DNA of 64,000 nucleotides, taken from the IMG/VR virus record IMGVR_UViG_3300048549_001527, one strand, 5' to 3'. A model generated the notes under the pieces. It worked only from the letters and a program-made list of their open reading frames with translations. It was not told the DNA's origin and made no database searches. The position numbers were made by a program, and so were the translations under genes. Position 1 is the stretch's first letter, and each line of letters opens with the position of its first letter. Shown one piece after another: positions 1 to 64,000 of the stretch. The stretch is from a virus (lineage: Duplodnaviria > Caudoviricetes).

Positions 1-239
1 AACTCTATTTCAACAAGAGTGTCTCGACCATTAATACTGTTAATAAGTTGGTTCTTATTAATTTTACGAAATGCTTTACCGTATAAACCAAAAACGATAG
101 CGTCCAACAATGTTGACTTACCGCTACCATTTGTACCGCTGATTAAAGTTGTTCTGTTATTATTAAGCGGGATTGTTGTCCAAGAATTACCAGACGACAG
201 TAAATTTTTATAACGAACAGTTTTAAATTCAATCTTCAT
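1..239 (-). CDS. gp46: Recombination endonuclease ATPase subunit (Rad50/SbcC-like), 5' part only, runs off window
   Basis: Read manually on minus strand: MKIEFKTVRYKNLLSSGN...ISGTNGSGKSTLLDAIVFGLYGKAFR (Walker A); ATGA overlap with gp47 stop. Confidence 0.93.
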   Translation of the reverse strand, partial: MKIEFKTVRYKNLLSSGNSWTTIPLNNNRTTLISGTNGSGKSTLLDAIVFGLYGKAFRKINKNQLINSINGRDTLVEIE

Positions 240-1300
240 GCAACCTGCTGTGCCTCAATATATAAATCATCAATTAACATTTTAATATCTTTCCTATCAA
301 CCTTCGTGTCAAGAGAGTCAATATAACTATGTAGGATTTCTTTTGTATCCTTTGTTTCATCAAGGATATCTTCAACCCCTTCTGACTCTAAATTAAGACT
401 GTCCTCAATAGCTTTAACATCAGCAGCGCCTGCGTCAGTTAATTTATTAATGAACAAGTCATATATGTATGGATTGGAACGTTCTTTCACAATCACTTTA
501 ATATATGCATCTTTGATATTATCAGTATCCAAGGATGCAATTTCTTCAATAGTCATATCAGTATCGTCGTAGTCTATCTTATGATAGATTTGAAACGGAT
601 TTAAGATCCATTCCAATTCACGGGTTTCAGTATCAAGTATACGGAAACCACGACGCCCTTCGTAATCGGACCAAGTCATTTCATACGGAGCGCCAAGGTA
701 CTTAATATTGCCATACTCTGAAGGATGGTGAAAGTGTCCTGAGTAAACTTGCTCAAAATGAGTGAACACATCTTTCTGTAAACCGTGGTCGTTAATTGCG
801 CCTTTCAACATTTCAAAACCTTGAATAGCAAAGTGGCCCATACAAATGTTTGCAGTTGAGTTTTTTATTGCCGTAAGACTTGTTTCCATATTATCTTTTG
901 TAAGCCATGGAACCATAATAACACTAGTTGACCCAAATGTCAACTCAATTGGATTGTCTTGATAAATGTTGAAGTTTGAATACTCTTGAAGCAATAGGTT
1001 CATCGAGTTAACTTCGTTGGTGTTTGTATAATATACAGAATGATTTCCAACGATTGCATGATATTCAATGTTGCGATTTGATAATTGGTCAAAGAACATT
1101 TTCTTAGCTCTTGCAAGTGTAACATAATTGACATACTTGCGGCGGTCAAACGTATCACCAAGATCTAGAACAATCTTAATATCATGTTTATCTAAATACG
1201 GAAAAAATATTTCGCTGAAAAACTTTTCTTGATGATCCAAGAATACTTTAGAGTCACCTCGTACACCGAGATGCATATCTGTAATAATTGCTATTTTCAT
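236..1300 (-). CDS. gp47: Recombination endonuclease nuclease subunit (Mre11/SbcD-like)
   Basis: Metallophosphoesterase motifs TDMHLG, DLGDTFD, GNHS, GHFHH; next to gp46; start moved to 1300 (TAATG coupling with upstream ORF). Confidence 0.95.
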   Translation of the reverse strand: MKIAIITDMHLGVRGDSKVFLDHQEKFFSEIFFPYLDKHDIKIVLDLGDTFDRRKYVNYVTLARAKKMFFDQLSNRNIEYHAIVGNHSVYYTNTNEVNSMNLLLQEYSNFNIYQDNPIELTFGSTSVIMVPWLTKDNMETSLTAIKNSTANICMGHFAIQGFEMLKGAINDHGLQKDVFTHFEQVYSGHFHHPSEYGNIKYLGAPYEMTWSDYEGRRGFRILDTETRELEWILNPFQIYHKIDYDDTDMTIEEIASLDTDNIKDAYIKVIVKERSNPYIYDLFINKLTDAGAADVKAIEDSLNLESEGVEDILDETKDTKEILHSYIDSLDTKVDRKDIKMLIDDLYIEAQQVA

Positions 1301-1509
1301 TACCAAAATCCTAACGTTTTACCATTGCCACCTATAATCATAAAGCAAGTAACAATATGTAGTACTATCCAAAATGTTCTAAACCAAAGAGCCTTCATAA
1401 CATCCTTTTGAGTAATCGGAAGGTTTTCAGGTTTATCATTATCATTTAATCCTATAGGCATTCCAACAGTTCTTGCCCAGAGTTTAAACCATTTGCGCTG
1501 ACCGCTCAT
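1300..1509 (-). CDS. Hypothetical small membrane protein
   Basis: 69 aa ORF coupled to both neighbours, hydrophobic C-terminal segment. Confidence 0.7.
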   Translation of the reverse strand: MSGQRKWFKLWARTVGMPIGLNDNDKPENLPITQKDVMKALWFRTFWIVLHIVTCFMIIGGNGKTLGFW

Positions 1510-1979
1510 AAATTACCTTTATTATAGATTAACCATACTATAAACACAAAAACACTGGATGTCAATAGAAATAAGAATATTCCTGCTGTCCACTCTATAC
1601 ATTTTTCTTTAAATTCCTGCGCAGCATATACTGCTTCCTTTTGATCTTGTTTAATTTGATTTTCAATTCTAAGGATTTCTTGCCAAGCTGATGGACCGTA
1701 ATTCGATGATATAAAACTACGGAGTTCATCTCTCATATTTTCAACCTTTTTCTTTTCAGCCCAAATTTGAACAGCGTCTGCTTTAGATTTGCTACCAAGA
1801 GCTTTGTACCATTTTGGTTTTTCAGTCTTGTCTGCGGCATAATTAAAATCAGATATAGCTTTTGACCATTGGCCGAGTTGACCTGCCATGTCTTGAATGT
1901 CGCGACCAACAGAAACTGCTTTTTTGATTCCGTTGAACGCTGCAGTTGCTGCAGCAACCGCTGTAAATGGATCTACCAT
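1506..1979 (-). CDS. Hypothetical protein with C-terminal TM helix
   Basis: 157 aa ORF in operon orientation, coiled-coil-like middle, hydrophobic C-terminus. Confidence 0.75.
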   Translation of the reverse strand: MVDPFTAVAAATAAFNGIKKAVSVGRDIQDMAGQLGQWSKAISDFNYAADKTEKPKWYKALGSKSKADAVQIWAEKKKVENMRDELRSFISSNYGPSAWQEILRIENQIKQDQKEAVYAAQEFKEKCIEWTAGIFLFLLTSSVFVFIVWLIYNKGNL

Positions 1980-2066
1980 ATGATAACCTTTCTAGATCAA
2001 ACATTTTGTATATCATATGGTAATTAATATAAGTCAAGTTTTGAAAAAATTATTTATTCTCCAATA

Positions 2067-2570
2067 CTATTTTTTCTTCTCTTTATCACGAGTTAATTTG
2101 TCTTCAAAGTCTTGAACAAATGCATTCATATAATCAGCATTAGTATTTAAATTGAGAACCACTTCGTCGCCAGCGTACGTTCCGCCAGTTGCAATCATAC
2201 TTTGTGAAGATTTAAAACGAATATACATTTGCTTCTTTTCTTTTTGAATGCGCCGTAAAAACGCGTACCAAATGATTTGCGTAAAGTATGCAAATGGATT
2301 CTGCGATTTTTCAGGATTAAAGTTATTGATATATTGTAGGCAATTTTCAATGCCGTCTGATATCATATCTTCTTTGTACGAATAACCACTGAAGTTTGGT
2401 TTTGTCGCGAGTCTTGTTGCGATTTGATAAATGCATTTGCCAATGTAATCAGGTACGCGTGGTACTATTTCACCTTGGTCTTCTGCTTCGACACAATCTT
2501 TTTTGTAATTGATTAACGCTTCTAGCAGATCTTTGTTGTTTACGTAATTCCGTTTGCGAGGTTTCGCCAT
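2067..2570 (-). CDS. gp55: Late-transcription sigma factor
   Basis: NYVNNKDLL..., IATRLATKPNFSGYSYKEDMISDGIENC, NPFAYFTQI typical of gp55; upstream of 47/46 as in T4. Confidence 0.95.
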   Translation of the reverse strand: MAKPRKRNYVNNKDLLEALINYKKDCVEAEDQGEIVPRVPDYIGKCIYQIATRLATKPNFSGYSYKEDMISDGIENCLQYINNFNPEKSQNPFAYFTQIIWYAFLRRIQKEKKQMYIRFKSSQSMIATGGTYAGDEVVLNLNTNADYMNAFVQDFEDKLTRDKEKKK

Positions 2571-2604
2571 GGACGGTGTCCTCCTTTATTGTGGTTATAT
2601 TAAT

Positions 2605-2633
2605 ATAGTATTCTAAAAATACTAATATGTCAA
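2605..2633 (-). promoter_or_regulatory. Sigma70-type promoter for gp55
   Basis: TTGACA-N17-TACTAT on minus strand, AGGAGG RBS downstream. Confidence 0.75.
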
Positions 2634-3233
2634 CTACTTTTTTCTAACATCGCGTGCTGATACAAAAGATGGTTCTTCTGGATCTCGCAGCTCATATACA
2701 AAAAATTCGTTAAGTAATTCTATCCATTGATCTTTTTTGATACGATTAAGAAAAAATCCTTTGTAATGCTCTCGGTGTTCTACACCCCAAGTATCATCTT
2801 CGTAATGGTCAAATGTAGGCGGTATTTGTTTTTTATGATCTGAAAGGTCAATATGTATTCCGCCTGAGCCTTCATCGTCTATCTTATTATACATCCCAAC
2901 AAGAGTATCAAATACTTCGCCCTCAGGTATATGTTCTAAAACGGAATCACACCTGAACTGTTCTGCCATAATGTAAGAAGGCATATCGTTTCTGATATCA
3001 TCAATCACATATATATCATGTAAACGAAACGAATATTCATGTTTCTTTATCCAAACGTTTTTAGCCGTTTGAGTATATCCTGCTACAAGTAAATCTATAA
3101 ATTGTTTTGACGCGTTGTGCTTAATCGGCCTACGATCTATTCCAACATACGGAACATCTTTTGGAACTGGCCAATAAGTTTGCTTATGTTGAAATTGGCT
3201 AAGATCGTAACCGCAACCAAAGTCTATAAACAT
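2634..3233 (-). CDS. Class I SAM-dependent methyltransferase-like protein
   Basis: N-terminal IDFGCG (motif I), GID, SVLEHI. Confidence 0.55.
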   Translation of the reverse strand: MFIDFGCGYDLSQFQHKQTYWPVPKDVPYVGIDRRPIKHNASKQFIDLLVAGYTQTAKNVWIKKHEYSFRLHDIYVIDDIRNDMPSYIMAEQFRCDSVLEHIPEGEVFDTLVGMYNKIDDEGSGGIHIDLSDHKKQIPPTFDHYEDDTWGVEHREHYKGFFLNRIKKDQWIELLNEFFVYELRDPEEPSFVSARDVRKK

Positions 3234-3260
3234 TTTTTTTCCTTTTTATGAAAATATTGG

Positions 3261-3309
3261 TTGACATACTCTGGATACTGTGTATAATAGACTTATGTCT
3301 CTATAAATA
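3261..3309 (+). promoter_or_regulatory. Sigma70-like promoter plus T4 late box, both antisense to uvsW
   Basis: TTGACA(3261)-N16-TATAAT(3283) and TATAAATA(3302-3309); no plus-strand ORF follows. Confidence 0.5.
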
Positions 3310-3313
3310 ATAA

Positions 3314-4807
3314 TTAGATGTTAACTGTATATATCTTATATGGGAATTGTTCAGAACCATAAATCTCAATACGTTTACGGAAATGTTTGAGAGTATAGTT
3401 TTCAAACGATCCTACTGATAGGTCGTCAGTAATATCATACAACGTAGCTTTATCTGCGTCGTTACCTTTCCTAAGAGTCCGTCCGATTGATTGAAGTACT
3501 TTGATTTCAGATTTAGAACCAGACGCAAAGATTACGTTATCCAATTTCTTAAGGTTAACACCAGTTGAGAATACACCATACGATGCAAGAATGTCATGTT
3601 GCTTAATTGGATCATTTTCAATCATATGACGAATACGTTCACGTTCTTCACCTTTTGTTGCGCCATATATAAAATGTAGTTGACGATCGTCTCTCCGAAG
3701 GAGTGGCTCTAATATCTTACCATGTTTTTCAACCAAATCAAACAACACTAAGTTATTTTGATTTTTAAGAGACCATAACAAGTTGCGAATGAATATGTTT
3801 CTTTTTTCGTTATTAACAATAAACTCTCTTTCAGCTGGGTACTTTTTCTGAGTTTCTTTAACTTGTTTAAAAGCGTCTTTAAACTTTTTACGTGTTTCGT
3901 TATTATGAGAAAGAACAATTGCTTTGATGTTGAAATCTGCAACTGTTCCGCTTTCAATTAAATCCTTAGTATTAACAAAGCGACGAACAGGACCAAAGCA
4001 ACCTTCAAGAACAAGTTGGTGTGTTTTGCTTTCCTCAGTTTTTAGTGTACCTGTAAATCCATGTCGGTAATAACATTCGTCTAAACCTTCCATGATTTTT
4101 TGCAAAGACTTAGCTTGGAACAAGTGAGCTTCGTCTCCTAATGCAACTTTAAATTGAGAGAACCAATCCTTTGGCTGTTTAATTAGTGATTGCCAAGTAC
4201 TTATAACAATAGGAGCTGAAGTATTCTTATCGACACCTCCTTGTATTTTATAAATCAAACTAGGATCGCAACCATAGTCTTCGAAGTCACCGGCCATCTG
4301 ATGAACAAGACCAATTGTAGGAACAATGATTAAGGTTCTATGACCATAAGTTTCATAATAATGTTGTTGCATAAGATAAATGATTAATGATTTACCTGAT
4401 GAAGTTGGCGATAACGATAATGATCTGCGATCTCGTAACGCGCTAACAATATAATCGTTTTGATAATCTCGAGGCTCGAATTTACAGTTTATATCTTTAG
4501 CAATTTGATAACCATAATCATCAGGAATATCATCACCGTGTATAAGATCGTCGTCAGCATTAATAGTATAACCTCTGTCTTCACAGAATTTAATTAGGTG
4601 TTTCATCAAACCGACGTAAAGCGTTGGCCGCATAGGTTGATATAAGCGGATCCAACCATCCCACATACGATTTTTGTATGCAGGAGTAAATTGATAATTA
4701 TTTGGTCTAAATGAAAAGAATTGCTGAATCTCTTGACGAGTTCCAGGATCTGCGGTTACTTTCAAATAAACAGCATTAATCTGTTCAACATTTACAACGT
4801 CAGTCAT
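3314..4807 (-). CDS. uvsW: SF2 RNA-DNA/DNA helicase UvsW
   Basis: Walker A SPTSSGKS, DEAH box, GFTGT, STGVN, QSIGRTLR. Confidence 0.95.
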   Translation of the reverse strand: MTDVVNVEQINAVYLKVTADPGTRQEIQQFFSFRPNNYQFTPAYKNRMWDGWIRLYQPMRPTLYVGLMKHLIKFCEDRGYTINADDDLIHGDDIPDDYGYQIAKDINCKFEPRDYQNDYIVSALRDRRSLSLSPTSSGKSLIIYLMQQHYYETYGHRTLIIVPTIGLVHQMAGDFEDYGCDPSLIYKIQGGVDKNTSAPIVISTWQSLIKQPKDWFSQFKVALGDEAHLFQAKSLQKIMEGLDECYYRHGFTGTLKTEESKTHQLVLEGCFGPVRRFVNTKDLIESGTVADFNIKAIVLSHNNETRKKFKDAFKQVKETQKKYPAEREFIVNNEKRNIFIRNLLWSLKNQNNLVLFDLVEKHGKILEPLLRRDDRQLHFIYGATKGEERERIRHMIENDPIKQHDILASYGVFSTGVNLKKLDNVIFASGSKSEIKVLQSIGRTLRKGNDADKATLYDITDDLSVGSFENYTLKHFRKRIEIYGSEQFPYKIYTVNI

Positions 4808-4813
4808 ATAATC

Positions 4814-5077
4814 CTATACTTCAATATCTACGAATTCACCTTCAGTAACAGCAGGTAAAATCTTATCTCCATTTGGAGCATATCGCAATACCGCTTGTTG
4901 TCTGAGTATATTTATCTCTTCTATCCGCTCTTCGATTTCCTTAACTCGATGGCTAGCAATCTCAGCTCGAGTGGCAGCTTCAACAACACGAACACGTTCT
5001 TTTTCCAAAGGCGGTAAAATGTTTTCGCTATTAGGATACACTATCGGATGCCCATACACGTTATTAATTTCTGTCAT
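4814..5077 (-). CDS. Hypothetical protein
   Basis: 87 aa ORF coupled between uvsY and uvsW. Confidence 0.65.
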   Translation of the reverse strand: MTEINNVYGHPIVYPNSENILPPLEKERVRVVEAATRAEIASHRVKEIEERIEEINILRQQAVLRYAPNGDKILPAVTEGEFVDIEV

Positions 5078-5514
5078 TAGTATTCTCCAGCTTGAAATTT
5101 CATAATGTCAATTATATTTTTGATAATGAAATTGCGGCTATGTATTGTCTTAACGATATCTTCCAGGTAGTTTGCTCGTACCGAATGATAATCTATTTTA
5201 AGACTTAAGTTTATAACATCTTTATCGCTCTGAATATATTTATCCATATCTTGGCGAATAACTTTTTTCTGAAATGGTCGCCATCCGCGGTCATGTAGAT
5301 CTTCTTCTGCCATGGATCCATCAATCCATTCGCGCTTTGCCATTTCAAGTTCTTTATAGTCATATCGAAGCTTTTTAACTTTTAGCGCTTCCTTATAATA
5401 TAAATTATAATACTTACTATGCAATTCAGGAATTCGTTTTGATTCACCCATAAGGTTCGTTTCGTCAATCTTAGAATCTTTTGACCACAGCTCGCTGATA
5501 TCATCAGTGCTCAT
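5077..5514 (-). CDS. uvsY: Recombination mediator UvsY
   Basis: WSKDSKID, IPELHSKY, YIQSDKD, IHSRNFIIKNII; position next to uvsW. Confidence 0.9.
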   Translation of the reverse strand: MSTDDISELWSKDSKIDETNLMGESKRIPELHSKYYNLYYKEALKVKKLRYDYKELEMAKREWIDGSMAEEDLHDRGWRPFQKKVIRQDMDKYIQSDKDVINLSLKIDYHSVRANYLEDIVKTIHSRNFIIKNIIDIMKFQAGEY

Positions 5515-5540
5515 ACTATACTCCTCTAGCTTATACTGCT

Positions 5541-5569
5541 ATTCTACACTAGAATCAGTGGAATGTCAA
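5541..5569 (-). promoter_or_regulatory. Sigma70 promoter with GANTC in spacer (uvsY)
   Basis: TTGACA-ttccaCTGATTCtagtg-TAGAAT, 17 nt spacer. Confidence 0.8.
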
Positions 5570-5572
5570 CAA

Positions 5573-6064
5573 TTATAATTGAGTGATTGTGAAACCGTTA
5601 TGGCGGAATGTTACGGTTACTTCAGGGTTTACAATATCGCCAGGTGTAATATCTAAACTGATTGGAGAGATAGTAAGTGGGAAAGCATCTTTAAACCTAA
5701 ACTCAATATTTGGGTTCTTGTGGCTATTCGTCATGATAATTACAATATCTGACTTCAATCCATCTCTTGATTTCTTTAAGCGATCGAACTGCGCCAAATT
5801 TTCAGGAGTTGCAAGACCTTCCATCCAATTTAAAATTTCTATATAATTATCAAGGTTTTCATTGAGGATAAAACTCAAGTCAAGTTCAGCATATTCAAGA
5901 TGGTCAGGAACTTGATAGATATTTTTCAATGGGTTAGGAGTTGTAACCGCGGACATCGAAATCGAAGGCAAGATAGCCCGTTGTGTTGTAAATACTACAT
6001 TTGGTATTCTTTCAATAGACACCAAAAAGGATGTTGGATTCAAATAATTTGTCTGCATGTTCAT
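5573..6064 (-). CDS. gp3: Tail completion / sheath stabilizer
   Basis: Resembles T4 gp3 (N..F.VSI, LEYAELDLSFILNENL.NY.EI..WM, F.DAFP); late promoter upstream. Confidence 0.85.
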   Translation of the reverse strand: MNMQTNYLNPTSFLVSIERIPNVVFTTQRAILPSISMSAVTTPNPLKNIYQVPDHLEYAELDLSFILNENLDNYIEILNWMEGLATPENLAQFDRLKKSRDGLKSDIVIIMTNSHKNPNIEFRFKDAFPLTISPISLDITPGDIVNPEVTVTFRHNGFTITQL

Positions 6065-6071
6065 TTTCCTA

Positions 6072-6100
6072 TTTACATTCTGTCCCGAATCAGTTAGTAT
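6072..6100 (+). promoter_or_regulatory. Sigma70 promoter with GAATCAG spacer motif (topoisomerase operon)
   Basis: TTTACA-N9-GAATCAG-t-TAGTAT. Confidence 0.7.
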
Positions 6101-6103
6101 AGA

Positions 6104-6111
6104 TATTTATA
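6104..6111 (-). promoter_or_regulatory. T4 late promoter for gp3
   Basis: TATAAATA on minus strand about 40 nt upstream of gp3 start. Confidence 0.75.
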
Positions 6112-6148
6112 ATAAATAGAGTAACCGGTAACAGAAACAAGGATCTGT

Positions 6149-6214
6149 ATGGACAACGACGACATTCCGCATAAATGGGATGATCCGTGCGATGATTGTA
6201 CTCATTGGTTTTGA
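6149..6214 (+). CDS. 21-aa peptide MDNDDIPHKWDDPCDDCTHWF
   Basis: Read manually; AAGGA upstream; lies between promoter and gp39. Confidence 0.45.
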   Translation: MDNDDIPHKWDDPCDDCTHWF

Positions 6215-6239
6215 GTATACTATATAAAATGGAGTAAAT

Positions 6240-8069
6240 ATGTCTGAACAATTTAAAATCTTAACAGCTCGTCAACACGTTCGTGAACGCATTGGTATGT
6301 ACATGGGATCAAGCGCCCGTGAACCAATTGAACGTTTTATGATGGGCCAATGGGATAGAGTTGAATACGTACCAGCTTTATCAAAAATGATTGATGAAAT
6401 CTTAGATAACTCAATAGATGAAGCAATTCGCACTAATTTCAAATATGCAAATAAAATTGACGTGTCTATTAAAATGGACAACTCAATCACCGTAACAGAT
6501 AACGGACGTGGTATACCACATGAATTGGTTTATGATGAAACTACAGGAAGTAAAATATCTCAAGCGACAGCAGCATGGACGCGTGTCAACGCAGGTACAT
6601 CTTTTGACGATGAGCGAGTAACCATCGGAACGAACGGCGTAGGATCTGCGGCGACTAATTTCTTGTCTGCAAAATTTACAGGCAAAACATGGAGAGATGG
6701 TAAATGTCAAATCGTTCAGTGTACTAACGGTGCCGAGTCAATCAAAGAAAAAGTATCAGACAAAGCAGGTAACGGAACTGAAGTTTCATTCATTCCTGAT
6801 TTTGAATTATTTGAGTGTAATAGCCTAAATGAATACGATACGATTTCTTTAGTTGAAGATCGTCTTATCAGTTTGCAAATGGCCTTTCCTGAAATTACAT
6901 TTTCGTTTAATAAGAAACGGATTAAAGTTAACGATCTTAAAAAATATTCTAAAATGTTTGTAGGTGACCAACCAGCAATTATTGAAAAGTCTGATAACTT
7001 ATCATTTTTTATTGCGCATTCGTCAGATGGCTTTCGTTCAAATAGTTTTGTAAACGGTGTTAATACTCGCCAAGGCGGAACATATGTCGATTTTGTAATG
7101 AATAGCATTGTTGAAGAATTGTGCGTTATGATTAAACGTAAACATAAGATTGAAATTAATCGTAATCATTGTAAAGGTAATCTTACGTTTATTATGTTTG
7201 CTCGTAATTTTACTAATCCAAAATTTGACAGCCAAACTAAAGAGCGTCTAACAAACCCAACTGGAAATGTTAAAGAACACGCAACTGAAGCTGGTATTAA
7301 GGATGCTGTATTCTTTGCTCGCAAAATTTTAAATACTCCTGAGCTTATTGATCCTATTATCGAAGCGCAACTTGCGAGAAAGATTGCAGCTGATAAACGT
7401 GCAGCTACGCTTGCTCAAAAAGGCCTACGCCGCGTTAAGGTTGCAAAACATATTGCTGCCAACAAATCAAACGCAACTCTAAAGATCGTCGAAGGTGACT
7501 CAGCTATGGGTTTCTTACTTAAGGTTCGCGATGCTAATAAGGTTGGAGCATATCCACTTCGAGGCGTCATTATGAATACGTGGGATATGAAACCTGCTGA
7601 TGTATTGAAGAATAAAGAACTCTCCGAGCTCGTTGCGGTTTTAGGACTTGATATTACTAATCCTAATAGCGTTGACAATATGACATATGAAAGCGTTGCA
7701 ACTCTAACTGATGCTGACCATGATGGTATTGGTCATATTAGTCCATTGCTGATTGCATTCTTTTTCAAATTCTGGCCACGCCTATTAACCGAAAAACGTG
7801 TAAAGATTACTCGTACACCTATGATGATTTCAACGTTCAAAGATAAGGTTATTTGGTTTTACGATTACGATAGCGCAAACGATCATAAACAAAAAAATCC
7901 AAATTGGAAACACCGTTACATTAAGGGCCTCGGTTCATTAACTGAAAACGAATATGATAGTATTATTAACGATCCACAATATGATACTGTTACGGTCGAT
8001 GATGCAAGTATTTTTCAAATGATGTTTGGTAAAGACTCAGCATTACGTAAGGAGTATATGTTTGCATGA
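6240..8069 (+). CDS. gp39: DNA topoisomerase II large subunit (gp39+gp60 fused)
   Basis: GHKL motifs EILDNSIDE, DNGRGIP, GTNGVG; TOPRIM VEGDSA, PLRG, DADHDG, YIKGLGS. Confidence 0.96.
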   Translation: MSEQFKILTARQHVRERIGMYMGSSAREPIERFMMGQWDRVEYVPALSKMIDEILDNSIDEAIRTNFKYANKIDVSIKMDNSITVTDNGRGIPHELVYDETTGSKISQATAAWTRVNAGTSFDDERVTIGTNGVGSAATNFLSAKFTGKTWRDGKCQIVQCTNGAESIKEKVSDKAGNGTEVSFIPDFELFECNSLNEYDTISLVEDRLISLQMAFPEITFSFNKKRIKVNDLKKYSKMFVGDQPAIIEKSDNLSFFIAHSSDGFRSNSFVNGVNTRQGGTYVDFVMNSIVEELCVMIKRKHKIEINRNHCKGNLTFIMFARNFTNPKFDSQTKERLTNPTGNVKEHATEAGIKDAVFFARKILNTPELIDPIIEAQLARKIAADKRAATLAQKGLRRVKVAKHIAANKSNATLKIVEGDSAMGFLLKVRDANKVGAYPLRGVIMNTWDMKPADVLKNKELSELVAVLGLDITNPNSVDNMTYESVATLTDADHDGIGHISPLLIAFFFKFWPRLLTEKRVKITRTPMMISTFKDKVIWFYDYDSANDHKQKNPNWKHRYIKGLGSLTENEYDSIINDPQYDTVTVDDASIFQMMFGKDSALRKEYMFA

Positions 8070-8221
8070 TAGAATGGTATGATATACTAGCTGCAACCTT
8101 TTGTGCGTGGCTAATACTAAACTTTTTCTTCTTTCCATTTATCGGTCCCATTATATCATACAGTTTGTGGGAAGCTTGGAAAGTGTATTGCAATTATCGG
8201 TTGACATCTACACTCAAATAG
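8066..8221 (+). CDS. 51-aa hydrophobic membrane peptide between the topoisomerase genes
   Basis: Read manually: MIEWYDILAATFCAWLILNFFFFPFIGPIISYSLWEAWKVYCNYRLTSTLK; ATGA overlap, AAGGAG upstream. Confidence 0.55.
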   Translation: MIEWYDILAATFCAWLILNFFFFPFIGPIISYSLWEAWKVYCNYRLTSTLK

Positions 8222-8229
8222 TGTAGAAT
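8201..8229 (+). promoter_or_regulatory. Sigma70 promoter for gp52
   Basis: TTGACA-N17-TAGAAT; GAATC at 8235-8239 near the start site. Confidence 0.8.
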
Positions 8230-8253
8230 ATATAGAATCACAAAGGAAATATA

Positions 8254-9603
8254 ATGAGTATACTTGATTTTGCAAAAGCAGAAAAAGAATATCCAATTTC
8301 ATCTGTTGCGAAAAACGAATGGCTTTCGTTTGCTATGTACACAGTTGAAAGTCGTGCTATTCCAAATATGATTGACGGATTGAAACCTGTTCAGCGTTTC
8401 TACTTATATTCATCAATCCTAAATTCTAAAAACGATTTCAAAAAGGTGTCTGCGGTTGCTGGTATTATATCAGACTACGGATACAACCACGGTGAAGCAA
8501 GCGCAGCTGGTGCCGGTCAACTTATGGCTGCAGAGTGGAACAATAATGTCTGCTTAGTTGAAGGACGAGGATCGTTTGGTACTCGGTTAGTTCAAGAGCC
8601 TGGTGCAGCTCGTTATGTTTACACTCGTTTACACCAAAACTTCAAAAAGTATATTCGTGATTTAGATCTATCTCCACAACATAGCGATCCTGAACACGAA
8701 CCTCCTTCGTTTTATATTCCAGTTATTCCACTCGTGTTGACTAATGGAACTAAAGGTATCGCAACTGGTTTTGCTACAAACATATTACCTCGAAGCGCTG
8801 ATGCACTTTCTCGTGCCTGTCGCGAATATGTGACGTATGGTAATATATCCAAAAGGCTTCCAGTGTCCTTTCCGGACTTCAAAGGTACCGTAAACTATGA
8901 CAAAACTGATGATAAATACACAGTTCTTGGTTGTTTTGAAAAGAAGAGTAAAACAGTATTAGAAATAACTGAAGTACCATATGGCTTTGACAGAGAAGGC
9001 TATGTTAAGGTACTTGACAAGTTAGAGGAAGACGGAGATATCGTTTCTTATGAAGATCTTTGCGATAAATCTGGTTTTAAATTTGAAGTTAAACTAAAAC
9101 AGAACAGCTCATCAACGTGGACTAACGTAAAAATTATTTCAAAATTTAAGCTATCAAAGCCATTAACTGAAAACTTAACAGTAATTGGATTTGACGGAAA
9201 GCTGCGTGAATATAAAGACGAACGGCAACTCATCAAAGACTTTTGTGAATTTCGTATGGGTGTTCTTCAGCAGCGTATTGATTTGCGCAAGAAAGAAGCT
9301 GAAGAAGAAATGCGTTGGCTGAACGTTAAAATGCAATTCATTCAAGCAGTACTTGACAATCGTATTGAGTTTAAAAATCAAAAGAAAGCTGACGTAGCTG
9401 AGCAGATTTATAAACAAACAGATGCAGTACGCAACCTTGACGATGTTGACCGTTGTCTCCGTATTAATATACTAAGTCTTACGCAAGAAATGGTAAAAGC
9501 ATTAGAAAAAGAAATCAAAGAGGCTGAAAAGGATCTTAAGTTTTGGTCCAAGACAACACCAGCAAAACAATTCACAACAGATCTTGACGAGTTGGATTCA
9601 TAA
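8254..9603 (+). CDS. gp52: DNA topoisomerase II medium subunit
   Basis: RAIPNMIDGLKPVQR, YNHGEAS, GSFG, AARY catalytic Tyr, GIATGF. Confidence 0.96.
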   Translation: MSILDFAKAEKEYPISSVAKNEWLSFAMYTVESRAIPNMIDGLKPVQRFYLYSSILNSKNDFKKVSAVAGIISDYGYNHGEASAAGAGQLMAAEWNNNVCLVEGRGSFGTRLVQEPGAARYVYTRLHQNFKKYIRDLDLSPQHSDPEHEPPSFYIPVIPLVLTNGTKGIATGFATNILPRSADALSRACREYVTYGNISKRLPVSFPDFKGTVNYDKTDDKYTVLGCFEKKSKTVLEITEVPYGFDREGYVKVLDKLEEDGDIVSYEDLCDKSGFKFEVKLKQNSSSTWTNVKIISKFKLSKPLTENLTVIGFDGKLREYKDERQLIKDFCEFRMGVLQQRIDLRKKEAEEEMRWLNVKMQFIQAVLDNRIEFKNQKKADVAEQIYKQTDAVRNLDDVDRCLRINILSLTQEMVKALEKEIKEAEKDLKFWSKTTPAKQFTTDLDELDS

Positions 9604-10013
9604 TGTACTATGTTAGCTATGGAAAACCAAGATGGATATCTAATGAACTTATGGATAAGGCTGTATTGTTTGCATCTGACTTTCTTGAAATAGATGAGTC
9701 AGTTGAAATAGATTTTGGTGGCGAGTTTGATAACGAATGCGCTGGATATTGTGACTATGATGAAGAAGATGGTATAACATTATTTGTTAATCCAAAACTT
9801 AAAAAGAAAATGGTAATCACAACACTCTTTCACGAGTTTGTCCATGCAAAGCAATACATAAATGGTGAGCTTGAAATAGGTGAAGGCAAAGCGCCATCGC
9901 GTTGGAATGGCGAACCATTTGACGGAGATTACTATTCTTTACCGTGGGAAAAAGAAGCATACGAATTAGAAACAGTAATGTCAGACATATTTTTTAATGA
10001 AGTATTTAAATAA
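9603..10013 (+). CDS. HExxH zinc metallopeptidase-like protein
   Basis: TLFHEFVHAKQ plus PWEKEA. Confidence 0.65.
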   Translation: MYYVSYGKPRWISNELMDKAVLFASDFLEIDESVEIDFGGEFDNECAGYCDYDEEDGITLFVNPKLKKKMVITTLFHEFVHAKQYINGELEIGEGKAPSRWNGEPFDGDYYSLPWEKEAYELETVMSDIFFNEVFK

Positions 10014-10016
10014 CTA

Positions 10017-10045
10017 TTGACATTCTATCGCGAATCAGATAGTAT
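10017..10045 (+). promoter_or_regulatory. Early promoter, GAATCAG family
   Basis: TTGACA-N9-GAATCAG-a-TAGTAT. Confidence 0.85.
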
Positions 10046-10071
10046 AGTTCTATAAATGGAAGGAACTATAC

Positions 10072-10245
10072 ATGATTGAACTTATTGTAATTGCCGAACG
10101 TCTTCGTAGTTTATCTCGCCGCGCTGATAACTTTGGTAAATCGCGGCAGGAACTCCTCGAAGAAATTATTATGATTGCTGAAGATTATGAAGATCGCGCC
10201 GAGCGTCTTGAAATGGCTCAAATTGTTGAGGCTCAAGCAGTATGA
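10072..10245 (+). CDS. Hypothetical early protein (57 aa)
   Basis: Read manually (MIELIVIAERLRSLSRRADNFGKSRQ...); AAGGA RBS; directly after promoter. Confidence 0.7.
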   Translation: MIELIVIAERLRSLSRRADNFGKSRQELLEEIIMIAEDYEDRAERLEMAQIVEAQAV

Positions 10246-10448
10246 TATTTTCTACTTCATTGGTAAACACTAAAAACCATTGGGCTGTTGGTACAGAATG
10301 GCAATATGCTAAAGGTACAGTAAAAATGCATAACGAAGGTTTTAGTTGCTCATGCAAAAAGAAACCACGTAAAGCGTGTAGTCATATTCGTAACGTAAAG
10401 CTACGGCTGCATGGAACTTTTGATGAATATTATAAGGAGGCTGCGTGA
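10242..10448 (+). CDS. Small SWIM-type zinc-finger-like protein
   Basis: CSC-x7-CSH pattern (CxC..CxH). Confidence 0.55.
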   Translation: MIFSTSLVNTKNHWAVGTEWQYAKGTVKMHNEGFSCSCKKKPRKACSHIRNVKLRLHGTFDEYYKEAA

Positions 10449-10536
10449 TGGGAGCTTTTATTGGATGCAGTGTTTTCTTTATTACATTGGTAGCTGTTAC
10501 AGCTGTATACGAAACATTTTTTTAAAGGAGAAATAA

Positions 10537-11031
10537 ATGCCTAACTGGTGTATGAACGATGTTCTTATTAGTGGACCTAAAGAAAAGATTACTGATCTGT
10601 ATAATAAAATAATGGATACAGGTGGTCTTTTAGAAGTTATGTCACCTCAAGGAGAATGGGATTATAGTAATGCAGTTGATAAGTGGGGTACCAAGTGGGA
10701 TGTAGATCCTGAAAATCTTGAAATTGAATTTGAGAAAGAAGAAGGCTCAATTTCAGGTACTGTGGACAGCGCATGGAGTCCTCCTGTAGAAGCATTTAAA
10801 ACCTTTTTGAATAATAACCCAGAATGTGTTGCTGAGCTTAGATATTACGAATCAGGTATGGAATTCATTGGAATATTTGCTGATGGCAAAAATGAATATT
10901 TTGAATATGATTCAAACGATATTAATTCGTTAGACTCGATTCCTAAAGATCTTGTAGAACACTTTAATCTTGAAGAAGAACTACAAATGAACTTTGATGA
11001 AAGTGAAGAAATTTGGGAAGATGAATATTAA
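10537..11031 (+). CDS. DUF1281/YubB ferredoxin-like domain protein
   Basis: MPNWC, KWGTKWDV, SAWSPP, YYESG motifs. Confidence 0.75.
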   Translation: MPNWCMNDVLISGPKEKITDLYNKIMDTGGLLEVMSPQGEWDYSNAVDKWGTKWDVDPENLEIEFEKEEGSISGTVDSAWSPPVEAFKTFLNNNPECVAELRYYESGMEFIGIFADGKNEYFEYDSNDINSLDSIPKDLVEHFNLEEELQMNFDESEEIWEDEY

Positions 11032-11407
11032 AGTAGATAATTTAGATGATTCTTTAACAAAAGACTTTGTTAATTTTTGTTGTAAAGAGCTTAATATAAA
11101 ACCTCATAGCATTGAAGTTGTTGGCGCTGCGTATTTAGCAGGTAAAGACAGAACAGGAATGTGTATAGATCTTGACGAACAAAGCTATATAATAATGACT
11201 GCAGTTAAAGATCGTACTCTTACTGAAATATATACTACTGTTGCACATGAAATAGTTCACATCAAACAATACATGGAAAATAATCTCGGTAAATTACTCG
11301 ACAGCAACAAACCAAAATACGAAGATCGTTGGTGGGAAAAGGAAGCAAGAGAAAAAAGTTTGGTTTTTGTGAAAAAATTTGTTGACATTCTTGATAGAAT
11401 CAGATAG
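11021..11407 (+). CDS. HExxH zinc metallopeptidase-like protein, paralog of 9603-10013
   Basis: TVAHEIVHIKQ plus WWEKEA; start moved to ATG 11021. Confidence 0.65.
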   Translation: MNIKVDNLDDSLTKDFVNFCCKELNIKPHSIEVVGAAYLAGKDRTGMCIDLDEQSYIIMTAVKDRTLTEIYTTVAHEIVHIKQYMENNLGKLLDSNKPKYEDRWWEKEAREKSLVFVKKFVDILDRIR

Positions 11408-11410
11408 ATT
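11382..11410 (+). promoter_or_regulatory. Early promoter, GAATCAG family
   Basis: TTGACA-N9-GAATCAG-a-TAGATT; second GAATC beside RBS. Confidence 0.85.
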
Positions 11411-11440
11411 ATATATATCAAATGGAAAAAAGGAATCACC

Positions 11441-11665
11441 ATGAACATTACATTTTTTGAACAAACTCCTCAGCAACGTGTAATTGCTAACTTTGGCCGT
11501 AAAATGATGTGGTTTTCAGAAAGCGGAGAAAATATGAATGTGCCTTTGGCAATTCTAAACGCGTTTTCAGATGTAGGAGAGCATCTTGCAGAGACAGCTT
11601 CAACTAAAGGTTTAAACGACGCTCAGCTCTTAACTATTAAATATGCTAAAAAGGTTATGAAATAA
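11441..11665 (+). CDS. Hypothetical early protein
   Basis: 74 aa ORF with RBS after promoter. Confidence 0.7.
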   Translation: MNITFFEQTPQQRVIANFGRKMMWFSESGENMNVPLAILNAFSDVGEHLAETASTKGLNDAQLLTIKYAKKVMK

Positions 11666-11904
11666 TGTTTAAGTTTGGTAAAGATTTAGATCTCGAAGAA
11701 GAGTTTAAAGAATTTAAAGTTATTGATTGGATGTTTGACACTTTTGATGCGCAAGAGCGTGAAGAAATACAAGACATGTCACGCCAGATCGCGATGAATA
11801 AATATCTGTCTGAGTACAATTCAGATATAGATATCAGCTTTGAGTGTGATGGTTCGTCAGAGCCGTTTGATGAATGGGATTTTAGTAGTGAATATGTTGA
11901 TTGA
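11665..11904 (+). CDS. Hypothetical acidic protein
   Basis: 79 aa ORF, TAATG coupling. Confidence 0.65.
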   Translation: MFKFGKDLDLEEEFKEFKVIDWMFDTFDAQEREEIQDMSRQIAMNKYLSEYNSDIDISFECDGSSEPFDEWDFSSEYVD

Positions 11905-12008
11905 AATAATTCTTCCTAACATTGTTTTTTGGTGTGTATACGGCTGGGTTTGTTATTTACCCTACAAAATCTTTCAAAACGCAATAGACAACCATAAAGG
12001 ATATAACA

Positions 12009-12479
12009 ATGTCTAAGTTCATTATTACAGCAAGCCTATTGTTGGCTGCAACAACTGCAACCGCAGACGCAAAAACAAAAATGGTTGGTGTACAAGATTA
12101 TTACGCAACTCAAGTTATTTCTGAACCTTACTCTGTCAAGGAATGTTATACTGTAGAGACCCCGATTTATGGCAGACAGCAAGGCGGTGACGCTGGTGCT
12201 GGCGCTTTAGGCGGTATGATCCTCGGTGGCATCCTCGGCAAAGGCCTGACCGGTGATGACGGAGGCGCAGCTGCAGGAGCTGTCCTTGGCGGTATTATTG
12301 GCGCAAATGAAGCGCAAAATAGTACTAAGCGAGTCATCACCGGTTACAGGCAAGAACGTAAGTGCGATAAGGTAACAAGATACCGCGATAAAACGCGTCG
12401 TGTTTATGACTATTCAGTTGTCACCTTCAAACAAAATGGTAGAACATACGAGCTACAATTTATTGATGTAACAAAGTGA
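12009..12479 (+). CDS. Secreted glycine-zipper 2TM protein (YcfJ/SlyB-like)
   Basis: Signal peptide; GALGGMILGGILG and AAAGAVLGGIIGA repeats. Confidence 0.75.
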   Translation: MSKFIITASLLLAATTATADAKTKMVGVQDYYATQVISEPYSVKECYTVETPIYGRQQGGDAGAGALGGMILGGILGKGLTGDDGGAAAGAVLGGIIGANEAQNSTKRVITGYRQERKCDKVTRYRDKTRRVYDYSVVTFKQNGRTYELQFIDVTK

Positions 12480-12481
12480 TA

Positions 12482-12559
12482 GGTCTCTTAGCTCAGCCGG
12501 ATTAGAGCAAGTGCCTTCTAAGCACTAGGTCGTAGGTTCGAGTCCTACAGAGATCACCA
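12482..12559 (+). tRNA. tRNA-Arg(TCT)
   Basis: Cloverleaf: acceptor GGTCTCT/AGAGATC, anticodon loop CTTCTAA, GGTTCGAGTCC T-arm, encoded CCA. Confidence 0.95.
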
Positions 12560-12561
12560 AT

Positions 12562-12646
12562 ACTCGCATGTTGGAATTGGTAGACAATGAAGACTTAAAA
12601 TCTTTTGCCTTAGGGCGTACCGGTTCGAGTCCGGTTGCGAGTACCA
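12562..12646 (+). tRNA. tRNA-Leu(TAA)
   Basis: Acceptor ACTCGCA/TGCGAGT, anticodon loop CTTAAAA, long variable arm, T-arm, CCA. Confidence 0.95.
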
Positions 12647-12664
12647 AATAGAAAGAATGATTAA

Positions 12665-12853
12665 ATGTGGGCCCTTGTCTTTATATACTTTTACGATACT
12701 ATACCTTATGCCGAATTGGTAACAACTCATTCTACGATGACAGAATGTTTTTACGCCCGTGAAGCTCTTAGTGATGATGTAGGAAAGGGTGGAGGTTATT
12801 TCAAACTAGGGCAACAGGCTTTATGTATTAATTTAAATGAAAGATCAATATAA
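12665..12853 (+). CDS. Hypothetical protein
   Basis: 62 aa ORF, hydrophobic N-terminus, two Cys. Confidence 0.6.
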   Translation: MWALVFIYFYDTIPYAELVTTHSTMTECFYAREALSDDVGKGGGYFKLGQQALCINLNERSI

Positions 12854-13143
12854 TGTATAAAACAAATGATATTGTTACAGTACTAACAACCAACGGTGAA
12901 TATGTTGGAAAATTAGTATCACAAGATAACGATAAGGTGGAACTTAAAGATCCTAGGTTTGTGTCTATTAGTGACCAAGGAATGGGATTTGCAAATGGTA
13001 TTTCTATGACAGGCCACGCAAATCCAAAAGAAGTTACTCTCTATAATATTTCATGTATTATGGAAACAAACGAACAAGTACAAGATGCGTATCGTCAAAT
13101 GACAAGTGGACTTGTAACGCCAAAAACAAATCTAATTGTATAG
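12853..13143 (+). CDS. Hypothetical protein, Sm-like beta fold suspected
   Basis: DIVTVLTTNGEYVGKL pattern; coupled ORF. Confidence 0.65.
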   Translation: MYKTNDIVTVLTTNGEYVGKLVSQDNDKVELKDPRFVSISDQGMGFANGISMTGHANPKEVTLYNISCIMETNEQVQDAYRQMTSGLVTPKTNLIV

Positions 13144-13153
13144 GAGAAAGAAA

Positions 13154-13357
13154 ATGGAATTACGAGATCAAATGATAGCAGCTCTAAAAGACCACGCGCG
13201 CGCTCATATCGAAAAACATCGTATGAATGCAGAAATTTATTTGCGGAACCCAGTAGGAGTTGGCGAGCATTCAGAAGTTATGGAAGAAATTGAAAAGCAG
13301 CTTGAAGAAATGGCTAAGTATGAAGACCAATTGGACATGCTAACTAATTATTTCTAA
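13154..13357 (+). CDS. Hypothetical protein
   Basis: NPVGVGEH motif; GGAG RBS; TAATG coupling to next gene. Confidence 0.7.
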   Translation: MELRDQMIAALKDHARAHIEKHRMNAEIYLRNPVGVGEHSEVMEEIEKQLEEMAKYEDQLDMLTNYF

Positions 13358-14169
13358 TGGAGCCAAAACTAAAAGGATTTCCAAAGTGCTACGTTGTTAA
13401 CCTTGAAGAAAGTGTTGAACGTAGAGACTATATGAATTCCGAGTTTAATAGACTCGGTTTAGATGGAACCGTCCTACAATACAAAAGACTTGAAGACAGC
13501 GATTTAAAGATTGCTGGCGACCGTGACACCTTGGACATACTACCATTAGGTGCTACTACTTCTCATCTCCTGACCATTAAGTGGTGGTATGAAAATACTG
13601 ATGATGAACAAGCCGCATTCTTTGAAGACGACTGTGACTTTAGCACTATTCAACATTGGAACTTTGTTTATGAGGATTATGTTAAGGAGTTTGGCGTATT
13701 GTGGGATGGTCTCCAACTTTGCTGCATGCACGAAGGCTGGGCTGTTATGTATCCACGCCACCGCAACGGCCACGATCATGGACTTCAATGCTATGTAATT
13801 AAGCGCCATTATGCTAAAAAAATTATAGACTATTATTTTGTAAATGATAACACAATACATTTTAAAATGCCGTATGTATTAAAGAGTGAAGATAGTAAAA
13901 AGTATAAACCTACTATAGAAAATGTTGTATATGGATTAGGCACTTTCTATATTCACCCGTTATTTAATCATAACGTACCAAAATTTCCATCAACAGTTCA
14001 CGATCCAAATTCACAACATTTAAAAGATGTTGCTAATCACGCATATGGATATGTTAAACAGTGGTGGGAAACCAAAGGAGGAACTGGTAACCTTAATGAA
14101 TTATTTACTTATGAGTGGTGTTGTCCACCACCTCAAACATTTTCCCAAGTCATGCATATTGATAGGTAG
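13357..14169 (+). CDS. Glycosyltransferase family 25-like
   Basis: YVVNLEESVERR N-terminus, SHL, FFEDD. Confidence 0.75.
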   Translation: MEPKLKGFPKCYVVNLEESVERRDYMNSEFNRLGLDGTVLQYKRLEDSDLKIAGDRDTLDILPLGATTSHLLTIKWWYENTDDEQAAFFEDDCDFSTIQHWNFVYEDYVKEFGVLWDGLQLCCMHEGWAVMYPRHRNGHDHGLQCYVIKRHYAKKIIDYYFVNDNTIHFKMPYVLKSEDSKKYKPTIENVVYGLGTFYIHPLFNHNVPKFPSTVHDPNSQHLKDVANHAYGYVKQWWETKGGTGNLNELFTYEWCCPPPQTFSQVMHIDR

Positions 14170-14629
14170 TCTTGCAGGCTGTTCAATACTTTCTGAAGAA
14201 CACGATTTATCACACCCTGATTATATAAAATTAGGTGCTGAATACATAGGATATTCAGAAACAGAGCATCGCTCTGATTTGAGAAACTTTCTAAAAGTAG
14301 ATCCTGTCAACACAGAATGGTGCGCAGCGTATGTTAATGCTGTGCTTCGTGATTCTGATATCCCTGGTTCCGAAACAGTATCAGAAAATCCATATATGGC
14401 AAGAAGCTTTATGGATTTGGGATATAAAGTTAATACTCCAGAACACGGAGACATTGTTGTCTTAAAGCGAGGAGAGCCTTGGGAAGGTCATGTCGGTTTT
14501 TATCTTGACCTTAAGATTATAGGCGGAGATGTTTATTATCAAATTCTTGGCGGTAATCAAGATAACTCAGTGTCAATTCAATTATTTAGAGCTGACCGTG
14601 TTGTAGCAGTTAGAAGGTTAATACTATGA
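14027..14629 (+). CDS. TIGR02594-like NlpC/P60-CHAP peptidoglycan hydrolase, possible lipoprotein (true start likely 14095-14111)
   Basis: WCAAYV (catalytic Cys), GDIVV, GHVGFY, ILGGNQ; LAGC lipobox. Confidence 0.75.
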   Translation: MLLITHMDMLNSGGKPKEELVTLMNYLLMSGVVHHLKHFPKSCILIGSLAGCSILSEEHDLSHPDYIKLGAEYIGYSETEHRSDLRNFLKVDPVNTEWCAAYVNAVLRDSDIPGSETVSENPYMARSFMDLGYKVNTPEHGDIVVLKRGEPWEGHVGFYLDLKIIGGDVYYQILGGNQDNSVSIQLFRADRVVAVRRLIL

Positions 14630-15489
14630 AAGTATTAGTAACAGGTGCAACAGGTTATATTGGTAGTCATGTTTGCAAACAATTAAAAGAACACGGTCAT
14701 GAAGTGCACGGCTTTGATTTGAACATACACGGCGAATATAACAACGTTGAAAAGTATTGCGATAAGTTTTGGGTACAAGACCTTATGGATCATTGGCTTA
14801 TGGGTTGGGGAGACGCAGTAGTTCACCTAGCAGGCCGTAGCGTTGTTCCTCAATCACTAAAAGAACCATCAGCGTATTATCGTACTAACATAATGGGTAC
14901 AAAAAATGCTGTTGAAAAGCTCAGAACAGAAAATTTTATATTTGCAAGTACAAGTTCTGCGTTTGAAATGGCTTCTCCATACGCAAGAAGTAAGGTAGGA
15001 GCAGAAGATGTAATTAAGGAGAAAGCAGATGGGTATACTATTTTTCGCTTTTTTAACGTCAGCGGTACTGATGGTGTTAACCGCCAACTTGGTGTGGCTT
15101 CCCATCTTATCCGTGTTGCTGCTATGGTGGCTGCTGGCAAAATTCCCAATATTAAGGTCTTTGGTAACGATTATGATACTAGGGACGGTACTTGCATTCG
15201 CGATTATATACACGTTAGTGATCTTAGCCGTTCTATAATTAATGCGGTTGAAGCTGGTCCTAGCAATACTCCATACGAGTGTTTAGGTTCTCAAAGCGGT
15301 TGGACTGTACATGAAGTACTTGATACAATGGAAAGAGTTACAGGCGTTAGTATGAACCGTGAAATCGTTGGCAGGAGATTGGGCGATCAAGCTGCCGCAG
15401 TCGCGACTCCGTCAACATTATGCAAATTAACTAAAACATTAGAAGATATGTGTTTAGACCAATTTACTTTAGAAATGAATAATCCATGA
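14626..15489 (+). CDS. galE: UDP-glucose 4-epimerase / NAD-dependent epimerase
   Basis: TGATGYIG, YARSK, RFFNV, RDGTCIRDYIHVSDL. Confidence 0.9.
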   Translation: MKVLVTGATGYIGSHVCKQLKEHGHEVHGFDLNIHGEYNNVEKYCDKFWVQDLMDHWLMGWGDAVVHLAGRSVVPQSLKEPSAYYRTNIMGTKNAVEKLRTENFIFASTSSAFEMASPYARSKVGAEDVIKEKADGYTIFRFFNVSGTDGVNRQLGVASHLIRVAAMVAAGKIPNIKVFGNDYDTRDGTCIRDYIHVSDLSRSIINAVEAGPSNTPYECLGSQSGWTVHEVLDTMERVTGVSMNREIVGRRLGDQAAAVATPSTLCKLTKTLEDMCLDQFTLEMNNP

Positions 15490-16190
15490 AAATACAAAAT
15501 ATTGCCTTGTTTCCAACGAATGTAACTCACGCACAACATGAGGTTAGCAAAGAAGAACAAGATCTTTGGTTTGATTTGTATTTAAAACATTCTAATGAAG
15601 ATGGGAGAACTCATGACCTTTTAGGATATGAACAAATCCAATTAGAGCCAAGCCTAGAAGGTTTCTTTAAGCATAAAGTAATGCCGAGTGTACGTGAATA
15701 TTTCAAAACGTTAAGTGTTGACTCAAACAAGTTTAACGTCCATATAACTAAAACTTTCTTTAACGTTGTTGACGATAACGGAATCAATAAACACAACCAC
15801 GAAGAAAACCATATATCATTTACTTATTATCCATATATAAAACCAGGAAAAGAAAGAAGTATTATATTATATGATACTAAATCTTGCCATTCAAACGAAA
15901 TAAACACAAGTTGGTTTTTTCATTATGTTGATAAATGGACTGAAATGAATTGTACTAATTTTTCTATACCAGTAGGTCAAGGTTCTATGCTTATTTTTCC
16001 AAGCAATATGAACCATGATATCACAAAAGAAAAACATGAAAGTACAGTTATAAATTCGTTTAAAACTAAAGAGGATTTACTTGAAAGCCGGTTTTGTGTT
16101 GCAGGTGATATGATCATTACAAAAAAACCAGAAGCAAAAGTTTATATGAGAACTTTATCATCTCCTGAAAATTGGAAAACATTTGGTTGA
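15486..16190 (+). CDS. 2OG-Fe(II) oxygenase (TIGR02466-like)
   Basis: KHNH..HISFTYY, MLIFPSNMNH, RFCVAG. Confidence 0.7.
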   Translation: MKIQNIALFPTNVTHAQHEVSKEEQDLWFDLYLKHSNEDGRTHDLLGYEQIQLEPSLEGFFKHKVMPSVREYFKTLSVDSNKFNVHITKTFFNVVDDNGINKHNHEENHISFTYYPYIKPGKERSIILYDTKSCHSNEINTSWFFHYVDKWTEMNCTNFSIPVGQGSMLIFPSNMNHDITKEKHESTVINSFKTKEDLLESRFCVAGDMIITKKPEAKVYMRTLSSPENWKTFG

Positions 16191-16215
16191 CATTCTAAAA
16201 GAATCAGTATAAATT
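16187..16215 (+). promoter_or_regulatory. Early promoter, GAATCAG family
   Basis: TTGACA-N8-GAATCAG-ta-TAAATT. Confidence 0.75.
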
Positions 16216-16239
16216 AAATATATCTAAAGGAGAATAGAT

Positions 16240-16464
16240 ATGGATAAGCAAGCTGAAATAGCTACAGAGTTAGCAATTGATATCATGATGAACGGTTTTC
16301 ATCAGCCTTTAGTAAATGGTAAAGCTAATGTAGAAAAAATTGAAGACGAAATAGTTAAAGGTATATATGCTCGTGAAATAAAAGACGTTAATCAAGAAAC
16401 GGTTAATATGGCAGTTATGTTTGTTAACGATATAATAAAAGAGTTTGGAGAATTAGATGGGTAA
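16240..16464 (+). CDS. Hypothetical protein
   Basis: 74 aa ORF with AAGGAG RBS. Confidence 0.7.
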   Translation: MDKQAEIATELAIDIMMNGFHQPLVNGKANVEKIEDEIVKGIYAREIKDVNQETVNMAVMFVNDIIKEFGELDG

Positions 16465-17179
16465 TTATCAAATCAATCATAAAGAAGTTACCTTGGAAGG
16501 TCATACGTATTTTATTCCTTCATACGCGTTACGACGCCCTGCGGCAGAAGTAATGATAAATGGATATCGTTATGAAGCAAGGACACACGAGTTTGTTGTT
16601 GGAGTATTAAAAGATACTAAAATGTCTATGATCCATGGTGGTACGTTCTTTGGTGATATGGTTCCAAATTTTTCTGTACATTGCGAAGGTACATTATATG
16701 CCTTTGAGCCGGTATTAGAAAACTACGTTCTTACGAGACGTTGCGTTCAAGAAAACAATTTGACTAATGTTATGTTATTTAATGCAGCTATGAGTCTTGA
16801 AACTGGTTACGCGTATATGCAAACATTTGACAATGGCCACATGGGTGGCGCATCACAAATTACAGAAGATGACAATAAGAAAACACAATTAGTTAATACG
16901 ATCGCAATTGATGATTTGGCTATTAAAGAATTATCAATTATGCATTTGGATTTAGAAAACCATGAGCCTCCTGCAATCAAAGGAGCAAAGAATACAATAA
17001 TGCAAAATGAACCTATTGTAATTATGGAAGACTATTATGATAAAGCTGGTGATGTTCTTAAAGAATGGGGATACGAATATATTGGACAGCTAAAGTTCTC
17101 CCCTCACAATTGGTTAAATATATGGTCAACAGAAAAGTTTAAAGATGTCGCAACCAATAATTTACAAACACAATCATAA
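16457..17179 (+). CDS. FkbM-family methyltransferase
   Basis: HGGTFFG, YAFEPV, HLDLENHE. Confidence 0.75.
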   Translation: MGNYQINHKEVTLEGHTYFIPSYALRRPAAEVMINGYRYEARTHEFVVGVLKDTKMSMIHGGTFFGDMVPNFSVHCEGTLYAFEPVLENYVLTRRCVQENNLTNVMLFNAAMSLETGYAYMQTFDNGHMGGASQITEDDNKKTQLVNTIAIDDLAIKELSIMHLDLENHEPPAIKGAKNTIMQNEPIVIMEDYYDKAGDVLKEWGYEYIGQLKFSPHNWLNIWSTEKFKDVATNNLQTQS

Positions 17180-17256
17180 AGAGTTTTTAAAACTGCAGCG
17201 GTTTAAGAAAGAAACTCTCAAATTAAAACGAATGCGTAAAAGGGATTTGAAAGAAT

Positions 17257-17511
17257 ATGTCCTTAAAAATAATCCAGTTCATAGCTAATTACTCGAACTC
17301 AGCAAAACTGTTAGATAAGCAAATAGCAGGTAAAGATTTTGGTGTACCTATTGAAAAGGTAGACATAATGGGAAACGTTGGTTTAGCAGGTAGCTATGGT
17401 GTTAAAACATTACCGTGTTTTATACTATTAAAGGATGGTGTTGAAATTGATAGAGTTCAAGGTACAATTCCGCCGCGTTTAATAACTGAAATGATTAATC
17501 GTCATTCCTAA
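17257..17511 (+). CDS. Thioredoxin-fold protein lacking CxxC
   Basis: VDI..N..LA..YGVKTLPCFILLKDGVEIDRVQG pattern; active-site position reads YSNSA. Confidence 0.6.
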   Translation: MSLKIIQFIANYSNSAKLLDKQIAGKDFGVPIEKVDIMGNVGLAGSYGVKTLPCFILLKDGVEIDRVQGTIPPRLITEMINRHS

Positions 17512-18070
17512 AAAATATATTGCAATTTCTAACGTGATTAATGTTTCTTTTATTGCATGCTTTCTTTTGTATATCAGAACTTATCTTGTCTCTGCGGTAT
17601 CCACGCCTTTCCCACTCATCAATCCATTCTCTTTCGTGCCTTTCAGCAATATGACCATTGCCGCCTTGCCCAGGCCTTGCGGCTGAAAACAAAACGACGC
17701 GTGGATTTTTAGAAACAAGATAGTCAAATATTTCAGCATGGAATTTTTTGTCAATATGTTCCATAACTTCAATAGACACAATTGCGTCATAAGTTGGTAA
17801 TATTGGTGATGGTTCAGGATCTTTAGTTATATCCCAAACAATATTTTCACAACCTTCATTTTGAAACATATTAGGATCCATCGGGGCAGGTTCTACGCCA
17901 TGAACGATTGGAATATCGGAATTGGACATGTAATTACAATAATGCCCAATTCCGCAACCAAACTCAAAAACCGAAGTTGGTTTAAATTTATCTACAAAGG
18001 ACCTTATCATGCCATCGTCAAAGTTATTAGGATACCATTTTTTATGGTCTTCAAAAGTCCAGTGTGCCAT
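17495..18070 (-). CDS. Class I SAM-dependent methyltransferase
   Basis: FEFGCGIG, GVEP, SIEVMEHI, FSAARPGQGG.GHI. Confidence 0.8.
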   Translation of the reverse strand: MAHWTFEDHKKWYPNNFDDGMIRSFVDKFKPTSVFEFGCGIGHYCNYMSNSDIPIVHGVEPAPMDPNMFQNEGCENIVWDITKDPEPSPILPTYDAIVSIEVMEHIDKKFHAEIFDYLVSKNPRVVLFSAARPGQGGNGHIAERHEREWIDEWERRGYRRDKISSDIQKKACNKRNINHVRNCNIFFRNDD

Positions 18071-18073
18071 GGT

Positions 18074-18232
18074 TTATTCTTTACGCCAGATTGTCCATGC
18101 TCCCCAAGCAATTGCTGCATAAGCAATCATTTGAGTTAGCGGGCTGAATACAATAATGGCAGCACCAGCGGCAACCATTAAAATTCCGTCCATACTTGAA
18201 CGCTCTGTAAGTTTTGATTTTAACCAATTCAT
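18074..18232 (-). CDS. 52-aa membrane protein (holin-like size)
   Basis: Read manually: MNWLKSKLTERSSMDGILMVAAGAAIIVFSPLTQMIAYAAIAWGAWTIWRKE; ATGA overlap. Confidence 0.7.
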   Translation of the reverse strand: MNWLKSKLTERSSMDGILMVAAGAAIIVFSPLTQMIAYAAIAWGAWTIWRKE

Positions 18233-18543
18233 TTTTTGGTCTCCTTCTGTTTTATTACTTTTGCTTTAGATCCAGCTTCTAGCGTTCGCAGCCGCAATTC
18301 TAAATCATCAATTTTCTTTGTGACTTTAGGATAGCGTTTACGCCAAGCTTCAGGATCGTCTTGTAGCCAATCCCAACCAAAGCGGTCTACTAAATAATCT
18401 AAAAATGCATCAAACTTCGACATCAGATAAAGTGCTGCGTGTGTATTTCTGAACCATGCCAAAAATGCTGCGCCAATTACTGATCCGCCGATAGCTGTAT
18501 ATATCCACAGCGTATCGCCAAACATTCTAGTTAACATTTCCAT
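18229..18543 (-). CDS. Hypothetical membrane protein
   Basis: One TM helix, basic C-terminus, in operon. Confidence 0.7.
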   Translation of the reverse strand: MEMLTRMFGDTLWIYTAIGGSVIGAAFLAWFRNTHAALYLMSKFDAFLDYLVDRFGWDWLQDDPEAWRKRYPKVTKKIDDLELRLRTLEAGSKAKVIKQKETKK

Positions 18544-18735
18544 TTATTTATCCTTATGATTATGAGTTCCGTTTCCGTGCGTATGACCATGACCAACATA
18601 TGACCATATAGCCCATCCACCTAAACCAACCGGTACAGCATGTAATAATAAATGCAAGATAAAAAGTATTGTACTTATAGCATAAGTTATATGTGCTGCT
18701 TTACTGTGAAAAAAATTGTCGAATAATTTAGCCAC
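18544..18735 (-). CDS. Hypothetical membrane protein with His-rich tail
   Basis: TM segment then HGHTHGNGTHNH. Confidence 0.6.
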   Translation of the reverse strand: MAKLFDNFFHSKAAHITYAISTILFILHLLLHAVPVGLGGWAIWSYVGHGHTHGNGTHNHKDK

Positions 18736-18976
18736 CGAAAGTACTCATTATCATTGGACCAAAGGCTGTTGCAACAAAACCTAGTATTGCAATAGCTATA
18801 AGACCAAGGATAAGCCACTTTGCTTTGAAATCGTCGACTCGCATTGCAAATCCAATAACTTCGTTGTTCATTATTCTAAAACTTAAATCAAAAGTTCCTT
18901 CTGGTGTATCTTCATCTTTTAATGGTACAGGTTTTTGTAATATTTTTGGTACTTCAATTTCATCAGACATTTTCAT
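18728..18976 (-). CDS. Hypothetical membrane protein
   Basis: C-terminal TM helix, coupled ORF. Confidence 0.65.
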   Translation of the reverse strand: MKMSDEIEVPKILQKPVPLKDEDTPEGTFDLSFRIMNNEVIGFAMRVDDFKAKWLILGLIAIAILGFVATAFGPMIMSTFGG

Positions 18977-19700
18977 TTTCTTTCGTGTATTTACAATAAT
19001 GGTTCATACCGTGATCGTATGCCCCGTCGAATGGCATTCCTTTTTTAAATGCACGTAATCTTCCACGCCATTTATCTTTTGTTCTTTGCCATCTACTCAT
19101 TTTTCTAATATTACCGAAGTAGTTGATGTACCGCGGTTGCGAATGGTGTCTATATCCCATTGCAGCAAAAGGAACACAAGTGACCAAGTCGTTATTGTTA
19201 ACATGGCGGAAATGAGGTATATGAGCAAACGATTTAACAAATTTTCTAGTCCCTACTCTTGGCGACCCATATGTATATAAAGCTGTAACTTTATCGCCGA
19301 GTCGGCTTGTTGCAATTGTTGCCATTGCAGCTCCTAAAGAATGGCCGCAAATAAACAAATGTTTTCCATCTGTTTTCATTTTAGATAAAGCCTTTTCAAT
19401 GTCAGGCCATACTTTGTTTACTTCTTCTTGAAACCCGTTATGTACTAATCCGTGTCCATTGTTTGGTTTATCTGGAAAGGCGTTTAAATCTGCCTTAATA
19501 TCAGAAAACTCTTTTGGTTCGGTACCGCGAAATGCAATTGTTATTTCTTCTTTGTTTGAAATGATGTGGCATTGTGCACCGTTTACTTCAACAAACTTGT
19601 GGGCTACATAACCTAATTTTTTATATTTAGGTTTTGCCTCAGGTCCGTCTAAGTATGCAAGCTCAGCTACTTCTGCCATCTTTGCACAATTTTCTAACAT
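18963..19700 (-). CDS. Class 3 lipase (alpha/beta hydrolase)
   Basis: AFRGTE, VHNGF, GHSLG nucleophile elbow, YTYGSPRVG, NNNDLV, DH. Confidence 0.9.
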   Translation of the reverse strand: MLENCAKMAEVAELAYLDGPEAKPKYKKLGYVAHKFVEVNGAQCHIISNKEEITIAFRGTEPKEFSDIKADLNAFPDKPNNGHGLVHNGFQEEVNKVWPDIEKALSKMKTDGKHLFICGHSLGAAMATIATSRLGDKVTALYTYGSPRVGTRKFVKSFAHIPHFRHVNNNDLVTCVPFAAMGYRHHSQPRYINYFGNIRKMSRWQRTKDKWRGRLRAFKKGMPFDGAYDHGMNHYCKYTKENENV

Positions 19701-19702
19701 TG

Positions 19703-20044
19703 TTACTCCCCTGCTGCTAACATTTTTTCTAATATATCATCTTGTCTCATTTCCATGATATCTATTTGTATTTGTTGCATGTCGTGAAACGTTTCATGCC
19801 TTGCATATTTTGAAGCGATTGCTCCTGATAATTCAAGATGATTCATCTCAGTTTGCTTTTTTAATTCTTTAACTTGAATTTCTAATTTTTCCGTATTAAT
19901 TATAAGATTATTAATTTGTTCTTGCTGCTTTATACTTTCTGCAGTATTTTGTTCTTGAAAATAACCTAATGTCGCTACTTCGTTTTCCAAGTTGTTAATA
20001 GTGTTTCCCATAGCAAAAAACGTTATGAATGCTAAAATTTCCAT
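19703..20044 (-). CDS. Hypothetical coiled-coil protein
   Basis: 113 aa, hydrophobic N-terminus. Confidence 0.65.
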   Translation of the reverse strand: MEILAFITFFAMGNTINNLENEVATLGYFQEQNTAESIKQQEQINNLIINTEKLEIQVKELKKQTEMNHLELSGAIASKYARHETFHDMQQIQIDIMEMRQDDILEKMLAAGE

Positions 20045-20257
20045 TTACTTACCTTTGCTTAACAGTTTTGCTTTAATGGCTTCGCTTGGACTGACCGGAA
20101 CATCGGCCGGTCGCCGTGGCGATTCTTCCACTTTTCCATCTTTTCGTGTAGTACTGCGTCGTGGCGAATTACCAGAAATTTGAGCTCTGAGTTCTGCAAT
20201 TCTTCTTCTGATATCTCGAATTTGTTTTCTAGTACTTTCATAATAGTCATTAGTCAT
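20045..20257 (-). CDS. Hypothetical basic protein
   Basis: 70 aa ORF in operon. Confidence 0.55.
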   Translation of the reverse strand: MTNDYYESTRKQIRDIRRRIAELRAQISGNSPRRSTTRKDGKVEESPRRPADVPVSPSEAIKAKLLSKGK

Positions 20258-20369
20258 TTTTCTTGCAGCTGCATTTTATGCATACGTCATTTTGGCAATC
20301 TTTACAGTCAGGTCTATAACAATGGCAATCATGGCCGCACGACGTACATGTTCTTTTTGATTCTTGCAT
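20250..20369 (-). CDS. 39-aa Cys-rich metallothionein-like peptide
   Basis: Read manually: MQESKRTCTSCGHDCHCYRPDCKDCQNDVCIKCSCKKND (9 Cys, 2 His); AGGAG 6 nt upstream. Confidence 0.7.
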   Translation of the reverse strand: MQESKRTCTSCGHDCHCYRPDCKDCQNDVCIKCSCKKND

Positions 20370-20378
20370 GTGTATCTC

Positions 20379-21074
20379 CTATTCTGATAACGGATTATCT
20401 AATGCTTCTTGTATTGTTTCTTTGAGGTCCTTTTCTAATAATCTCATTTCACTATCAATATTAGTTTGTGTATCACGCATAGTATTACGTACGTCTTTTT
20501 CAGACGCTCTTATCGTCGCTTCAACTTCACGGATAGACGAAGTTACGTCTTTTTGAAGTTCGTTCATTTCAGTACGAATACCTTCAAGAGTACCACCAAT
20601 ACTATTTTGTGTATTCTTAATTCTTGCTTCTGAATTGTCAAGGTTAGTTGAAATTGTATCTCTTAAGTTTGCCATTGTATCTTGGTTATCTTTAAGAGTT
20701 ATTCTTAGCCTTTCTTCGAAGGCATCAAGTTTTGCGTATATATCTTTACGCAAATCTCTTACGGTGGTTTCAGCCGCAATAACCTGATCTTCTAATACTC
20801 CTATTAAATTTTCAGAACGGGCAATGTCACCTTTTAAATCGTCTTTAATATCTTGTGTATATCCTATAGCGTCTTCAAGCTTTTGTAGTTGCAATGCATT
20901 TGCTGCGGCGATTTCGTCAATGTCAATGTTTTGAACAATTTCTTTCATGTCCATATAGTCCGCATAAAATTCAAAACCGGCCCATGCGCCACCACCTAAA
21001 GTAGATAGTGCGGTTAAGACAGCAAACATTTTACCACCTTTAAACGTGGTTCCGGCAAATTCAAATTCAGCCAT
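20379..21074 (-). CDS. Membrane-anchored long coiled-coil protein
   Basis: N-terminal TM (FAVLTALSTLGGGAWAGF) followed by heptad-rich region. Confidence 0.75.
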   Translation of the reverse strand: MAEFEFAGTTFKGGKMFAVLTALSTLGGGAWAGFEFYADYMDMKEIVQNIDIDEIAAANALQLQKLEDAIGYTQDIKDDLKGDIARSENLIGVLEDQVIAAETTVRDLRKDIYAKLDAFEERLRITLKDNQDTMANLRDTISTNLDNSEARIKNTQNSIGGTLEGIRTEMNELQKDVTSSIREVEATIRASEKDVRNTMRDTQTNIDSEMRLLEKDLKETIQEALDNPLSE

Positions 21075-21077
21075 ATA

Positions 21078-21488
21078 TTACTCCTCGAAAGATAATTCTT
21101 TCAACTGCTGAAGCTCTCTTCTTAAACGTTCTAATTCCAGCGATTTTAACTGTAATTCCATTTCATATAATCTATTACAATCAATTCTTTCTTTAGGTCT
21201 TGCGCCGAGTGGTATAACAATCCTTGCATATACACCAACGTTATCAACTCTCCTATCATTAACATATCGATTCACATCATCATAATAACCGCCGTCAATA
21301 AGACCAGTTACACCGAGCTCAAGTTGTGTAGCCGATCCGATGGCATTAGAACAATCTAAATCACCAGCCCTAAATTTATCGGATTGGTAATTACCTGGTG
21401 CACTCGGTAATGCCAAACTTACCGAACCAGAGTCTGCGTTTACTGTTGTCGTAAACAACATTAAACACAATGAAATAATATAACGCAT
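21078..21488 (-). CDS. Secreted hypothetical protein
   Basis: Signal peptide (..TTTVNA/DS), two Cys, C-terminal coiled coil. Confidence 0.75.
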   Translation of the reverse strand: MRYIISLCLMLFTTTVNADSGSVSLALPSAPGNYQSDKFRAGDLDCSNAIGSATQLELGVTGLIDGGYYDDVNRYVNDRRVDNVGVYARIVIPLGARPKERIDCNRLYEMELQLKSLELERLRRELQQLKELSFEE

Positions 21489-21495
21489 AATGTTC

Positions 21496-21870
21496 TCACT
21501 TTAATTTGGAGCATATCCTTGATTTTACTCCGGTTGATAGTACATCATCCCTCAAAAGTTTAGAGGTAGTACATATATATACAGCCTTAGCTTTGTGTTC
21601 ACTTTTGATATAAACCTCAAATTGTTTCTTTTCTAAATAACCAAGCTTTATAACTTTATCTTGTGAAGCAAACGGAAGTGCCTCCCAATATTTATCAAAG
21701 ACTTCTATTTCGTAATACTCTACATCTGTTCTTCTATTCCATATATCCATAGTTGTCACCAACACACCATCTACGTACGCAGGTCGTAACTCAGGGTATG
21801 TTGGCGTCAATTCGTGTGATGTAACCGCAGTACTTATTAACACAAAAATCAAACTCACTAGGTATTTCAT
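21496..21870 (-). CDS. Secreted beta-rich protein, possibly chaperone-like
   Basis: Signal peptide (..TAVTS/HE), alternating beta pattern, two Cys. Confidence 0.7.
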   Translation of the reverse strand: MKYLVSLIFVLISTAVTSHELTPTYPELRPAYVDGVLVTTMDIWNRRTDVEYYEIEVFDKYWEALPFASQDKVIKLGYLEKKQFEVYIKSEHKAKAVYICTTSKLLRDDVLSTGVKSRICSKLK

Positions 21871-21909
21871 TTTTAATCCTTCACTTTACTCTTTACGCAA
21901 ATTAACACC

Positions 21910-22413
21910 TTAGTCTGCGATACACTCTGCAACAACATTAGCTTTATATTCACCACCTGGTAGTGATTTGCCTACGCCATACTTTGCTTCTGATTCAACT
22001 TGAAACCAAGTAGACCCAGCTACACTAAGATCGTATTCAGTGTGATTATCGTATTCAATTTTAGCTGCTTCATATCCTGACATATTAGTATCTGATGTAT
22101 TAGATACTGTAACTTCGCCATCCCACGTTACTGAGTCACTAAGACTCGGTGCGGAAGTAAACGATGTTGGCCAGGAAATTTTAGCGGTATAGTAGTCTGC
22201 AATAGCAACGTCATAGCGTACAACTGGATAAACACCGCCGTCCGCTGGGATTGTGCTCAATTCGTCTGGTGTAGGGTTACCATAAACCCCAGCTGTGTCT
22301 GTAAAAATTGAGCATTTTGACGCAACGTTACCGGTGATTGGAGTTTCTGCTGCGCCTACAGATCCGCCTAGCATAATAGCTGCTACGCTACTAAATATTA
22401 GATGTTTGAACAT
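21910..22413 (-). CDS. Secreted pilin-like (chaperone-usher subunit-like) protein
   Basis: Start reassigned to 22413 (AAGGAG RBS); signal peptide, ITGNVASKC N-terminus, PGGEYKANVVAEC C-terminus. Confidence 0.55.
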   Translation of the reverse strand: MFKHLIFSSVAAIMLGGSVGAAETPITGNVASKCSIFTDTAGVYGNPTPDELSTIPADGGVYPVVRYDVAIADYYTAKISWPTSFTSAPSLSDSVTWDGEVTVSNTSDTNMSGYEAAKIEYDNHTEYDLSVAGSTWFQVESEAKYGVGKSLPGGEYKANVVAECIAD

Positions 22414-22423
22414 ATATTTCTCC

Positions 22424-23323
22424 TTATCGTTCATATTGAGAGCGTACCATAGATTTATGATTAGCATCAGATGCCAAGTTTCTCATCGCTCTTCGGTTGT
22501 CTGGATAACTAGATGAAGGCAATACTAAAGTATCTTCGTATATACCTCCAGGAATAGTTATTTCATAATATGGTACAATCTTTGGATTTAACGATAAATC
22601 AGCTAAGATTTTTTGTTGCGCGGTACTATCGACTAATTTGTCAATATTATTATTACCGCCAAGCTGTTCTTCCAAATCATCCTCTACTTCATTATTGGTT
22701 GTTTGTTCTATTTCTTCTTCGTCTTCTACATTTGCTTCACGGTTCAATTCAGCCTGAACCCATTCATCATAATAAGGATCTCCAATTGACGGTGGAACGG
22801 CAAGTGAAGCTAAATATTCTTGTAATGCTGTCGAATATCCAGGACAACTTGGATCTGATAATGGTGAAAGACATTTATAACTATCATCTACCACCATCTT
22901 ATAATTATAAACCACAAATGGATCCGTAACCGTACCTTCTCCTTCAACACTTATTTCTCCATCTCCCCACCTAGAAGAATCTGTATATCCAAATCTAAAA
23001 AATTTTCTTACAGACCCACCTGGGTTACCACTCCAATCATCTGTTTCTTCAAAAATATTTTGCCCAGGATTTGCAAGGTCTTCGTTTGAAATTGTAACCT
23101 TTGCGTCTGCCTCAGGATCTTTTACCATTGTATATTGATAAGCTAAACCATTTACTTCTACTGTAATATAAGGTGAAGCTGAATCAGGTAATACATTTTT
23201 CATTGCCCACGCTAAAGCATCCGCTGCGGCGTTATTTGTTGAATGATACGTTGTATCAGAGTAACAATAAGAGGAGGAGGCCGCCAACAATGCCACCGCC
23301 GAACAAAGTAGACTTAGTCTCAT
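22424..23323 (-). CDS. Secreted acidic hypothetical protein
   Basis: Signal peptide, C..PLSDPSCPGY motif, acidic tract. Confidence 0.75.
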   Translation of the reverse strand: MRLSLLCSAVALLAASSSYCYSDTTYHSTNNAAADALAWAMKNVLPDSASPYITVEVNGLAYQYTMVKDPEADAKVTISNEDLANPGQNIFEETDDWSGNPGGSVRKFFRFGYTDSSRWGDGEISVEGEGTVTDPFVVYNYKMVVDDSYKCLSPLSDPSCPGYSTALQEYLASLAVPPSIGDPYYDEWVQAELNREANVEDEEEIEQTTNNEVEDDLEEQLGGNNNIDKLVDSTAQQKILADLSLNPKIVPYYEITIPGGIYEDTLVLPSSSYPDNRRAMRNLASDANHKSMVRSQYER

Positions 23324-23828
23324 CGTTCATATCCTTTATTATATTACTTTGCGGATCTTCAGGTTGTTCATCGCGATTTGCTATCCATGCTGCTTTAGCT
23401 GCGTCCCCAATCATACCATCATAAGGGCAAGGTGTTCCTGCATCCATCATAGCGTTAAATACGCGAGGATCTTGGCACATCACTGAAACCGCAGCAACTT
23501 TCATTCCCATATCATATAATGTTTTAGCGTTCTTTAACTTTTCACAATTCATATCACGAACCATCTTGGCACCTGATATACCCAATATTTGTGTTTGGAC
23601 TGCGCCGGAAACTCCAACTGTACATAAGTCTGAGTTAGCTGAATTAATCGAAGGGGCGATCGCCGACGGCGGTGGAGAATTAACTGTAGTCTCCGATGTA
23701 CTATTACTATTGATAGTACTTTCTGTTGTACTTTCTGTAACTATTGGCTCTGCCTCCACTGCGGTTGTTCCAATGAAAGGTATAAATAATAAAAACAGAA
23801 AGAGTAAATGTTTAGTCATAATGTTCAT
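23256..23828 (-). CDS. Secreted, C-terminally anchored hypothetical protein
   Basis: Signal peptide, Ser/Thr-rich linker, four Cys, terminal GGLLLLLLL. Confidence 0.75.
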   Translation of the reverse strand: MNIMTKHLLFLFLLFIPFIGTTAVEAEPIVTESTTESTINSNSTSETTVNSPPPSAIAPSINSANSDLCTVGVSGAVQTQILGISGAKMVRDMNCEKLKNAKTLYDMGMKVAAVSVMCQDPRVFNAMMDAGTPCPYDGMIGDAAKAAWIANRDEQPEDPQSNIIKDMNDETKSTLFGGGIVGGLLLLLLL

Positions 23829-23871
23829 CCCATATTAGTAATGATAAAAGCATACTTTACTCTATTATATA

Positions 23872-23879
23872 TATTTATA
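23872..23879 (-). promoter_or_regulatory. T4 late promoter for the 23828-17495 operon
   Basis: TATAAATA on minus strand about 45 nt upstream of first ORF. Confidence 0.75.
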
Positions 23880-23933
23880 AGTTTTTTAAGAGTGTCAAAG
23901 TTTTGACACATAATATAATTTGACAGTTGCAAA

Positions 23934-25262
23934 ATGAAAACAATCGTTAACAAAATAAAAATTTGGACGTGGGATATAGCTGTTTGCCCGGTGCACAAGA
24001 CGGCAATGTGGTATGGACCAGAGTCTCAAAAATTTGGCGAATCTTTGGATCAAGTTAAAACAATTTGGTATGATAAAAAAATACGAGAACAGTTTTTTAA
24101 ATATTTTGCAGACGAACAAGACGAAGAATGTTATGGAGAATTTAGACCTTCATACAAAATAATAAATCAAGATGTAGTCAACGATAACGATATAAATCTT
24201 ATAATTTTACCAGGTGATGATACTCGTACTTTAGCTGAAATTCCTGGGTTATTATTAAAAAATCAAGACTTAATAAACTTTGCAAATAACAATAATGTTA
24301 CGATAGTTATAGCATGGATATTCGAGCATATATCGTTAAATCCTGATTACTATATAGGTAATCCTGATTTTAAAAATTTCTTTTTAGAATTTGATAAATT
24401 GTGTGAACAGTTACCACCAAGCAAATTTCAATGGCTGTTAAATTCATACGATACAAACCACAAACATCTTGATATTGGAACACACCTTGAAAAATATAAA
24501 CCATATGTAACACACATTGATTGTTTTGATAAGATTTCTCATTTTCCATATATTCAGTGGGATCCGTATGCAAATCATGAATACAAGTTATCAGTGCCAG
24601 TTGGAATGATAGACGGAAGGTGGCTACGTTTAGACTTAATTGCTGAATTGATTGAAAGAAACATATTATGGCAAGATGACGTAATACATACGCAAAACGT
24701 ACCAAACCCAGAAGCATCTATTAAAAAATATTTAGAAAATCCAGACCCAGTATTAAAACAATCTGTACACGATACTGTAAACCGCGTAGGTCCTGAAAAT
24801 GTTTTTAAACACCGTATTTTAAATGATAATGGCGAAGATATTAAAACGAGTTGGATGAAAGTTGCAACAGGACAATTTTGGTATAGGACTCCACCGCAAT
24901 TTATAGATTCGCAATTTCAAGTTGTAATTGAATCAAGAACTCATATACCATCAATTACTGAAAAAATTTATAGGCCATTAATGCTAGGGCAACCTTTTCT
25001 GTGGATTGGTGCGTCAGGTATAAAAACATATTTGGAAAGTAAAGGATATAAGTTTTATCCATGGATTGACTATTCGTTTGACGCGGAGCATAACCAATTA
25101 TATCGCTTTAACATGGTAATGGATGAAGTAGAAAGATTGTATCATACTGATTTGTCGCAGTATTTAATTGACAGCGATGAGATAAATATACATAATATAA
25201 AGGCATTTAGATATAATGAAAATGATATATCTGATATGGAAAGGTTTTTAAATGATTTATAA
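23934..25262 (+). CDS. Hypothetical protein, glycosyltransferase-like C-terminus
   Basis: VVIES...ITEKIYRPLMLGQPFLWIG...YSFD pattern. Confidence 0.6.
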   Translation: MKTIVNKIKIWTWDIAVCPVHKTAMWYGPESQKFGESLDQVKTIWYDKKIREQFFKYFADEQDEECYGEFRPSYKIINQDVVNDNDINLIILPGDDTRTLAEIPGLLLKNQDLINFANNNNVTIVIAWIFEHISLNPDYYIGNPDFKNFFLEFDKLCEQLPPSKFQWLLNSYDTNHKHLDIGTHLEKYKPYVTHIDCFDKISHFPYIQWDPYANHEYKLSVPVGMIDGRWLRLDLIAELIERNILWQDDVIHTQNVPNPEASIKKYLENPDPVLKQSVHDTVNRVGPENVFKHRILNDNGEDIKTSWMKVATGQFWYRTPPQFIDSQFQVVIESRTHIPSITEKIYRPLMLGQPFLWIGASGIKTYLESKGYKFYPWIDYSFDAEHNQLYRFNMVMDEVERLYHTDLSQYLIDSDEINIHNIKAFRYNENDISDMERFLNDL

Positions 25263-25797
25263 AATAAAACTAAGACATGATTTTTCAACCTTTTTGAATG
25301 CTGATTACGAAAAACACAAAGGTAGTTGTATAAGTTACCAAGTTCGCGAACAAGAAGATATTCATAAAACATTTGGTGGATTTCCGGAAAGTTACTCCAA
25401 AGAAAACACAAAGATCCAACAACTATGGTTTGATCCTATTGATGTAGACTTTGAAGAGCTTGGCAATAAATTAAAGATTGAGCCAGTTACAATAAGTACG
25501 ATATTGCAACCGCCTGGGAATACTATTACAATGCATAGGGACACGTTTTTTAAAATAAATAAATTGTTTCCTGATGATAAACGTAAAAAGGTAAGAGCTA
25601 ATATTTACTTAGAAGATTGGGCTCCCGGCCATTTTATAAATTATCAAGATCATTACAAAAAATGGCAAACAAGTACTCATTGGAAAGCTGGTGATGGGTT
25701 TGTTTGGGATAGTGATCATTTACACCTTAGCGCAAATGCTGGCTTAACGCCAAAATATACTTTACAGATTAGTGGATTTTATAATGGAAGGGAATAA
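25252..25797 (+). CDS. HxD..H non-heme Fe oxygenase (cupin)
   Basis: ITMHRD, HLHLSANAG, YTLQISG. Confidence 0.7.
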   Translation: MIYKIKLRHDFSTFLNADYEKHKGSCISYQVREQEDIHKTFGGFPESYSKENTKIQQLWFDPIDVDFEELGNKLKIEPVTISTILQPPGNTITMHRDTFFKINKLFPDDKRKKVRANIYLEDWAPGHFINYQDHYKKWQTSTHWKAGDGFVWDSDHLHLSANAGLTPKYTLQISGFYNGRE

Positions 25798-25799
25798 CT

Positions 25800-26063
25800 A
25801 TGAGCAAACCAATTAATGAATTAGAAGGTTGGGTATTTGAATATTTAAAAAATGAAACAGGTGAAGATTTAACAAGAGAACACTTGATTAGTAATTATAT
25901 TGATTCTTTAGACGTAATGAATATTGTTATGGAAGCCGAAGACGTATTTTATCCAGGAAAAGAAATTCCTGATAACGTAGTTAGAGAATGGATACAAAAC
26001 ATGGGTACCATTGGTGAATTCATCGATAATGTACATTCTTATGCAGTAAGACTTCAAACTTAA
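25800..26063 (+). CDS. Acyl/peptidyl carrier protein-like
   Basis: 87 aa, acidic, IDSLDVMNIVMEAEDVF phosphopantetheine motif, TIGEFID C-terminal helix. Confidence 0.75.
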   Translation: MSKPINELEGWVFEYLKNETGEDLTREHLISNYIDSLDVMNIVMEAEDVFYPGKEIPDNVVREWIQNMGTIGEFIDNVHSYAVRLQT

Positions 26064-26121
26064 AATAAATATATGGCGATAATCGCATTCCGATAACAAT
26101 TATAATAAATGAGGAAATAAA

Positions 26122-26604
26122 ATGAGCCATCAAAACGAATATGACGTGACTGTCGTTAAAGTAGTCGACGGTGATACTGTAGATGTAGATATTGATCTAG
26201 GTTTTGGTATTTGCCTAAAAGATGAAAGGGTACGCATCATGGGTATTGATACACCTGAGTCAAGAACGTCAGACCGTGTAGAAAAACTATTCGGTAAAGC
26301 ATCAAGTAAAAGACTCGGCGAGCTTTTAGAAAAAGACGCAAAACTTATCACAACTGAAAACAAACATGGCGAGGATATGAAAGGCAAATTTGGTCGTATC
26401 CTTGGTGATTTCAGAGCAGCCGATGGGCGTTTAATAACAGAAATCATGGCTGAAGAAGGACACTGCGTTCCGTATTTTGGTGGATCAAAAGAAGACACTC
26501 AAGCAGCTCATATGGCCAATCGTGAACGTTTACTCGCTGAAGGATTAGTTAATCGTGAAGATTACGATAAGATGGTTATTGCAGAAGCCAACGAAAAAAA
26601 ATAA
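26122..26604 (+). CDS. Thermonuclease (SNase-like)
   Basis: VVKVVDGDT, RVRIMGIDTPE, GKFGRILG. Confidence 0.88.
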   Translation: MSHQNEYDVTVVKVVDGDTVDVDIDLGFGICLKDERVRIMGIDTPESRTSDRVEKLFGKASSKRLGELLEKDAKLITTENKHGEDMKGKFGRILGDFRAADGRLITEIMAEEGHCVPYFGGSKEDTQAAHMANRERLLAEGLVNREDYDKMVIAEANEKK

Positions 26605-26626
26605 TTCGTTTTCACTAAAAAAGTTG

Positions 26627-26655
26627 TTGACATTTGGTTTAGAATCAGTTATATT
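26627..26655 (+). promoter_or_regulatory. Early promoter, GAATCAG family
   Basis: TTGACA-N9-GAATCAG-t-TATATT. Confidence 0.85.
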
Positions 26656-26686
26656 GTTTATATAAGGTAAACAAAGGAACAACCAA

Positions 26687-26917
26687 ATGTCAACAATTAC
26701 ACATCTTCCAAACGGTTCAATGATTAAAGCTGATGTTGTCGAGAGCTTTCAAAAAGCAATCCGCAACGATTTTAACTTGCGCCCTGGTTTTGGTTCAACA
26801 GATTTTTGGAATTTTGTTGAGTCTGATATGTATATGGATCTTGCTGGAATTTACGCTTCAACATACATCGACGAATGCTTTGAAGCATTGGCTGATCTTG
26901 AAATGGAGACAGTATAA
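26687..26917 (+). CDS. Hypothetical early protein
   Basis: 76 aa, RBS, after promoter. Confidence 0.7.
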   Translation: MSTITHLPNGSMIKADVVESFQKAIRNDFNLRPGFGSTDFWNFVESDMYMDLAGIYASTYIDECFEALADLEMETV

Positions 26918-27156
26918 TGGAACCTTGGATTCAAGAAACTCGCAATGGCTTTGAAATGGCTGAAGAAGAAATTAATCGTATTGAAGCTCGGCCTGCCCAA
27001 GGTGAACAGTCTTGCATGGTTCAGTCTGATATGAAACAGTGGGCTCTTAAAAAGGGTCTGTGGCCATCCGAACCATATAAGAATATGATTGTTCTGCACG
27101 CAATTGACCGTGGTTGGTTACAAGAAAACTTTACTGGAATGGAGATCGTAGAATGA
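26917..27156 (+). CDS. Hypothetical early protein
   Basis: 79 aa, TAATG coupling. Confidence 0.7.
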   Translation: MEPWIQETRNGFEMAEEEINRIEARPAQGEQSCMVQSDMKQWALKKGLWPSEPYKNMIVLHAIDRGWLQENFTGMEIVE

Positions 27157-27395
27157 ATAGTGTTGAAAATCCTTACATGGAAGACGTAATTGTAACTGAA
27201 GGATTACCACGCCACGGGTCGCCTCAAGATCGCGGTAGTGCAGATGCTTATTACCATCGTCCTTATGATCCTCATTACTATGTTGGTGATTCTATTACTT
27301 CGGAAAGAGTAGAAAAAGACAATATGACTGTTGGTGAAATTGAGGCTTATAAATACGGTTATGATAATGAAGACGATCGTAAGGATTGGGGATGA
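27153..27395 (+). CDS. Hypothetical early protein
   Basis: HGSPQDRGSADAYYHRPYDPHYY motif; start at ATGA overlap 27153. Confidence 0.75.
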   Translation: MNSVENPYMEDVIVTEGLPRHGSPQDRGSADAYYHRPYDPHYYVGDSITSERVEKDNMTVGEIEAYKYGYDNEDDRKDWG

Positions 27396-27501
27396 TTTAT
27401 TGTATTAACGGCAAACGCTTTGATTGTGTTCTTGACGCCATAGAATACAGAGATATTCTTGATGCTCATTATATTAAAGTGGTATGGAAGCAAATTAACT
27501 A

Positions 27502-27530
27502 TTGACATTCTGTTTAGAATCAGTTATATT
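27502..27530 (+). promoter_or_regulatory. Early promoter, GAATCAG family
   Basis: TTGACA-N9-GAATCAG-t-TATATT; second GAATCAG beside RBS. Confidence 0.85.
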
Positions 27531-27561
27531 AGTTATATCAAATGGAAAAAAGGAATCAGTT

Positions 27562-27693
27562 ATGGAACAGTTTATCACATTAGGCGGCATCATCTTTCTT
27601 AGTGGTGTTATTGGATATATTCTTGGTAACCGCTCTGGTTGGGCAAGCGCTAAAGAAATTTATGGAAAAGATAATCCATATGTAGATGTATAA
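27562..27693 (+). CDS. 43-aa membrane peptide
   Basis: MEQFITLGGIIFLSGVIGYILG...; AAGGA RBS. Confidence 0.65.
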   Translation: MEQFITLGGIIFLSGVIGYILGNRSGWASAKEIYGKDNPYVDV

Positions 27694-27916
27694 GGACTAC
27701 TTTACTCAGCGTCCGTGTAGAGGGAACCGGACCTAGAAGCACTTGGAAGAAATCGACTTACAAATGACGACGGTGCTATCTAACAATCGTATTAGATAGT
27801 AAATATAGCGAAACTAGTAAGTTAGATCCAATTGGTTTCAATCAAACTAGAGCGGCAATGTCAATAAGGCCGTGCGGAGAGATTGGAGATACTAGGGGCG
27901 TTGAGTAAAGTAGTTT
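27694..27916 (+). ncRNA. Candidate structured ncRNA (about 223 nt), family unknown
   Basis: 21-bp end-to-end helix 27694-27714 / 27896-27916 (17 Watson-Crick + 4 GU), internal hairpins, no ORF, ends 4 nt before tRNA-Pro. Confidence 0.7.
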
Positions 27917-27920
27917 ATCA

Positions 27921-27997
27921 CTCGGTGTAGCTTAGCTTGGTAAAGCGCCTGGTTTGGGACCAGGAGACCGTAGGTTCAAATCCTACTTCCGAGACCA
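27921..27997 (+). tRNA. tRNA-Pro(TGG)
   Basis: Anticodon stem CCTGG/CCAGG with loop TTTGGGA, T-arm GTAGG-TTCAAAT-CCTAC, CCA; one mismatch in acceptor stem. Confidence 0.92.
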
Positions 27998-28001
27998 AAG
28001 G

Positions 28002-28177
28002 ATAATGAGGAAAACCCGACTAGCAGGTAAGAACTCATTATACTAAACCCTATATGTGGTTCGAGGCGCGTCGGACATATAGGTCGGTAAAAAGCACTGG
28101 TACCGTAAAAAAACCCAGTCGGTTGTTGCATACGTCAAATGCAAATAAGGGGAGAGGCACTGCAGAAAGCCTCTCCC
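28002..28177 (+). ncRNA. Candidate structured ncRNA with H-type pseudoknot
   Basis: Four hairpins of 6-9 bp plus pseudoknot (CGGTA/TACCG, ACTGG/CCAGT); no ORF. Confidence 0.6.
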
Positions 28178-28204
28178 TCGAAAACTATACAAGGATAAAA
28201 TATT

Positions 28205-28978
28205 ATGTTTTGGAAAAAGAATCCAGTAATTAAATTTCATATACCGGATGATATGAATATAAAGCCATATCACCCTGTACCGGCTGATCGTAGTATTCCG
28301 GAATGGTTTGTAAAGACACCAAAAGGTTGCCCAGCAGGAAAGCTACCAAAAGGCCAAGATCCAAATAAAGATTCTACAATTAAAACATGTATGCCTGTTC
28401 TTGATGCAATGACTGGAGGATATGTTGTAAAATCTCCAGTAGATATGAACATAAGAGCTTGGAAAGAAGATGGTGACGTTCATTTTGGTTGTGAATGGGC
28501 TAAAAGCGGTATGTCAACACATGATTTTATTAATTTTCATGGTACATGGCAATTAGGAAAACACTCATTATTTGATAAAACACCACCAGACGCAGTTGCT
28601 CTAAAACTTATTACTTGGTTTTGTATTGAAACACCACCTGGATATAGTATCTTGGTTAATAGCCATCACAATAACGATCATTTAAAAGATCTAGGAATAG
28701 AATTTATGACTGGTATTATAGACTCAGACAAATATACATTAGAAATTAATTTTCCATTTATATTTACAAATTTTTCTAAAGAAGGTGTATTTGTACCACA
28801 AGGTACTCCACTTTTACAATTATTTCCATTTAAAAGAGAAGCCTGGAACCATGAAATTATTAGCATGATCCCAGGCGACGAGTTTAGTAAAAAACGCCAC
28901 CGCAACATTACTGCATTACAGAGTATGTTTCGCGCTGGCTATCGTAAAAATTTTCGTTCTGTCAAAAAGTTTAAATAA
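28205..28978 (+). CDS. Hypothetical protein (beta-rich, cupin/dUTPase-like suspected)
   Basis: TIKTCMPVLDAMTGGY, ETPPGYS, GIIDSD, GTPLLQLFPFKR. Confidence 0.7.
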   Translation: MFWKKNPVIKFHIPDDMNIKPYHPVPADRSIPEWFVKTPKGCPAGKLPKGQDPNKDSTIKTCMPVLDAMTGGYVVKSPVDMNIRAWKEDGDVHFGCEWAKSGMSTHDFINFHGTWQLGKHSLFDKTPPDAVALKLITWFCIETPPGYSILVNSHHNNDHLKDLGIEFMTGIIDSDKYTLEINFPFIFTNFSKEGVFVPQGTPLLQLFPFKREAWNHEIISMIPGDEFSKKRHRNITALQSMFRAGYRKNFRSVKKFK

Positions 28979-29329
28979 TTAGTCGTCGCTACTTCCGCCG
29001 CGGCCTTTCAATGCATCAGCACCAAAGAAGGCTGAAACTAAGACTGCAATTGAAGCAAAATATGTTGGGGCAATATCTGCAATTAATTGTGCAGCAGTAT
29101 CTAATCCTAACCAGGATGTTAACATTATCCCAATTGGATAAAGTAAAAGACCGAATAGAGCAAACCACGCCATTTTACGTATGGCATCGCGTTGTGCATC
29201 GGCATCTTCCATTTCTAGCATTTTACGCTGCATATCGAGTTCTTCATTAGTGATCACTCCATCGCCATTATAATCCGCTGCTTTTGGATCATATTTAGAT
29301 GGCGCAGCTGCTTTTTTCTTACCTGCCAT
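28979..29329 (-). CDS. Two-TM membrane protein with EF-hand-like loop (holin-like candidate)
   Basis: DYNGDGVITNEE loop, two hydrophobic helices, late promoter upstream. Confidence 0.6.
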   Translation of the reverse strand: MAGKKKAAAPSKYDPKAADYNGDGVITNEELDMQRKMLEMEDADAQRDAIRKMAWFALFGLLLYPIGIMLTSWLGLDTAAQLIADIAPTYFASIAVLVSAFFGADALKGRGGSSDD

Positions 29330-29378
29330 TTCATTCTCCTATAAAATTTTGAATTGCATGACAAATAACTCACGTTTT

Positions 29379-29390
29379 TATTTATAAATA
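29379..29390. promoter_or_regulatory. Overlapping bidirectional late promoters
   Basis: TATTTATAAATA contains TATAAATA on both strands, between divergent genes. Confidence 0.75.
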
Positions 29391-29403
29391 AAGAAAAGGA
29401 GGT

Positions 29404-29607
29404 TTGTTTTTGTATATAACACCCTGTGTATCAGTATGCCAAGTTGACGCTTTTACTGGTGTTTGCATTGGTTGTAAAAGAACGCAAAAGCAAATAAATC
29501 GCTGGAACGATTATACAGATGACCAACGTATGGAAGTAATGAAGTCGTTGGGTTACGGAAAACGTATGAGCAAAGAAGAGCGATTACGAAGGTATGATCG
29601 CGGATAA
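29404..29607 (+). CDS. DUF1289-family Cys-rich protein
   Basis: TPCVSVC...CIGCKRT..QI..W pattern. Confidence 0.8.
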   Translation: MFLYITPCVSVCQVDAFTGVCIGCKRTQKQINRWNDYTDDQRMEVMKSLGYGKRMSKEERLRRYDRG

Positions 29608-29640
29608 ATAAAACGTAGCCTAGTCGAATTATAGGAGGAG

Positions 29641-29829
29641 ATGAAAATGGCATTACAAACAGACGGTACAACTCGCATTACAAATGCTGGCGAGCTAGCA
29701 AATATTTCAGGAACGGACTCAGTTTCTGATGCTGCAATCAATACTGCTATTAAAAACCAAAACAATGTTCTAAGAATTTATAACGCTGCGGGTACTGAAG
29801 TTAAAACTTTATTCTGCGCTCAAAACTAA
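29641..29829 (+). CDS. Short virion fibre-associated protein, copy A
   Basis: Paralog of 30840-31025; Thr/Ala/Asn-rich. Confidence 0.65.
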   Translation: MKMALQTDGTTRITNAGELANISGTDSVSDAAINTAIKNQNNVLRIYNAAGTEVKTLFCAQN

Positions 29830-29841
29830 AAGGTTTTTAAC

Positions 29842-30816
29842 ATGACAGTTAGGGCACCGGCGTATTTAGACACGTCCAATACTTTTATCACATATGTATA
29901 CTCTGCTAATTCCGTTCAAATGGAAAGCGTTTATAATTATGCGGCATATCGTTATACTACTAGTACAGCTGTAGAATTATCTGTTGTTTCATCTGGCGGT
30001 AATCTTGGAAATATGACTGACAGAAGAAAGCAAGCGGGTGATGCTGGATCTAATTCTGGAGCAGGACAAACATTTCCAACAGAAGCAGTTACTGATGATA
30101 TTAGCAATGTTGATACTACAGCTGCAACTATTTCCCAAACCGTTAATGTGACTAGTGAGCCAACATACACCGATGAAAACTACGCGTTTCCTGCATATGT
30201 TACCGCATCAGGTAATTTGCAGAATATGACCAAAGCTGACTTTTATGACACATACATATATCCAACAATTACTAGAATGACTGCTGGCGGATCTGGGGCC
30301 GACGCCGATAGAACTGGTACTTATATTATTAGTACCTTAAGTTCCATCACAGGGGCGCAATTGGTTTCAGCTACTCCTGTATTTACGGATACCCGTGCAA
30401 ATGCTGCAAGCTACACGGCTGCAGGTATTGCAGAAAATAACGACCAGCCTGTTGACATCAACGATTATTATTTACATCAAATTGTTCAAGTGCAACTAGC
30501 ACCAGCTGAAATTCCATTTTATATTAACAGTAGTGGTGAAATGAGACAATATAGTACAACTGCCTGGCGAAATATGTTAAGAGATCATTTAAAATATGTA
30601 GCATCTTCTGTTACTCCTTATAGAATACGCTATAATATTAACGGCGGCGGAAACAACTGTGGTACTGGTATGGCTGATACATATTTGTCTGGTACATCGG
30701 CTCAAGGTTACACTACAAGGTTTGACTCGGCCACAACTACATATTATGCTCAGGAATTTCCGAATGGTACACCAGCAACAAGAATAACATATTATTTAAG
30801 AATAACCGCGGATTGA
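29842..30816 (+). CDS. Virion structural / fibre-like protein, copy A
   Basis: Thr/Ser/Gly-rich, ends YYAQEFPNGTP..TYYLRIT; paralog of 31035-31982. Confidence 0.6.
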   Translation: MTVRAPAYLDTSNTFITYVYSANSVQMESVYNYAAYRYTTSTAVELSVVSSGGNLGNMTDRRKQAGDAGSNSGAGQTFPTEAVTDDISNVDTTAATISQTVNVTSEPTYTDENYAFPAYVTASGNLQNMTKADFYDTYIYPTITRMTAGGSGADADRTGTYIISTLSSITGAQLVSATPVFTDTRANAASYTAAGIAENNDQPVDINDYYLHQIVQVQLAPAEIPFYINSSGEMRQYSTTAWRNMLRDHLKYVASSVTPYRIRYNINGGGNNCGTGMADTYLSGTSAQGYTTRFDSATTTYYAQEFPNGTPATRITYYLRITAD

Positions 30817-30839
30817 TAAATATCTGATAGGAGAAAAAC

Positions 30840-31025
30840 ATGGCAATTAAAGTAGGAACTGACACGGTTATCACCGACCTTAAAGCGCTCAACGGTATAA
30901 CTGGAACAGATGATACAACACAAACAGCAATTAATAATGCAATAGTAGCTGTTGATAATAAGCTCGTTATTAAAGATGCAACAGGTACGGCTGTAAAAAC
31001 AATTTATGGCGGACAATCCGCGTAA
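30840..31025 (+). CDS. Short virion fibre-associated protein, copy B
   Basis: Aligns to 29641-29829 (I.GTD....AIN.AI....N.L.I..A.GT.VKT). Confidence 0.65.
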   Translation: MAIKVGTDTVITDLKALNGITGTDDTTQTAINNAIVAVDNKLVIKDATGTAVKTIYGGQSA

Positions 31026-31034
31026 GGAAAAATC

Positions 31035-31982
31035 ATGGCGGCTAGATCACCATTATATTACAGTGGCGGAGAAATATTAACCGCGACTAATCTTGACACA
31101 GTCGTGGATCAAGTTGTGCGAGCATATGGCCAAAACCCAGGTGTTACGCTTACAGTTGTTTCATCAGGCGGCGATGCAAAATTTGAAATGACTGATACGA
31201 GATACAAAGCAGGCGCGGTTTCAGTCGGCGATGGAGCATATCTTCCAGCAGGACAAACACCTGATATTGAGGCTATAGAAACAACCGCTTCAAATATTAC
31301 AGAAACCGCCGCTTCAGTTACCCAACCCGCTGCTTCTTCTAATCCAAGATCGTTTCCTGTGTATTATAATAATGCCGGCGAAATACAAGCTATGACTGAA
31401 ACTGATTTTATTGATACGTTCATTAAGCCTGCCTTGGACGAAATTGTTGCAAATAATAGTGCAGGCGAATATTTCGTTTCAACTTTGTCTACTATTACCG
31501 GTGCAACAAGAGTTTCAGCTACTCCAATATTTGTTGATACTCGTGCTGATGAAACTTTATATGATGATGTTGGTATTACAGGCGAGACTTTAGATCAGCC
31601 TGAAACAGTAAATTCATATTACTTATTTCAAAGAGATGCAGGTGACACTCAATATGGAGAAACAGGTTGGGTAGATCTTATGTATATTGACACAGATGGT
31701 AGCTTAAGAGTATATAGCGACTCTGATATTTCTGCATTATTTGGTGATTATGTTAGGTATGCGGCTTCAAATACAGTAGGCGCTAGACTTTCTTATAGTA
31801 TTAATGGATCAGGTACAACAAAAGGTACTGGCATGATTGATACCGTTTTGGATGGAACTTCGGCAGAAGGTTATACAGAGGGTGACGTTGATCCAGATAC
31901 AAATTACTACTATGCTCAGGAATTTCCAAACGGCGAGCCTACAGCTTTAACTACATATTATTTAAAACTTACAACATACTAA
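31035..31982 (+). CDS. Virion structural / fibre-like protein, copy B
   Basis: Shares VVSSGG, MTD.R..AG, VSATP.F.DTRA, YYAQEFPNG with copy A. Confidence 0.6.
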   Translation: MAARSPLYYSGGEILTATNLDTVVDQVVRAYGQNPGVTLTVVSSGGDAKFEMTDTRYKAGAVSVGDGAYLPAGQTPDIEAIETTASNITETAASVTQPAASSNPRSFPVYYNNAGEIQAMTETDFIDTFIKPALDEIVANNSAGEYFVSTLSTITGATRVSATPIFVDTRADETLYDDVGITGETLDQPETVNSYYLFQRDAGDTQYGETGWVDLMYIDTDGSLRVYSDSDISALFGDYVRYAASNTVGARLSYSINGSGTTKGTGMIDTVLDGTSAEGYTEGDVDPDTNYYYAQEFPNGEPTALTTYYLKLTTY

Positions 31983-31996
31983 AAGGTGATTATACA

Positions 31997-32662
31997 ATGG
32001 CAATTTTTTCAGGCCGCATTGAAGATGCGCACTACATTAACGAAAAATACGATACAATAGAAATACTCTTTAAATCCGACGATCCTGAAGACACTAAACT
32101 TTATAAACATATTATTGAAGCAGATCCTAAATCTAAGGATTTTCAAGAATTACAAGCTGATGGTTGGGGTGATAAAGAATTATTAGATGCAACCGCAGAA
32201 TTTAAAAGACAACACGCAGCTACTTTCAATAATGCAGTTCAACAAAGAGCGAGCGCAATTGCTCGTGAAATGATTGGTTTAAACAATCTTAAAAGAGAAC
32301 GAGATACGTTAGAAAAAGAACGAGATAAAGTTAAAAACGATATTGAGCGACACCACGGCTGGCTTGAAGAAAAAAGAACCCTTATCAAAAAGAGTGATGA
32401 AAAGATTGACGAGCAGCAGGAAGAGTTAGCATACACTGAAAGCAAAATTAAAAAAACAGAGTTTCATGTTGATAATGCCTTACTTGAAATTGTTATGAAT
32501 CATAACGAACAAGGCGACGAACTATTTAAATTCAAACTTTGGGCTTTGGAGCAAGAATTTGTAAAATCAGCTCCAAAGGAAGTTAAATCAAAGATCCGTA
32601 GAGTAAAACGTATTACACAAGGAATTGCAATATTAGACGAGTTGATTGAGACAAACGAATAA
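31997..32662 (+). CDS. Hypothetical coiled-coil protein
   Basis: 221 aa, charged heptads. Confidence 0.75.
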   Translation: MAIFSGRIEDAHYINEKYDTIEILFKSDDPEDTKLYKHIIEADPKSKDFQELQADGWGDKELLDATAEFKRQHAATFNNAVQQRASAIAREMIGLNNLKRERDTLEKERDKVKNDIERHHGWLEEKRTLIKKSDEKIDEQQEELAYTESKIKKTEFHVDNALLEIVMNHNEQGDELFKFKLWALEQEFVKSAPKEVKSKIRRVKRITQGIAILDELIETNE

Positions 32663-33861
32663 TGAAATGCATGGTTCCTGAAACGGGCATTACAATTAAT
32701 CCAATAGGCGAAATGGTTTTATGCTGTGCCGGTGATAATGTTGCGGTTTCTCACATTAAAGATATTGATAACTTATCAGACTTTTTTAATGGTCCAATAT
32801 ATGATAAGTTAAGAAAAGATTTCAAAGAACAAAACTTTCCAAAACAATGTGATGTATGCTGGCGTCATTATAACGCAGGTCGTATTGCGCGATTTGATTC
32901 CTATAATCGTTTTAATTTTCCAACATATGAAGAAGATCTTGCGTCTGACGTAATACCAATTCGTTTTCTTGAAATTACAACAAGTAATATCTGTAACCAA
33001 ATGTGCGTTACTTGCTCAGGTAAGTATTCTTCAAAGTGGGCGCCATACGAACAGATGGCAGTTGATTATGGTTTAGATTGGAGAAACGAAAACCATAAAT
33101 TCCATACTGAAACATATAAGATGACAACGGCTGATGTTGACAAAGTACTTGAAATTGTTCCTGGGTTGCAACACTTAACTATTAAAGGTGGCGAACCTTT
33201 TGCAGATCAGAACAATATAAAAATATTAAGAAAGCTTGCAGACACAAATCCAAATTGCCGCGTTGAGATTTGTACTAATATGCAATTAGTAACAAACACA
33301 GTCATTGAATTATTACATCGCATTAATGAGGTTCATATACAAGCAAGTATAGACGGTGTTGGAGAAATATACGATTGGATTCGTGGTGGTAATTTTGCTA
33401 AGACCGCTAATAATATTAAAAGATATCACGCGCATTCAGGTCGCAAAGTGGTAATCGTATCAACCGTTTCAGTATATAATTGGATGCACTTACCTGAACT
33501 TATTGATTATTGGAGAGACGTAGATGGTGTTGATAGAATTAGTATGGCAAATATGGTAACGTTTCCAAAGTATTGCTCTCCTTTATATTTGTATAATCAT
33601 CATATTGAAGAAGGCTTAAACAAATTCTTTGAATATTTGGACAGTAAATATACAAAATCAAATGATTCTTTATATCATAGTGATAAGCTATTGGTAAGCG
33701 GTATTAACAATATGCTTAGTGTTAAGCCAGATTTTGAGGCAGATGAAAAACCAAGGTGGCAGGAACGCATGGTAAAGTGGATTGACTATTGTCATGTGGC
33801 GCGAGAAAATAACGAAGACATTTGGGAATTGGCTCCTTACTTACAGGAATATAGAAAATGA
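32662..33861 (+). CDS. Radical SAM enzyme with N-terminal Twitch/SPASM-like domain
   Basis: CNQMCVTC, GGEPF, TN; N-terminal C..LCC..CDVC. Confidence 0.9.
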   Translation: MKCMVPETGITINPIGEMVLCCAGDNVAVSHIKDIDNLSDFFNGPIYDKLRKDFKEQNFPKQCDVCWRHYNAGRIARFDSYNRFNFPTYEEDLASDVIPIRFLEITTSNICNQMCVTCSGKYSSKWAPYEQMAVDYGLDWRNENHKFHTETYKMTTADVDKVLEIVPGLQHLTIKGGEPFADQNNIKILRKLADTNPNCRVEICTNMQLVTNTVIELLHRINEVHIQASIDGVGEIYDWIRGGNFAKTANNIKRYHAHSGRKVVIVSTVSVYNWMHLPELIDYWRDVDGVDRISMANMVTFPKYCSPLYLYNHHIEEGLNKFFEYLDSKYTKSNDSLYHSDKLLVSGINNMLSVKPDFEADEKPRWQERMVKWIDYCHVARENNEDIWELAPYLQEYRK

Positions 33862-35024
33862 AATACGTAGATGTTGTAAATAAGTATAGATCTGATAACT
33901 TTCCAGATATGTATAAGCCTATAACTTGCTGGTCTCCATTTCAAGCTATGCATATTAATAAAAAAGGGGATGTTCGATCGTGTCCTTTTCAAATGAAAAA
34001 AGGAAGTGATAGATATTTTACTCGTGAAGACGGAACGACATACAGAGGTGAAAATATCGCAATTGAAACTTGGTCACCTGAAAAAAGCTTGCTTGATATA
34101 TGGAATGGCAAACCTTTTGAAGCTATGAGATTAGAATCTATGGAAGGTAGCCTACATGATTTTTGTCTTTATTGTATAAACCAATGTAAACAAGATAAGC
34201 CTCCTAGTAGCTTAGATTTTGATTGGGTTGGCGGCGAAAGAAGTATTTCTCACGAATATCCACGAGAAATAGAATTAGAACTTTCAAATAGTTGCAATTA
34301 TCATTGTGCATTTTGCAGTCCTTTTCATTCATCTCAACATATGGAAGCAATGGGATTACAGGATGATCCAAGATTTAAAAGCGTTTTTGACGATACAGAA
34401 ATTAAAGAAGCTTTTATTGAAGATTTAAGAAGTATTATTCATAACATTTATAGGCTTAACTTTACAGGTGGCGAGCCATTTGCACAAAGGGTTGTATATG
34501 ATATTCTTAAAATGATTGATGAAGAACAGCCTGAAAATTTAGGCGTTCATTTTACAACTAATGGTAGTATTATGAATGGCGCCGTTCGCAAAATAGCTCA
34601 AAGAAATAATGTAAGATTTACAGTATCATTAGACTCATTAGATCCAGAAACATATCCTCAATTAAGAATTAACGGTAATTTAGAAAACGTTTTAAATAAT
34701 ATCGAAACACTTAGACAAACCCAAGCCTACATCGGTTGTTCCTTTGTGATAAGTAAGATGAACGTTAGGGAATTGCCTAATATTATTTCATGGTGTAACG
34801 AAAAACAAATTGAATTTTCTTATCATCTTATTGTTCCGATGATGAACGAAAAAAAGTTTAGAGATATTGTTTATCCTCAATCGGTTGAACTTCAATCAAA
34901 AGAATATATACAAGAACTTAAAAGTTATTTAGGAAATGCTGAAATTTATATGAATAAGAAAAATGATTACTTGTCGAATAAAAACTTGACTATGTTTAAA
35001 CAATATATTGAAAGATTAAAATGA
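33858..35024 (+). CDS. Radical SAM enzyme with N-terminal Twitch/SPASM-like domain
   Basis: CNYHCAFC, GGEPF, TTNG, VSLDS; N-terminal CWSPF..SCP..CLYC. Confidence 0.9.
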   Translation: MKYVDVVNKYRSDNFPDMYKPITCWSPFQAMHINKKGDVRSCPFQMKKGSDRYFTREDGTTYRGENIAIETWSPEKSLLDIWNGKPFEAMRLESMEGSLHDFCLYCINQCKQDKPPSSLDFDWVGGERSISHEYPREIELELSNSCNYHCAFCSPFHSSQHMEAMGLQDDPRFKSVFDDTEIKEAFIEDLRSIIHNIYRLNFTGGEPFAQRVVYDILKMIDEEQPENLGVHFTTNGSIMNGAVRKIAQRNNVRFTVSLDSLDPETYPQLRINGNLENVLNNIETLRQTQAYIGCSFVISKMNVRELPNIISWCNEKQIEFSYHLIVPMMNEKKFRDIVYPQSVELQSKEYIQELKSYLGNAEIYMNKKNDYLSNKNLTMFKQYIERLK

Positions 35025-36121
35025 TTAAAAATTGGGATAAGTTTCAGGCGAGACGAAGAATACCTGAAGAACATAAAATGATTGGTTGTTATGCTGCATT
35101 CAATCATATGAGAATTTCAAAAGACGCTTCAGTGCATCCGTGTTGTTTTAATAACAAAAGACATAATTGGTTGCATGACGGTAGTTTAAAGGAATATTGG
35201 TTTAATGGATTAAACGTAGAATACCAAGATGCATTTTTAAATCAAGAACTACATGAAGGATGTCAAATTTGTTTGCAGAGAATTGAAGCAGACTCTCATC
35301 CTGCCATTGTTGAATATGATTACAATATGGGAGATGATAGATTAGAATACGCAATGAATTCTGGTAATTATCCTAAAATTATTGAATTTGAAATATCAGA
35401 TTTGTGCAATTTAGAATGTGAGATGTGCCATGCAGGATTATCATCAAAATTGAGAATGGGAAGAGATAAGCATTTAGTTTCTAAACATCCATACTATCGC
35501 CAAACAAATGAGTTTGATAAAGAAGAAAATATGAATGAGTTAATTGAGCAACTAAAAGAATTTATCCCTCATCTTGAAGAAATTAGATTTGTTGGTGGAG
35601 AGCCTTTCGCCCATAAAGGTATGTTTAAATTAGCAAAAGTTATTTCAGAAATTAACCCATCTGTTGTATTAAGGGTTTGTACTAATGGCACAATATTCAA
35701 TAAGCAAGTAAAAAGCATATGTGAAAATAATAATTTAAAAGTAACTATCTCTTGTGATACCGTTATAGAAGAAGAATATAAGCAAATTAGAATTGGCGCA
35801 AACTACAAAAATACATATGATAATATTCAAAAATTTAAAGAAGCAATTGGTACTGAAAATGTAACAATTAACGCGACATTTATGTCAGTAAATGCCGAAA
35901 ATATGGATAAATTTTTTGAGTATGCTATTGAAAATGGTTTTAATACATTTATTAATGTCTATGTTAGAGAATGGAGAGAGCATACAAAGGATTGGAGAAT
36001 TGAAACCATGTCCGATGAGGTTAAACGATCTGCATTAAATAAAATGAAAGAACTTTTAAATAAAACCAACAAGTCTAATCACGTGGCTGAAATTAATAAA
36101 GTTATAGGATTGTTGAGTTGA
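35021..36121 (+). CDS. Radical SAM enzyme with N-terminal Twitch/SPASM-like domain
   Basis: CNLECEMC, GGEPF, TNG; N-terminal CYAAF..PCC..CQIC. Confidence 0.9.
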   Translation: MIKNWDKFQARRRIPEEHKMIGCYAAFNHMRISKDASVHPCCFNNKRHNWLHDGSLKEYWFNGLNVEYQDAFLNQELHEGCQICLQRIEADSHPAIVEYDYNMGDDRLEYAMNSGNYPKIIEFEISDLCNLECEMCHAGLSSKLRMGRDKHLVSKHPYYRQTNEFDKEENMNELIEQLKEFIPHLEEIRFVGGEPFAHKGMFKLAKVISEINPSVVLRVCTNGTIFNKQVKSICENNNLKVTISCDTVIEEEYKQIRIGANYKNTYDNIQKFKEAIGTENVTINATFMSVNAENMDKFFEYAIENGFNTFINVYVREWREHTKDWRIETMSDEVKRSALNKMKELLNKTNKSNHVAEINKVIGLLS

Positions 36122-37185
36122 AACCGTGCTATTGGCCTGATCATGGAGCTGTTATAGATTCGCAGGGGTTTATCAAGCCGTGTTGCATGATGGGCGGTTA
36201 TGAGATGTTAAATAATAATCACAACGTTTTAGATGGTATACATATAGACCATACTGATTCTATAAATGAATATTTTTATAGTGATTTTTTAATCTATTTA
36301 AGAAAAAGTTTACAAGAAAACAACATTGAAGGCACACCAGAATGCCATAATTGTAAGCTGCAAATAGAAAATAACGTAGGTCGGCATTTTCAGCAATCAT
36401 ACGAGTATTCAGACTATGCGATGGATGGATCTATTAAATTTTTAGAAATTACCACGAGTAATATATGCAATCAAACATGCGTTACGTGTAACAGCTATTT
36501 TAGTTCTAAGTGGGAAACAATAGAACAACTGTTTAATGATAAATTTCAAAAACGAAAACAGTTTAATTTGTCCAATGATGCAATGGATAAAATTATTAAA
36601 GTTTTACCTGAGCTAAAAGTTCTTAATATAAAAGGTGGAGAACCTTTCGCTGATATTAGAAACGCAAAAATTTTGGAAAAATTAGTAGAAGTAAATCCAG
36701 ATTGCCAGGTTTGGATATTATCAAACGCGTCTATTATTTCTAATAGATTTATAAAAGTACTAAAAAGAATTAAAAACTTAAGCTTAACTGCTAGCTTAGA
36801 TCATATTGGTAAAAAATATGAGTGGATACGAAGTACTCCTTTTGACCAGACTCTATATACACTTAAAAGAATATATGAAGAAACTGGTATCAGATTTAGT
36901 GTTTCGCCTACAATATCATATTTTAATATATTAGATATGGAAGAAATTAAAAGCTTTTACGAAGATTTTGAGTATACAAAATGGCATATTCAAAATTATA
37001 ATGATTACAATTTTGTTCGTTGGCCAGCTGAGATGGATTGTCTTAATACGAGAACTCAAGAAGAGTTAGACTCTATAGATCGCGGACTAATATCTAAGTT
37101 TAATCCTCATAAATATAACGAGTTACAAAATAAAATTAATATTATGAATGAAATAAGAGGATTTGATTGGTCAGATGAATTATAA
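36118..37185 (+). CDS. Radical SAM enzyme with N-terminal Twitch/SPASM-like domain
   Basis: CNQTCVTC, GGEPF; N-terminal CYWP..PCC..CHNC. Confidence 0.9.
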   Translation: MKPCYWPDHGAVIDSQGFIKPCCMMGGYEMLNNNHNVLDGIHIDHTDSINEYFYSDFLIYLRKSLQENNIEGTPECHNCKLQIENNVGRHFQQSYEYSDYAMDGSIKFLEITTSNICNQTCVTCNSYFSSKWETIEQLFNDKFQKRKQFNLSNDAMDKIIKVLPELKVLNIKGGEPFADIRNAKILEKLVEVNPDCQVWILSNASIISNRFIKVLKRIKNLSLTASLDHIGKKYEWIRSTPFDQTLYTLKRIYEETGIRFSVSPTISYFNILDMEEIKSFYEDFEYTKWHIQNYNDYNFVRWPAEMDCLNTRTQEELDSIDRGLISKFNPHKYNELQNKINIMNEIRGFDWSDEL

Positions 37186-38359
37186 GAGATGGCAATGGCA
37201 TAACTTAACGTTTGACGTTGAACTTACTACGCACTGTAATCTCAAGTGCCCACAGTGTTCAAGGACAGATCATAGGAATAATTTAAATAAGATGGAGTGG
37301 TTACCGCTTACGTCTGTTAGCCTAAAAGATTTCATGAAATGGTTTCCTCCGACTATTATACAATCAATTGGGTGTATTCATTTTTCAGGAACTTACGGCG
37401 ATCCTGGGATGTGTAAAGATCTAATGGATATTGTTAAGTATCTTGCGTTAGAAGGTACTTGCCGTATTTCTATAAATACAAATGGATCCATGAGAGATGA
37501 AGAGTTTTGGTTTAACCTTGCGGCTTGGGGTGGTTCAAGACTTCAACTTATATTTGATGTTGACGGTATTGACCAAGAAATGCATAGCTTTTATCGCCGA
37601 GGATCCGATCTCAATAAAGTATTAGATGCAATAGAAGTAACCTCAGGTACTGATGCAAATATCAAAGTACTTACTGTTTTATTTAAACACAATCAAGACT
37701 ATCTTGAAGATATTCGTAATATGGTTAACGAACGCGTACAAAAGCCAATTAAGTTTGATGAAGTAGAAGGAAATAACTTTCAGCATACTGGATCTAAATA
37801 TGAATTTTTAAACGAGAATGGCGAGACTGAAATTCTTGAGCAGGTTACACGACAAGATAGAGAACAAGGATTAGAACGTAGAACTCGTCGAGTACGTGAT
37901 CATCGCCATAAAGATATTGTTACCAATATTAAATCAAATGAATCTAATTTATTACCTATTGAGGATAAACCTATTATACCACAGGTAGTTGAGCCTGTCA
38001 AACAAAAAACGAAAGAATACGAAATAAATTGTTTAGCTGTTGGCGAGAATAATATCAAAGTACAAGCAAGTGGTATGGTATCGCCATGCTGTTATCTTTC
38101 AACATCGTTAGAGCGAGCTGCTATCTACCAAAAAGATCAAGACACTCAATATATGATTACGTCAACTGGCAAACATGCTGATCCCAAACATCCATTAATG
38201 CAAGAATATGTTGACAATTGGAAAGATTTTAATTTACATTATAGTAGTATCTATGATATAATGGAATCAACGTGGTTTAAAGAAAAGCTTCCTGAGCATT
38301 GGGAAACTCCTGAAACGGCTTGCCACGCTTGTGTTAAAGTATGCGGAAAATTAAAATGA
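37163..38359 (+). CDS. Radical SAM enzyme with C-terminal SPASM domain
   Basis: CNLKCPQC, GTYGDP, TNGS; C-terminal C..PCCY..CHACVKVC. Confidence 0.9.
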   Translation: MIGQMNYKRWQWHNLTFDVELTTHCNLKCPQCSRTDHRNNLNKMEWLPLTSVSLKDFMKWFPPTIIQSIGCIHFSGTYGDPGMCKDLMDIVKYLALEGTCRISINTNGSMRDEEFWFNLAAWGGSRLQLIFDVDGIDQEMHSFYRRGSDLNKVLDAIEVTSGTDANIKVLTVLFKHNQDYLEDIRNMVNERVQKPIKFDEVEGNNFQHTGSKYEFLNENGETEILEQVTRQDREQGLERRTRRVRDHRHKDIVTNIKSNESNLLPIEDKPIIPQVVEPVKQKTKEYEINCLAVGENNIKVQASGMVSPCCYLSTSLERAAIYQKDQDTQYMITSTGKHADPKHPLMQEYVDNWKDFNLHYSSIYDIMESTWFKEKLPEHWETPETACHACVKVCGKLK

Positions 38360-38964
38360 ATATTATATTTGTAAAGCACGGAGATAAGTACCACGCAGGT
38401 CATGTAAATCGACTTTATTCTCAGCTTGTTCAATATTACCCAAATGCAAAATTTCATTGTTATACAGAATACCCACAAGGTATTGATGAACAAGTAAATA
38501 TCATTTGGTGTTTTAACAAGCCATCATTAAAGTATTGGTGGAACAAGCTTGCGCTGTTCAGTGAAGATCTTCCTGTAGAAGGTAAGTGTTTGTTCTTTGA
38601 TTTGGATATGGATATTAAAAGAGATCCGTCTGAGTTTATTACATGGAAAGGTCTAACAGTCATACGTGATTATTGGAAAGACGATTTGTATATGGCTCCG
38701 CATGCTTATGATGTACACATAAATAGTTCTGTAATTACATGGACTGCTGGTGAACAGCGCGATGTATGGGAACACTTTTTAGAAAATAAAGATTACTTTA
38801 TGCGTAAGTATAAAGGTATAGACAGATTTATTGTTCACGAAAAGGTACCACACAATACGTTTGAACAAGGCTTAGTGAATAGTGTTAAATCACCTGCAAC
38901 ATGGGATGCGCCAATTGATATGTATAATGGATTGAAATATGAGTTACCGCGAAAATCTTTATAA
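38356..38964 (+). CDS. GT-A glycosyltransferase-like protein
   Basis: VKHGDKY..HVNRL, WWNKL.LF, FFDLD (DxD), INSSV. Confidence 0.7.
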   Translation: MNIIFVKHGDKYHAGHVNRLYSQLVQYYPNAKFHCYTEYPQGIDEQVNIIWCFNKPSLKYWWNKLALFSEDLPVEGKCLFFDLDMDIKRDPSEFITWKGLTVIRDYWKDDLYMAPHAYDVHINSSVITWTAGEQRDVWEHFLENKDYFMRKYKGIDRFIVHEKVPHNTFEQGLVNSVKSPATWDAPIDMYNGLKYELPRKSL

Positions 38965-39607
38965 AAATGCGCTTAAAATAATAGAGCAAATATACCAACA
39001 AAGTAAATACGATCCTTCCGTGGATCTTTATAGAAGCTTTGATGTTATGAATGCTGTTAACGATCCACAACTTGATAGTAAAGAATGGCTTGTTAATAAT
39101 CTCCTCCCATTCATTAATAAAAAAAGATTTTGGCCTGATACGAATGGCGAACTAAAAGACATTTTAGTTATGGGCAGCTGGTATAGTGTTATTGGGATGA
39201 TATTAAAAAATCATATAAGTCCTGATGTTAAAATACATAATGTAGATATGGATCCATTGTGTGAAGAATATTCCCATAAACTAATAAATGGTGATTACGA
39301 AAACATATGGCCTATTACTGACGACGCAATGGAATACTATTTTGAAAGAACAGATCATTTTCAGCTCATTATCAATACAAGTTGCGAGCATATGGAAAAG
39401 GATGATATTCAATTGGTATTAAGACAAAAGCCTTATAATACCTTAATATGTTTTCAAAGCAATAACTATCATGCAGAACCTGAACATATTAATACTCACG
39501 ACAGCTTAGATTCGTTTGTAAAAGAGTTAAATTTAAATGCAGTATATTGGAAAGGCGAACTAAAACCGTCTAAAGATTACACAAGATATATGGTAATTGG
39601 AAAATGA
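38939..39607 (+). CDS. SAM-dependent methyltransferase-like protein
   Basis: LVMGSWY, VDMDP, INTSCEHM, QSNNY. Confidence 0.65.
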   Translation: MSYRENLYKNALKIIEQIYQQSKYDPSVDLYRSFDVMNAVNDPQLDSKEWLVNNLLPFINKKRFWPDTNGELKDILVMGSWYSVIGMILKNHISPDVKIHNVDMDPLCEEYSHKLINGDYENIWPITDDAMEYYFERTDHFQLIINTSCEHMEKDDIQLVLRQKPYNTLICFQSNNYHAEPEHINTHDSLDSFVKELNLNAVYWKGELKPSKDYTRYMVIGK

Positions 39608-41349
39608 AAAGAGTAATTTTTAGTTGTTACGATGAAATTGACGATATGGTCCATGACGAGGAACGTCATTGGATTTTTATGGCAAACGAACAGTCAGTAG
39701 AAGAATACTTTGATAGATTAGTTGAAAACAAAAAAGAGTATTGCGAAAAGATCGGTGTTGATTGGATTTTTTATCGCAACGAAATAAAAGACTTTGACGT
39801 TAAAGATGAAATGCAATTTACAAAGGTCAACTTATATAAACACCACTTGTTTGCTAAACTTGCAGAAGAATACGATGAAGTTATGTATGTTGATATGGAT
39901 GTGGTATTTAATACAGACCTAAATGTATTTGATGAATTGGATTTATCAAAAGGTATTGCAGTTAAAGATATGGATAATGAAATTCAATCAAAAGAAGTTA
40001 ATGAAGTTTTATATTCTTCTGTTGGTATGCGAAATCCGACTCTTAAATACCATATTACAAAAGACCTTTTAGATGGCGGAGATAATCACGTCATAAACAC
40101 TGGCATTATGATTGGTAAAAGCAAGCATATTAAACAAATTAAATATGTTGAAAGAATGCAAGAAGCTTACTCCAAAATACAAGAGATTAGACTTTACGAA
40201 CCCGAAGATCCTGATAATAAAGACGATAGAAATTTAGCATACTTAAGAATAAACTATTATGCTAACAACGAGTCTATCTTTTCGTATATCCTTGAAAAAT
40301 ACAAAGTACCGTATCAAATCATGGATGATAAGTGGCATTGGATTGTAGATCACAGACCTAACGATAGTAAAATAGAAGATGTAAATATAATTCATTTTAT
40401 CAATAAAAAATTTAATGCATTCTTTAACGATAAAACGACTGCTATATATTCAATACATATAGATATTCCTGATGATAAACTCGATGACCCTGTTGGTCCT
40501 GACGACGATAAAGTAAATAAAAGTAAAAGAACTAAGGATCGTCTTGGAAAATATAAAGATAGGTTAATTGAAAACCATAAGTGGTATGCAAAAGAAACAG
40601 GTTCCGAATATATTCATTTTGGGCGTGATGAACAATACGAAGAATTTTTTAATAGATTTCCTGATCTTTCAGAATACGATGTGGTTAATTTGTATAAGGT
40701 TTGGTTACTTGATAAATTAACACACGAATATGATTTAGTTTTGTATGTTGATCTTGACGTTTATTTTGCAAAACCATATAATATTTTTAATTATGTACCT
40801 GCTAGTACAACTTTTTGTTGTCAGGTTCAAACAGCAAGAAACGCAGGCGTTCGTAAAACAAGTAATGAATATTATAAATGGTATAACTTTGATTTTAGGA
40901 GTCCGCATAGTAAATTTTGGAACGCCCACGCTATGCTTGAAGAAGAAGGCTATGAACCTGACCAATACATTTTTAATACCGGTATCATGGCGGCCAGTCG
41001 TGCTGTTATGGAACAAATAGATTACTTCAGCGATATTGATGATGTTATTGAATTGATGAAAGATTTAAAGGAAGACGAGTTTTCAATGTATCTTCCTCAA
41101 ATTCGCTCCGCGTTTGGTTATGATAATGAAACTATTATGGCATATAAAACTAAAAAGAATAATGTTAAGCTATATCCATTACCAAAACGTTGGCACCACA
41201 AACATTTATATAGAAACCTAAAATCGTTTACATATGATACTAAAGAGCATGGAATGTCAAAGCGTGAATTGCAAACAGAAATAGCAGTTGAAGATATCGC
41301 AATGATCCACCTTATATCGAAAAATTTTGAATTAGTGTTTGATAAATAA
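39604..41349 (+). CDS. Tandem two-domain nucleotide-diphospho-sugar transferase
   Basis: Two repeats, each with NLYK, YVDxDV, NTGIM and NE.I motifs. Confidence 0.75.
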   Translation: MKRVIFSCYDEIDDMVHDEERHWIFMANEQSVEEYFDRLVENKKEYCEKIGVDWIFYRNEIKDFDVKDEMQFTKVNLYKHHLFAKLAEEYDEVMYVDMDVVFNTDLNVFDELDLSKGIAVKDMDNEIQSKEVNEVLYSSVGMRNPTLKYHITKDLLDGGDNHVINTGIMIGKSKHIKQIKYVERMQEAYSKIQEIRLYEPEDPDNKDDRNLAYLRINYYANNESIFSYILEKYKVPYQIMDDKWHWIVDHRPNDSKIEDVNIIHFINKKFNAFFNDKTTAIYSIHIDIPDDKLDDPVGPDDDKVNKSKRTKDRLGKYKDRLIENHKWYAKETGSEYIHFGRDEQYEEFFNRFPDLSEYDVVNLYKVWLLDKLTHEYDLVLYVDLDVYFAKPYNIFNYVPASTTFCCQVQTARNAGVRKTSNEYYKWYNFDFRSPHSKFWNAHAMLEEEGYEPDQYIFNTGIMAASRAVMEQIDYFSDIDDVIELMKDLKEDEFSMYLPQIRSAFGYDNETIMAYKTKKNNVKLYPLPKRWHHKHLYRNLKSFTYDTKEHGMSKRELQTEIAVEDIAMIHLISKNFELVFDK

Positions 41350-41375
41350 ATAACGTATAAACAATCGATTGGTAT

Positions 41376-41933
41376 TTGATGTCACTTGAAATAATAGATA
41401 TATTACATGATAAAGATACTTTATTTGAAGTAACAGATAGAGCTGCTGAGATTCACCCAGAAAATTTTAAAACCTTTAGAGATAGAGTAAATGGATACAG
41501 TCATTTCTTTGCAGTAAAATTAGAAGGGGAAATTGTTGCTATATCTGGAATATGGCGATACAAATATTGGCCAGATAATTATTTTAGAGTTGGTGATAGA
41601 AGTTTTTATTTTCCGTCCATACGTCAGTACAATCTAGGTAATCCGTACTATAAACCTAATAAAGCCATTAGCAGCCAAATTTTAATGCCAATGCAAACAG
41701 AAATAGTATTAAAACAAGGTGGAATTCCATTTTATAGTATGCTAAATCATATTAATGCTTTAAAAAGATCTGTTAATATTCAAAATGAAGTGGTAAAAAA
41801 CAAGTATAAAGTTATAGATGGTTTATATTGGACTTGTCCATCTAGTCCAAATAAAAATGAAAAAAGTTGTTGGCAAAACATAGCTACGTTAGAAGGGTTT
41901 AAAAATGATTTTAAATTACCAAGACTTTATTAA
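41376..41933 (+). CDS. Hypothetical protein, GNAT-like suspected
   Basis: FFAVKLEGEIVAISGI strand pattern; assignment weak. Confidence 0.5.
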   Translation: MMSLEIIDILHDKDTLFEVTDRAAEIHPENFKTFRDRVNGYSHFFAVKLEGEIVAISGIWRYKYWPDNYFRVGDRSFYFPSIRQYNLGNPYYKPNKAISSQILMPMQTEIVLKQGGIPFYSMLNHINALKRSVNIQNEVVKNKYKVIDGLYWTCPSSPNKNEKSCWQNIATLEGFKNDFKLPRLY

Positions 41934-42420
41934 TCATATAGAATTAAAATATGATAAAGAAGCTTTGATTAAAGAATTCGATTCAACTGAGCTAGTTCCT
42001 TATACACCTAGTCGCCAAACCAAAGGTGAAACGTGGTTTTCTTATCAACCAGATTGGCTGACAAGGACCATTGATGATTATCGTTTCCTTCCTGAAATGG
42101 ATAAGATTAGAGAGTATATTGCTTCTGTCTATGGTTTTGAACCTGTTGGTAAAATGTTTCAGTTATCTGAAAATATTGAAATACCACCACACAAAGATAT
42201 GGGTCATAGAGCTTGTATTAATATAGTTCTTTCTGAAGATCCTGCTCCAGTGTATTATAAAGACTTTGGAGAAATAACTTATACGTGTGCTATATTAAAC
42301 GTTGCACGAAGACATGGTGTTAAATCTGGCCCAAAAAGAAAAATGATTAAATTTCAATTAGGTAATCTATTTTATAGTGAAGCTGTAGGGATATGGAACA
42401 CAAAGCACTCTATCACATAA
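41905..42420 (+). CDS. HxD..H Fe(II) hydroxylase (AspH/JmjC-like)
   Basis: IPPHKD, CINIVL, NVARRHGV. Confidence 0.75.
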   Translation: MILNYQDFINHIELKYDKEALIKEFDSTELVPYTPSRQTKGETWFSYQPDWLTRTIDDYRFLPEMDKIREYIASVYGFEPVGKMFQLSENIEIPPHKDMGHRACINIVLSEDPAPVYYKDFGEITYTCAILNVARRHGVKSGPKRKMIKFQLGNLFYSEAVGIWNTKHSIT

Positions 42421-42872
42421 ACTTTCCAATTTCAAAAGAACTATTACTTAATGAAGCCATGTCTTTTGATGATTATCAACCTTATCATGATGCAAAGAAT
42501 AATCGCTATTTGGATGATTGGTTGCAAAAACATACAAATGAAGGTTTGGCTTGGGACTTAGCACAGAAATATAAAACTGATCTTGATCTTAGTGACATAC
42601 GACCAAGATATTATATTCAGAAAAGTGGCTTTACTCTCCCTTGGCATAAAGATAGAGGAACTGGGTGCAGCTTTAACTTTGTTCTTGATGGAACATCATC
42701 AATTAGTTTTCGAGATGGCGACTTCTATTATAAGTCAGCAATATTAAACACTCAAGTAGAACACGCAGTATTCCAAACAGAAAAAGACACTGACCGAGTG
42801 CTTCTCAAATTCAGTGTCTTTGATTTATCTTTTGATGAAGTTGTAAAGAGATATCAGGTTAAGTATATGTAA
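42393..42872 (+). CDS. HxD..H Fe(II) hydroxylase (AspH/JmjC-like)
   Basis: LPWHKD, SFNFVL, NTQVEHAV, RVLLKFS. Confidence 0.75.
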   Translation: MEHKALYHINFPISKELLLNEAMSFDDYQPYHDAKNNRYLDDWLQKHTNEGLAWDLAQKYKTDLDLSDIRPRYYIQKSGFTLPWHKDRGTGCSFNFVLDGTSSISFRDGDFYYKSAILNTQVEHAVFQTEKDTDRVLLKFSVFDLSFDEVVKRYQVKYM

Positions 42873-43164
42873 TATCTACAGTAAAGCCAGCTTGTTCCCA
42901 AGCAGCTTTAGCAGTATCATAAAATGCTTTTACTTGATCACTATGAACTGCATCATAGGTTCTTGTGACATTAATAGTATTATTATTTGAGAAATCACGA
43001 GACCAACTTTCTGGCTGAAGAGTTTCCCAAATAAATTCCCACATTGCAACATCATCAACTTCAATGGAGTTAATCAAAACTTCAGAAGTTGCGGATATCA
43101 TATCATCCTCTTGTGCATAAGTTTCTGATGATGCAATAATTATTGTCTGTGTTTCTGTTGTCAT
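42859..43164 (-). CDS. Hypothetical acidic protein with its own late promoter
   Basis: 101 aa, AAGGAG RBS, TATAAATA at 43183-43190 (minus). Confidence 0.7.
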   Translation of the reverse strand: MTTETQTIIIASSETYAQEDDMISATSEVLINSIEVDDVAMWEFIWETLQPESWSRDFSNNNTINVTRTYDAVHSDQVKAFYDTAKAAWEQAGFTVDITYT

Positions 43165-43236
43165 CGATAATCTCCTTTTGATTATTTATAACAATTGTTG
43201 CTGTCTTTAAATTAATATCATAATATACTGCTTCCA

Positions 43237-43824
43237 TTATAAATCATCCTGTCCATTAATGCATAGAATTAATCGAATATCATCTGTACCACCAATATTC
43301 CAGGCACTATGCAAACAACCTGGATTTACAAACCAAGCACTACCATCTGCTTTTAAATGTCTGACTTCTGGTATTTCATCAGTCTTACTTTTCACTGCAG
43401 TCATAGCCCAAGGATTTGTTTTGAGTGGAATATAAACTCGAATACTATAGTTTGTATCATAATCAATATGTGGAAGAATCATAGCACCTGGTTCTTTTAC
43501 GATCAGTCTGCTACGAGTGATTGGTGACTTAAACATACCAATCACTTCTTCAACATATGTTCCTTTGTATTCTGGTAAGATTTCACCATAGCATCTCTCA
43601 TCTTCATTACCATTACTAAGATACGTCAGCTCACCTTTGACTCCAGTAACTGGTGTTTGCTTATACTTGTCATTCAGATAAGGACTACCACAGACCTCAC
43701 TAATTGAATCTTGTTCATGATGGAAGTTTTCAAAACACTTTAAGAGACGATCTACATCAACTTGAACGTGTTCTATTTTTTTAAAATTTGGAAGCTCATG
43801 TCTTCTCTTAAGTGTGGTGGTCAT
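43237..43824 (-). CDS. Aspartyl/asparaginyl beta-hydroxylase-like oxygenase
   Basis: ILPHID, RVYIPL.TN, GCLHSAWNIG, IRLI. Confidence 0.8.
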   Translation of the reverse strand: MTTTLKRRHELPNFKKIEHVQVDVDRLLKCFENFHHEQDSISEVCGSPYLNDKYKQTPVTGVKGELTYLSNGNEDERCYGEILPEYKGTYVEEVIGMFKSPITRSRLIVKEPGAMILPHIDYDTNYSIRVYIPLKTNPWAMTAVKSKTDEIPEVRHLKADGSAWFVNPGCLHSAWNIGGTDDIRLILCINGQDDL

Positions 43825-44356
43825 AATGATTTCCTTCAAAAGGTGCAAAAATATTTATCCACCATTTATTAGTTGGTCCATTTTCGTCATGTCCAAAAAA
43901 GTTTATTAGACCGAAACTAACAAATGATATGGGTAAAAGTGCTGCTAAGTAAAGCAGAACGATTGGATTTATCAAATACGCTATTAAATAAGTTACCAAT
44001 AAAATAATCCACATAAACTTGTGTAAAAACATTGCTCTAGGATTTTTGTATAAAGATTTTATAAATTTTCTAGGAATAGACTTTACTCTAAACGTTGAAA
44101 ACAAAACTGTTATCGCTCCTTTATGTTTTGGGCTGTGAGGGTCTAATTCAGTATCAGAATAAGCATGATGCATTCTATGCATAGCAGCCCAAGTCAACGG
44201 AGATCTTGCGCAACATAGCAATCCAATGTACAAAACAAAAAATTCTAAAATAGGATTTAATTTTAGTTCATTGTGCGATAAACATCTATGATAACCGATA
44301 GTTAATCCTATAGCAGCCATTATCCAATAAAATACGTACAACATTATCAAACTCAT
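43808..44356 (-). CDS. Compact membrane fatty-acid desaturase (delta-9-like)
   Basis: His boxes GYHRCLSH, HRMHHAYSD..DPHSP, NHYDHH; start reassigned to 44356. Confidence 0.85.
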   Translation of the reverse strand: MSLIMLYVFYWIMAAIGLTIGYHRCLSHNELKLNPILEFFVLYIGLLCCARSPLTWAAMHRMHHAYSDTELDPHSPKHKGAITVLFSTFRVKSIPRKFIKSLYKNPRAMFLHKFMWIILLVTYLIAYLINPIVLLYLAALLPISFVSFGLINFFGHDENGPTNKWWINIFAPFEGNHYDHHT

Positions 44357-45066
44357 TTTAACACCTCGTAAGCATTGACCTGAAGAGCAAAAAAGAAAGT
44401 ATATACTCTTTCCGCAGTCGAGTAAGCGTGATGCCATTTTGCTGTATCAGCCAGATATAATCTGCCTTTTTCAACGTTTTCTTCTTCTATATATTCTTGT
44501 TTTTCTTCATCCCAAAAACAAAAATGATTATTTTCTGGATCGTTAGTTCCCCATATTCTCAAATTTGCAGGAGGAATAGTTACATCAATGTGTGGTTTGA
44601 AATGTGCCCCCGTGTTCCATTTTAATATAGTACAACGTGCTAACATTCCGTCAAATATTTGCATAGGATCTAAAGATTTCATATTTTTCATTATTTCATT
44701 TGGATATTTGAAATCTGTATCAAACAATGGGTTGTCTGGATGTTCTAAACACCACACATCCATTGGCCAATTAACTGGACTTGGTTTCATATCAATTGGA
44801 TTTTCAAGGTCTGTAAGTCCAAGAGAATACCTTTCTAAGTCAGTATGAGTAGGTCCAAATTGCTCGAATAAATGGTCGTATCTTTTTATCTCTTCTTCAA
44901 ATAAATCACAATCAATTTTTATATCCAAAGGAACAAGATTTTTAGTGTGAATTTCTCTATACTTTTCTTCAGGTAATCTATCTCGAGATAAAGAAAGATT
45001 TCTAAAATGTTCCCATTCCGGCCAGTTTGATAGTTTATCATAATTAGATCCAGGTTCATAATTCAT
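44353..45066 (-). CDS. HxD..H Fe(II) hydroxylase
   Basis: FKPHID, DTAKWHHAYS, YTFF. Confidence 0.7.
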   Translation of the reverse strand: MNYEPGSNYDKLSNWPEWEHFRNLSLSRDRLPEEKYREIHTKNLVPLDIKIDCDLFEEEIKRYDHLFEQFGPTHTDLERYSLGLTDLENPIDMKPSPVNWPMDVWCLEHPDNPLFDTDFKYPNEIMKNMKSLDPMQIFDGMLARCTILKWNTGAHFKPHIDVTIPPANLRIWGTNDPENNHFCFWDEEKQEYIEEENVEKGRLYLADTAKWHHAYSTAERVYTFFFALQVNAYEVLK

Positions 45067-45599
45067 AGTAAAACTCCAACCAAATGAATTCTTTCTGATC
45101 TACTACCATTAAAGGCTGCATGCATTTTTTCTGTATTAGTAATCCACCACTCATTATAAGGAATATGAAATACCTCATTTTCTATTACCATCTTGCAGGA
45201 TTGATCTGTTTTTATTGGGTAATGCAATCTTTTACTAACATCTTTATGCCAACTAGTACAAGCAAAAGGAACACTGCGCATTAGTCTTAATCTTCCTATT
45301 GTGTATCGATCATTTAGAAGATTAAAAACTTCTTCGAAAATTGTTCCTCTAAAAACATCACACAGAACAATAAAATCTTCATCGTATAGCGGATGTTCAA
45401 ATTTTGGTAAACGAACTATGTTTCCTGCTTTATCTTTAACTACTTTATCCCAATTGTAATATAAGCTTTTACATCCTATAGTCCAGTCATGAGATTTTCC
45501 TCCCGGAGCATTCAAGCAAATTTGGTTAAGATTCCAATTTACCAAACCTTTTGATATGAGCTGTCTTAACTCGTCTTCTAAATTTTCAAAAATTGGCAA
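45063..45599 (-). CDS. Aspartyl/asparaginyl beta-hydroxylase-like oxygenase
   Basis: TSWHKD, RLHYPIKT, NTEKMHAAFNG, RIHLV. Confidence 0.8.
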   Translation of the reverse strand: MPIFENLEDELRQLISKGLVNWNLNQICLNAPGGKSHDWTIGCKSLYYNWDKVVKDKAGNIVRLPKFEHPLYDEDFIVLCDVFRGTIFEEVFNLLNDRYTIGRLRLMRSVPFACTSWHKDVSKRLHYPIKTDQSCKMVIENEVFHIPYNEWWITNTEKMHAAFNGSRSERIHLVGVLL

Positions 45600-45622
45600 G
45601 TCGTTTAATTTAGAAAAGTGTT

Positions 45623-46225
45623 CTATTTTGAAACTCCTTCCAATTGTTTATATGCCCAGATTTTTTCTCTGCATTGCCAACATTCTTTGCATTCATTAAT
45701 AGTATTTGTAAGGCAACTCATTGTATTTGATAAATCTATATTTAACTTATTTGCTAGATCTATAATGTGATATTTATATAAATGAAGAAAAGGCGCGATT
45801 AGTTTATCGTTATTTTGTATTCTCCAAGGTCTGTAAGGAGCACCGTCTTTTAAATCTGGAAAATAATGACTCGGTGGAGTATGATTTATTCCAATGTATA
45901 ATTGATCATATTTACTTTGAATGGAAGCAATGGCTTCTTTTATCCTCAAATCTGGATTTAAAGTAGTTTCTTTAAATCTATGAACTTTTTGATTTGTTAA
46001 GGACTCTACTCGAGATGGATTGTCGAATCCATCTTTTCTATCTATAGTGTACACATCTGGATTATACGACTTAATTAAATTATATAAAACTAAACTATCT
46101 ATACCGCCTGACATCATAAGAGCAATTTTTCCAGCAGGAGATATAGTAACTAATCTTCTATCCCAAGTTGGACCGACTTTATGCATGGTTTTTATATTTG
46201 GAATAGTTTCACCAACTTTAATCAT
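45623..46225 (-). CDS. QueC-like PP-loop ATPase
   Basis: MSGGIDS PP-loop; C-terminal SC..ECKECWQC zinc site. Confidence 0.75.
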   Translation of the reverse strand: MIKVGETIPNIKTMHKVGPTWDRRLVTISPAGKIALMMSGGIDSLVLYNLIKSYNPDVYTIDRKDGFDNPSRVESLTNQKVHRFKETTLNPDLRIKEAIASIQSKYDQLYIGINHTPPSHYFPDLKDGAPYRPWRIQNNDKLIAPFLHLYKYHIIDLANKLNIDLSNTMSCLTNTINECKECWQCREKIWAYKQLEGVSK

Positions 46226-46278
46226 ATTACGAAACACCTTTTACTTTTGCGACCATACTAAAAAATAATGTATACGTA

Positions 46279-46286
46279 TATTTATA
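46279..46286 (-). promoter_or_regulatory. T4 late promoter for the hydroxylase/desaturase operon
   Basis: TATAAATA on minus strand upstream of the QueC-like gene. Confidence 0.7.
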
Positions 46287-46299
46287 CGAAAAAAAACAG

Positions 46300-46333
46300 T
46301 TGACATATCGTTTTGCCTGTGGTATACTGATTC
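46300..46333 (+). promoter_or_regulatory. Early promoter with GANTC directly after the -10 box
   Basis: TTGACA-N17-TATACT-GATTC, extended TGn. Confidence 0.85.
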
Positions 46334-46354
46334 TATAAACAGAAAGGATACAAG

Positions 46355-46534
46355 ATGAAAATGTGGAAAAGATTTTACGAAATAACAGTTACATCTTCTG
46401 AAGGAAAACTTCTACATAAGTCAGAAGAATATTCCGGATATTCAACATCTGAAGAACTAATGTATCTTGATAAGCAATATCCTGGTTGTAAAGTTGAAGC
46501 TGAGTTCAAAGAATATGAAATTAATTCAAATTAA
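46355..46534 (+). CDS. Hypothetical early protein (59 aa)
   Basis: Read manually (MKMWKRFYEITVTSSEG...); AAGGA RBS. Confidence 0.6.
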   Translation: MKMWKRFYEITVTSSEGKLLHKSEEYSGYSTSEELMYLDKQYPGCKVEAEFKEYEINSN

Positions 46535-46537
46535 CTA

Positions 46538-46566
46538 TTGACATTTCGTTTAGAATCAGTTATATT
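46538..46566 (+). promoter_or_regulatory. Early promoter, GAATCAG family
   Basis: TTGACA-N9-GAATCAG-t-TATATT; second GAATCAG beside RBS. Confidence 0.85.
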
Positions 46567-46597
46567 AATAGTATAACAAAATGAAAAGGAATCAGTA

Positions 46598-47005
46598 ATG
46601 GCTTTTACATACTCAGACGATTGTATCTCAGATCTTCATAAAGAAGTTTACGGCTACCGTCCTCGCGGTGCTTTCTTCGATGATTGGTCTAACTGTACTC
46701 CTGCTGAAAAGCAAAAGACGTGGGATGAATATTGCCGTGCTCTTGAAATTCAAATGGCTGAAACCAAATCTCAGGAAGAGCAAGACGTCGCCAAGTTTGA
46801 AGCTCGAGTTCAAGACGTAATTGGTCTTGGCGCCAACGACCGTAAAACAGCGCTTAGCTGGATTACTGGTTCTGAAACCTTTTATCACTCTCAAGATGTT
46901 GAACATTTTGTGTGGGAGCAAGGAATTTTGTTTACTCAATACGGTAAGCAGTTAGTTAAAGATCTTTTGAAGATCGTTGAATATAAGGAATATGATTATG
47001 CTTAA
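46598..47005 (+). CDS. Hypothetical early protein
   Basis: SDLHKEVYGYRPRG motif; RBS. Confidence 0.8.
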   Translation: MAFTYSDDCISDLHKEVYGYRPRGAFFDDWSNCTPAEKQKTWDEYCRALEIQMAETKSQEEQDVAKFEARVQDVIGLGANDRKTALSWITGSETFYHSQDVEHFVWEQGILFTQYGKQLVKDLLKIVEYKEYDYA

Positions 47006-47171
47006 TAAGTACTTTAGAATTGAAGCTTTTTCTTTTGAAGATGGCGAATACAAGTTGCAAGAGTTCGCAACTGGTTTTGCTCATAAGCAAGCCGCTGATT
47101 ACTTTCGTCGCCTGCATGATACTAATGAATTTGCTAAGATCACTATGAAACCTGTAAAGGCAGCTGCGTAA
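46998..47171 (+). CDS. Hypothetical early protein
   Basis: RBS-supported start 46998. Confidence 0.6.
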   Translation: MLNKYFRIEAFSFEDGEYKLQEFATGFAHKQAADYFRRLHDTNEFAKITMKPVKAAA

Positions 47172-47301
47172 TGACTGAAAGATTAATATACGGAACTGCA
47201 ATTGCAATTGCTCTTGTGTTATGTGGATGGTATATAATCCACATTTGGTCTGATTGTTTAAACGAAAACTCAGTGTTTACTTGTATGCGGATGCTTAATA
47301 A

Positions 47302-47553
47302 ATGACAAAGCTAACAAACCCTCTCGAGATTTCAGAATACAAACAGCGTTGGATGCGAGAAGGATCGCATTCAGTTCAAATCCATAGTGATCTTCGTAAC
47401 AAAGCGTTAGACTATTGTAAAGTTCAAATGTTCAGACAACAGTGGGTTCATAGGAAGTATACAGATGTATATGAAGATACATTCTTTTTTGAGCAATTGC
47501 TTGACGCAAAAGCTTTTGCAAATTATTTTAAAGAATGGGTAATTAACGATTGA
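47302..47553 (+). CDS. Hypothetical protein
   Basis: 83 aa ORF, YTDVYEDTFFFE motif. Confidence 0.7.
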   Translation: MTKLTNPLEISEYKQRWMREGSHSVQIHSDLRNKALDYCKVQMFRQQWVHRKYTDVYEDTFFFEQLLDAKAFANYFKEWVIND

Positions 47554-47578
47554 CATTCGTTATGAAATAGTATAGAGT
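47550..47578 (+). promoter_or_regulatory. Early promoter, variant without spacer GANTC
   Basis: TTGACA-N17-TAGAGT; spacer has GAAATAG; GAATC beside RBS. Confidence 0.7.
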
Positions 47579-47604
47579 AATTTTACAACAAAAGGAATCA
47601 CTCT

Positions 47605-47799
47605 ATGACACTATACACTAAAAAATCCGAAATTCTTTTTAACTATCTTGTACTTCCTCACTGGGAAAACCGTGAGGATTTTGGTCTTGTACATCTTGAC
47701 ACCAATGAAACAATCTATGAAGGTACCTGTTTTGAGTGCTGGACTTATCTTGCTAAAATCCAACCAAAGTGTCGTTGGTTACAAAAATATGTGAAATAA
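47605..47799 (+). CDS. Hypothetical early protein
   Basis: 64 aa, RBS. Confidence 0.65.
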   Translation: MTLYTKKSEILFNYLVLPHWENREDFGLVHLDTNETIYEGTCFECWTYLAKIQPKCRWLQKYVK

Positions 47800-47802
47800 C
47801 TA

Positions 47803-47831
47803 TTGACATTCCGTCGCGAATCAGATATATT
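47803..47831 (+). promoter_or_regulatory. Early promoter, GAATCAG family
   Basis: TTGACA-N9-GAATCAG-a-TATATT. Confidence 0.85.
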
Positions 47832-47860
47832 GTATATATCAAATGAAAAGGAACTATATC

Positions 47861-48142
47861 ATGGCTTATGTAACTTACAAAAATCGCTCATCATCAGACT
47901 ATCGTTTTACTTGTAAATCTCTTGATGATCCTGAGATTGCAAATCTTAAAGAAATACTTGTTAACCGCAACAGCTTCATTAAACGTGCCCGCAAACAAAC
48001 GGGTATGATGAGTTTTTATGGGAAACAAAAAACACAAGGACTTCGTATTCGTCCTCGTGGTCCTCGTCCGTCTCAGTGGGCAAAAGATACGCCTTGGGAA
48101 AACGCTACTCATTATGACGTTTACATCCGGGATTATTCATAA
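47861..48142 (+). CDS. Hypothetical basic early protein
   Basis: RBS-supported start 47861. Confidence 0.7.
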   Translation: MAYVTYKNRSSSDYRFTCKSLDDPEIANLKEILVNRNSFIKRARKQTGMMSFYGKQKTQGLRIRPRGPRPSQWAKDTPWENATHYDVYIRDYS

Positions 48143-48300
48143 TGGATTATAAAGATCTTGTAAAAAAGTTTGTCTCTGAAGGCGGTTCCATTACAAAGTG
48201 TGAACCGTCAAAGAAACGTTTCAAAACATTCCGCGGCAAGGCGGGAGCCTACAATCGTGGTGCTAAGAAAATCAATTTGCAGGATAAAGGTATTGCATAA
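48142..48300 (+). CDS. Hypothetical basic protein (52 aa)
   Basis: Read manually (MDYKDLVKKFVSEGGSITKC...); TAATG coupling at both ends. Confidence 0.65.
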   Translation: MDYKDLVKKFVSEGGSITKCEPSKKRFKTFRGKAGAYNRGAKKINLQDKGIA

Positions 48301-48833
48301 TGTGTAAATCTGCTATTAAAAATCTCGCATCTTTACTTCGCACTGAAGTCTTCGACAAAATTGATTCCTATTGGACTGAGGCTGAAACTTATAGTATTAT
48401 TGAACTCAGAGATTTAGGTAGCGGATATTACGACGAAGATCGTTATCAAGTTAATCATATTGTTGCTCCTAAAAGGAGCGGTAGATCTATTGATGCAAAT
48501 AGTGCCAAAGGCGTATACATTTGGTATCACGGAGATCAGATTATGTATGTTGGTAAAACAGACGCGCCTTCAACGAGTATTCACAAACGGCAATATGCCC
48601 ACTCGCGTAGCTTTACAACACCACACGAAAGACACGAATCTTCAGGACGTAAATATCGCGAGTTTTTAAAAGAAAATAATTTACATTCTATGGATATTGT
48701 GATAAAATATATTAATACTGATAAGTTTGATATTGAAGGTATGGCAGAACTCATTGAAACTGCAACTATTAATAATTATCAGCCATTACTTAATCGTGAA
48801 ATTAAAGGGAGAGGCCAGAGAGAATGCTATTAA
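48300..48833 (+). CDS. GIY-YIG-like nuclease
   Basis: KGVYIW..IMYVGKT, later H/R, E..I...QPLLN. Confidence 0.7.
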   Translation: MCKSAIKNLASLLRTEVFDKIDSYWTEAETYSIIELRDLGSGYYDEDRYQVNHIVAPKRSGRSIDANSAKGVYIWYHGDQIMYVGKTDAPSTSIHKRQYAHSRSFTTPHERHESSGRKYREFLKENNLHSMDIVIKYINTDKFDIEGMAELIETATINNYQPLLNREIKGRGQRECY

Positions 48834-49378
48834 TCATTGAAGGTATGGATCGCTGTGGTAAATCCACATTGGTACAAAACCTACGTAAAAAATATTTTAA
48901 AAATCCAAACATAATGGCTCACCATTCATCTTCTCCTCCTGACTTTGAAGATCCTAATGGTTGGGAAAAAGAACATTATGAGTCTTTGTTCATTGCATCT
49001 AAACGACTTGTAAATCAAATGAATTATGATATTATCTTTGACCGTTTCCATCTCGGTGCAATCGTCTATGGCGAAAAGTATCGTGCTGCAGACGGTAAAG
49101 ACATTTATGAATTAGATCGAAGGTTTCTTAGCGGATATAAAAATGCCGCTCTAATTTTGTTGACTGATACTACTGACGGTATTATGTCTCGTGATGATGG
49201 CGATAGCCTTGAACAAAGTAAAGAAGATTTCTTATATAGTCGTAACGCGTTTTTGACTGCGTTCAACGAGTCAAGCTGTAAACATAAACTAAGCATAAAT
49301 ATAACAAAGAACGGTGGAGTGGGTAACACATATGATACCGTTGTAAATTTTTTAGATGGAGTTCGTAATGAGAATTGA
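48824..49378 (+). CDS. Thymidylate-kinase-like dNMP kinase
   Basis: IIEGMDRCGKST P-loop, FDRFHLG. Confidence 0.85.
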   Translation: MLLIIEGMDRCGKSTLVQNLRKKYFKNPNIMAHHSSSPPDFEDPNGWEKEHYESLFIASKRLVNQMNYDIIFDRFHLGAIVYGEKYRAADGKDIYELDRRFLSGYKNAALILLTDTTDGIMSRDDGDSLEQSKEDFLYSRNAFLTAFNESSCKHKLSINITKNGGVGNTYDTVVNFLDGVRNEN

Positions 49379-50066
49379 TAGTGTACATGACATTCGTGAG
49401 TTCTTTAAAGGCGAGCTAGCCGACGAAGCATTTACAATTGATAAGACAGGCCAACGGACTATTGAATTAATTGGCGCAAACTTTCTTGCAACAGAACCTG
49501 CAATCTTTGGTGAACCAAGTCAAGCTTATATTAACTCTGAGCTTGCTTGGTATGAGTCGCAATCAACAAACATTAATGATATCTATGGACCATCCAAACC
49601 TGCTCCTGCCGCATGGCAATATTCAGCAGATCCACACGGTAATATTAATTCCAATTATGGTCATTTAGTATTCTCTAAAAAATATCATAACCAATTCCAA
49701 AATGCTTTTGATGAACTATGGAGTAACCCTGATAGCCGTCGTGCTCAAATGATTTACAATCGTCCATCTATTTGGGTTGAGTTTGACGAAGGTGGTAAGT
49801 CTGACTTTATTTGTACTAATGCACAAACGTTTTATATCCGCGATGGCATTCTGATGATGGTGTCACAAATGCGTTCTAACGACGCAATCTTTGGCTATAA
49901 AAACGACTATGCTTGGGCTCAATATCTTATGGATAAGTTTGTTGCTCAATGGAACCAACAATGTAAACTTCCTGGCAATAAGCACTTTACTATTGATAAA
50001 GGTATGCTTACATGGCAAGCTATGAATTTGCACGTGTATGAGCGCCACTTTGACTTGGTTGTATAA
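49368..50066 (+). CDS. gp42: dCMP hydroxymethylase (thymidylate synthase fold)
   Basis: Colinear with T4 gp42: DKTG..TIE.IGA.F, EL.WY, INSNYG, NPDSRR, DF.CTN, MRSND, NDYAW (Asp implies dCMP specificity), LHVY.RHF. Confidence 0.9.
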   Translation: MRIDSVHDIREFFKGELADEAFTIDKTGQRTIELIGANFLATEPAIFGEPSQAYINSELAWYESQSTNINDIYGPSKPAPAAWQYSADPHGNINSNYGHLVFSKKYHNQFQNAFDELWSNPDSRRAQMIYNRPSIWVEFDEGGKSDFICTNAQTFYIRDGILMMVSQMRSNDAIFGYKNDYAWAQYLMDKFVAQWNQQCKLPGNKHFTIDKGMLTWQAMNLHVYERHFDLVV

Positions 50067-50071
50067 ATAAC

Positions 50072-50323
50072 ATGAGTAAACTAATTCTTATTTCTGATAT
50101 TATTGAGACGCGGCTTCGTAAAGAAAAAGAAATTGAATATTATCAGAAGCAACTTGAAAAAATACAAAACAAAATGTTCTTCCTCAAAAAGGATCTTGAT
50201 ATCACAACATTAATTATTGACATGATTGAAAAAGAAAAGGTTGTTGATTTTAAAGAACAGATGGAGGACAAAACTATTATGTTAGGAAACAATAATGTGG
50301 ACAAAACCAAGACTGAAAACTAG
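50072..50323 (+). CDS. Hypothetical coiled-coil protein
   Basis: 83 aa; TATAAATA at 50062-50069 just upstream. Confidence 0.7.
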   Translation: MSKLILISDIIETRLRKEKEIEYYQKQLEKIQNKMFFLKKDLDITTLIIDMIEKEKVVDFKEQMEDKTIMLGNNNVDKTKTEN

Positions 50324-50576
50324 GCTAAAAGAAGGTAAATTTCTTGTAACTTGGAATAAAAGTTCTAAGACTAATGCAAACACACCTAGCACAACAAGGT
50401 CGTGTGAAGTTACATTAAAGCCAGAATTAATTCCAGAAGATAAACGCCATCGTTTACCTAATCCCCCGGCAACTGCAGATTACAGAGTTGGTGTATGGGA
50501 TTGCGAATTAAATGTATGGCATGTCGATGGAATACCGGCAACAAGAGTTATATCTGTTGTAGAAGTAACCGATTAA
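50295..50576 (+). CDS. Hypothetical protein, WYL_2/Sm-like suspected
   Basis: LK.G...VT..K..R....TL.PELIP..VWD pattern. Confidence 0.55.
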   Translation: MWTKPRLKTRLKEGKFLVTWNKSSKTNANTPSTTRSCEVTLKPELIPEDKRHRLPNPPATADYRVGVWDCELNVWHVDGIPATRVISVVEVTD

Positions 50577-50594
50577 AAACTGAAAGATTATATT

Positions 50595-51104
50595 ATGGAA
50601 GAACGTGAGCCTTACGAGGCATACATGCGTAGGCGCAATTTAGAAGAAGACACCCGTGAATTAAAATGGGATAACCGCTTTATGGAATTGGCTAAAACAA
50701 TTTCAGGATGGAGCAAAGATCCTTCGAGTAAAATTGGTGCAGTGGCAGTAAACGATGAACGCCGCATACTTGCGACTGGATATAACGGTTTCCCAAAAGG
50801 CATTGAAGATAGTCAAGAAAGACTAAACGATAGAGAACAAAAATATCCGCTTATTGTTCACGCTGAAACAAACGCGTTGATGAATGCGCTTTATGCTGGT
50901 GTTTCTTTAAAAAATGCAACAATGTACGTTCATGGATTACCCGTGTGTCCTGACTGTACTAAGCTTATTATTCAAGCAGGCATTCGTAGAATTGTTATTA
51001 ACAAATTCGTAATGAATACTCCAGAAAAATGGGTTGAGCTATGGAATAGCAAATCAGGACCTATGTTTAAAGAGGCAGGCGTATTGGTAACACAGCTTGG
51101 CTAA
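50595..51104 (+). CDS. cd: dCMP deaminase
   Basis: SKDPSSKIGA, TGYNGFP, HAETNA, PVCPDC. Confidence 0.93.
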   Translation: MEEREPYEAYMRRRNLEEDTRELKWDNRFMELAKTISGWSKDPSSKIGAVAVNDERRILATGYNGFPKGIEDSQERLNDREQKYPLIVHAETNALMNALYAGVSLKNATMYVHGLPVCPDCTKLIIQAGIRRIVINKFVMNTPEKWVELWNSKSGPMFKEAGVLVTQLG

Positions 51105-51759
51105 TAATTTAACTGATATATATGTTGGCGTTAAGAAAAACGATCCTAATCGTAAAAAGAATGACTTTTATCCAACTCCGCCTCTTGCCACATATGTATT
51201 GTGCAAGTATGGTAATCCTCCACAAAATTTAATTGAACCTTGTGCCGGTCGAGGTAACATAACAAGAGAATTAGTTCGTAACGGTCATAATGTTATATCG
51301 TATGACTTAAATGATTATAGTGATAAATTAGTACCTATTAAAACTACAGTTGATGCTATGGAATTACAAAAGCTTGATGGCTTTGATGGTGTAGTTACCA
51401 ATCCCCCATATCATAAAGACTTGCCGCGGAAGATGGCGGAAAAATGGATAAAAGAATATGATTACGTCGCAATGTTTTTAAGACTAACTTTCTTTGAAGG
51501 AAAAAAACGAAATAAACTATTTACAAACTACCCGCCTAGTGATATAATATTTTTATCAGATCGAGTTAGATTTGATTCTAATATTGTAGAACCAATTGAA
51601 AAGAAAGATCAGATCGGCGGCATGATTGCATATGCTTGGTTCATTTGGAACAAAAAGTATCCGCAAGGATTAACTAAAATGCGTTGGGCAATGCTTGAAG
51701 ATGAATATGACGAGTGGAGATTAAATTATGATAAATGTAGTAATACCGGCAGCAGGTGA
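51097..51759 (+). CDS. Amino (N6-adenine / N4-cytosine) DNA methyltransferase
   Basis: DFYPTP, EPCAGRG (motif I), TNPPY (motif IV). Confidence 0.85.
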   Translation: MANNLTDIYVGVKKNDPNRKKNDFYPTPPLATYVLCKYGNPPQNLIEPCAGRGNITRELVRNGHNVISYDLNDYSDKLVPIKTTVDAMELQKLDGFDGVVTNPPYHKDLPRKMAEKWIKEYDYVAMFLRLTFFEGKKRNKLFTNYPPSDIIFLSDRVRFDSNIVEPIEKKDQIGGMIAYAWFIWNKKYPQGLTKMRWAMLEDEYDEWRLNYDKCSNTGSR

Positions 51760-53203
51760 GGCAACAAGATTAAAGCCATTAACTGCAAATTGCTCGAAGG
51801 CAATGATACGCGTACACGGTAAACCTACTATTGAATATATTATTGAGTCAGTTCATAATAACGGCGCTGTAGTTAATCAAATCATTATAGTTGATGGCAA
51901 GCATGACGATATTCGTGAGTGGGTTGCAAAATCAAAATATAATAATATTAAATGTGTAAAACAAGGATCTCTTAACGGTCCTCGTGATGCTATTGATGTT
52001 GGTATTAACAGTTTAGAAAATCCTACGTATCCTTTAGTTGTATGGCTAGGGGATGCAATTATTCTTGAAGAAGAACTACCTTTAGGCACTGACTTTTTAT
52101 TAACCAAAGAAGTTGAAGATCACTTTGCTTGGTGTATGTGGGATGGTAAAAAATACTTTAATAAACCAAAAGAAAATATTGAACAAGCTTCAGCTCTAGT
52201 AGGTCTATACAGTTTCAGTAGAGGATACGAAGCATATCACGCTTTTCACTACTCAAAAGGTTATGACATATCAGATGCTTTGGAGTTATATGAAGAACAC
52301 GCTTCATTTAATAATATCAACACGGAAAAATGGTATGACATCGGCGACATATCTTCATATCACAAAACTTGCGCAACTCTACTAACATTCAAAGCTCGTG
52401 AATTTAATTCGTTTGAATACAATTCAGATCTTAATATGATTACTAAATGGCCGCAGTCTGATAATAAATTTGCCGTTAAGACTATTATGAATGAAAAGAA
52501 TTGGTATGAAAATCTGAGCCCACTGCAAAATATGTTTGTTCCTAAAATTTTGCCAGATCCATATGCACTAACAATGTCATATGAGTCTGGTATTTTGCTA
52601 TCTGATTTGTTTATGCATGAGGATCTAAGCCCGTCTACTATTGAATACTTAATTGAAAAGGTATTCATTATAATGAACAAGTACTTCCATAAAAAAGCAA
52701 CACTTGAATTTGTCGCAGACTTTTGGGATAACGCTGAAAAAATGTGGATTGATAAAACCAAAAATCGTGGCGCTGATGATTATTATCTTGATGTTGCAGA
52801 GCGCTGTCTTAGTAGAGCTCGCCCAGTTTCAGGTATGCACGGTGATTTGCATTTCGGTAATATTCTTTATAATCCATATAACGATAGCATTACCTTGTTA
52901 GATCCGCGTGGCTCTTATGGAGATCATGTTGGTTGCGGCGGAGATTGGATGTATGATATGTGCAAATTGTCACACGACCTTTTCCATGGATATAATGAAT
53001 TAGTTTCCGGGCATAAATACCCTCAGACAGTACGTGAAACCTTTGGCCGATTGGTACTTAAATATTACCCTGACGCATATGATGATATTATTGACGGCGG
53101 CGCTTTGTTAATTGCAACTTGTTTGCCATTACATTACGACTGTGAAGAACGCCAACAAAGAATGAGAGATTATATTAATGAATACGCAAACCTTAGTAGT
53201 TGA
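51728..53203 (+). CDS. Sugar nucleotidyltransferase fused to APH/choline-kinase-like domain
   Basis: VIPAAGEATRLKPLT..SKAM, WLGD; HGDLHFGNIL and LLDPRG kinase motifs. Confidence 0.85.
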   Translation: MINVVIPAAGEATRLKPLTANCSKAMIRVHGKPTIEYIIESVHNNGAVVNQIIIVDGKHDDIREWVAKSKYNNIKCVKQGSLNGPRDAIDVGINSLENPTYPLVVWLGDAIILEEELPLGTDFLLTKEVEDHFAWCMWDGKKYFNKPKENIEQASALVGLYSFSRGYEAYHAFHYSKGYDISDALELYEEHASFNNINTEKWYDIGDISSYHKTCATLLTFKAREFNSFEYNSDLNMITKWPQSDNKFAVKTIMNEKNWYENLSPLQNMFVPKILPDPYALTMSYESGILLSDLFMHEDLSPSTIEYLIEKVFIIMNKYFHKKATLEFVADFWDNAEKMWIDKTKNRGADDYYLDVAERCLSRARPVSGMHGDLHFGNILYNPYNDSITLLDPRGSYGDHVGCGGDWMYDMCKLSHDLFHGYNELVSGHKYPQTVRETFGRLVLKYYPDAYDDIIDGGALLIATCLPLHYDCEERQQRMRDYINEYANLSS

Positions 53204-53537
53204 TATTGATGACACGATTTGTACTCCGTTGCATGGCAGATCTGAATCTGAAGTTAAGTACGGAATGGCAAATCCTAATCGCCCAATGATTGCAAGTTTA
53301 CAAAAAGCAAAGAAAAACGGATATCGCATTGTACTTCATACCGCGCGACGAATGCTTACTCACGATGGTGACATAAATAAAATCATTAATGACGTCGGAA
53401 AAATAACCACAGACTGGTTGGATAAGTACGAAGTACCTTATGATGAAATTGTGTGGGGTAAACCACACGGTGTTTATTACATTGATGATAAAGCAATGAC
53501 TCCTGAAGAGTTCGTTAAGATGATGGAATGGAAGTGA
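53178..53537 (+). CDS. HAD-family phosphatase (capsule-biosynthesis type)
   Basis: DIDDTI, HTAR, GKP, YIDDKA. Confidence 0.88.
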   Translation: MNTQTLVVDIDDTICTPLHGRSESEVKYGMANPNRPMIASLQKAKKNGYRIVLHTARRMLTHDGDINKIINDVGKITTDWLDKYEVPYDEIVWGKPHGVYYIDDKAMTPEEFVKMMEWK

Positions 53538-53539
53538 TT

Positions 53540-54784
53540 ATGAAAAACATTGGTTTCGCAAAGATTGGTAAATCTATTAAATTTAAAACTAACAAGTACT
53601 CTCCCATTGGTGGAGATAATGAAGCGTCTTGCACTATACGAGCAATGGCAAACAACAACCCAGACAAAACGTTTTACCTAATTGGTCGTTCTGACTTTGG
53701 TGCATTGTCTGATACTGAACGTTTAGATTTGTTCCCATATGATAATGTAATTGACTGTTGGCACGGCGTTCCTTTGGCAATGTCAGAAACATATTATAAT
53801 CATATTATTAATTATTTTAAAGACATTGAGCTTGACTTTTCTGTTATGATGATTGGGCAAATTAGTAATGTTACAATCCCAGATAAAATTTGGAAAGTAC
53901 GTGAAAGTCAACAAGACGGCAAACCTGCTGCAACTCTTGATATGACTAAGTGGTACACAACTCCTATTACCAAATGGCTAAACGAAAGTAAGCCACGATG
54001 GATAGAAATTGTTAACGATCCACGATATGTTATCAAACAACCACGTGATGTATTTCATATGCCTTTCCGTTCTCTTGGACAATACGATTATGATTATGAA
54101 ACATTTTCTATTACTGATTACGAAAACCAAGAAAGATTAGTACGGGTTGTTCATTCTGAATATGCAGGAATGGAAACTGCTTTTTGCGGCGATTATGAAT
54201 ACACTGAACAAGTAAACACGGATCGTAACACAGACTTTATGGTTGTACTTAATGAAGGCAAACCGTCACGCTATAACTTACTTAAAAGCTGGGTACTTGA
54301 TAAATTTGATAACGTTGATATATACGGTAAGTGGCTCGACGAACGTGCTGAAAGCGACGAAAGGTTTAAAGGATCATTACATATCAATGAGATCCAAGAT
54401 AAACTACAGGATGTTAAGTTTACATTTATCATTCCAATTAAAGAAGGTTGGACCACATCAAAATATATTGAAATGATTCACGCTGGTGTTATTCCTTTCC
54501 TTCATCCAACTTATGACGACCAAGGTCATTTGCCTATTCCTAACTTTCTTAGACCTAAAACGCCTGAAGAATTTTATACAAATATGCAAAGACTAATTGA
54601 CAACCCAACAGAATACGAAACGGTTCTCAATGGATTGCGTAAAGCAATTCTTAAACCAGAATATTATGATGGTAGCTTTATTAATGACAATATTATGAAA
54701 GCTGCTGACGAAAATTATAAAAGACCTGACATGTTGCAGTTTACAAAGAAAAAAGCTGCGACACTTGAAGACTTTTTTGCATAG
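53540..54784 (+). CDS. GT-B glycosyltransferase resembling T4 beta-glucosyltransferase
   Basis: Colinear resemblance to Bgt (N-terminal K.IKFKT..E, NDPR, R..L..W..VDIYG, T.KYIE); C-terminal KKAATLEDFFA. Confidence 0.7.
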   Translation: MKNIGFAKIGKSIKFKTNKYSPIGGDNEASCTIRAMANNNPDKTFYLIGRSDFGALSDTERLDLFPYDNVIDCWHGVPLAMSETYYNHIINYFKDIELDFSVMMIGQISNVTIPDKIWKVRESQQDGKPAATLDMTKWYTTPITKWLNESKPRWIEIVNDPRYVIKQPRDVFHMPFRSLGQYDYDYETFSITDYENQERLVRVVHSEYAGMETAFCGDYEYTEQVNTDRNTDFMVVLNEGKPSRYNLLKSWVLDKFDNVDIYGKWLDERAESDERFKGSLHINEIQDKLQDVKFTFIIPIKEGWTTSKYIEMIHAGVIPFLHPTYDDQGHLPIPNFLRPKTPEEFYTNMQRLIDNPTEYETVLNGLRKAILKPEYYDGSFINDNIMKAADENYKRPDMLQFTKKKAATLEDFFA

Positions 54785-54794
54785 AGGATATAAA

Positions 54795-56006
54795 ATGAGC
54801 GAAATTACATGGGCCCCAATTATTCCACTAATCGGTGGACAAATGCTAGGAGCAGAAAAAGCTTTTGGAAAACCACCTGAAGCTATCTATTCATACGCGG
54901 ACTTTGAAGGAAACGATAGTCATTATGTTAACTATCAGCAAAACGTCAAAGGGCGTGACGTACAATATAAAATGATACCTGAAAGTTCAAGTCGACATAT
55001 AAGTGTTATTTCAGGCACACCACCTTGTGCGGCATTATCACAACTTAACACTGGTAAAACCGAAGCGGCAAAAGGTGCAAAATGCGAAAAGAACGAATGG
55101 ATGTACGAAGTCTTTAAAGAAGGCATTAACCGATTTTCAGCTAAAGCTATTGTTGTTGAAAACGCTCCTGCACTGTTTACTAAAAAAGGTAAAGAAGTAG
55201 CTGATAATTTGTTTGACATTTGCTCAAAAGCAGGGTATAGTTTAACTCTATATAAAACATCTACAAAATATCATGGTATCCCACAAGCTAGAGATCGTTG
55301 TTTTGCCATTGGTTGGAATTCAGAAACCGCTCCTATTATGAATTGGTACAAACGGCCTCGTAAAAAGTTTCACGAATATCTTTCGGATTTAACAGACGAT
55401 ATTCAACAAATGGATATTTTGTGTAACAAAAAACTTGATGAAGAACCTTACTATCAATACATCAAGTCACTTACAAACGAAGATCCTCGTAAGGTAATTA
55501 TGGAAAGCGGACAGATTACGGCATTTAACTATATTAATAAAAGTGGTAAATTGCCTGCTTGTAATAAATGGATGCATGATACAAATAACGAACGCGGTAT
55601 CAAAGTATCAGACCATGCTGTTAAAAAGTTTGCAATGGGTAAAGGTATTTGGGATAGCTCAACACACGTCTTTGGAGATTGTATGAATGCAGTTATCGGT
55701 CGTAACCTTGCAGATACAATTCATCCAAAGTTTGATCGTTCTTTAACTATTCGTGAAGCGTTGTATCTTATGGGTTTCCCTCATGACTTTGAGCTTGTTG
55801 GCGGATTACCTAAAATGAATCATATTGCTCAAAACGTTCCTGTTCCAACATCAAGAGATATTCATACTGAAATCGGTAAGTTTATTCGTGGCGAGTTAAC
55901 GATGTCAGATACTAATTACCATCGTCAAGATAACCATAACGAACGGATGTGGTCTGATCCGGGTGGGAAAAACAACCAAGCAACACTTGAGGAGTTCATG
56001 GCTTGA
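54795..56006 (+). CDS. C5 cytosine methyltransferase-fold protein with atypical motif I
   Basis: GTPPC (IV), VENAP (VI), GIPQARDR (VIII), RSLTIREA..LMGFP (IX), QNVP (X); motif I reads IPLIGG. Confidence 0.8.
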   Translation: MSEITWAPIIPLIGGQMLGAEKAFGKPPEAIYSYADFEGNDSHYVNYQQNVKGRDVQYKMIPESSSRHISVISGTPPCAALSQLNTGKTEAAKGAKCEKNEWMYEVFKEGINRFSAKAIVVENAPALFTKKGKEVADNLFDICSKAGYSLTLYKTSTKYHGIPQARDRCFAIGWNSETAPIMNWYKRPRKKFHEYLSDLTDDIQQMDILCNKKLDEEPYYQYIKSLTNEDPRKVIMESGQITAFNYINKSGKLPACNKWMHDTNNERGIKVSDHAVKKFAMGKGIWDSSTHVFGDCMNAVIGRNLADTIHPKFDRSLTIREALYLMGFPHDFELVGGLPKMNHIAQNVPVPTSRDIHTEIGKFIRGELTMSDTNYHRQDNHNERMWSDPGGKNNQATLEEFMA

Positions 56007-56638
56007 AACACGACTTTATTATAGATTTTGAGACATTCGGCAAGGATGCTCAAAAGTGCGCAGTGATTGACTGTTCGGTGATGGTATTCAGTTGGGATAA
56101 AATGATTTCAGCTGATCCATATACTCTTGCAGATATATCAAAAACAAAACGATTTAAACTATCCGTGGTAGATCAAGTTAAAAATTATGGATGGGAAATT
56201 GATAAAGGAACAGTTACATGGTGGGAATCCTTAGGACCTGAAGTTCGTAGGAACATTAAACCACTTCCAACTGATTTAACTGTTGCTGATTTTACCAAGC
56301 AATTTCATGACTTTTTAATTGACTCGCCAAAGATTAGTAAATGGTGGTCTAGGTCAAATACATTTGACCCGATTATTCTTGGTCGTTTATTTCAATCACA
56401 AGATAAACTATTACATATGGAAGAGTACTTAAAGTATTGGGCAGTCCGCGATACACGTACTTATATTGATGCAAAGTTTGATTTTAAGCAAAAGAATGGG
56501 TTTATTCCATTTGCTGACGAACAGCGTTGGGAACAGATGTTTAAAGCTCACGACAGCTCGTGGGATATTTTAGCAGATGTATTACGCATGCAAGCAATTC
56601 GTAGGGCTGAGGAAGATTTAGAACAGGTGACAACATGA
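56003..56638 (+). CDS. dexA: Exonuclease A (DEDD)
   Basis: DFIIDFET.G, AVID, TVTWW, FDP.IL, RDTRT, AHDS.WD as in T4 DexA. Confidence 0.85.
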   Translation: MKHDFIIDFETFGKDAQKCAVIDCSVMVFSWDKMISADPYTLADISKTKRFKLSVVDQVKNYGWEIDKGTVTWWESLGPEVRRNIKPLPTDLTVADFTKQFHDFLIDSPKISKWWSRSNTFDPIILGRLFQSQDKLLHMEEYLKYWAVRDTRTYIDAKFDFKQKNGFIPFADEQRWEQMFKAHDSSWDILADVLRMQAIRRAEEDLEQVTT

Positions 56639-57528
56639 ATTTAAACGTAACTATTGAAGACTTACAACAATATAAAATCTTTGTTGGTACACCAATGTAT
56701 GGTGGACAATGCGCAGGCTTATTCACAAAGGCTTGTAACGATCTTGCTATGTTGTGTACGGCTAATAAAATTCCAATTAAGTTTTATTATCTTTTTAATG
56801 AAAGTTTGGTACAAAGAGCTCGTAACTATATTGTTGATGAATTCCTACGCTCAGACTCAACGCATTTAATGTTTATTGATTCCGACATTGGTTTCAATCC
56901 AAGAGATGTTATTTCACTTATGGCAATATATCATTCAGATCCTGATAAGTATGACATTTTGACCGGACCTTATCCTAAAAAGACTATTGCGTGGGAAAAA
57001 GTTCATATGGCCGCAAAGGCAGGTAAAGGCGATGAAAATCCTTTTGAGCTTAACGAATTTACTGGAGACTTTGTATTTAATCCAGTAGGTGGAGTTACTA
57101 GTTTTAAAATGGATGCACCACTTGAAGTTGGTGAAGCAGGTACAGGATTTATGTTAATACCTCGTAAAGTATTTGAAGATTACCGAGCTGCATACCCTGA
57201 ATTGTCATATAAGCCAGACCACGCAAGAACTGAAAACTTTGACGGAGAACGTGATATTACAGCATTCTTTGATTGTATAATTGATCCAAAAACACGGCGG
57301 TATTTGTCTGAGGATTACTTCTTTTGTCAAAAGGCAAGAGCAATACAAAAAAGAGTTTGGATGTGTCCATGGATGAGAATGACTCATGTTGGTTCTTATA
57401 TGTTTAACGGTAATATGTCTGCTCTTGGATCTTTAGGAGCGTCTCCAACCGCAAATAAACAAAGCAATTCTAAGAACTATAAAAAACCATTGACAAAAAC
57501 CAAAAAACGTAATAAAATAAACAAATGA
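56635..57528 (+). CDS. GT-A-like hypothetical protein
   Basis: VGTPMYGG, ESLVQRARN, HLMFIDSDIGF, YLSEDYFFC. Confidence 0.7.
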   Translation: MNLNVTIEDLQQYKIFVGTPMYGGQCAGLFTKACNDLAMLCTANKIPIKFYYLFNESLVQRARNYIVDEFLRSDSTHLMFIDSDIGFNPRDVISLMAIYHSDPDKYDILTGPYPKKTIAWEKVHMAAKAGKGDENPFELNEFTGDFVFNPVGGVTSFKMDAPLEVGEAGTGFMLIPRKVFEDYRAAYPELSYKPDHARTENFDGERDITAFFDCIIDPKTRRYLSEDYFFCQKARAIQKRVWMCPWMRMTHVGSYMFNGNMSALGSLGASPTANKQSNSKNYKKPLTKTKKRNKINK

Positions 57529-57550
57529 TGATTAACCTAGGAGCTATATA

Positions 57551-58216
57551 ATGAAATTTTCTGAACGCACTCTTACTATTCTTAAGAGTTTCTCTACTAT
57601 CAACAAATCAATCCAAATGAAGCAAGGGAATACCCTTCGTACCATTACACCTGAAAAAACACTGATTGCATCCGCAACAATCCCAGATCAGTTTCCATCA
57701 GAAGCATGTATTTACGATTTGTCAAGATTTTTATCAATTTTGTCACTTCATACTGCGCCAGACGTAGAGTTTCATGATAAATACTTTGTAATCACAGAAG
57801 GTAAACAGCGTACTCGTTACGCCTTTGCCGACGTTTCCATGATACACGCAGCGCCTGAAAAAACCATTGAATTGCCGTCGGCTGATGTGGTTGTTGATGT
57901 ATCTTGGAATGATTTGCAATCTGTTCAAAAAGCGGCAGGTGTTCTTCAGTTTAATGAAGTTGCATTTGTTGGCCAGGATGGAAAGTGTTACTTAAAGGCC
58001 ATTGATAGTTCGTCTGCGGCAGCGGATGACTACGGTGTAGAAATTGGCGATACTGCCGATGAGTTTAAAATTATTATTAAAACTGATAATTTGAAGCTCT
58101 TACCTCAAGATTACAGAGTTACGCTGTCAAGTAAAGGTATCTCTGAATTTAAAGGTGAAGACGTCACGTATTTCGTGGCTATTGATACAAAGTCGACTTA
58201 TAAGAAAGGATCCTAA
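57551..58216 (+). CDS. gp45: Sliding clamp
   Basis: MKFS..TL.ILKSFSTIN.SI, IYDL..FL, NLKLLP.DY.V, Y.VA. Confidence 0.95.
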   Translation: MKFSERTLTILKSFSTINKSIQMKQGNTLRTITPEKTLIASATIPDQFPSEACIYDLSRFLSILSLHTAPDVEFHDKYFVITEGKQRTRYAFADVSMIHAAPEKTIELPSADVVVDVSWNDLQSVQKAAGVLQFNEVAFVGQDGKCYLKAIDSSSAAADDYGVEIGDTADEFKIIIKTDNLKLLPQDYRVTLSSKGISEFKGEDVTYFVAIDTKSTYKKGS

Positions 58217-58218
58217 TT

Positions 58219-58476
58219 ATGGATGAAAATCAACAACCTGAAAATCCAGGTGGAATTAACCTACAAGATATGGCAACAGTTGTTCAAATCATTGACATTG
58301 CCTCGCGTCGTGGTGCTTTTGAAGGCCGTGAACTGCAAGGTGTTGGCATGCTTCGGAATAAAATTGAAGCGTTCTTACGTGCACAACAGCAACAGCCTGA
58401 AGGTATGATGCCGCCACCTGACGCAGCAGCAGATGTCCCTCAAGATGCACCACTTGCAGATAAAGTGACAAACTAA
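58219..58476 (+). CDS. Hypothetical protein
   Basis: IIDIASRRGAF.G.E..VG.LR motif; between gp45 and gp44. Confidence 0.75.
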   Translation: MDENQQPENPGGINLQDMATVVQIIDIASRRGAFEGRELQGVGMLRNKIEAFLRAQQQQPEGMMPPPDAAADVPQDAPLADKVTN

Positions 58477-58544
58477 TTGTTGAAACGAACGCGGGCAATC
58501 GTTGTAAAACAAACCCGCACCTTATTTTATATTATGGAGACAAT

Positions 58545-59498
58545 ATGTCTATTGATGCTAAACAAAATGAAGTGCTCTGGGTTGAGCGCTATCGGCCGCA
58601 ACTTATCGCGGATACTATACTTCCTGAAAAAACTAAATCTATGTTCACAAAGTTTGTTACGGATAACAGCGTACCAAACTTATTGCTAACTGGCGGCCCA
58701 GGCGTTGGCAAAACTACAATTGCGAAAGCAATGCTCGAAGAACTCGGCTGTGATTATATTGTAAAGAACGGCTCTTTGAATGTTAACATCGATACTCTTC
58801 GTTATGATATATCAACATATGCCTCTGCTGTATCGCTACAAGGTGGTCGCAAATATGTAATCTTTGACGAAGCTGATTACCTTAATGCTGCAAATGTTCA
58901 ACCAGCTTTGCGTAATTTTATTGAAGAATATTCTTCAAACTGTGGCTTTATTTTTACTTGTAACTTTAAGAATAGAATTATTCAGCCATTACGTTCTCGG
59001 TTGTCTGAAGTTGACTTTACAATTGAAACATCTGACCGTCCTAAACTTGCAATGCAGTTTATGAAACGAGTTACGCAAATCCTCGAACAAGAACAAGTAG
59101 AATATGACCAATCTGTTGTTGCAAAGGTTATTCAAAAACACTTCCCTGATTTCCGTCGTGTACTAACTGAACTGCAATCCTACTCAGCATCAGGTAAAAT
59201 TGACGAAGGTATCTTTATCAATTTGAAGCAAGAGTCCATGGATGAATTGTTTCGTTTGTTAAAAGCTAAAGACTTTACTAATATGCGTAAATGGGTTGCA
59301 AAGAATAGCGATCAAGATATGAATGAAATGTTCCGTCGCATTTATGATATGGGATCTGATAAAGTTTTAATGAAATCATTACCTGGGTTTGTTGTAACTC
59401 TGGCAGATTATATGTATAAGGCAAACTTTGTTGCAGATCTTGAAGTCAATATGGTTGCATTCTTAACTGAAGTAATGATTGAAGCCGAATATAAATGA
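58545..59498 (+). CDS. gp44: Clamp loader large subunit
   Basis: LWVERYRP, GGPGVGKTT, FDEAD, SRC-like PLRSR, FPDFR. Confidence 0.96.
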   Translation: MSIDAKQNEVLWVERYRPQLIADTILPEKTKSMFTKFVTDNSVPNLLLTGGPGVGKTTIAKAMLEELGCDYIVKNGSLNVNIDTLRYDISTYASAVSLQGGRKYVIFDEADYLNAANVQPALRNFIEEYSSNCGFIFTCNFKNRIIQPLRSRLSEVDFTIETSDRPKLAMQFMKRVTQILEQEQVEYDQSVVAKVIQKHFPDFRRVLTELQSYSASGKIDEGIFINLKQESMDELFRLLKAKDFTNMRKWVAKNSDQDMNEMFRRIYDMGSDKVLMKSLPGFVVTLADYMYKANFVADLEVNMVAFLTEVMIEAEYK

Positions 59499-59701
59499 GT
59501 GAATGGATAAAAAAACTAATAGGTGTCCACACTTGTTTCAATTGTGAAAAATATATTGATAAGAAAGATATATACAATGTAGATCTTGATACGCTTGATG
59601 GAGTACTACACCTAAAGCTATGCCCAACTTGTGCTAAAGATTTTGATGATATGATGAAAGAATTGGAGGAAGTAATTGCCGAAAGAGATAACACCATTTG
59701 A
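59495..59701 (+). CDS. Hypothetical Zn-ribbon protein
   Basis: CFNC..CPTC. Confidence 0.6.
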   Translation: MSEWIKKLIGVHTCFNCEKYIDKKDIYNVDLDTLDGVLHLKLCPTCAKDFDDMMKELEEVIAERDNTI

Positions 59702-60092
59702 TTTTATGAATGCAGTATCCTTTACTAAAGAGGATCTGATTGGTAACCACGAAAACCCAGACCAAGCTGAAAAGCTATATGTTCCTTACATGGTCAATCG
59801 TGGCTTTGCAAACTTTGAAGATACCATACTCCATGCAAACGAATTGAATCAACGTGCTCATTTATTTGACCGTGCTCAATTTGACTATTATCGTGGAGCA
59901 TTACGTAAACGTAAACGTTTTTCAAAATGGCCAAAAGCTGATAAAAACATAGACTTAGACGCTATTCAGGAAGTGTATCAATGTAATAGAACCATAGCAA
60001 AGCTTTACCTTAAGGCGTTAACAGTTGAAGATTTAAAGACTATCCATACGAAGCTTGAGACAGGCGGTGTTGGCACCAAATCAAAGAAATGA
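59676..60092 (+). CDS. gp62: Clamp loader small subunit
   Basis: PFDF..A, YVPYMVNRG, NE.N, KRKRFSKW, ETGG; TTG start with GGAGG. Confidence 0.9.
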   Translation: MPKEITPFDFMNAVSFTKEDLIGNHENPDQAEKLYVPYMVNRGFANFEDTILHANELNQRAHLFDRAQFDYYRGALRKRKRFSKWPKADKNIDLDAIQEVYQCNRTIAKLYLKALTVEDLKTIHTKLETGGVGTKSKK

Positions 60093-60154
60093 TAAATATT
60101 GAGAATCGCAATTGAGCGTTCAGTGATAATAATAATAAAAAAGGTGCTGTCGTT

Positions 60155-60562
60155 ATGCAATCTGAAGAAAACATTTTTAAAGGTGTTGGTATTGAGGTAT
60201 CCCTCCCAACACAGGATAGTTTTTTAAAAATTAAAGAAACTCTCACGCGTATTGGTATTTCATCCCGCAAAGAAAAGAAGCTGTATCAGTCTTGCCATAT
60301 ATTACACAAGCAAGGTCGATATTCAATTTTACACTTTAAAGAACTATTTATTTTAGATGGTAAAAAAGATACATTTGCTGATGAAGACAAAGCAAGGCGT
60401 AACACAATTGTTAACCTACTTGAAGAATGGGGATTAGTTAATGTTATTGACACAGATAACGCACAAGACCCAATTGCCCCATTAAACCAAATTAAAATAT
60501 TATCTCATAAAGAAAAAGGTAATTGGATATTAGAGGCAAAATATAACATAGGAAAAAAATAA
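60155..60562 (+). CDS. regA: Translational repressor RegA
   Basis: FLKIKETLTRIGI, LYQSCHILHKQGRY.I.HFKELF.LDG. Confidence 0.96.
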   Translation: MQSEENIFKGVGIEVSLPTQDSFLKIKETLTRIGISSRKEKKLYQSCHILHKQGRYSILHFKELFILDGKKDTFADEDKARRNTIVNLLEEWGLVNVIDTDNAQDPIAPLNQIKILSHKEKGNWILEAKYNIGKK

Positions 60563-60565
60563 ATT

Positions 60566-61075
60566 ATGAATGTATATAAAGTGAATGAAAATGCTGAGTT
60601 GCCGGCATATGCAACAGATGGCTCAGCTTGTTTTGATATTAAAGCATGTTTTAAACGTGGTGATAAACTTTTAGCCTATAATAATTGGAATAAAGAAACA
60701 CACGTGGCGGTTAAAGGTGTTGGGCGAGTTGCTGACGCGTTTCAAATTCCCCCGGATACTAGAGTCTTAATACCAACTGGCCTCGTGTTTGATATACCTG
60801 AAAACCACGTAATGAAAATGTACGTACGTTCAGGCGTTGCACTAAAAAAAGGATTGACATTAGCAAATAATGTTGGTATAATAGATTCAGACTATGTGGA
60901 ACAGACTTTCATTATGATGATTAATCAAACTGATAGTCTTGTTATGATTGAAAACGGTGAGAGACTGGCGCAGTGTCTTATTGAAAAGACTACAAAAATT
61001 GAAATTAATGAAACTGCTGAACCAATTGTTTCTAAGACAGATCGTGATGGAGGTTTTGGTAGTACAGGAGATTAA
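60566..61075 (+). CDS. dut: Trimeric dUTPase
   Basis: ATDGSACFD, RSGVA, GIIDSDY, ERLAQ, RDGGFGSTG. Confidence 0.95.
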   Translation: MNVYKVNENAELPAYATDGSACFDIKACFKRGDKLLAYNNWNKETHVAVKGVGRVADAFQIPPDTRVLIPTGLVFDIPENHVMKMYVRSGVALKKGLTLANNVGIIDSDYVEQTFIMMINQTDSLVMIENGERLAQCLIEKTTKIEINETAEPIVSKTDRDGGFGSTGD

Positions 61076-61076
61076 A

Positions 61077-61412
61077 ATGTTAAAATACATTACTTTAGGA
61101 CTACTTGCTGCGAGCTCTGCTGTGGCACAAGAACAAGGTGATATCACACGACATCCTTGTGGATCGTTTGAAGAAGCTGGAGCAATTTTAAAATCAACAG
61201 GGCAAGATATGCTTTGGAAAGGCCGCGGCACAACATTCCATATTAGCGGTGAGCAACAAACACCTGAAGTGGTATTCCATGTTAATCAGAAAACCGGTGC
61301 ATGGAGTTTAGTATCGTTATATCCAGGAAACATAGCTTGTTTAGTAATGGCGGGATGGGGGTTTGAGCCTTATTCAATTCCAACAAAAAAAATTGAAAAA
61401 AAATCCCCATAA
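61077..61412 (+). CDS. Secreted hypothetical protein
   Basis: GGAG RBS; signal peptide MLKYITLGLLAASSAVA; two Cys. Confidence 0.7.
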   Translation: MLKYITLGLLAASSAVAQEQGDITRHPCGSFEEAGAILKSTGQDMLWKGRGTTFHISGEQQTPEVVFHVNQKTGAWSLVSLYPGNIACLVMAGWGFEPYSIPTKKIEKKSP

Positions 61413-61450
61413 CTATTGACATTTAACTAAAAAGTATTATATATAGATAG

Positions 61451-61508
61451 TAGACGCTCAACAGAGGTCTATTAAAATTAACTCGCTTATTTAAGGAGAA
61501 CAAAAATG
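61451..61508 (+). promoter_or_regulatory. ROSE-like RNA thermometer in the hsp20 5' UTR
   Basis: Hairpin 61451-61471, then CUCGCUU(61482-88)/AAGGAG(61493-98) SD-sequestering hairpin with bulged G (UYGCU motif). Confidence 0.7.
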
Positions 61509-61964
61509 ACTAGAACTAAATTTAATGCGGCAGCGCTAAACGATCCATTGTTTATCGGATTTGACAGAATGTTAGAAAGAATGAATTCTGTTGATACAGT
61601 GCATCGCAACACGTCCAATTATCCCCCATATAATATTGTAAAAGTAGACGAAGATAATTTTACTATAGAACTGGCATTAGCTGGTTTTAAAGATGAAGAT
61701 ATTGACGTTACACTAAAAGATGGAGTATTATATGTTGAAGGTAACCAAGGTGATAACGATGAAAAAACATATTTGCATCGTGGGCTATCGGCTCGTTCCT
61801 TCCGTAGATCTTTTACAATAGCTGATACCATTGTTGTTAATGGAGCAGATTTTGTAAATGGCATTCTAACCATTTCGTTAGAAAATGTAATTCCTGAAGA
61901 AAAGAAACCTCGAAAGATTGCTATCAACAACGGAAATCATAAGGCTGAACTTCTCAACGGGTAA
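61506..61964 (+). CDS. hsp20: Small heat-shock protein (Hsp20/IbpA-like)
   Basis: NYPPYNIVK, IELALAGF, YLHRGL..RSFRR.F, NGIL.I.LE..IPEEKKPR.I.I. Confidence 0.96.
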   Translation: MTRTKFNAAALNDPLFIGFDRMLERMNSVDTVHRNTSNYPPYNIVKVDEDNFTIELALAGFKDEDIDVTLKDGVLYVEGNQGDNDEKTYLHRGLSARSFRRSFTIADTIVVNGADFVNGILTISLENVIPEEKKPRKIAINNGNHKAELLNG

Positions 61965-61970
61965 GTACTA

Positions 61971-62003
61971 TTGACAAAATAATAAACTATGTTATATTGA
62001 TTC
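61971..62003 (+). promoter_or_regulatory. Sigma70 promoter with GANTC after the -10 box
   Basis: TTGACA-N16-(TGt)TATATT-GATTC. Confidence 0.65.
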
Positions 62004-62011
62004 TAATAACG

Positions 62012-62039
62012 GTCAAACCCTATACTGGGTTTGACTTTT
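62012..62039 (+). terminator. Perfect 9-bp inverted repeat with short U-tract (terminator, attenuator or operator)
   Basis: GTCAAACCC-TATACT-GGGTTTGAC-TTTT. Confidence 0.5.
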
Positions 62040-62058
62040 AACACACACGGAGAGTAAT

Positions 62059-62418
62059 ATGAAAAAGGTAAAACCCATTGGATGGGCAACCACATTGACT
62101 GAAATTGCAAGTATTCCTAAAGATATGTGGGATAGCGTAATGACAGTAGAAAAATCCCCACTACAAAATTTAGACCCTATGGTAGGACACATGATCTTTC
62201 AGTGTCTATTCTTTATTTGGTCTGGTATTTTTGCATTAATGGTAGGAAGTTATTTGGCATTTGGAATTAGTGCTGCGTTTCACCTATTGCTTATTAGCGG
62301 TATTACAATTACAGTTGTGACATTTCGTCAAGCAGAAAACAATCCCGAGTCTCTTAACAATCTTTTAAAATCAGGTCGTAAATATAATGGCCGTGCAAAT
62401 GGTGGTGAGCATGAGTGA
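62059..62418 (+). CDS. Hypothetical two-TM membrane protein
   Basis: SPLQNLDPMVGHMIFQCLFFIWSGIF; two His in TM helices. Confidence 0.75.
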   Translation: MKKVKPIGWATTLTEIASIPKDMWDSVMTVEKSPLQNLDPMVGHMIFQCLFFIWSGIFALMVGSYLAFGISAAFHLLLISGITITVVTFRQAENNPESLNNLLKSGRKYNGRANGGEHE

Positions 62419-62569
62419 GCAAACACAATATTGCACAACCAAAGGCTTAGGCTGGGCATTCTTGATTATTATTATTATGATGGTAGGTTTACCTATTCTT
62501 GGTTCAGCAATTGCTTACCCAGATAATTGTAAGCAATCTATTCTTATTCCGTGTATAGGTTTAGAGTAA
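62411..62569 (+). CDS. Small membrane protein
   Basis: One TM helix flanked by three Cys. Confidence 0.6.
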   Translation: MSEQTQYCTTKGLGWAFLIIIIMMVGLPILGSAIAYPDNCKQSILIPCIGLE

Positions 62570-62748
62570 TGCATATTGTTAGAAAAAAATCTGGTGAAAT
62601 AATTGCAATCGCATCACGTTTAGAAGATGCGATTTCAATTGCAGATGGTGCAAAAGTTGATAAAGAAGATTATGTTGTTCAAGAGTCAACTGACCAACAA
62701 GAACTCGCAGAAGTTTATCGTTCTTATTATGGGACAAGATCACTATGA
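62569..62748 (+). CDS. Hypothetical protein
   Basis: TAATG / ATGA coupling. Confidence 0.6.
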   Translation: MHIVRKKSGEIIAIASRLEDAISIADGAKVDKEDYVVQESTDQQELAEVYRSYYGTRSL

Positions 62749-62951
62749 CTGATGATGAAGTACGTGCAGCCGCTCAGAAAGAAGCGGAAAAAACCTTTGA
62801 TGGCTTCATCTTATGGTCTAAACGAACTACCTATGCTTCGATTGCATTTTTATTGATTGTAGCATCGTGTAACTTTGGGGTAGAGGACGACACCTATCCT
62901 GCCTATAATGGCGAACAATATAATCCGTCCAATCTTAATGTAAAGAAATAA
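62745..62951 (+). CDS. aa3-type cytochrome c oxidase subunit IV-like protein
   Basis: EAEKTFDGFILWSKRTTYASIAFLLIVASCN resembles Paracoccus/Rhodobacter subunit IV ([30 protein letters not shown]). Confidence 0.65.
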   Translation: MTDDEVRAAAQKEAEKTFDGFILWSKRTTYASIAFLLIVASCNFGVEDDTYPAYNGEQYNPSNLNVKK

Positions 62952-62966
62952 AGATAGGAAACAAAT

Positions 62967-63395
62967 ATGAAAAATTTAATTACCGCTAGTATTATGGCGC
63001 TTTTTGCAACAACGGCATATGCTGAAGATATGACTGTTGAAATGTTGAACAAACGTGATGATGGCGCTAAGATGGTATATAGTGAAGATATCGCACGTAT
63101 TGACGTAGGTGATACAATCACATGGGTACCAACATCAAAAGGTCACAATGTAGAATTTATTGCGGGCCCAGACGGATGGAAAGCACCAAAGAAATCAAAA
63201 CTTAACAAAGAAGTGGCGATTACATTTGATACACCAGGCGTATATCTATATCAGTGTTCGCCACACAAAACAATGGGCATGATTGCCATTGTGGTTGTAG
63301 GTAAGCCAGAAGGTGAAGCTAAAGATCGTTTGAAAGATGTCAAAGTAAAAGGCAAGTCAAAGAAGAAGTTCAAAGAGTTACTGGCTGATCTATAA
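62967..63395 (+). CDS. paz: Pseudoazurin (type 1 blue copper protein)
   Basis: Signal peptide; VEMLNK, GDTITWVPTSKGHNVE, YQCSPHKTMGM with all four Cu ligands (His, Cys, His, Met). Confidence 0.9.
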   Translation: MKNLITASIMALFATTAYAEDMTVEMLNKRDDGAKMVYSEDIARIDVGDTITWVPTSKGHNVEFIAGPDGWKAPKKSKLNKEVAITFDTPGVYLYQCSPHKTMGMIAIVVVGKPEGEAKDRLKDVKVKGKSKKKFKELLADL

Positions 63396-63685
63396 TGTGT
63401 CCAGCATGTTACATTAACGGACTTCTGTTGCTTATATTTGGAGCAACAGGGGCGCAATTAGCCAGCAACCCTTGGATTATTGCACTCAGTACAGTGCTTA
63501 CTATTGGCGGCTTTTGGTGGATGTGGCGAGCATACAAACGCAGCAAAGGCAAAGGCGGACTAAAAAAGAATCTTAAGATTACGGCTTTGGTTTTATTTGC
63601 ATTTGCGGCAGGCTATGTTACGGCAGCATATCAAACACATGAGTATTGGCAAGAAGCATATGGTGCTGAGGATCATTTAGAATGA
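63395..63685 (+). CDS. Three-TM membrane protein with N-terminal CPAC
   Basis: MCPACY, three hydrophobic helices; TAATG coupling to pseudoazurin. Confidence 0.7.
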   Translation: MCPACYINGLLLLIFGATGAQLASNPWIIALSTVLTIGGFWWMWRAYKRSKGKGGLKKNLKITALVLFAFAAGYVTAAYQTHEYWQEAYGAEDHLE

Positions 63686-63695
63686 GCAAGCCGAA

Positions 63696-64000
63696 ATGAA
63701 AAGTTTAGTTGATAAAATACCAGAGTTTTGTATGAGCCATTGGTTACTTCGTATTCCATTGGCCATCGTATTCCTTCAACAGGGCCTTGATAAATGGCCC
63801 GTTGATGCTGGAACAGCAGAGTCCTTTGCACTACCACTAATTGTTTGGGTCTTTGTTGTTTATGGTGAAATTGGTTCAGGAGTCGGATTACTCGTTGGCG
63901 GAGTACTTGCCAATTGGTTTAAAGAATTGGGCGATCTAACTACGCGGTTTAGTGGTATTACAATCTGTAGTATTATGACAGGCGTTATTTGGATCGGCGA
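63696..64000 (+). CDS. DoxX-family membrane protein, partial (runs off window)
   Basis: Read manually: WLLRIPLAIVFLQQGLDKW...LIVWVFVVYGEIGSGVGLLVG...TRFSG. Confidence 0.75.
   Translation, partial: MKSLVDKIPEFCMSHWLLRIPLAIVFLQQGLDKWPVDAGTAESFALPLIVWVFVVYGEIGSGVGLLVGGVLANWFKELGDLTTRFSGITICSIMTGVIWIG

Follow-up and report, generated by a model that had tools for sequence, protein, structure and literature searches.

The sliding clamp gp45 is a trimer, and such clamps remain on DNA once the polymerase leaves. On the T4 record gp43 ends in ...ASLDFLFG, gp33 in ...NTLDFLL and gp55 in ...SLDFLYEAND, in agreement with the motifs SLDFLF and TLDFLL that an earlier note on this DNA had given for gp43 and gp33. 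These three tails are interchangeable clamp-binding epitopes (PMC2988020), and the RB69 polymerase peptide sits in a hydrophobic crevice of gp45 (PMC2705854). A comparable arrangement for a modification enzyme is that of DNMT1, a C5-cytosine methyltransferase that is brought to newly replicated DNA via its PCNA-binding PIP box (PMC9690074). But is phage DNA modification also physically coupled to replication? For twenty years this idea has been based on a single T4 pull-down. Sommer et al. (2004, BBRC 323:809) reportedly found T4 alpha-glucosyltransferase to interact with gp45, which would couple hmC glycosylation to the clamp. The earlier note had leaned on this interaction as its precedent, and a 2026 study of T4 alpha- and beta-glucosyltransferase did not reproduce an interaction of either enzyme with gp45, in vitro or in vivo (PMC13216743). 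The former ends in ...EQFDIITK and the latter in ...FKKAIDL, and both are without the clamp motif.

The locus described here belongs to an uncultured, marine, T4-like phage (IMG/VR record IMGVR_UViG_3300048549_001527), of which a stretch of 64,000 nucleotides, the window, was analysed. Two adjacent genes encode enzymes that bear the polymerase's own tail, in contrast to the tail-less T4 glucosyltransferases:

53540..54784, plus strand: DNA glycosyltransferase (GT) of GT-B fold, most like T4 beta-glucosyltransferase (BGT); 414 aa; by structure match
54761..54781, plus strand: GT tail TLEDFFA, putative gp45-binding peptide; same last 7 residues as the gp43 of relatives
54795..56006, plus strand: C5-cytosine-methyltransferase-fold enzyme (MT); 403 aa; PF00145 E 2e-24, phrog_116
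55899..55982, plus strand: polar, variable stretch that links the MT catalytic domain to the tail (residues about 369-396)
55983..56003, plus strand: MT tail TLEEFMA, putative gp45-binding peptide; by conservation and complex prediction

Re-reading of both ORFs confirmed the near-identical C-terminal peptides that had drawn attention to this locus. GT ends in ...FTKKKAATLEDFFA and MT in ...GGKNNQATLEEFMA, with stop codons at 54782-54784 and 56004-56006, and the paired tails at 53540-56006 are a real feature. When the 365 window ORFs of at least 40 aa were searched with the strict motif [STNG][LI]x[DESG]F[FMLI]x(0-1) followed by a stop, only GT and MT matched, with 0.08 matches expected; a loose regular expression returned no further tails in the window. 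The tail codons differ (GAA GAC TTT TTT GCA in GT, GAG GAG TTC ATG GCT in MT) and therefore do not represent a duplicated piece of DNA, which rules out a DNA repeat as the source of both tails. No paper reporting these tails was found in the literature, and a megablast search of cultured phages with the region gave a single 95-bp match only. The GT ORF has a second possible ATG at 53528, and elsewhere in the window a 73-aa ORF (13136-13357; phrog_1811, function unknown) ends in LDMLTNYF.

The tails are probably a variant, carried on modification enzymes, of an already known type of clamp-client peptide. With the T4/RB69 gp43, gp33 and gp55 epitopes (1B8H) they share a terminal or near-terminal position, a variable linker and an [ST]L[DE]..F core, and as in T4/RB69 the peptide recurs on the cognate polymerase; the clamp of this phage is homologous to gp45 throughout its length. 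They differ in that the T4/RB69 epitopes reside on polymerase and transcription factors rather than on a BGT-like glycosyltransferase and a C5-methyltransferase-fold enzyme, and in register, since L-E-D-F-F, set beside the L-D-F-L-F of T4, has an extra acidic residue separating L from F. The DNMT1 PIP box, by comparison, is internal, N-terminal and binds PCNA, whereas here a C-terminal peptide is paired with a phage clamp, gp45. We estimate at roughly 80% the probability that these tails, judged from sequence, serve as clamp-binding peptides like those of T4 gp43, gp33 and gp55 and thereby recruit GT and MT to gp45 and make modification processive.

The two enzymes are unrelated, as had been claimed, in that MT carries PF00145 while GT has no match in Pfam or PHROG. 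The AF2 model of GT (pLDDT 86, pTM 0.87) has a two-Rossmann-domain GT-B fold nearest BGT. In a Foldseek search of the PDB, T4 BGT entries take the top six places (E 9e-9 to 2e-7, TM 0.49-0.64), the best being 1nzd/1j39 (E 9e-9, TM 0.51-0.64). BLASTP against T4 BGT detects no sequence similarity (E 3.3), and on the model the resemblance is structural only, GT lying outside the T4 BGT Pfam family. Profile matches of MT in the PDB include DNMT1, M.HaeIII and others, and catalytic motifs IV (PC), VI (ENV), VIII (QxRxR), IX (RE) and X are present as TPPC78, E122-N-A, Q164-x-R-x-R, R320-E and Q346-N-x-P. Within alignment A2 (29 sequences) the motifs TPPC, ENAPAL, PQxRxR, TIRE and QNxP are unvarying. 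The SAM-binding motif I reads P-L-I-G-G-Q as against FxGxG, with the first Gly substituted. The phage also encodes a gp42-like enzyme whose product has C5 occupied, and under the broader proposal given below MT would perform a reaction different from simple methylation on DNA with cytosine C5 already substituted.

Conservation of the tails, which the earlier note had named as a check, is borne out by the homologues found. All 93 distinct sequences (42 GT and 51 MT; 48-99% identity) keep an L-x-x-F-h core, while the tail codons vary synonymously between loci and the linker ahead of the tail is variable. For GT (alignment A3), L409 is conserved at 100% and E410, F412 and F413 at 96%, with linker columns at 1.6-2.7 bits of entropy; for MT (alignment A2), L398, E400 and F401 are conserved at 97%, 90% and 100%, respectively, the linker just ahead of the tail shows a column entropy of about 2 bits, and the most distant homologues can be aligned only up to residue about 385. 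The note's second comparison, with the gp43 of the lineage, gave an exact match. Gene 43 lies ~2.2 kb to the left of window position 1 and its tail was therefore read from near-identical relatives (92-96% nucleotide identity), in two of which (L115/L117) gp43 ends in ...INTLEDFFA, the last seven residues being those of the GT tail. This is a closer fit to T-L-E-D-F-F-A than the T4 consensus (S/T)LDFL(F/Y/L). In a further 7-8 contigs that contain gp43, GT and MT, each of these proteins has a C-terminal [STNG][LI]xxF[FMI], with gp43 ending in [ST][LI][ED][DS]FF[SM]; one such triplet reads VNTIEDFFS, AATLEDFFG and TPNLEEFFG for gp43, GT and MT. In a complete 218-kb relative (G001; 1261 ORFs), the only real genes that match the strict motif are gp43, GT and MT, with 0.28 matches expected. 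Of 134 full-length representatives from farther out in the MT family (30-50% identity), 24 have T4-like tails and 32 end in hF, against a background of 6/308 ORFs. Both enzymes have tail-less homologues in the cultured Pseudoalteromonas phage XG4 (MT 50% identical), the PolB of which ends in ...SLDDLFM and which encodes a gp44 loader; tethering is thus dispensable in at least one phage.

A distant second lineage (G016-G020) repeats the pattern with a different peptide, in that its modification enzymes share the tail of its polymerase, here a terminal x-LF. The C-terminal half of PolB ends in ...RTQLF, an ECF-type sigma factor in ...NKLF or ...NELF, and the GT homologue (29% identity, E 6e-48) in ...AKSLF. 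The ...x-LF ending recurs on a GT25 enzyme, on an AGT-like protein (PF11440) and on one or two C5-methyltransferases, which brings the glycosyltransferases with this tail to three or four. The bacterial beta-clamp-binding motif is QL[SD]LF. It is resembled by the tails ...QAKSLF and ...RTQLF, but unlike the bacterial system this lineage has its own two-domain gp45/PCNA-like clamp and encodes a gp44-type loader, and for this reason the partner of its tails is probably the phage's own clamp. That clamp-fold protein adjoins the polymerase and was detected only by an ESM-Atlas structure search (TM 0.77-0.83 to gp45 clusters); sequence searches for a clamp (PF09116, the A1 profile, phrog_223, hmmsearch) did not find it.

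These observations bear on whether the tails have a shared function at all. The 3' end of gene 43 could have been copied by recombination, or the peptide could be a structural element of each fold; short hydrophobic-acidic C-termini evolve easily, and the final residues of the GT model form a short helix (pLDDT 74-84). However, the core persists in every distinct homologue although its codons have drifted synonymously and the linker varies, the tail-less XG4 homologues indicate that the fold does not require the tail, and the second lineage evolved a different tail that again matches its polymerase. An absence of shared function is for these reasons disfavored and considered very improbable, and we return to recruitment by the clamp.

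The genes for the proposed docking partner, its loader and the modification substrate surround the two enzymes:

57551..58216, plus strand: gp45 sliding clamp, proposed docking partner; PF09116 9e-18, phrog_223 1.6e-71
58545..59498, plus strand: gp44 clamp-loader large subunit; phrog_168 9e-106, PF21328
59676..60092, plus strand: gp62 clamp-loader small subunit; PF16790 2.5e-16, phrog_225 1e-34
49356..50066, plus strand: gp42-like thymidylate-synthase homologue, source of C5-modified dCMP for GT; 44% identity to T4 gp42
51728..53537, plus strand: both sugar-activation genes, as follows
51728-53203, plus strand: nucleotidyltransferase-kinase fusion; PF00483 plus kinase-like C-terminal half
53178-53537, plus strand: HAD phosphatase; PF25109/phrog_1238

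The gp45 gene starts 1.5 kb downstream of the enzyme pair, where the earlier note had placed it, and its product matches T4 gp45 (1CZD, 2e-33) and RB69 gp45 (1B77/1B8H, 3e-33) over residues 1-217, the full length. The gp42-like protein aligns with T4 gp42 at E 2e-67 and retains the Cys148 and Asp179 equivalents; for its product, 5-hydroxymethyl- and 5-hydroxy-dCMP are both in play (PMC13326640). The sugar-activation gene set is also present in the RB69/DLP3 arabinosylation clusters.

We infer gp45 binding of the tails by homology with the T4/RB69 gp43 tails. The trimer prediction that the earlier note had proposed was run with the MT tail and is weakly positive. The predicted complex of the gp45 trimer with MT 360-403 scored 0.53 (runs 0.50-0.57), the best of three controls scoring 0.00, where the mark applied is reached by 58/80 solved complexes and 2/110 mismatched pairs, yet at scores of 0.60 or less by only 7 of those 80 complexes plus both passing mismatches. 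At least 39% of contacts are common to the runs, the pLDDT of the partner peptide is 42-44, and the pass may be memory because a like complex (1B8H) has been solved. As the binding argument is drawn from homology and the prediction is weak, an alternative is that the polymerase, GT and MT tails dock on some other common partner, such as a scaffold or compartment of the phage or a different protein of the replisome. The lineage's gp55 homologue (2067-2570, minus strand) also has a C-terminus without the motif, and at least one expected clamp client of this lineage therefore goes without it; by BLAST, no gp33 homologue was found in G001. Against another partner stand the established role of the T4/RB69 gp43 C-terminal tail as a gp45 epitope, the full-length homology of the lineage's gp45, the sigma factor of the second lineage, which bears the tail too and mirrors T4 gp55 with gp45, and the score of 0.00 in complex controls in which an unrelated protein replaced gp45. 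Docking elsewhere is on balance distinctly improbable, and gp45 is retained as the candidate partner.

How would clamp-bound modification enzymes operate? In each, a linker of about 10-27 residues, variable in sequence and probably disordered, would connect the folded catalytic domain to the terminal peptide [ST]-L-[ED]-x-F-[FM]-x. Like the tail of the RB69 polymerase, this peptide most likely occupies the hydrophobic pocket of one gp45 subunit. Because gp45 is trimeric and is retained on DNA, GT and MT could ride loaded clamps behind the fork, where they would act on DNA that already holds gp42-derived modified cytosine and, working processively, would complete its modification before under-modified DNA is exposed to host nucleases. 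DNA modification is probably physically hooked to newly replicated DNA, since both enzymes end in the peptide by which the polymerase holds the clamp. An alternative is that the tails bind gp45 mainly as competitors or regulators, which would drive the polymerase or the factors for late transcription off the clamp or set the moment at which replication gives way to packaging. One type of pocket is common to all clients, polymerases are known to exchange on gp45 (PMC12746103), and at least three enzymes carry the tail in the second lineage. However, the tail is specific to enzymes with duplex-DNA substrates, and the folds that bear it are several and unrelated (GT-B, GT25, AGT-like, C5-MT), a pattern that fits recruitment to substrate, and gp45 offers three sites, so that occupancy by a tail need not shut out the polymerase. 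A mainly competitive or regulatory role is therefore improbable relative to recruitment.

Recruitment to the clamp would give the pairing of DNMT1 with PCNA a counterpart among viruses and may explain how protective hypermodification is finished before host nucleases reach nascent DNA. The coupling question can now be tested directly, using recombinant gp45, tail peptides and DNA loaded with clamps, and the tails supply a sequence rule by which clamp clients may be sought in uncultured phages, namely ORFs that bear the tail of the polymerase. A broader proposal, to which we give slightly less than even odds, is that clamp tethering is a general organizing principle of post-replicative hypermodification in large phages, with unrelated folds repeatedly acquiring the tail of their lineage's polymerase and late sigma factor. 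The folds would be BGT-like, AGT-like and GT25 glycosyltransferases and C5-methyltransferase-like enzymes, with tails ...LEDFF here and ...x-LF elsewhere. If this is true, the clamp-client proteome of each phage of this kind could be read from its polymerase tail.

Two further observations concern the distribution of these enzymes. In cyanophage S-TIM5 the MT homologue (30% identical) ends in ...KTMEPIWGV and an annotated polymerase fragment ends in ...SYEIQS, a pair that does not inform on tail sharing. Tailed modification enzymes are encoded in hundreds of ocean phage contigs.

The glycosyltransferase (GT) and the adjoining C5-methyltransferase-fold protein (MT) are encoded by an uncultured marine, T4-like phage, in a single run of co-oriented plus-strand genes at 48.8-60.6 kb.

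Genes of the 48.8-60.6 kb run
48824-49378, +, thymidylate-kinase-like gene
49356-50066, +, gp42-like thymidylate-synthase homologue
50595-51104, +, dCMP deaminase
51097-51759, +, amino-methyltransferase
51728-53203, +, nucleotidyltransferase-kinase fusion
53178-53537, +, HAD phosphatase
53540-54784, +, GT
54795-56006, +, MT
56003-56638, +, exonuclease
56635-57528, +, second transferase, GT-A-like (phrog_1574, E 3e-58)
57551-58216, +, gp45 (sliding clamp)
58545-59498, +, gp44
59676-60092, +, gp62
60155-60562, +, RegA

The GT ends in KKKAATLEDFFA and the MT in KNNQATLEEFMA, exactly as the earlier note had read them. Such a C-terminal peptide is found in 2 of the 365 window ORFs of at least 40 aa, the GT and the MT only, and 0.08 occurrences of the strict motif form would be expected among them. 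A DNA repeat as the source of both tails is ruled out by the observation that their codons differ. The tail conservation on which the earlier proposal depended is borne out by ~90 IMG/VR contigs in which the two genes adjoin: each of the 42 distinct GT homologues (48-98% identity) keeps a terminal L-x-x-[FW]-h core, and each of the 51 distinct MT homologues (56-99% identity) a terminal [LV]-x-x-F-h core. In the alignments, L409 (100%), E410, F412 and F413 (96% each) of the GT and L398 (97%), E400 (90%) and F401 (100%) of the MT are conserved, and the stretch directly upstream varies in length with an entropy of ~2 bits. Several synonymous codons are in use for the conserved tail residues across homologues, showing that selection acts on the peptide.

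The proposal that both enzymes ride gp45 drew on clamp-binding ends of T4 proteins, and the T4 record confirms those quoted for gp43 (ASLDFLFG) and gp33 (NTLDFLL); gp55 ends in SLDFLYEAND. These three ends are interchangeable clamp-binding epitopes (PMC2988020), and the RB69 polymerase peptide sits in a hydrophobic crevice of gp45 (PMC2705854). The gp45 of the window is homologous over its full length to T4 and RB69 gp45. Of the complex predictions the earlier note had looked to for both tails, that of the gp45 trimer with MT residues 360-403 lends weak support, with a score of 0.53 (runs 0.50-0.57) versus 0.00 for the best of three controls, at least 39% of contacts in common between runs and a partner pLDDT of at least 42. 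Among 80 solved complexes, 58 cleared the mark used, and among 110 mismatched pairs, 2 did; the passes at 0.60 or under comprise only 7 of those 80 complexes, together with both mismatches. Moreover, the pass may reflect memory, because a like complex, 1B8H, has already been solved.

The polymerase gene lies outside the window, and a comparison of gene order with G001, a complete relative of 218 kb, places it just left of position 1. Scanning for exact matches to a 31-mer taken from the first 150 bases recovered four contigs 92-96% identical to the left end. In both of those that reach gene 43, gp43 ends in SAEKINTLEDFFA, and its last seven residues are those of the window's GT tail, so that the comparison with gp43 suggested in the earlier note resulted in a match. 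Seven further contigs with all three genes always carry the same kind of end peptide on each product.

C-terminal ends of gp43, GT and MT in the seven contigs
G001, G009: gp43 ASLESFFM; GT TTLADFFV; MT ATLEGFFV
G003, G005: gp43 NTIEDFFS; GT ATLEDFFG; MT PNLEEFFG
G006: gp43 DTLESFFS; GT ATLEEFFA; MT PTLEEFFAA
G007: gp43 DTLDDFFS; GT EGLESFFG; MT STLEEFI
G013: gp43 NTLDDFFS; GT ATLEDFFA; MT PNLDEFFA

Among the 1261 ORFs of G001, the only real genes with the strict motif are gp43, GT and MT, joined by one spurious 51-aa ORF. Judged by sequence, we class the GT and MT tails as putative clamp-client peptides of a known kind on a new class of clients; our literature search found no paper on phage DNA-modifying enzymes with clamp tails of the polymerase type. 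A 261-aa phrog_26930 protein of G001 (29497-30282; L103:10497-11279, minus strand), with no homologue in the window, ends in EKTLKDLFGV and is a possible fourth clamp client.

In MT-family representatives at 30-50% identity, homology mostly ends after residue ~385, yet a hydrophobic end peptide recurs in many of them. The 134 full-length members include 24 with T4-like tails and 32 ending in K-x-x-LF, against a background rate of 6/308 ORFs. The LF group was traced into five long contigs (G016-G020) of a distant second lineage.

Proteins with x-LF ends in the second lineage
split PolB, C-terminal half, ending IVRTQLF
window-GT homologue (29% identical, E 6e-48), ending AKSLF
GT25 enzyme
AGT-like enzyme (PF11440)
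one or two C5-methyltransferases
ECF-type sigma factor (PF08281, PF04542; L137:3598-4203 and L134:2177-2773), ending NQNKLF or ETNELF

Since polymerase and modification enzymes here share the x-LF end, the modification-enzyme tail follows the polymerase tail across lineages. The sigma factor bears the lineage tail much as T4 gp55 bears T4's clamp-binding epitope, which suggests clamp-activated transcription beyond the gp55 family. The lineage has a gp44-type clamp loader. A 247-aa ORF adjoining the split PolB (L190:6611-7351, minus strand; G019 44608-45351) belongs to no Pfam or PHROG family, but its structure as predicted matches those of gp45 and PCNA clamps (TM 0.77-0.83); on this model, the ORF encodes a phage sliding clamp that has diverged strongly.

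The tail is an optional addition. Pseudoalteromonas phage vB_Psh_XG4 (PP712099) was the one cultured phage in which close homologues of the GT and the MT turned up (3019-6580). Both proteins lack the tail, yet the PolB of XG4 ends in SLDDLFM, which makes this phage a natural tail-less comparator with a tailed polymerase. Unlike the window's GT, T4 alpha-GT (ending FDIITK) and beta-GT (KKAIDL) also lack it. The earlier note took alpha-GT binding to gp45 as established; this point is contested, since neither in vitro nor in vivo work (PMC13216743) reproduced the binding described in a 2004 report, as cited in PMC6024577. The window's homologue of the late sigma factor gp55 (2067-2570, minus strand; 40% identical to T4 gp55) ends in VQDFEDKLTRDKEKKK, with no terminal clamp motif. 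An internal [IV][EQ]DFE[DN]KL ~8-14 residues before its end (FIEDFENKL in G001) might be a displaced clamp epitope.

What chemistry would these enzymes perform? The GT model (pLDDT 86) has a GT-B fold and, among PDB structures, agrees best with entries for T4 beta-glucosyltransferase (E 9e-9, TM up to 0.64), although no similarity is detectable at the sequence level. With 44% identity to T4 gp42, the gp42-like enzyme retains counterparts of Cys148 and Asp179; RB69's homologue, however, produces 5-hydroxy-dCMP, not 5-hydroxymethyl-dCMP (PMC13326640). Together, the kinase, gp42-like homologue, nucleotidyltransferase-kinase fusion and HAD phosphatase (48824-53537, plus strand) resemble the RB69/DLP3 5-hydroxycytosine arabinosylation cluster (PMC13326640); an arabinose-5-phosphate isomerase did not turn up in the window. 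Instead of 5hmC, the modified base may be a glycosylated 5hoC. Based on the gp42-like enzyme and the RB69/DLP3-like sugar genes, the likeliest role of the GT is to move a sugar activated by the phage onto C5-oxygenated cytosine in DNA. All C5-methyltransferase catalytic motifs are retained in the MT, but its motif I is altered (PLIGGQ versus FxGxG), and the phage encoding it has cytosine C5 substituted already.

Between gp45 and gp44 lies an 85-aa ORF (58219-58476, plus strand; phrog_13789) rich in Gln, Pro and acidic residues. The GT-A-like transferase (56635-57528, plus strand), without the clamp motif, has a lysine-rich end, KKPLTKTKKRNKINK, that may provide another way to hold DNA.

What the first reader, a model, noticed from the sequence alone, without database searches (positions are those of the whole stretch)
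54795..56006. C5-MTase-fold protein with altered SAM-binding motif beside an hmC synthase
Seen: catalytic PC, ENxP and PQxRxR motifs are intact, but motif I (normally FxGxGG) reads IPLIGG. Logic: pre-replicative hmC from gp42 would leave little unmodified C to methylate. Established: C5-MTases without SAM can add or remove hydroxymethyl groups and couple thiols to hmC in vitro. Inference: this may be a repurposed hmC editing or derivatizing enzyme, or it methylates residual C in a partially substituted genome.
Basis: partly seen in the sequence, partly recalled or inferred. Interest (0 to 1): 0.6.

Follow-up and report, generated by a model that had tools for sequence, protein, structure and literature searches.

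The report
Clamp-tethered cytosine-methylase look-alike of hmC phages
A marine T4-like phage that makes hydroxymethylcytosine DNA also carries a cytosine-C5 methylase look-alike with intact chemistry residues, a family-wide rebuilt methyl-donor pocket and a tail like the one its relatives' DNA polymerases use to hold the sliding clamp; its virus-only family travels with cytosine-replacing enzymes, and what it does to DNA is untested.

Summary
ORF 54795-56006 (403 aa) has the C5-MTase fold (Pfam 86.9 bits; AF2 pLDDT 95; Z 24-26 to DNMT1, M.HaeIII and M.HhaI). It keeps PPC (C78), ENAP (E122), PQxRxR and QNVP (N347). Motif I reads IPLIGG.

This is a family signature, not decay. P11, L12, G14 and G15 are at least 90% conserved in 135 representatives down to 30% identity, and the motif II glutamate is absent family-wide.

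The family was found only in viruses: 17 hits in 185,579 prokaryote species, all mis-binned phage contigs, none checked beside a restriction gene. It is bound to dCMP-specific thymidylate-synthase homologues of at least five sequence types. The decorating enzymes next to it vary (BGT-like, AGT, TAGT, hydroxymethyl-DNA-kinase-like).

The protein and the neighbouring BGT-like glycosyltransferase both end in ATLE(D/E)F(F/M)A. That is the C-terminal motif of the DNA polymerase in related phages and in T4, so both probably ride the gp45 clamp.

The cofactor and product are unresolved. My estimates:
- 0.4: SAM-dependent methylation of cytosines that escaped replacement.
- 0.3: SAM-free chemistry on hmC.
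- 0.15: another one-carbon donor.

I found no published description. The scan has noted the same family on other DNA (e1-5835036, e1-5811264, e1-5725338).

The parts
54795..56006 (+). C5-cytosine-MTase-fold gene (403 aa), PLIGG subfamily
54784..54788 (+). GAGGA ribosome-binding site, 6 nt before the ATG. It overlaps the last base of the upstream gene's stop codon.
54822..54839 (+). Motif I variant IPLIGG (I10-G15). I10 takes the place of HhaI F18 and L12 the place of G20.
54897..54902 (+). A35-D36 at the position of the motif II Glu-Trp. The position is unconserved in the family.
55023..55028 (+). Motif IV P77-C78, the catalytic cysteine (invariant)
55158..55169 (+). Motif VI ENAP (E122 invariant)
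55281..55298 (+). Motif VIII PQARDR (R166 and R168 invariant)
55830..55841 (+). Motif X QNVP. N347 is kept; CmoX has Arg here.
55980..56003 (+). C-terminal tail ATLEEFMA, clamp-binding-like
53528..54784 (+). GT-B glycosyltransferase resembling T4 beta-glucosyltransferase. It ends in ATLEDFFA.
51728..53203 (+). Fusion of a sugar-1-phosphate nucleotidyltransferase with a kinase-like domain
53178..53537 (+). HAD sugar phosphatase
51097..51759 (+). N6-adenine MTase-like protein (NPPY) with an ordinary SAM motif, EPCAGRG
50595..51104 (+). dCMP deaminase
49356..50066 (+). T4 gp42-type dCMP hydroxymethylase
48824..49378 (+). Thymidylate-kinase-like nucleotide kinase
56635..57528 (+). phrog_1574 protein, probably a GT-A glycosyltransferase (DSD motif). 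It is syntenic with the MTase-like gene.
57551..58216 (+). gp45 sliding clamp, the proposed docking partner. I named this ORF from its position and its conservation across related loci; no family search was run on it.

Best explanation
Proposal: the gene encodes a virus-only, sliding-clamp-tethered DNA cytosine-C5 enzyme that belongs to the phage's cytosine-replacement pathway.

Proposed mechanism:
1. Its C-terminal ATLEEFMA peptide docks on gp45, as the polymerase tail does. The enzyme therefore scans freshly replicated DNA together with the BGT-like glycosyltransferase, which carries the same tail.
2. It flips out a cytosine, holds N3/N4/O2 with E122, R166 and R168, and attacks C6 with Cys78.
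3. The C5 carbanion takes a one-carbon group from a cofactor held in a rebuilt pocket (PLIGG, no motif II Glu).
4. The branch I commit to: the cofactor is still SAM and the substrate is cytosine incorporated unmodified. The enzyme would mop up residual C into 5mC, so that no bare cytosine is left for host or phage C-specific nucleases.

Shown: the fold, the catalytic residues, the family-wide motif changes, the virus-only distribution, the linkage to dCMP-modifying enzymes, and the tail shared with the polymerase.

Inferred: clamp binding, the substrate, the cofactor and the product.
For: Fold and catalytic set:
- Z 24-26, with model residues 2-367 on HhaI 10-325.
- C78, E122, R166 and R168 are invariant.
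- N347 (HhaI N304, next to the SAM methyl according to PMC12783734) is kept in 130 of 135 representatives.
- G14-G15 are kept, and D55-V56 has the same spacing to strand 4 as HhaI D60-I61.

Linkage to cytosine replacement:
- A TS homologue lies within 10 kb in 20/23, 27/27 and 22/43 loci of at least 15 kb.
- Where none is nearby, three records have one elsewhere.
- Every aligned TS homologue has Asp at the ThyA-N177 position.
- The decorating enzymes vary while this gene stays. This points to a substrate common to all these phages.

Clamp tail:
- Related polymerases end ...SLESFFM and ...TLESFFG; T4 gp43 ends ...SLDFLFG.
- Only this gene and the GT carry the tail among 284 window ORFs.
- 42 of 131 diverse representatives have such a tail, against 1.2% of internal positions.

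Other points:
- One family cluster is fused to a CXXC finger, a domain that binds unmethylated CpG in other proteins.
- No gp56 dCTPase was found in four complete relatives or in this window.
Against: - The Phe and first Gly of motif I and the Glu of motif II are, to my knowledge, kept in all characterised SAM-dependent C5-MTases, including CmoX. Here they are replaced family-wide.
- The cultured relative XG4 has gp42 and a T4-type dCTPase next to its copy, so it should have almost no bare cytosine.
- Many relatives carry a MazG/PRA-PH-type pyrophosphatase near gp42 that could do the same job.
- 5mC in place of hmC could not be glycosylated.
- No natural C5-MTase with specificity low enough to mop up every sequence context is known to me.
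Confidence: 0.4

Rival explanations
1. SAM-independent enzyme that works on hmC in DNA. Cys78 adds to C6 of hmC and the hydroxyl leaves, which gives a TS-like exocyclic methylene. A nucleophile held in the former methionine site then adds to the methylene, producing a 5-(X-methyl)cytosine. Alternatively the group is removed or exchanged.
For: - The adenosine-contacting residues are lost family-wide while every residue for C6 attack is invariant.
- The new pocket residues P11, L12, P28, N40 and D41 are themselves at least 77% conserved. This means a ligand site is being kept, not decaying.
- The family is linked to dCMP-modifying TS homologues in every sufficiently complete record examined.
- XG4 has a dCTPase beside its copy.
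- Some relatives carry a hydroxymethyl-DNA-kinase-like gene with the same clamp tail.
- In vitro precedent, from my own knowledge and not read here: Liutkeviciute, Klimasauskas and colleagues, 2009-2014.
Against: - No conserved co-substrate gene accompanies the family.
- The motif X Asn and a possible motif III Asp are kept.
- S-TIM5 pairs its copy with a ThyA-like Asp variant that lacks the acidic residue of hydroxymethylases. RB69-type homologues make 5-hydroxycytosine (PMC13326640). The partner base may therefore not always be hmC.
Confidence: 0.3
2. The enzyme acts on unmodified cytosine in DNA but uses a different electrophile. Examples are DNA-level hydroxymethylation with methylene-tetrahydrofolate or formaldehyde, which would feed the glycosyltransferases, or an unusual SAM analogue.
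For: - The same pocket changes as above.
- It would explain at once the linkage to hmC pathways, the clamp tether shared with the GT, and why the gene stays constant under varying decorations.
- CmoX shows that phage C5-MTases can change cofactor.
Against: - No folate-binding feature was identified.
- N347 is Asn as in methyl-transferring enzymes, not the Arg of CmoX.
- No CmoA-like gene appears in the cluster.
- No natural precedent is known.
Confidence: 0.15
3. An ordinary site-specific orphan C5-MTase that protects against host restriction. Its odd motif I would be harmless lineage drift, and its position by gp42 would be inherited synteny only.
For: - Pfam membership.
- Phages often carry orphan MTases.
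- Much of the co-occurrence comes from T4-like genomes with conserved gene order.
Against: - The TRD is conserved across the whole family (K278 and the GKGxWD motif) instead of varying with specificity.
- The family was not found in isolate genomes of cellular organisms or, in the contexts checked, beside restriction genes.
- The linkage also holds with non-gp42 TS lineages and in non-syntenic genomes.
- The changed motif residues are themselves at least 90% conserved.
Confidence: 0.1

Closest known systems
Bacterial and phage DNA (cytosine-5)-methyltransferases (M.HhaI, M.HaeIII, E. coli Dcm; PF00145)
   Same: Two-domain fold (Z 24-26). Motifs IV, VI, VIII, IX and X are present, with the catalytic Cys, Glu and two Arg.
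   Different: Motif I is IPLIGG. The motif II Glu is missing. The TRD is large, helical and conserved across the family. A clamp-binding-like tail is present. The family was found only in viruses and was not seen next to a restriction enzyme. It scores below the NCBIfam dcm cut-off.
CmoX, the phage DNA cytosine C5-carboxymethyltransferase (PDB 8yf3; PMC12783734)
   Same: A phage C5-MTase-fold enzyme whose cofactor use departs from SAM, and which starts a hypermodification pathway.
   Different: CmoX keeps the adenosine contacts (F25, E47, F48, D69) and changes N304 to Arg. This family does the opposite. No CmoA gene lies nearby.
TET-associated phage C5-MTs (Burke et al. 2021, PMC8256090)
   Same: Phage C5-MTs embedded in hmC and glycosylation gene clusters.
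   Different: Those enzymes make 5mC that TET oxidises. In this family hmC comes from gp42 before replication, and no TET was detected. The inactive clades in that paper have defects in motifs VIII-X, not in I-II.
Eukaryotic DNMT1
   Same: A C5-MTase recruited to the replication clamp (PCNA) by a short peptide. One family cluster also carries a CXXC finger.
   Different: The similarity is an analogy of logic only. The tail here is the T4-type C-terminal motif, and there is no evidence of hemimethylation reading.
T4 gp43, gp55 and gp33 C-terminal gp45-binding peptides
   Same: C-terminal (S/T)L(D/E)xF(L/F) peptide. Related polymerases end SLESFF and TLESFF.
   Different: Here the peptide sits on DNA-modifying enzymes. 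Binding has not been tested.

Membership tests
DNA (cytosine-5)-methyltransferase, PF00145 | Overall fold and profile match | tested here: met
   86.9 bits against a cut-off of 22; AF2 pLDDT 95; Z 24-26, rmsd about 3 A, 275-329 residues aligned
DNA (cytosine-5)-methyltransferase, PF00145 | Motif IV Pro-Cys nucleophile, motif VI ENV Glu, motif VIII QxRxR | tested here: met
   C78, E122, R166 and R168 are invariant in 132 sequences
DNA (cytosine-5)-methyltransferase, PF00145 | Motif I FxGxGG (SAM loop) | tested here: not met
   The sequence is IPLIGG. hhalign and the structural offset both put I10 on the Phe and L12 on the first Gly. L12 occurs in 126 of 135 representatives.
DNA (cytosine-5)-methyltransferase, PF00145 | Motif II Glu that binds the SAM ribose | tested here: not met
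   The equivalent is position 35 (hhalign) or 39 (HMMER against HaeIII). Both are unconserved.
DNA (cytosine-5)-methyltransferase, PF00145 | Motif III Asp that binds adenine N6 | tested here: inconclusive
   D55-V56 fits by spacing, and position 55 is Asp or Asn in 67 of 135. hhalign places the motif on P57-Y58 with low confidence. Position 62 is Asp in 82 of 135 but Pro in this protein.
DNA (cytosine-5)-methyltransferase, PF00145 | Motif X Asn | tested here: met
   N347 is kept in 130 of 135
DNA (cytosine-5)-methyltransferase, PF00145 | SAM-dependent formation of 5mC | not testable with these tools
   Needs an assay or a co-fold with the ligand
NCBIfam dcm, TIGR00675 | Score above the curated cut-off | tested here: not met
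   59.2 bits against 100.65, and the match starts at residue 35
CmoX carboxymethyltransferase | Arg at the HhaI N304 position, plus a CmoA partner gene | tested here: not met
   Asn is at that position. No CmoA turned up among the cluster genes scanned. The rest of the genome was not available.
TET-coupled phage C5-MT | Neighbouring TET/JBP dioxygenase | tested here: inconclusive
   PF12851 was not found in four complete relatives or in XG4, but the control genomes did not ring either
T4-type gp45 clamp-binding proteins | C-terminal (S/T)L(D/E)xF(L/F) peptide like that of the cognate polymerase | tested here: met
   Physical binding is not testable here.

The most novel reading that the evidence does not exclude
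This would be the first natural C5-MTase-fold enzyme that has given up SAM. It would either derivatise hmC in DNA through a covalent exocyclic-methylene intermediate, or hydroxymethylate DNA cytosine with another one-carbon donor. In either case it would work as a clamp-tethered station of a replisome-coupled DNA-modification line.
Probability: 0.4. Interest if true: 0.9.

Novelty: new variant of a known kind. Interest (0 to 1): 0.62.

Why it matters
If the enzyme still uses SAM, it shows two things. The supposedly universal motif I and II contacts of C5-MTases are dispensable, and hmC phages back up pre-replicative base replacement with a clamp-coupled post-replicative step.

If it does not use SAM, it is a new natural DNA chemistry, and possibly a new base. 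That would be directly useful for hmC labelling and sequencing tools.

Either way, putting polymerase-type clamp tails on DNA-modifying enzymes gives a testable answer to how phages modify every site of a fast-replicating genome. The family is abundant in ocean and freshwater viromes (260 clusters at 50% identity with E below 1e-30) and has cultured carriers for testing: Pseudoalteromonas phage vB_Psh_XG4 and the S-TIM5-type cyanophages.

Tried and rejected
- No whole genome is held for the window. The rest of this phage, including any dCTPase, could not be searched.
- Alignment A1 was too diverse for a locus scan. A scan with P0146 alone gave only two loci.
- T4 gp56 was not found in the window or in four complete relatives. 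That does not prove absence, because MazG/PRA-PH-type enzymes lie near gp42 in many relatives.
- The TET search found nothing, but its control did not ring.
- Pfam scans of the long fused members gave only a CXXC finger.
- Rejected as a CmoX orthologue: Asn instead of Arg, and it is no closer to 8yf3 than to HhaI.
- A Dnmt2-like tRNA methylase is unlikely. The structural match is lower (Z about 20) and the protein has a DNA-clamp tail, but this was not excluded.
- Literature searches found no description of the family, of the tail on modifying enzymes, or of XG4 DNA.
- No atomic coordinates are returned by the tools, so the SAM pocket could not be measured.

Full report
**Observation**

The ORF at 54795-56006 runs from an ATG to a stop and encodes 403 aa. 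GAGGA lies six bases upstream of the ATG, and homologues start at the same Met.
- IPLIGG (residues 10-15)
- PPC (76-78)
- ENAP (122-125)
- PQARDR (163-168)
- QNVP (346-349)

Pfam PF00145 matches at 86.9 bits. NCBIfam dcm reaches only 59 bits against a cut-off of 100.65, and that match begins after motif I. An AlphaFold2 model built on 132 sequences has a mean pLDDT of 95. It superposes on DNMT1, M.HaeIII and M.HhaI at Z 24-26, with model residues 2-367 on HhaI residues 10-325.

**A family signature, not decay**

A search of 1.84 billion cluster representatives found 260 clusters at E below 1e-30. In 132-135 representatives, down to 30% identity:
- C78, E122, R166 and R168 are invariant.
- P11, L12, G14, G15, N40, the ENAP motif, H160, the QNVP motif and others are at least 90% conserved.

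Profile-profile alignment to canonical enzymes, and the constant offset of 8 in the structural superposition, both put I10 on the motif I Phe and L12 on its first Gly.

The motif II Glu falls on position 35 (hhalign) or position 39 (HMMER against HaeIII). Neither position is conserved.

Motif III is ambiguous. D55-V56 has the right spacing in this protein, and position 55 is Asp or Asn in about half of the family.

The motif X Asn is kept. In CmoX, the phage carboxymethyltransferase, the pattern is the reverse: the adenosine contacts are kept and the Asn is changed to Arg (PMC12783734).

So the pocket is rebuilt on its adenosine side and is held under selection. The tools return no coordinates, so I could not measure whether SAM still fits.

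**Context in the window**

The gene is the seventh of a tightly packed, co-oriented block:
- a thymidylate-kinase-like kinase
- a T4 gp42-type dCMP hydroxymethylase
- dCMP deaminase
- an N6-adenine MTase-like protein
- a nucleotidyltransferase-kinase fusion
- a HAD phosphatase
- a 418-aa protein
- this gene
- an exonuclease
- a phrog_1574 protein with a DSD motif
- ORFs I take to be gp45 and gp44, named from position and conservation in related loci; no family search was run on them

The gp42 orthologue is 44% identical to PDB 1b49 and keeps the catalytic Cys and the dCMP-selecting Asp.

I folded the 418-aa protein (pLDDT 92). Its best structural matches are T4 beta-glucosyltransferase entries.

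The sugar-activation genes resemble the RB69/DLP3 arabinose set (PMC13326640). That paper also shows that some TS homologues make 5-hydroxycytosine. Calling the enzyme here an hmC synthase therefore rests on its closeness to T4 gp42, against only 23-28% identity to the other group.

TS homologue within 10 kb of a family member, in viral loci of at least 15 kb:

| Set of loci | Loci with a TS homologue |
|---|---|
| 62-99% relatives | 20 of 23 |
| Clade at about 30% identity | 27 of 27 |
| Third, mixed set | 22 of 43 |

- For genomes of the third set without a nearby copy, three of four searchable records have one elsewhere. The fourth is a fragment estimated at 26% complete.
- Every aligned TS homologue has Asp at the ThyA-N177 position. 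All except S-TIM5's also have Asp three residues before the catalytic Cys. They fall into at least five sequence types.
- S-TIM5, whose copy is 30% identical, pairs it with a ThyA-like Asp variant 2.4 kb away.
- The cultured Pseudoalteromonas phage XG4 (50% identical) has gp42, the phosphatase, the nucleotidyltransferase-kinase, the GT, this gene and then a T4 gp56 dCTPase homologue.
- In one genome for each of 185,579 prokaryote species there are only 17 hits. All are MAG contigs; 12 of them carry a TS homologue, and several carry gp45 and gp44 homologues as well.
- For scale, gp42-like genes occur in 1,158 of 50,697 phage records. This family occurs in six of those records: XG4 and five S-TIM5-type entries.

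Much of the signal comes from synteny within T4-like phages. However, the different TS lineages and the non-syntenic genomes make the link more than inherited gene order.

**What varies and what stays**

Between the deaminase and this gene the cassette differs from phage to phage:
- In this window: sugar-activation genes plus a BGT-like GT.
- In L099: a T4 alpha-glucosyltransferase (E 8e-71).
- In L133: a TET-associated glycosyltransferase.
- In L088: inositol-1-phosphate synthase, a protein with the 5-hmdU DNA kinase helical domain, and a BGT-like protein.
- In a non-T4-like group: kinase, nucleotidyltransferase, GT and epimerase.

The MTase-like gene is the constant. Its job is therefore probably tied to the base itself and not to one particular decoration.

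**Clamp tail**

I tested that lead:
- Of 284 stop-to-stop ORFs in the window, only these two end in the pattern. The endings are ATLEDFFA and ATLEEFMA.
- DNA polymerases of two related complete phages end ...SLESFFM and ...TLESFFG. T4 gp43 ends ...SLDFLFG. That tail is the known gp45-binding peptide; this is established knowledge that I recall, not something read here.
- Neighbouring modification enzymes in other loci end STLEAFL, ATLEGFWA, RTLEEFFT and ASLEAFL.
- 42 of 131 diverse family members end in this motif or in an xLF tail, against 1.2% of internal positions.
- XG4 and S-TIM5 lack the tail, so it is common but not universal.

**Reading**

The catalytic residues say the enzyme attacks C6 of a cytosine-type base in DNA. 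The tail says it does so behind the fork.

The cofactor and substrate are open. I rank the readings as follows:

| Reading | Estimate | Main reasons for | Main reasons against |
|---|---|---|---|
| SAM-dependent mop-up of residual cytosine | 0.4 | Parsimony; the retained Asn, GG and possible Asp; a CXXC fusion; no gp56 found in four complete relatives | Loss of the motif I and II residues; the dCTPase in XG4 |
| SAM-free chemistry on hmC | 0.3 | The pocket changes; the strict linkage to dCMP-modifying enzymes; the dCTPase in XG4 | No conserved co-substrate gene; the partner base may not always be hmC |
| Another one-carbon donor acting on C | 0.15 | | |
| An ordinary orphan MTase | 0.1 | | The conserved TRD; no member found in cellular genomes; linkage across TS lineages |

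**Novelty**

Eight literature searches found no description of this family or of clamp tails on phage DNA-modifying enzymes. The 2023 glycosyltransferase preprint only lists methyltransferases and clamp genes among GT neighbours. The scan itself has noted the family on other DNA, and one follow-up (e1-5835036) reached a similar conclusion.

Noticed in passing
window 32662-38359 (+): Five radical-SAM genes in tandem, two of them with SPASM domains. Unannotated ORFs follow as far as 42872. No link to the cytosine cluster was established.
   Followed up: no
window 43237-46237 (-): Two Asp/Arg-hydroxylase-like 2OG oxygenase genes, a fatty-acid-desaturase-like gene and a QueC-like gene stand together on the minus strand.
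   Followed up: no
window 56635-57528 (+): A phrog_1574 protein with a DSD motif and a weak Anp1 hit, probably a GT-A glycosyltransferase. It stays syntenic with the MTase-like gene and gp45, even in the clade at 30% identity.
   Followed up: partly
L088 6207-10004: A relative's cassette holds myo-inositol-1-phosphate synthase, a protein with the 5-hmdU DNA kinase helical domain, and a BGT-like protein. The last two carry clamp-type tails. This suggests a phosphorylated or inositol-bearing cytosine modification.
   Followed up: no
L001 4781-5617 (cyanophage S-TIM5, F417_gp076): The gene annotated as thymidylate synthase has Asp at the ThyA-N177 position (VPLDM) and Cys three residues before the catalytic Cys. 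It may therefore act on dCMP and not dUMP.
   Followed up: partly
protein P0183 (metagenomic, 598 aa): This family member is fused to a C-terminal CXXC zinc finger (PF02008, E 6.6e-07). Other members of 650-1,480 aa carry unannotated extensions.
   Followed up: partly
L099 4118-4540; L088 4723-5073: A PRA-PH/MazG-type pyrophosphatase and a conserved 116-aa protein lie just upstream of gp42 in many relatives. They are candidates for removing dCTP in place of gp56. Neither was found in this window.
   Followed up: partly
L177, L180 and L210, 11245-14700: In a non-T4-like phage group, several adjacent proteins, including the MTase-like one, end in KVNSVI, KVSSVF or TTSLF. This looks like a different clamp-tail dialect.
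   Followed up: no

Follow-up and report, generated by a model that had tools for sequence, protein, structure and literature searches.

A phage-borne cassette of pseudoazurin, a cytochrome oxidase subunit IV-like peptide and DoxX with a plausible respiratory role in marine alphaproteobacteria

At the end of a 64,000-nucleotide stretch of viral DNA (IMG/VR record IMGVR_UViG_3300048549_001527, hereafter the window), seven genes on the plus strand occupy positions 62059-64000. They encode A119 (62059..62418; 119 aa, two transmembrane (TM) segments), B52 (62411..62569; 52 aa, a single TM segment), C59 (62569..62748; 59 aa, soluble), D68 (62745..62951; 68 aa), a pseudoazurin precursor (62967..63395; 142 aa), F96 (63395..63685; 96 aa, three TM segments) and a DoxX-family protein with four TM segments (63696..64000, cut by the window end). 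A sequence-only reading of the window had described one tightly coupled operon, and this description held: all the genes it described were found on the plus strand, and neighbouring genes either overlap or are separated by 15 nt or less. The cassette is immediately preceded by a phage Hsp20 gene. Directly after the Hsp20 stop codon lies a putative sigma-70-like early promoter on the plus strand (61971..61998; TTGACA, 16 nt, TATATT, with TG before the -10 element), a candidate by consensus match only, at 11 of 12 positions.

The rest of the operon was read from a 191-kb contig (L081) that is identical to the window over 11,034 nt. The candidate promoter lies at 9005-9032 of this contig, and the full-length DoxX protein (133 aa) is encoded at 10730-11131. 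Past DoxX come three more small ORFs and a bidirectional terminator, after which the contig continues into baseplate and tail genes of T4 type. The operon thus extends beyond the window, as had been proposed, and is bracketed by the sigma-70-like promoter and the terminal hairpin. The window also encodes gp46/47-like proteins, UvsW, UvsY, a topoisomerase, a clamp and clamp-loader proteins. Phage core genes therefore flank the cassette on both sides, and its source is an uncultured marine T4-like phage.

Because of these flanking genes, the concern that the contig end is a host chimera did not stand. Misassembly of host DNA onto a phage contig, which the position at the window's end and the cellular family names of the genes might suggest, has a negligible probability, since the identical sequence runs on into genes for the phage baseplate and tail, the exact pseudoazurin protein was found on at least 21 contigs from JGI, ENA and Logan assemblies, each of 14 DNA runs contained at least 81% of the words of the stretch, and the GC content of the cassette agrees with that of the remaining window. 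The runs holding the cassette were labelled as seawater, marine or freshwater metagenomes. Contigs from four marine metatranscriptome studies matched parts of the cassette at 90% or more, with DNA carry-over being possible; for other parts no metatranscriptome contig was found, a gap that does not indicate silence.

Searches with PF07835, PF00127 and PF07681, suggested earlier as a check, placed D68, the pseudoazurin and DoxX above the respective Pfam thresholds. The pseudoazurin scored 58.8 bits against PF00127 (threshold 21.2). Against TIGR02375 it scored 109.3 bits over model positions 1-115 of 116, which is 0.55 bit short of the equivalog cut-off of 109.85 (NCBI), whereas the plastocyanin model gave 35 bits. 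The best PDB match was the pseudoazurin 3tu6 (E 3e-26), and the 22 best PDB matches were all pseudoazurins, one of them named only "blue copper protein". The type-1 copper ligands H60, C97, H100 and M105 were invariant in 15 diverse viral and cellular homologues, and aligned with the ligand loop of 3tu6 and 1bqk. The N-terminus contains a hydrophobic Sec signal ending in A-Y-A, followed by a mature start at E-D-M, so that export is predicted. The description of a secreted pseudoazurin retaining all four copper ligands is consistent with these features.

When compared with the alphaproteobacterial pseudoazurins of Sinorhizobium meliloti (3tu6), Achromobacter cycloclastes (1bqk) and Paracoccus pantotrophus (3erx), the viral protein aligned over its full length, including the C-terminal helical extension. 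It shares their H, C-x2-H-x4-M ligands and Lys-rich surface, and roughly half of its aligned residues matched the S. meliloti protein, as read from the alignment. Those pseudoazurins are cellular, whereas the present one is encoded by a virus, with gene neighbours unlike those in any of 80 cellular loci.

D68 matched PF07835 (COX4_pro_2) at 26.1 bits (cut-off 22), and 11 of 15 members of its family matched the same model at E <= 0.01. In D68, as in subunit IV of aa3 cytochrome c oxidase (Paracoccus 1qle chain D and Rhodobacter 1m56 chain D), one TM helix comes after a T-F-x-G-F motif. When the D68 family profile was searched against 177,635 PDB sequences, the top five were all Paracoccus or Rhodobacter subunit IV, each at E 0.3-1; phmmer of the single D68 sequence against PDB gave no match, and only the family profile gave any. 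In a six-frame search of 401 alphaproteobacterial genomes with the profile, the sole match was a canonical 44-aa subunit IV (G390). D68 thus came through the HMM test that had been proposed for it, with subunit IV at the top of the PDB ranking.

The resemblance of D68 to subunit IV was, however, partial. Cellular COX4_pro_2 peptides have about 36-50 aa (36 aa in SAR11 and 44 aa in G390) and end just after the TM helix. D68 is longer, and carries at the helix end a lipobox-like V-x-[GSA]-C (V-V-G-C, V-A-S-C and close variants), found in all 120 members examined, and then a conserved 26-aa tail (YNGEQYxPS) that is predicted to be periplasmic. To judge from these sequences, the Cys and the conserved tail are foreign to the cellular subunit IV family and are a new observation. 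The pattern fits [LVI][ASTVI][GAS]C after a hydrophobic stretch with K-R ahead of it. The lipobox-like Cys is preceded by 41 residues, compared with about 15-30 poorly conserved residues in a usual lipoprotein signal, and the first 25 residues (cytoplasmic) are conserved, with A10, Q11 and F21 invariant. The D68 family, with about 1,380 clusters, is almost wholly viral. In a language-model atlas D68 and A119 matched viral hypothetical clusters only, and tblastn of D68 against GenBank phage records gave no match.

The presence of a DoxX protein was confirmed by a PF07681 score of about 29 bits (29.5; cut-off 23.6). The DoxX family includes archaeal DoxD of thiosulfate:quinone oxidoreductase, Mycobacterium DoxX and Bacillus MhqP; the viral protein has in common with it the Pfam membership, the four TM segments and the invariant residues, with R19, F26, G30, K33, E58, G69, T83, R84 and G87 shared between viral and cellular DoxX. 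It forms a distinct subfamily, however, in which the His of the cellular h-G-x-x-K motif is replaced by Gln and the N-terminus carries a conserved P-E-F-C-x-x-H-W. Identity was 28-38% to ordinary DoxX and 46-61% to the nearest cellular DoxX, which was found in a Pelagibacterales-labelled family. These nearest genes are chromosomal, and the family bearing them is alphaproteobacterial with low GC and small genomes. Of 20 cellular loci with viral-type DoxX, six had the gene immediately upstream of NDH-2 and three had it divergent from Hsp20. The chromosomal occurrence of viral-type DoxX in this low-GC alphaproteobacterial family, sometimes adjoining NDH-2 or Hsp20, is a new observation.

The other four proteins resembled known families less, or not at all. 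A119, which had been described as a His-containing two-TM protein, has two conserved His residues (His44 and His75), carries an invariant GGEHE at its C-terminus and belongs to no known family. Its predicted model is a helical hairpin, and a fold search with it returned weak matches that superposed poorly, including two named DUF2628. B52 has three invariant Cys (C8, C40 and C48) and is mostly located just upstream of D68. C59 had no family match in profile searches, and F96 likewise had no family above threshold. F96 is the CPAC three-TM protein of the sequence-only reading, with the N-terminus MCPAC. It is present in the window as described, but it turned out to be accessory, restricted to close relatives and found in 10 of 86 related pseudoazurin loci.

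In IMG/VR, pseudoazurin was present at 328 loci and the subunit-IV-like peptide at 466. Pseudoazurin protein clusters numbered more than 5,500. Among the 86 pseudoazurin loci, D68 was present in 62, DoxX in 60, B52 in 51, A119 in 50 and C59 in 40. Reciprocal linkage searches gave 74% and 58% from D68, and 68% and 57% from DoxX. The gene order of the cassette was permuted between lineages and its position in the genome varied, while adjacency was kept. Each accessory gene was absent from some loci, and loci with pseudoazurin only also exist. The cassette can be regarded as auxiliary, being placed between phage genes on long viral contigs and recurring in independent samples. Median dN/dS was 0.10 for A119, 0.12 for DoxX, 0.13 for pseudoazurin, 0.18 for D68 and 0.27 for B52. 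These values indicate purifying selection in each of the five families tested.

Viral and cellular loci differed in synteny, a comparison that had also been proposed earlier. DoxX and D68 each accompany pseudoazurin in most of the viral loci, whereas neither was near the gene in any of the 80 cellular pseudoazurin loci. Two loci, filed under a Marinimicrobia bin (L091) and a Rhodobacteraceae bin (L092), looked viral and were left out of the cellular counts. The lack of these neighbours in cells indicated that the cluster was assembled by phages: it is phage-specific in arrangement, and none of the bacteria searched had it as a cluster. The nearest cellular relatives also differed by gene, pointing to Rhodobacteraceae for pseudoazurin (64-67% identity) and to the Pelagibacterales-labelled family for DoxX. 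The viral pseudoazurins formed one clade, whose sister was a small Rhodobacteraceae group with a GC content of 50%, compared with 36% in the phage.

The host is probably a low-GC alphaproteobacterium. The COX4_pro_2 family is alphaproteobacterial, as had been stated, and so are the nearest pseudoazurins. The idea of a heterotrophic rather than photosynthetic setting also gained support from five related viral records, one of them 86% complete and the others fragments: psbA was found in none, as fits a non-cyanobacterial host. Genes for the oxidase core including COX2, for SCO1 and for c-type cytochromes were not found in the same five records.

The textbook example of viral control over host energy metabolism is given by the photosynthesis genes of cyanophages; far less is known about phages that infect the ocean's dominant heterotrophic bacteria. 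The closest parallel is the plastocyanin (petE) of T4-like cyanophages, likewise a small exported type-1 copper carrier of marine T4-like phages, with the same presumed logic of sustaining host electron flow during infection. The viral pseudoazurin matched the PHROG family of petE (phrog_515) weakly (E 8e-8). The cyanophage protein is, however, of the plastocyanin type and travels with photosystem genes, whereas the present one is by its model scores of the pseudoazurin type and is accompanied by DoxX and a subunit-IV-like peptide. By this analogy the cassette would be a heterotroph counterpart of cyanophage plastocyanin. No description of a phage pseudoazurin was found in the literature on pseudoazurin in phages, viromes, auxiliary genes and SAR11, nor in that on DoxX with phage and copper, and the pelagimyophage paper had no mention of one. 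A tblastn search with the pseudoazurin against 50,697 GenBank phage records likewise gave no match.

A respiratory role for the cassette is plausible, judging from the sequences. We give a probability of about 50% to the reading that the cassette is an early auxiliary set, in which pseudoazurin carries electrons in the respiratory chain of the infected host with DoxX and D68 as partners. The link to respiration comes from the match of D68 to subunit IV and from the position of viral-type DoxX upstream of NDH-2 in cellular loci. The cassette would be expressed early from the sigma-70-like promoter. The Sec-exported pseudoazurin would bind copper in the periplasm and act as a one-electron carrier, possibly with cytochrome bc1 or periplasmic dehydrogenases as donors and a terminal oxidase as acceptor. 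As the sequence-only reading suggested, it might also stand in for iron carriers. DoxX may be a phage-specific membrane partner, from the subfamily that adjoins the quinone reductase NDH-2 in some bacteria, and D68 may be a second one, derived from aa3 subunit IV with the added Cys and periplasmic tail. The likely gain would be that electron flow, and hence energy supply, is kept or redirected while host synthesis is shut down.

A bolder form of this proposal is that the phage rebuilds the end of the chain: D68 would enter the host aa3 oxidase and its tail, maybe lipid-anchored, would dock pseudoazurin, while DoxX would pass electrons from quinol, making a copper shortcut around bc1 and the c-type cytochromes. 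We consider this very unlikely. The cassette is abundant, with its thousands of pseudoazurin clusters and hundreds of IMG/VR contigs, conserved, and assembled by phages from genes of differing origin. If it feeds or rewires respiration, infection would change how much O2 marine alphaproteobacteria consume, how much energy they gain and how much copper and iron they need, and two poorly understood families, oxidase subunit IV and DoxX, would gain a testable function. The lipobox-like Cys and tail of D68, the Gln in place of the motif His in DoxX, the dispensability of the accessory genes, and the absence of the oxidase core, SCO1 and c-type cytochromes from the five related records were counted against the respiratory reading.

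It is possible, though unlikely, that the cassette is instead an envelope redox, stress or copper-handling module, in which the cupredoxin, DoxX, B52 and F96 would serve to protect the periplasm and the inner membrane, or to condition them, during infection, without any respiratory current. Candidate targets of such a module are oxidative or quinone stress and the delivery or buffering of copper. DoxX belongs to some copper- or gold-induced operons. A study of the copper resistance systems of Cupriavidus, among them the Gig determinant, reportedly mentions DoxX. The module would also fit the genomic company of the genes: the cassette begins directly after the phage Hsp20 gene, Hsp20 directly follows pseudoazurin in four SAR11 loci, viral-type DoxX is sometimes divergent from Hsp20, and ordinary SAR11 DoxX is grouped with pirin, a CDGSH protein and a quinone oxidoreductase. 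The invariant Cys of B52 and the CPAC of F96 resemble metal or thiol sites. However, a type-1 copper protein whose pseudoazurin ligand loop is complete carries electrons and is not a chaperone, F96 is rare, and the D68 match and the adjacency of DoxX to NDH-2 point to the respiratory chain. The presence of Hsp20 beside the cassette and beside some cellular pseudoazurin and DoxX genes fits a stress role equally well.

Because the lipobox and tail of D68 are foreign to the COX4_pro_2 family, a reading of D68 as a small lipoprotein competes with the respiratory one. The cassette would then be a loose collection of small envelope genes, unrelated to one another, in a hyperplastic part of the phage genome, with pseudoazurin alone as an auxiliary metabolic gene, D68 acting for example in superinfection exclusion or receptor masking, and its likeness to subunit IV being a by-product of the hydrophobic signal. 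The lipobox-like motif throughout the D68 family with K-R ahead of the hydrophobic stretch, the individually non-significant PDB matches of the D68 profile, the occurrence of every gene without the others somewhere, and the almost wholly viral D68 and A119 families are all in line with this. We nevertheless regard it as quite unlikely, because adjacency has outlasted several gene orders and genome positions, conservation such as that of the first 25 residues of D68 is uncommon in signal peptides, and subunit IV took both the top five places in PDB and the sole match in the 401 genomes.

Returning to pseudoazurin as the electron carrier, its partners in the host might be those of low-oxygen metabolism (Cu nitrite reductase, N2O or NO reductase, or cytochrome c peroxidase) and not those of aerobic respiration. 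These are the classical partners of pseudoazurin, and the Paracoccus protein is best known for passing electrons to peroxidase and to the reductases of nitrite, N2O and NO rather than to aa3 oxidase. In some SAR11 genomes, moreover, pseudoazurin is beside nirK and cbb3 oxidase genes (PMC12816887). For the phage cassette such partners seem improbable. The labels of its runs are seawater, marine or freshwater, labels that give no oxygen level; no nirK was noticed in an unsystematic look at the cassette flanks; and the linked D68 resembles a subunit of aa3 oxidase. The cellular pseudoazurin loci that we examined adjoin other genes, such as that of a SorA-like Mo-oxidoreductase in SAR11.

Seven ORFs on the + strand occupy 62059-64000, the final 2 kb of the window, with junctions that overlap or leave a gap of at most 15 nt. 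They encode a two-TM protein (A119, 62059-62418), a single-TM peptide with three cysteines (B52, 62411-62569), a small soluble protein (C59, 62569-62748), a 68-aa peptide resembling aa3 oxidase subunit IV (D68, 62745-62951), pseudoazurin (62967-63395), a CPAC three-TM protein (F96, 63395-63685) and DoxX (63696 to the window end, where the gene is cut). The full-length DoxX of 133 aa was read on L081, a locus on a 191-kb JGI contig, where it is followed by three small soluble ORFs and then a bidirectional hairpin terminator. A sigma-70-like promoter (61971-61998, + strand; TTGACA, 16 nt, TATATT, with TG) lies immediately 3ʹ of the Hsp20 stop. The predicted 5ʹ leader, downstream of this early promoter and ahead of A119, contains a 9-bp hairpin at 62013-62041 (+; GTCAAACCC, 6-nt loop, GGGTTTGAC) followed by TTTT, which may serve either to attenuate transcription or to terminate that of Hsp20. 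Just 5ʹ of the cassette, between dUTPase and Hsp20, a 111-aa exported protein with a signal peptide is encoded at 61077-61412 (+); the family search gave no match for it.

The family assignments of the sequence-only reading held in HMM searches. The 142-aa pseudoazurin matched the plastocyanin/azurin family of Pfam at 58.8 bits and scored 109.3 bits against a cut-off of 109.85 for the NCBI pseudoazurin equivalog, and the whole mature protein aligned to solved pseudoazurins (best 3tu6, E 3e-26). All four copper ligands claimed for it (H60, C97, H100, and M105) were invariant across 15 diverse homologues. DoxX matched its Pfam family at 29 bits (cut-off 23.6). In a maximum-likelihood tree, viral pseudoazurins formed a single clade, whose sister was four Ascidiaceihabitans-type Rhodobacteraceae (SH-aLRT 92; 64-67% identity) with a GC content of about 50%, versus 36% in the phage. 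Two viral-looking loci of about 35% GC were probably mis-binned: L091, filed under a Neomarinimicrobiota MAG, carries DNA ligase, phosphoesterase, pseudoazurin and two A119 paralogues, and L092, filed under a Rhodobacteraceae bin, carries glycosyl- or methyltransferase-like genes and a pseudoazurin nested within the viral clade.

D68 matched COX4_pro_2 (PF07835), the Pfam family of subunit IV, at 26.1 bits (cut-off 22); 11 of 15 members of its family hit the same model. When the family profile was searched against 177,635 PDB sequences, subunit IV of Paracoccus and Rhodobacter took ranks 1-5 (E 0.3-1), and when 401 alphaproteobacterial genomes were searched in six frames, the one match was a canonical 44-aa subunit IV. 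D68 has in common with this peptide an E-K-T-F-x-G-F-I-x-W-S start and the helix. Homology of D68 with subunit IV is likely. In all 120 relatives examined, the helix ends in V-x-[GSA]-C, which reads as a textbook lipobox, and then Asn, followed by a conserved 23-31-aa tail with Y-N-G-E-Q-Y-x-P. With this lipobox and tail, D68 is not a plain member of the subunit IV family. The helix may be kept and anchor D68 in the membrane, the tail lying in the periplasm, and conservation of the cytoplasmic N-terminus suggests that the helix part matters; it is also possible that signal peptidase II cleaves D68 and a small lipopeptide is released.

Pseudoazurin was confirmed at 328 IMG/VR loci (more than 5,500 protein clusters), and D68 was found at 466 loci (about 1,380 clusters, every one unnamed). 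Linkage was counted at 86 pseudoazurin loci, 80 from IMG/VR and six with the identical protein: D68 was present at 62/86, DoxX at 60/86, B52 at 51/86, A119 at 50/86, C59 at 40/86, and F96 at 10/86. Searching from D68 (57 loci with adequate flanks) recovered pseudoazurin in 74% and DoxX in 58%; from DoxX (37 loci), D68 was found in 68% and pseudoazurin in 57%. Gene order varies by lineage, with D68 and DoxX each 5ʹ or 3ʹ of pseudoazurin, but adjacency is kept, and each pair of the three also occurs without the third. Median pairwise dN/dS was 0.10-0.27 for A119, B52, D68, pseudoazurin, and DoxX. The cassette genes encode genuine proteins under constraint, which move as a group although each is dispensable singly.

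Among 80 cellular pseudoazurin loci from SAR11, SAR116, OCS116/PS1, and Rhodobacteraceae, none had DoxX or D68 within 6 kb. Pelagibacter HTCC9565 has all three families, but dispersed: a 36-aa subunit IV adjoins pntA, and an ordinary DoxX is grouped with pirin, a CDGSH protein, and quinone oxidoreductase. Its pseudoazurin lies among genes for a SorA-like molybdopterin oxidoreductase, the TauE sulfite exporter, and Moco biosynthesis (L116 3452-9218), neighbours which suggest that it may take electrons from sulfite oxidation.

One alphaproteobacterial family, with genomes of 0.8-2 Mb and 28-32% GC at the examined loci, carries DoxX of the viral type (46-61% identity) on the chromosome in 19 of 42 genomes; a similar DoxX (61% identity to that of the phage) occurs in a genome labelled Candidatus Pelagibacterales in its record. 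Among genomes with such a DoxX, four from the family plus the Pelagibacterales-labelled one were searched: COX4_pro_2 was found in 5/5 and pseudoazurins at 53-56% identity in 4/5. The host of the phage may belong to this low-GC lineage. The nearest relatives of phage DoxX are in this family and those of phage pseudoazurin in Rhodobacteraceae; the cassette was thus assembled within phages from parts that differ in their nearest relatives. Not all members of the A119 family are viral, since a Rhodospirillaceae MAG encodes an 89-aa homologue without the GGEHE end (L113 7776-8045, -), 1.3 kb from its pseudoazurin.

Stated most cautiously, the phage is predicted to produce a working one-electron carrier for the periplasm in the early phase of infection. 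If cyanophage plastocyanin is a guide, this carrier would sustain or redirect host electron flow. The cassette resembles known electron-carrier auxiliary genes of phages in encoding such a carrier, but differs in carrier type, in occurring in non-cyanophages, and in its phage-specific partners. Our literature search found no published description of phage pseudoazurin or of this gene set; public annotation pipelines already name the protein pseudoazurin. A respiratory role, as judged from sequence and context, is strengthened by the apparent derivation of D68 from an oxidase subunit and by the DoxX subfamily adjoining NDH-2, since the viral-type gene was immediately 5ʹ of NDH-2 at 6 of 20 loci in the low-GC family. 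The spacing is about 50 nt (L308/L312 1465-3399, L313-L316, and L329), and this type II NADH dehydrogenase bears a C-terminal cyclic-nucleotide-binding domain. No genes for oxidase core, SCO1, c-type cytochrome, or psbA were found in the five related viral records searched, of which one is 86% complete and the rest are fragments; the cassette would therefore have to work through complexes of the host. Four metatranscriptome studies yielded contigs that match pseudoazurin and parts of neighbouring genes, a weak sign of expression.

The cassette may instead be a stress or copper-handling module. Hsp20 recurs next to pseudoazurin or DoxX in cells and phage, the small partner proteins are rich in invariant Cys, and DoxX genes are found in copper-responsive operons; a study of Cupriavidus copper resistance reportedly mentions DoxX. 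Viral-type DoxX was divergent from Hsp20, amid housekeeping genes, at 3 of 20 loci in the low-GC family. This arrangement is seen at L327, L328, L330 / L333, L334 (three genomes, of a family other than Pelagibacteraceae), and Hsp20 is directly 3ʹ of pseudoazurin at four Pelagibacteraceae loci of SAR11 (L140, L153, L162, L166). These neighbourhoods echo the phage order, with Hsp20 just 5ʹ of the cassette.

The sequence-only reading had allowed for a host chimera at the contig end; this was ruled out, as L081, which matches the window exactly for 11,034 nt, continues past the terminator into convergent baseplate, tail-tube and gp2-like genes, the exact pseudoazurin sequence recurs in 21 or more contigs of several archives and assemblers, and 14 DNA runs each contain 81% or more of the words of the stretch. 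The window is a T4-like phage, with genes for gp46/47-like nuclease subunits, UvsW, UvsY, both topoisomerase II subunits, thymidylate synthase, sliding clamp, clamp loader, RegA, dUTPase, and Hsp20. No clamp loader of an isolate shares more than 55% identity with that of the phage (nearest, a Stenotrophomonas phage, Methylophilales Melnitz phages, and cyanophages), and the nearest relatives of RegA are in marine single-virus genomes and Pelagibacter phage Mosig. Five radical SAM genes in a row, two with SPASM domains, followed by unnamed ORFs (32662-38359, +), look like a peptide- or cofactor-modifying cluster of the phage. At 13400-13486 (-), ARAGORN called a tRNA-Asn whose anticodon, ATT, is unusual; tRNA-Arg(TCT), tRNA-Leu(TAA), and tRNA-Pro(TGG) also occur in the window.
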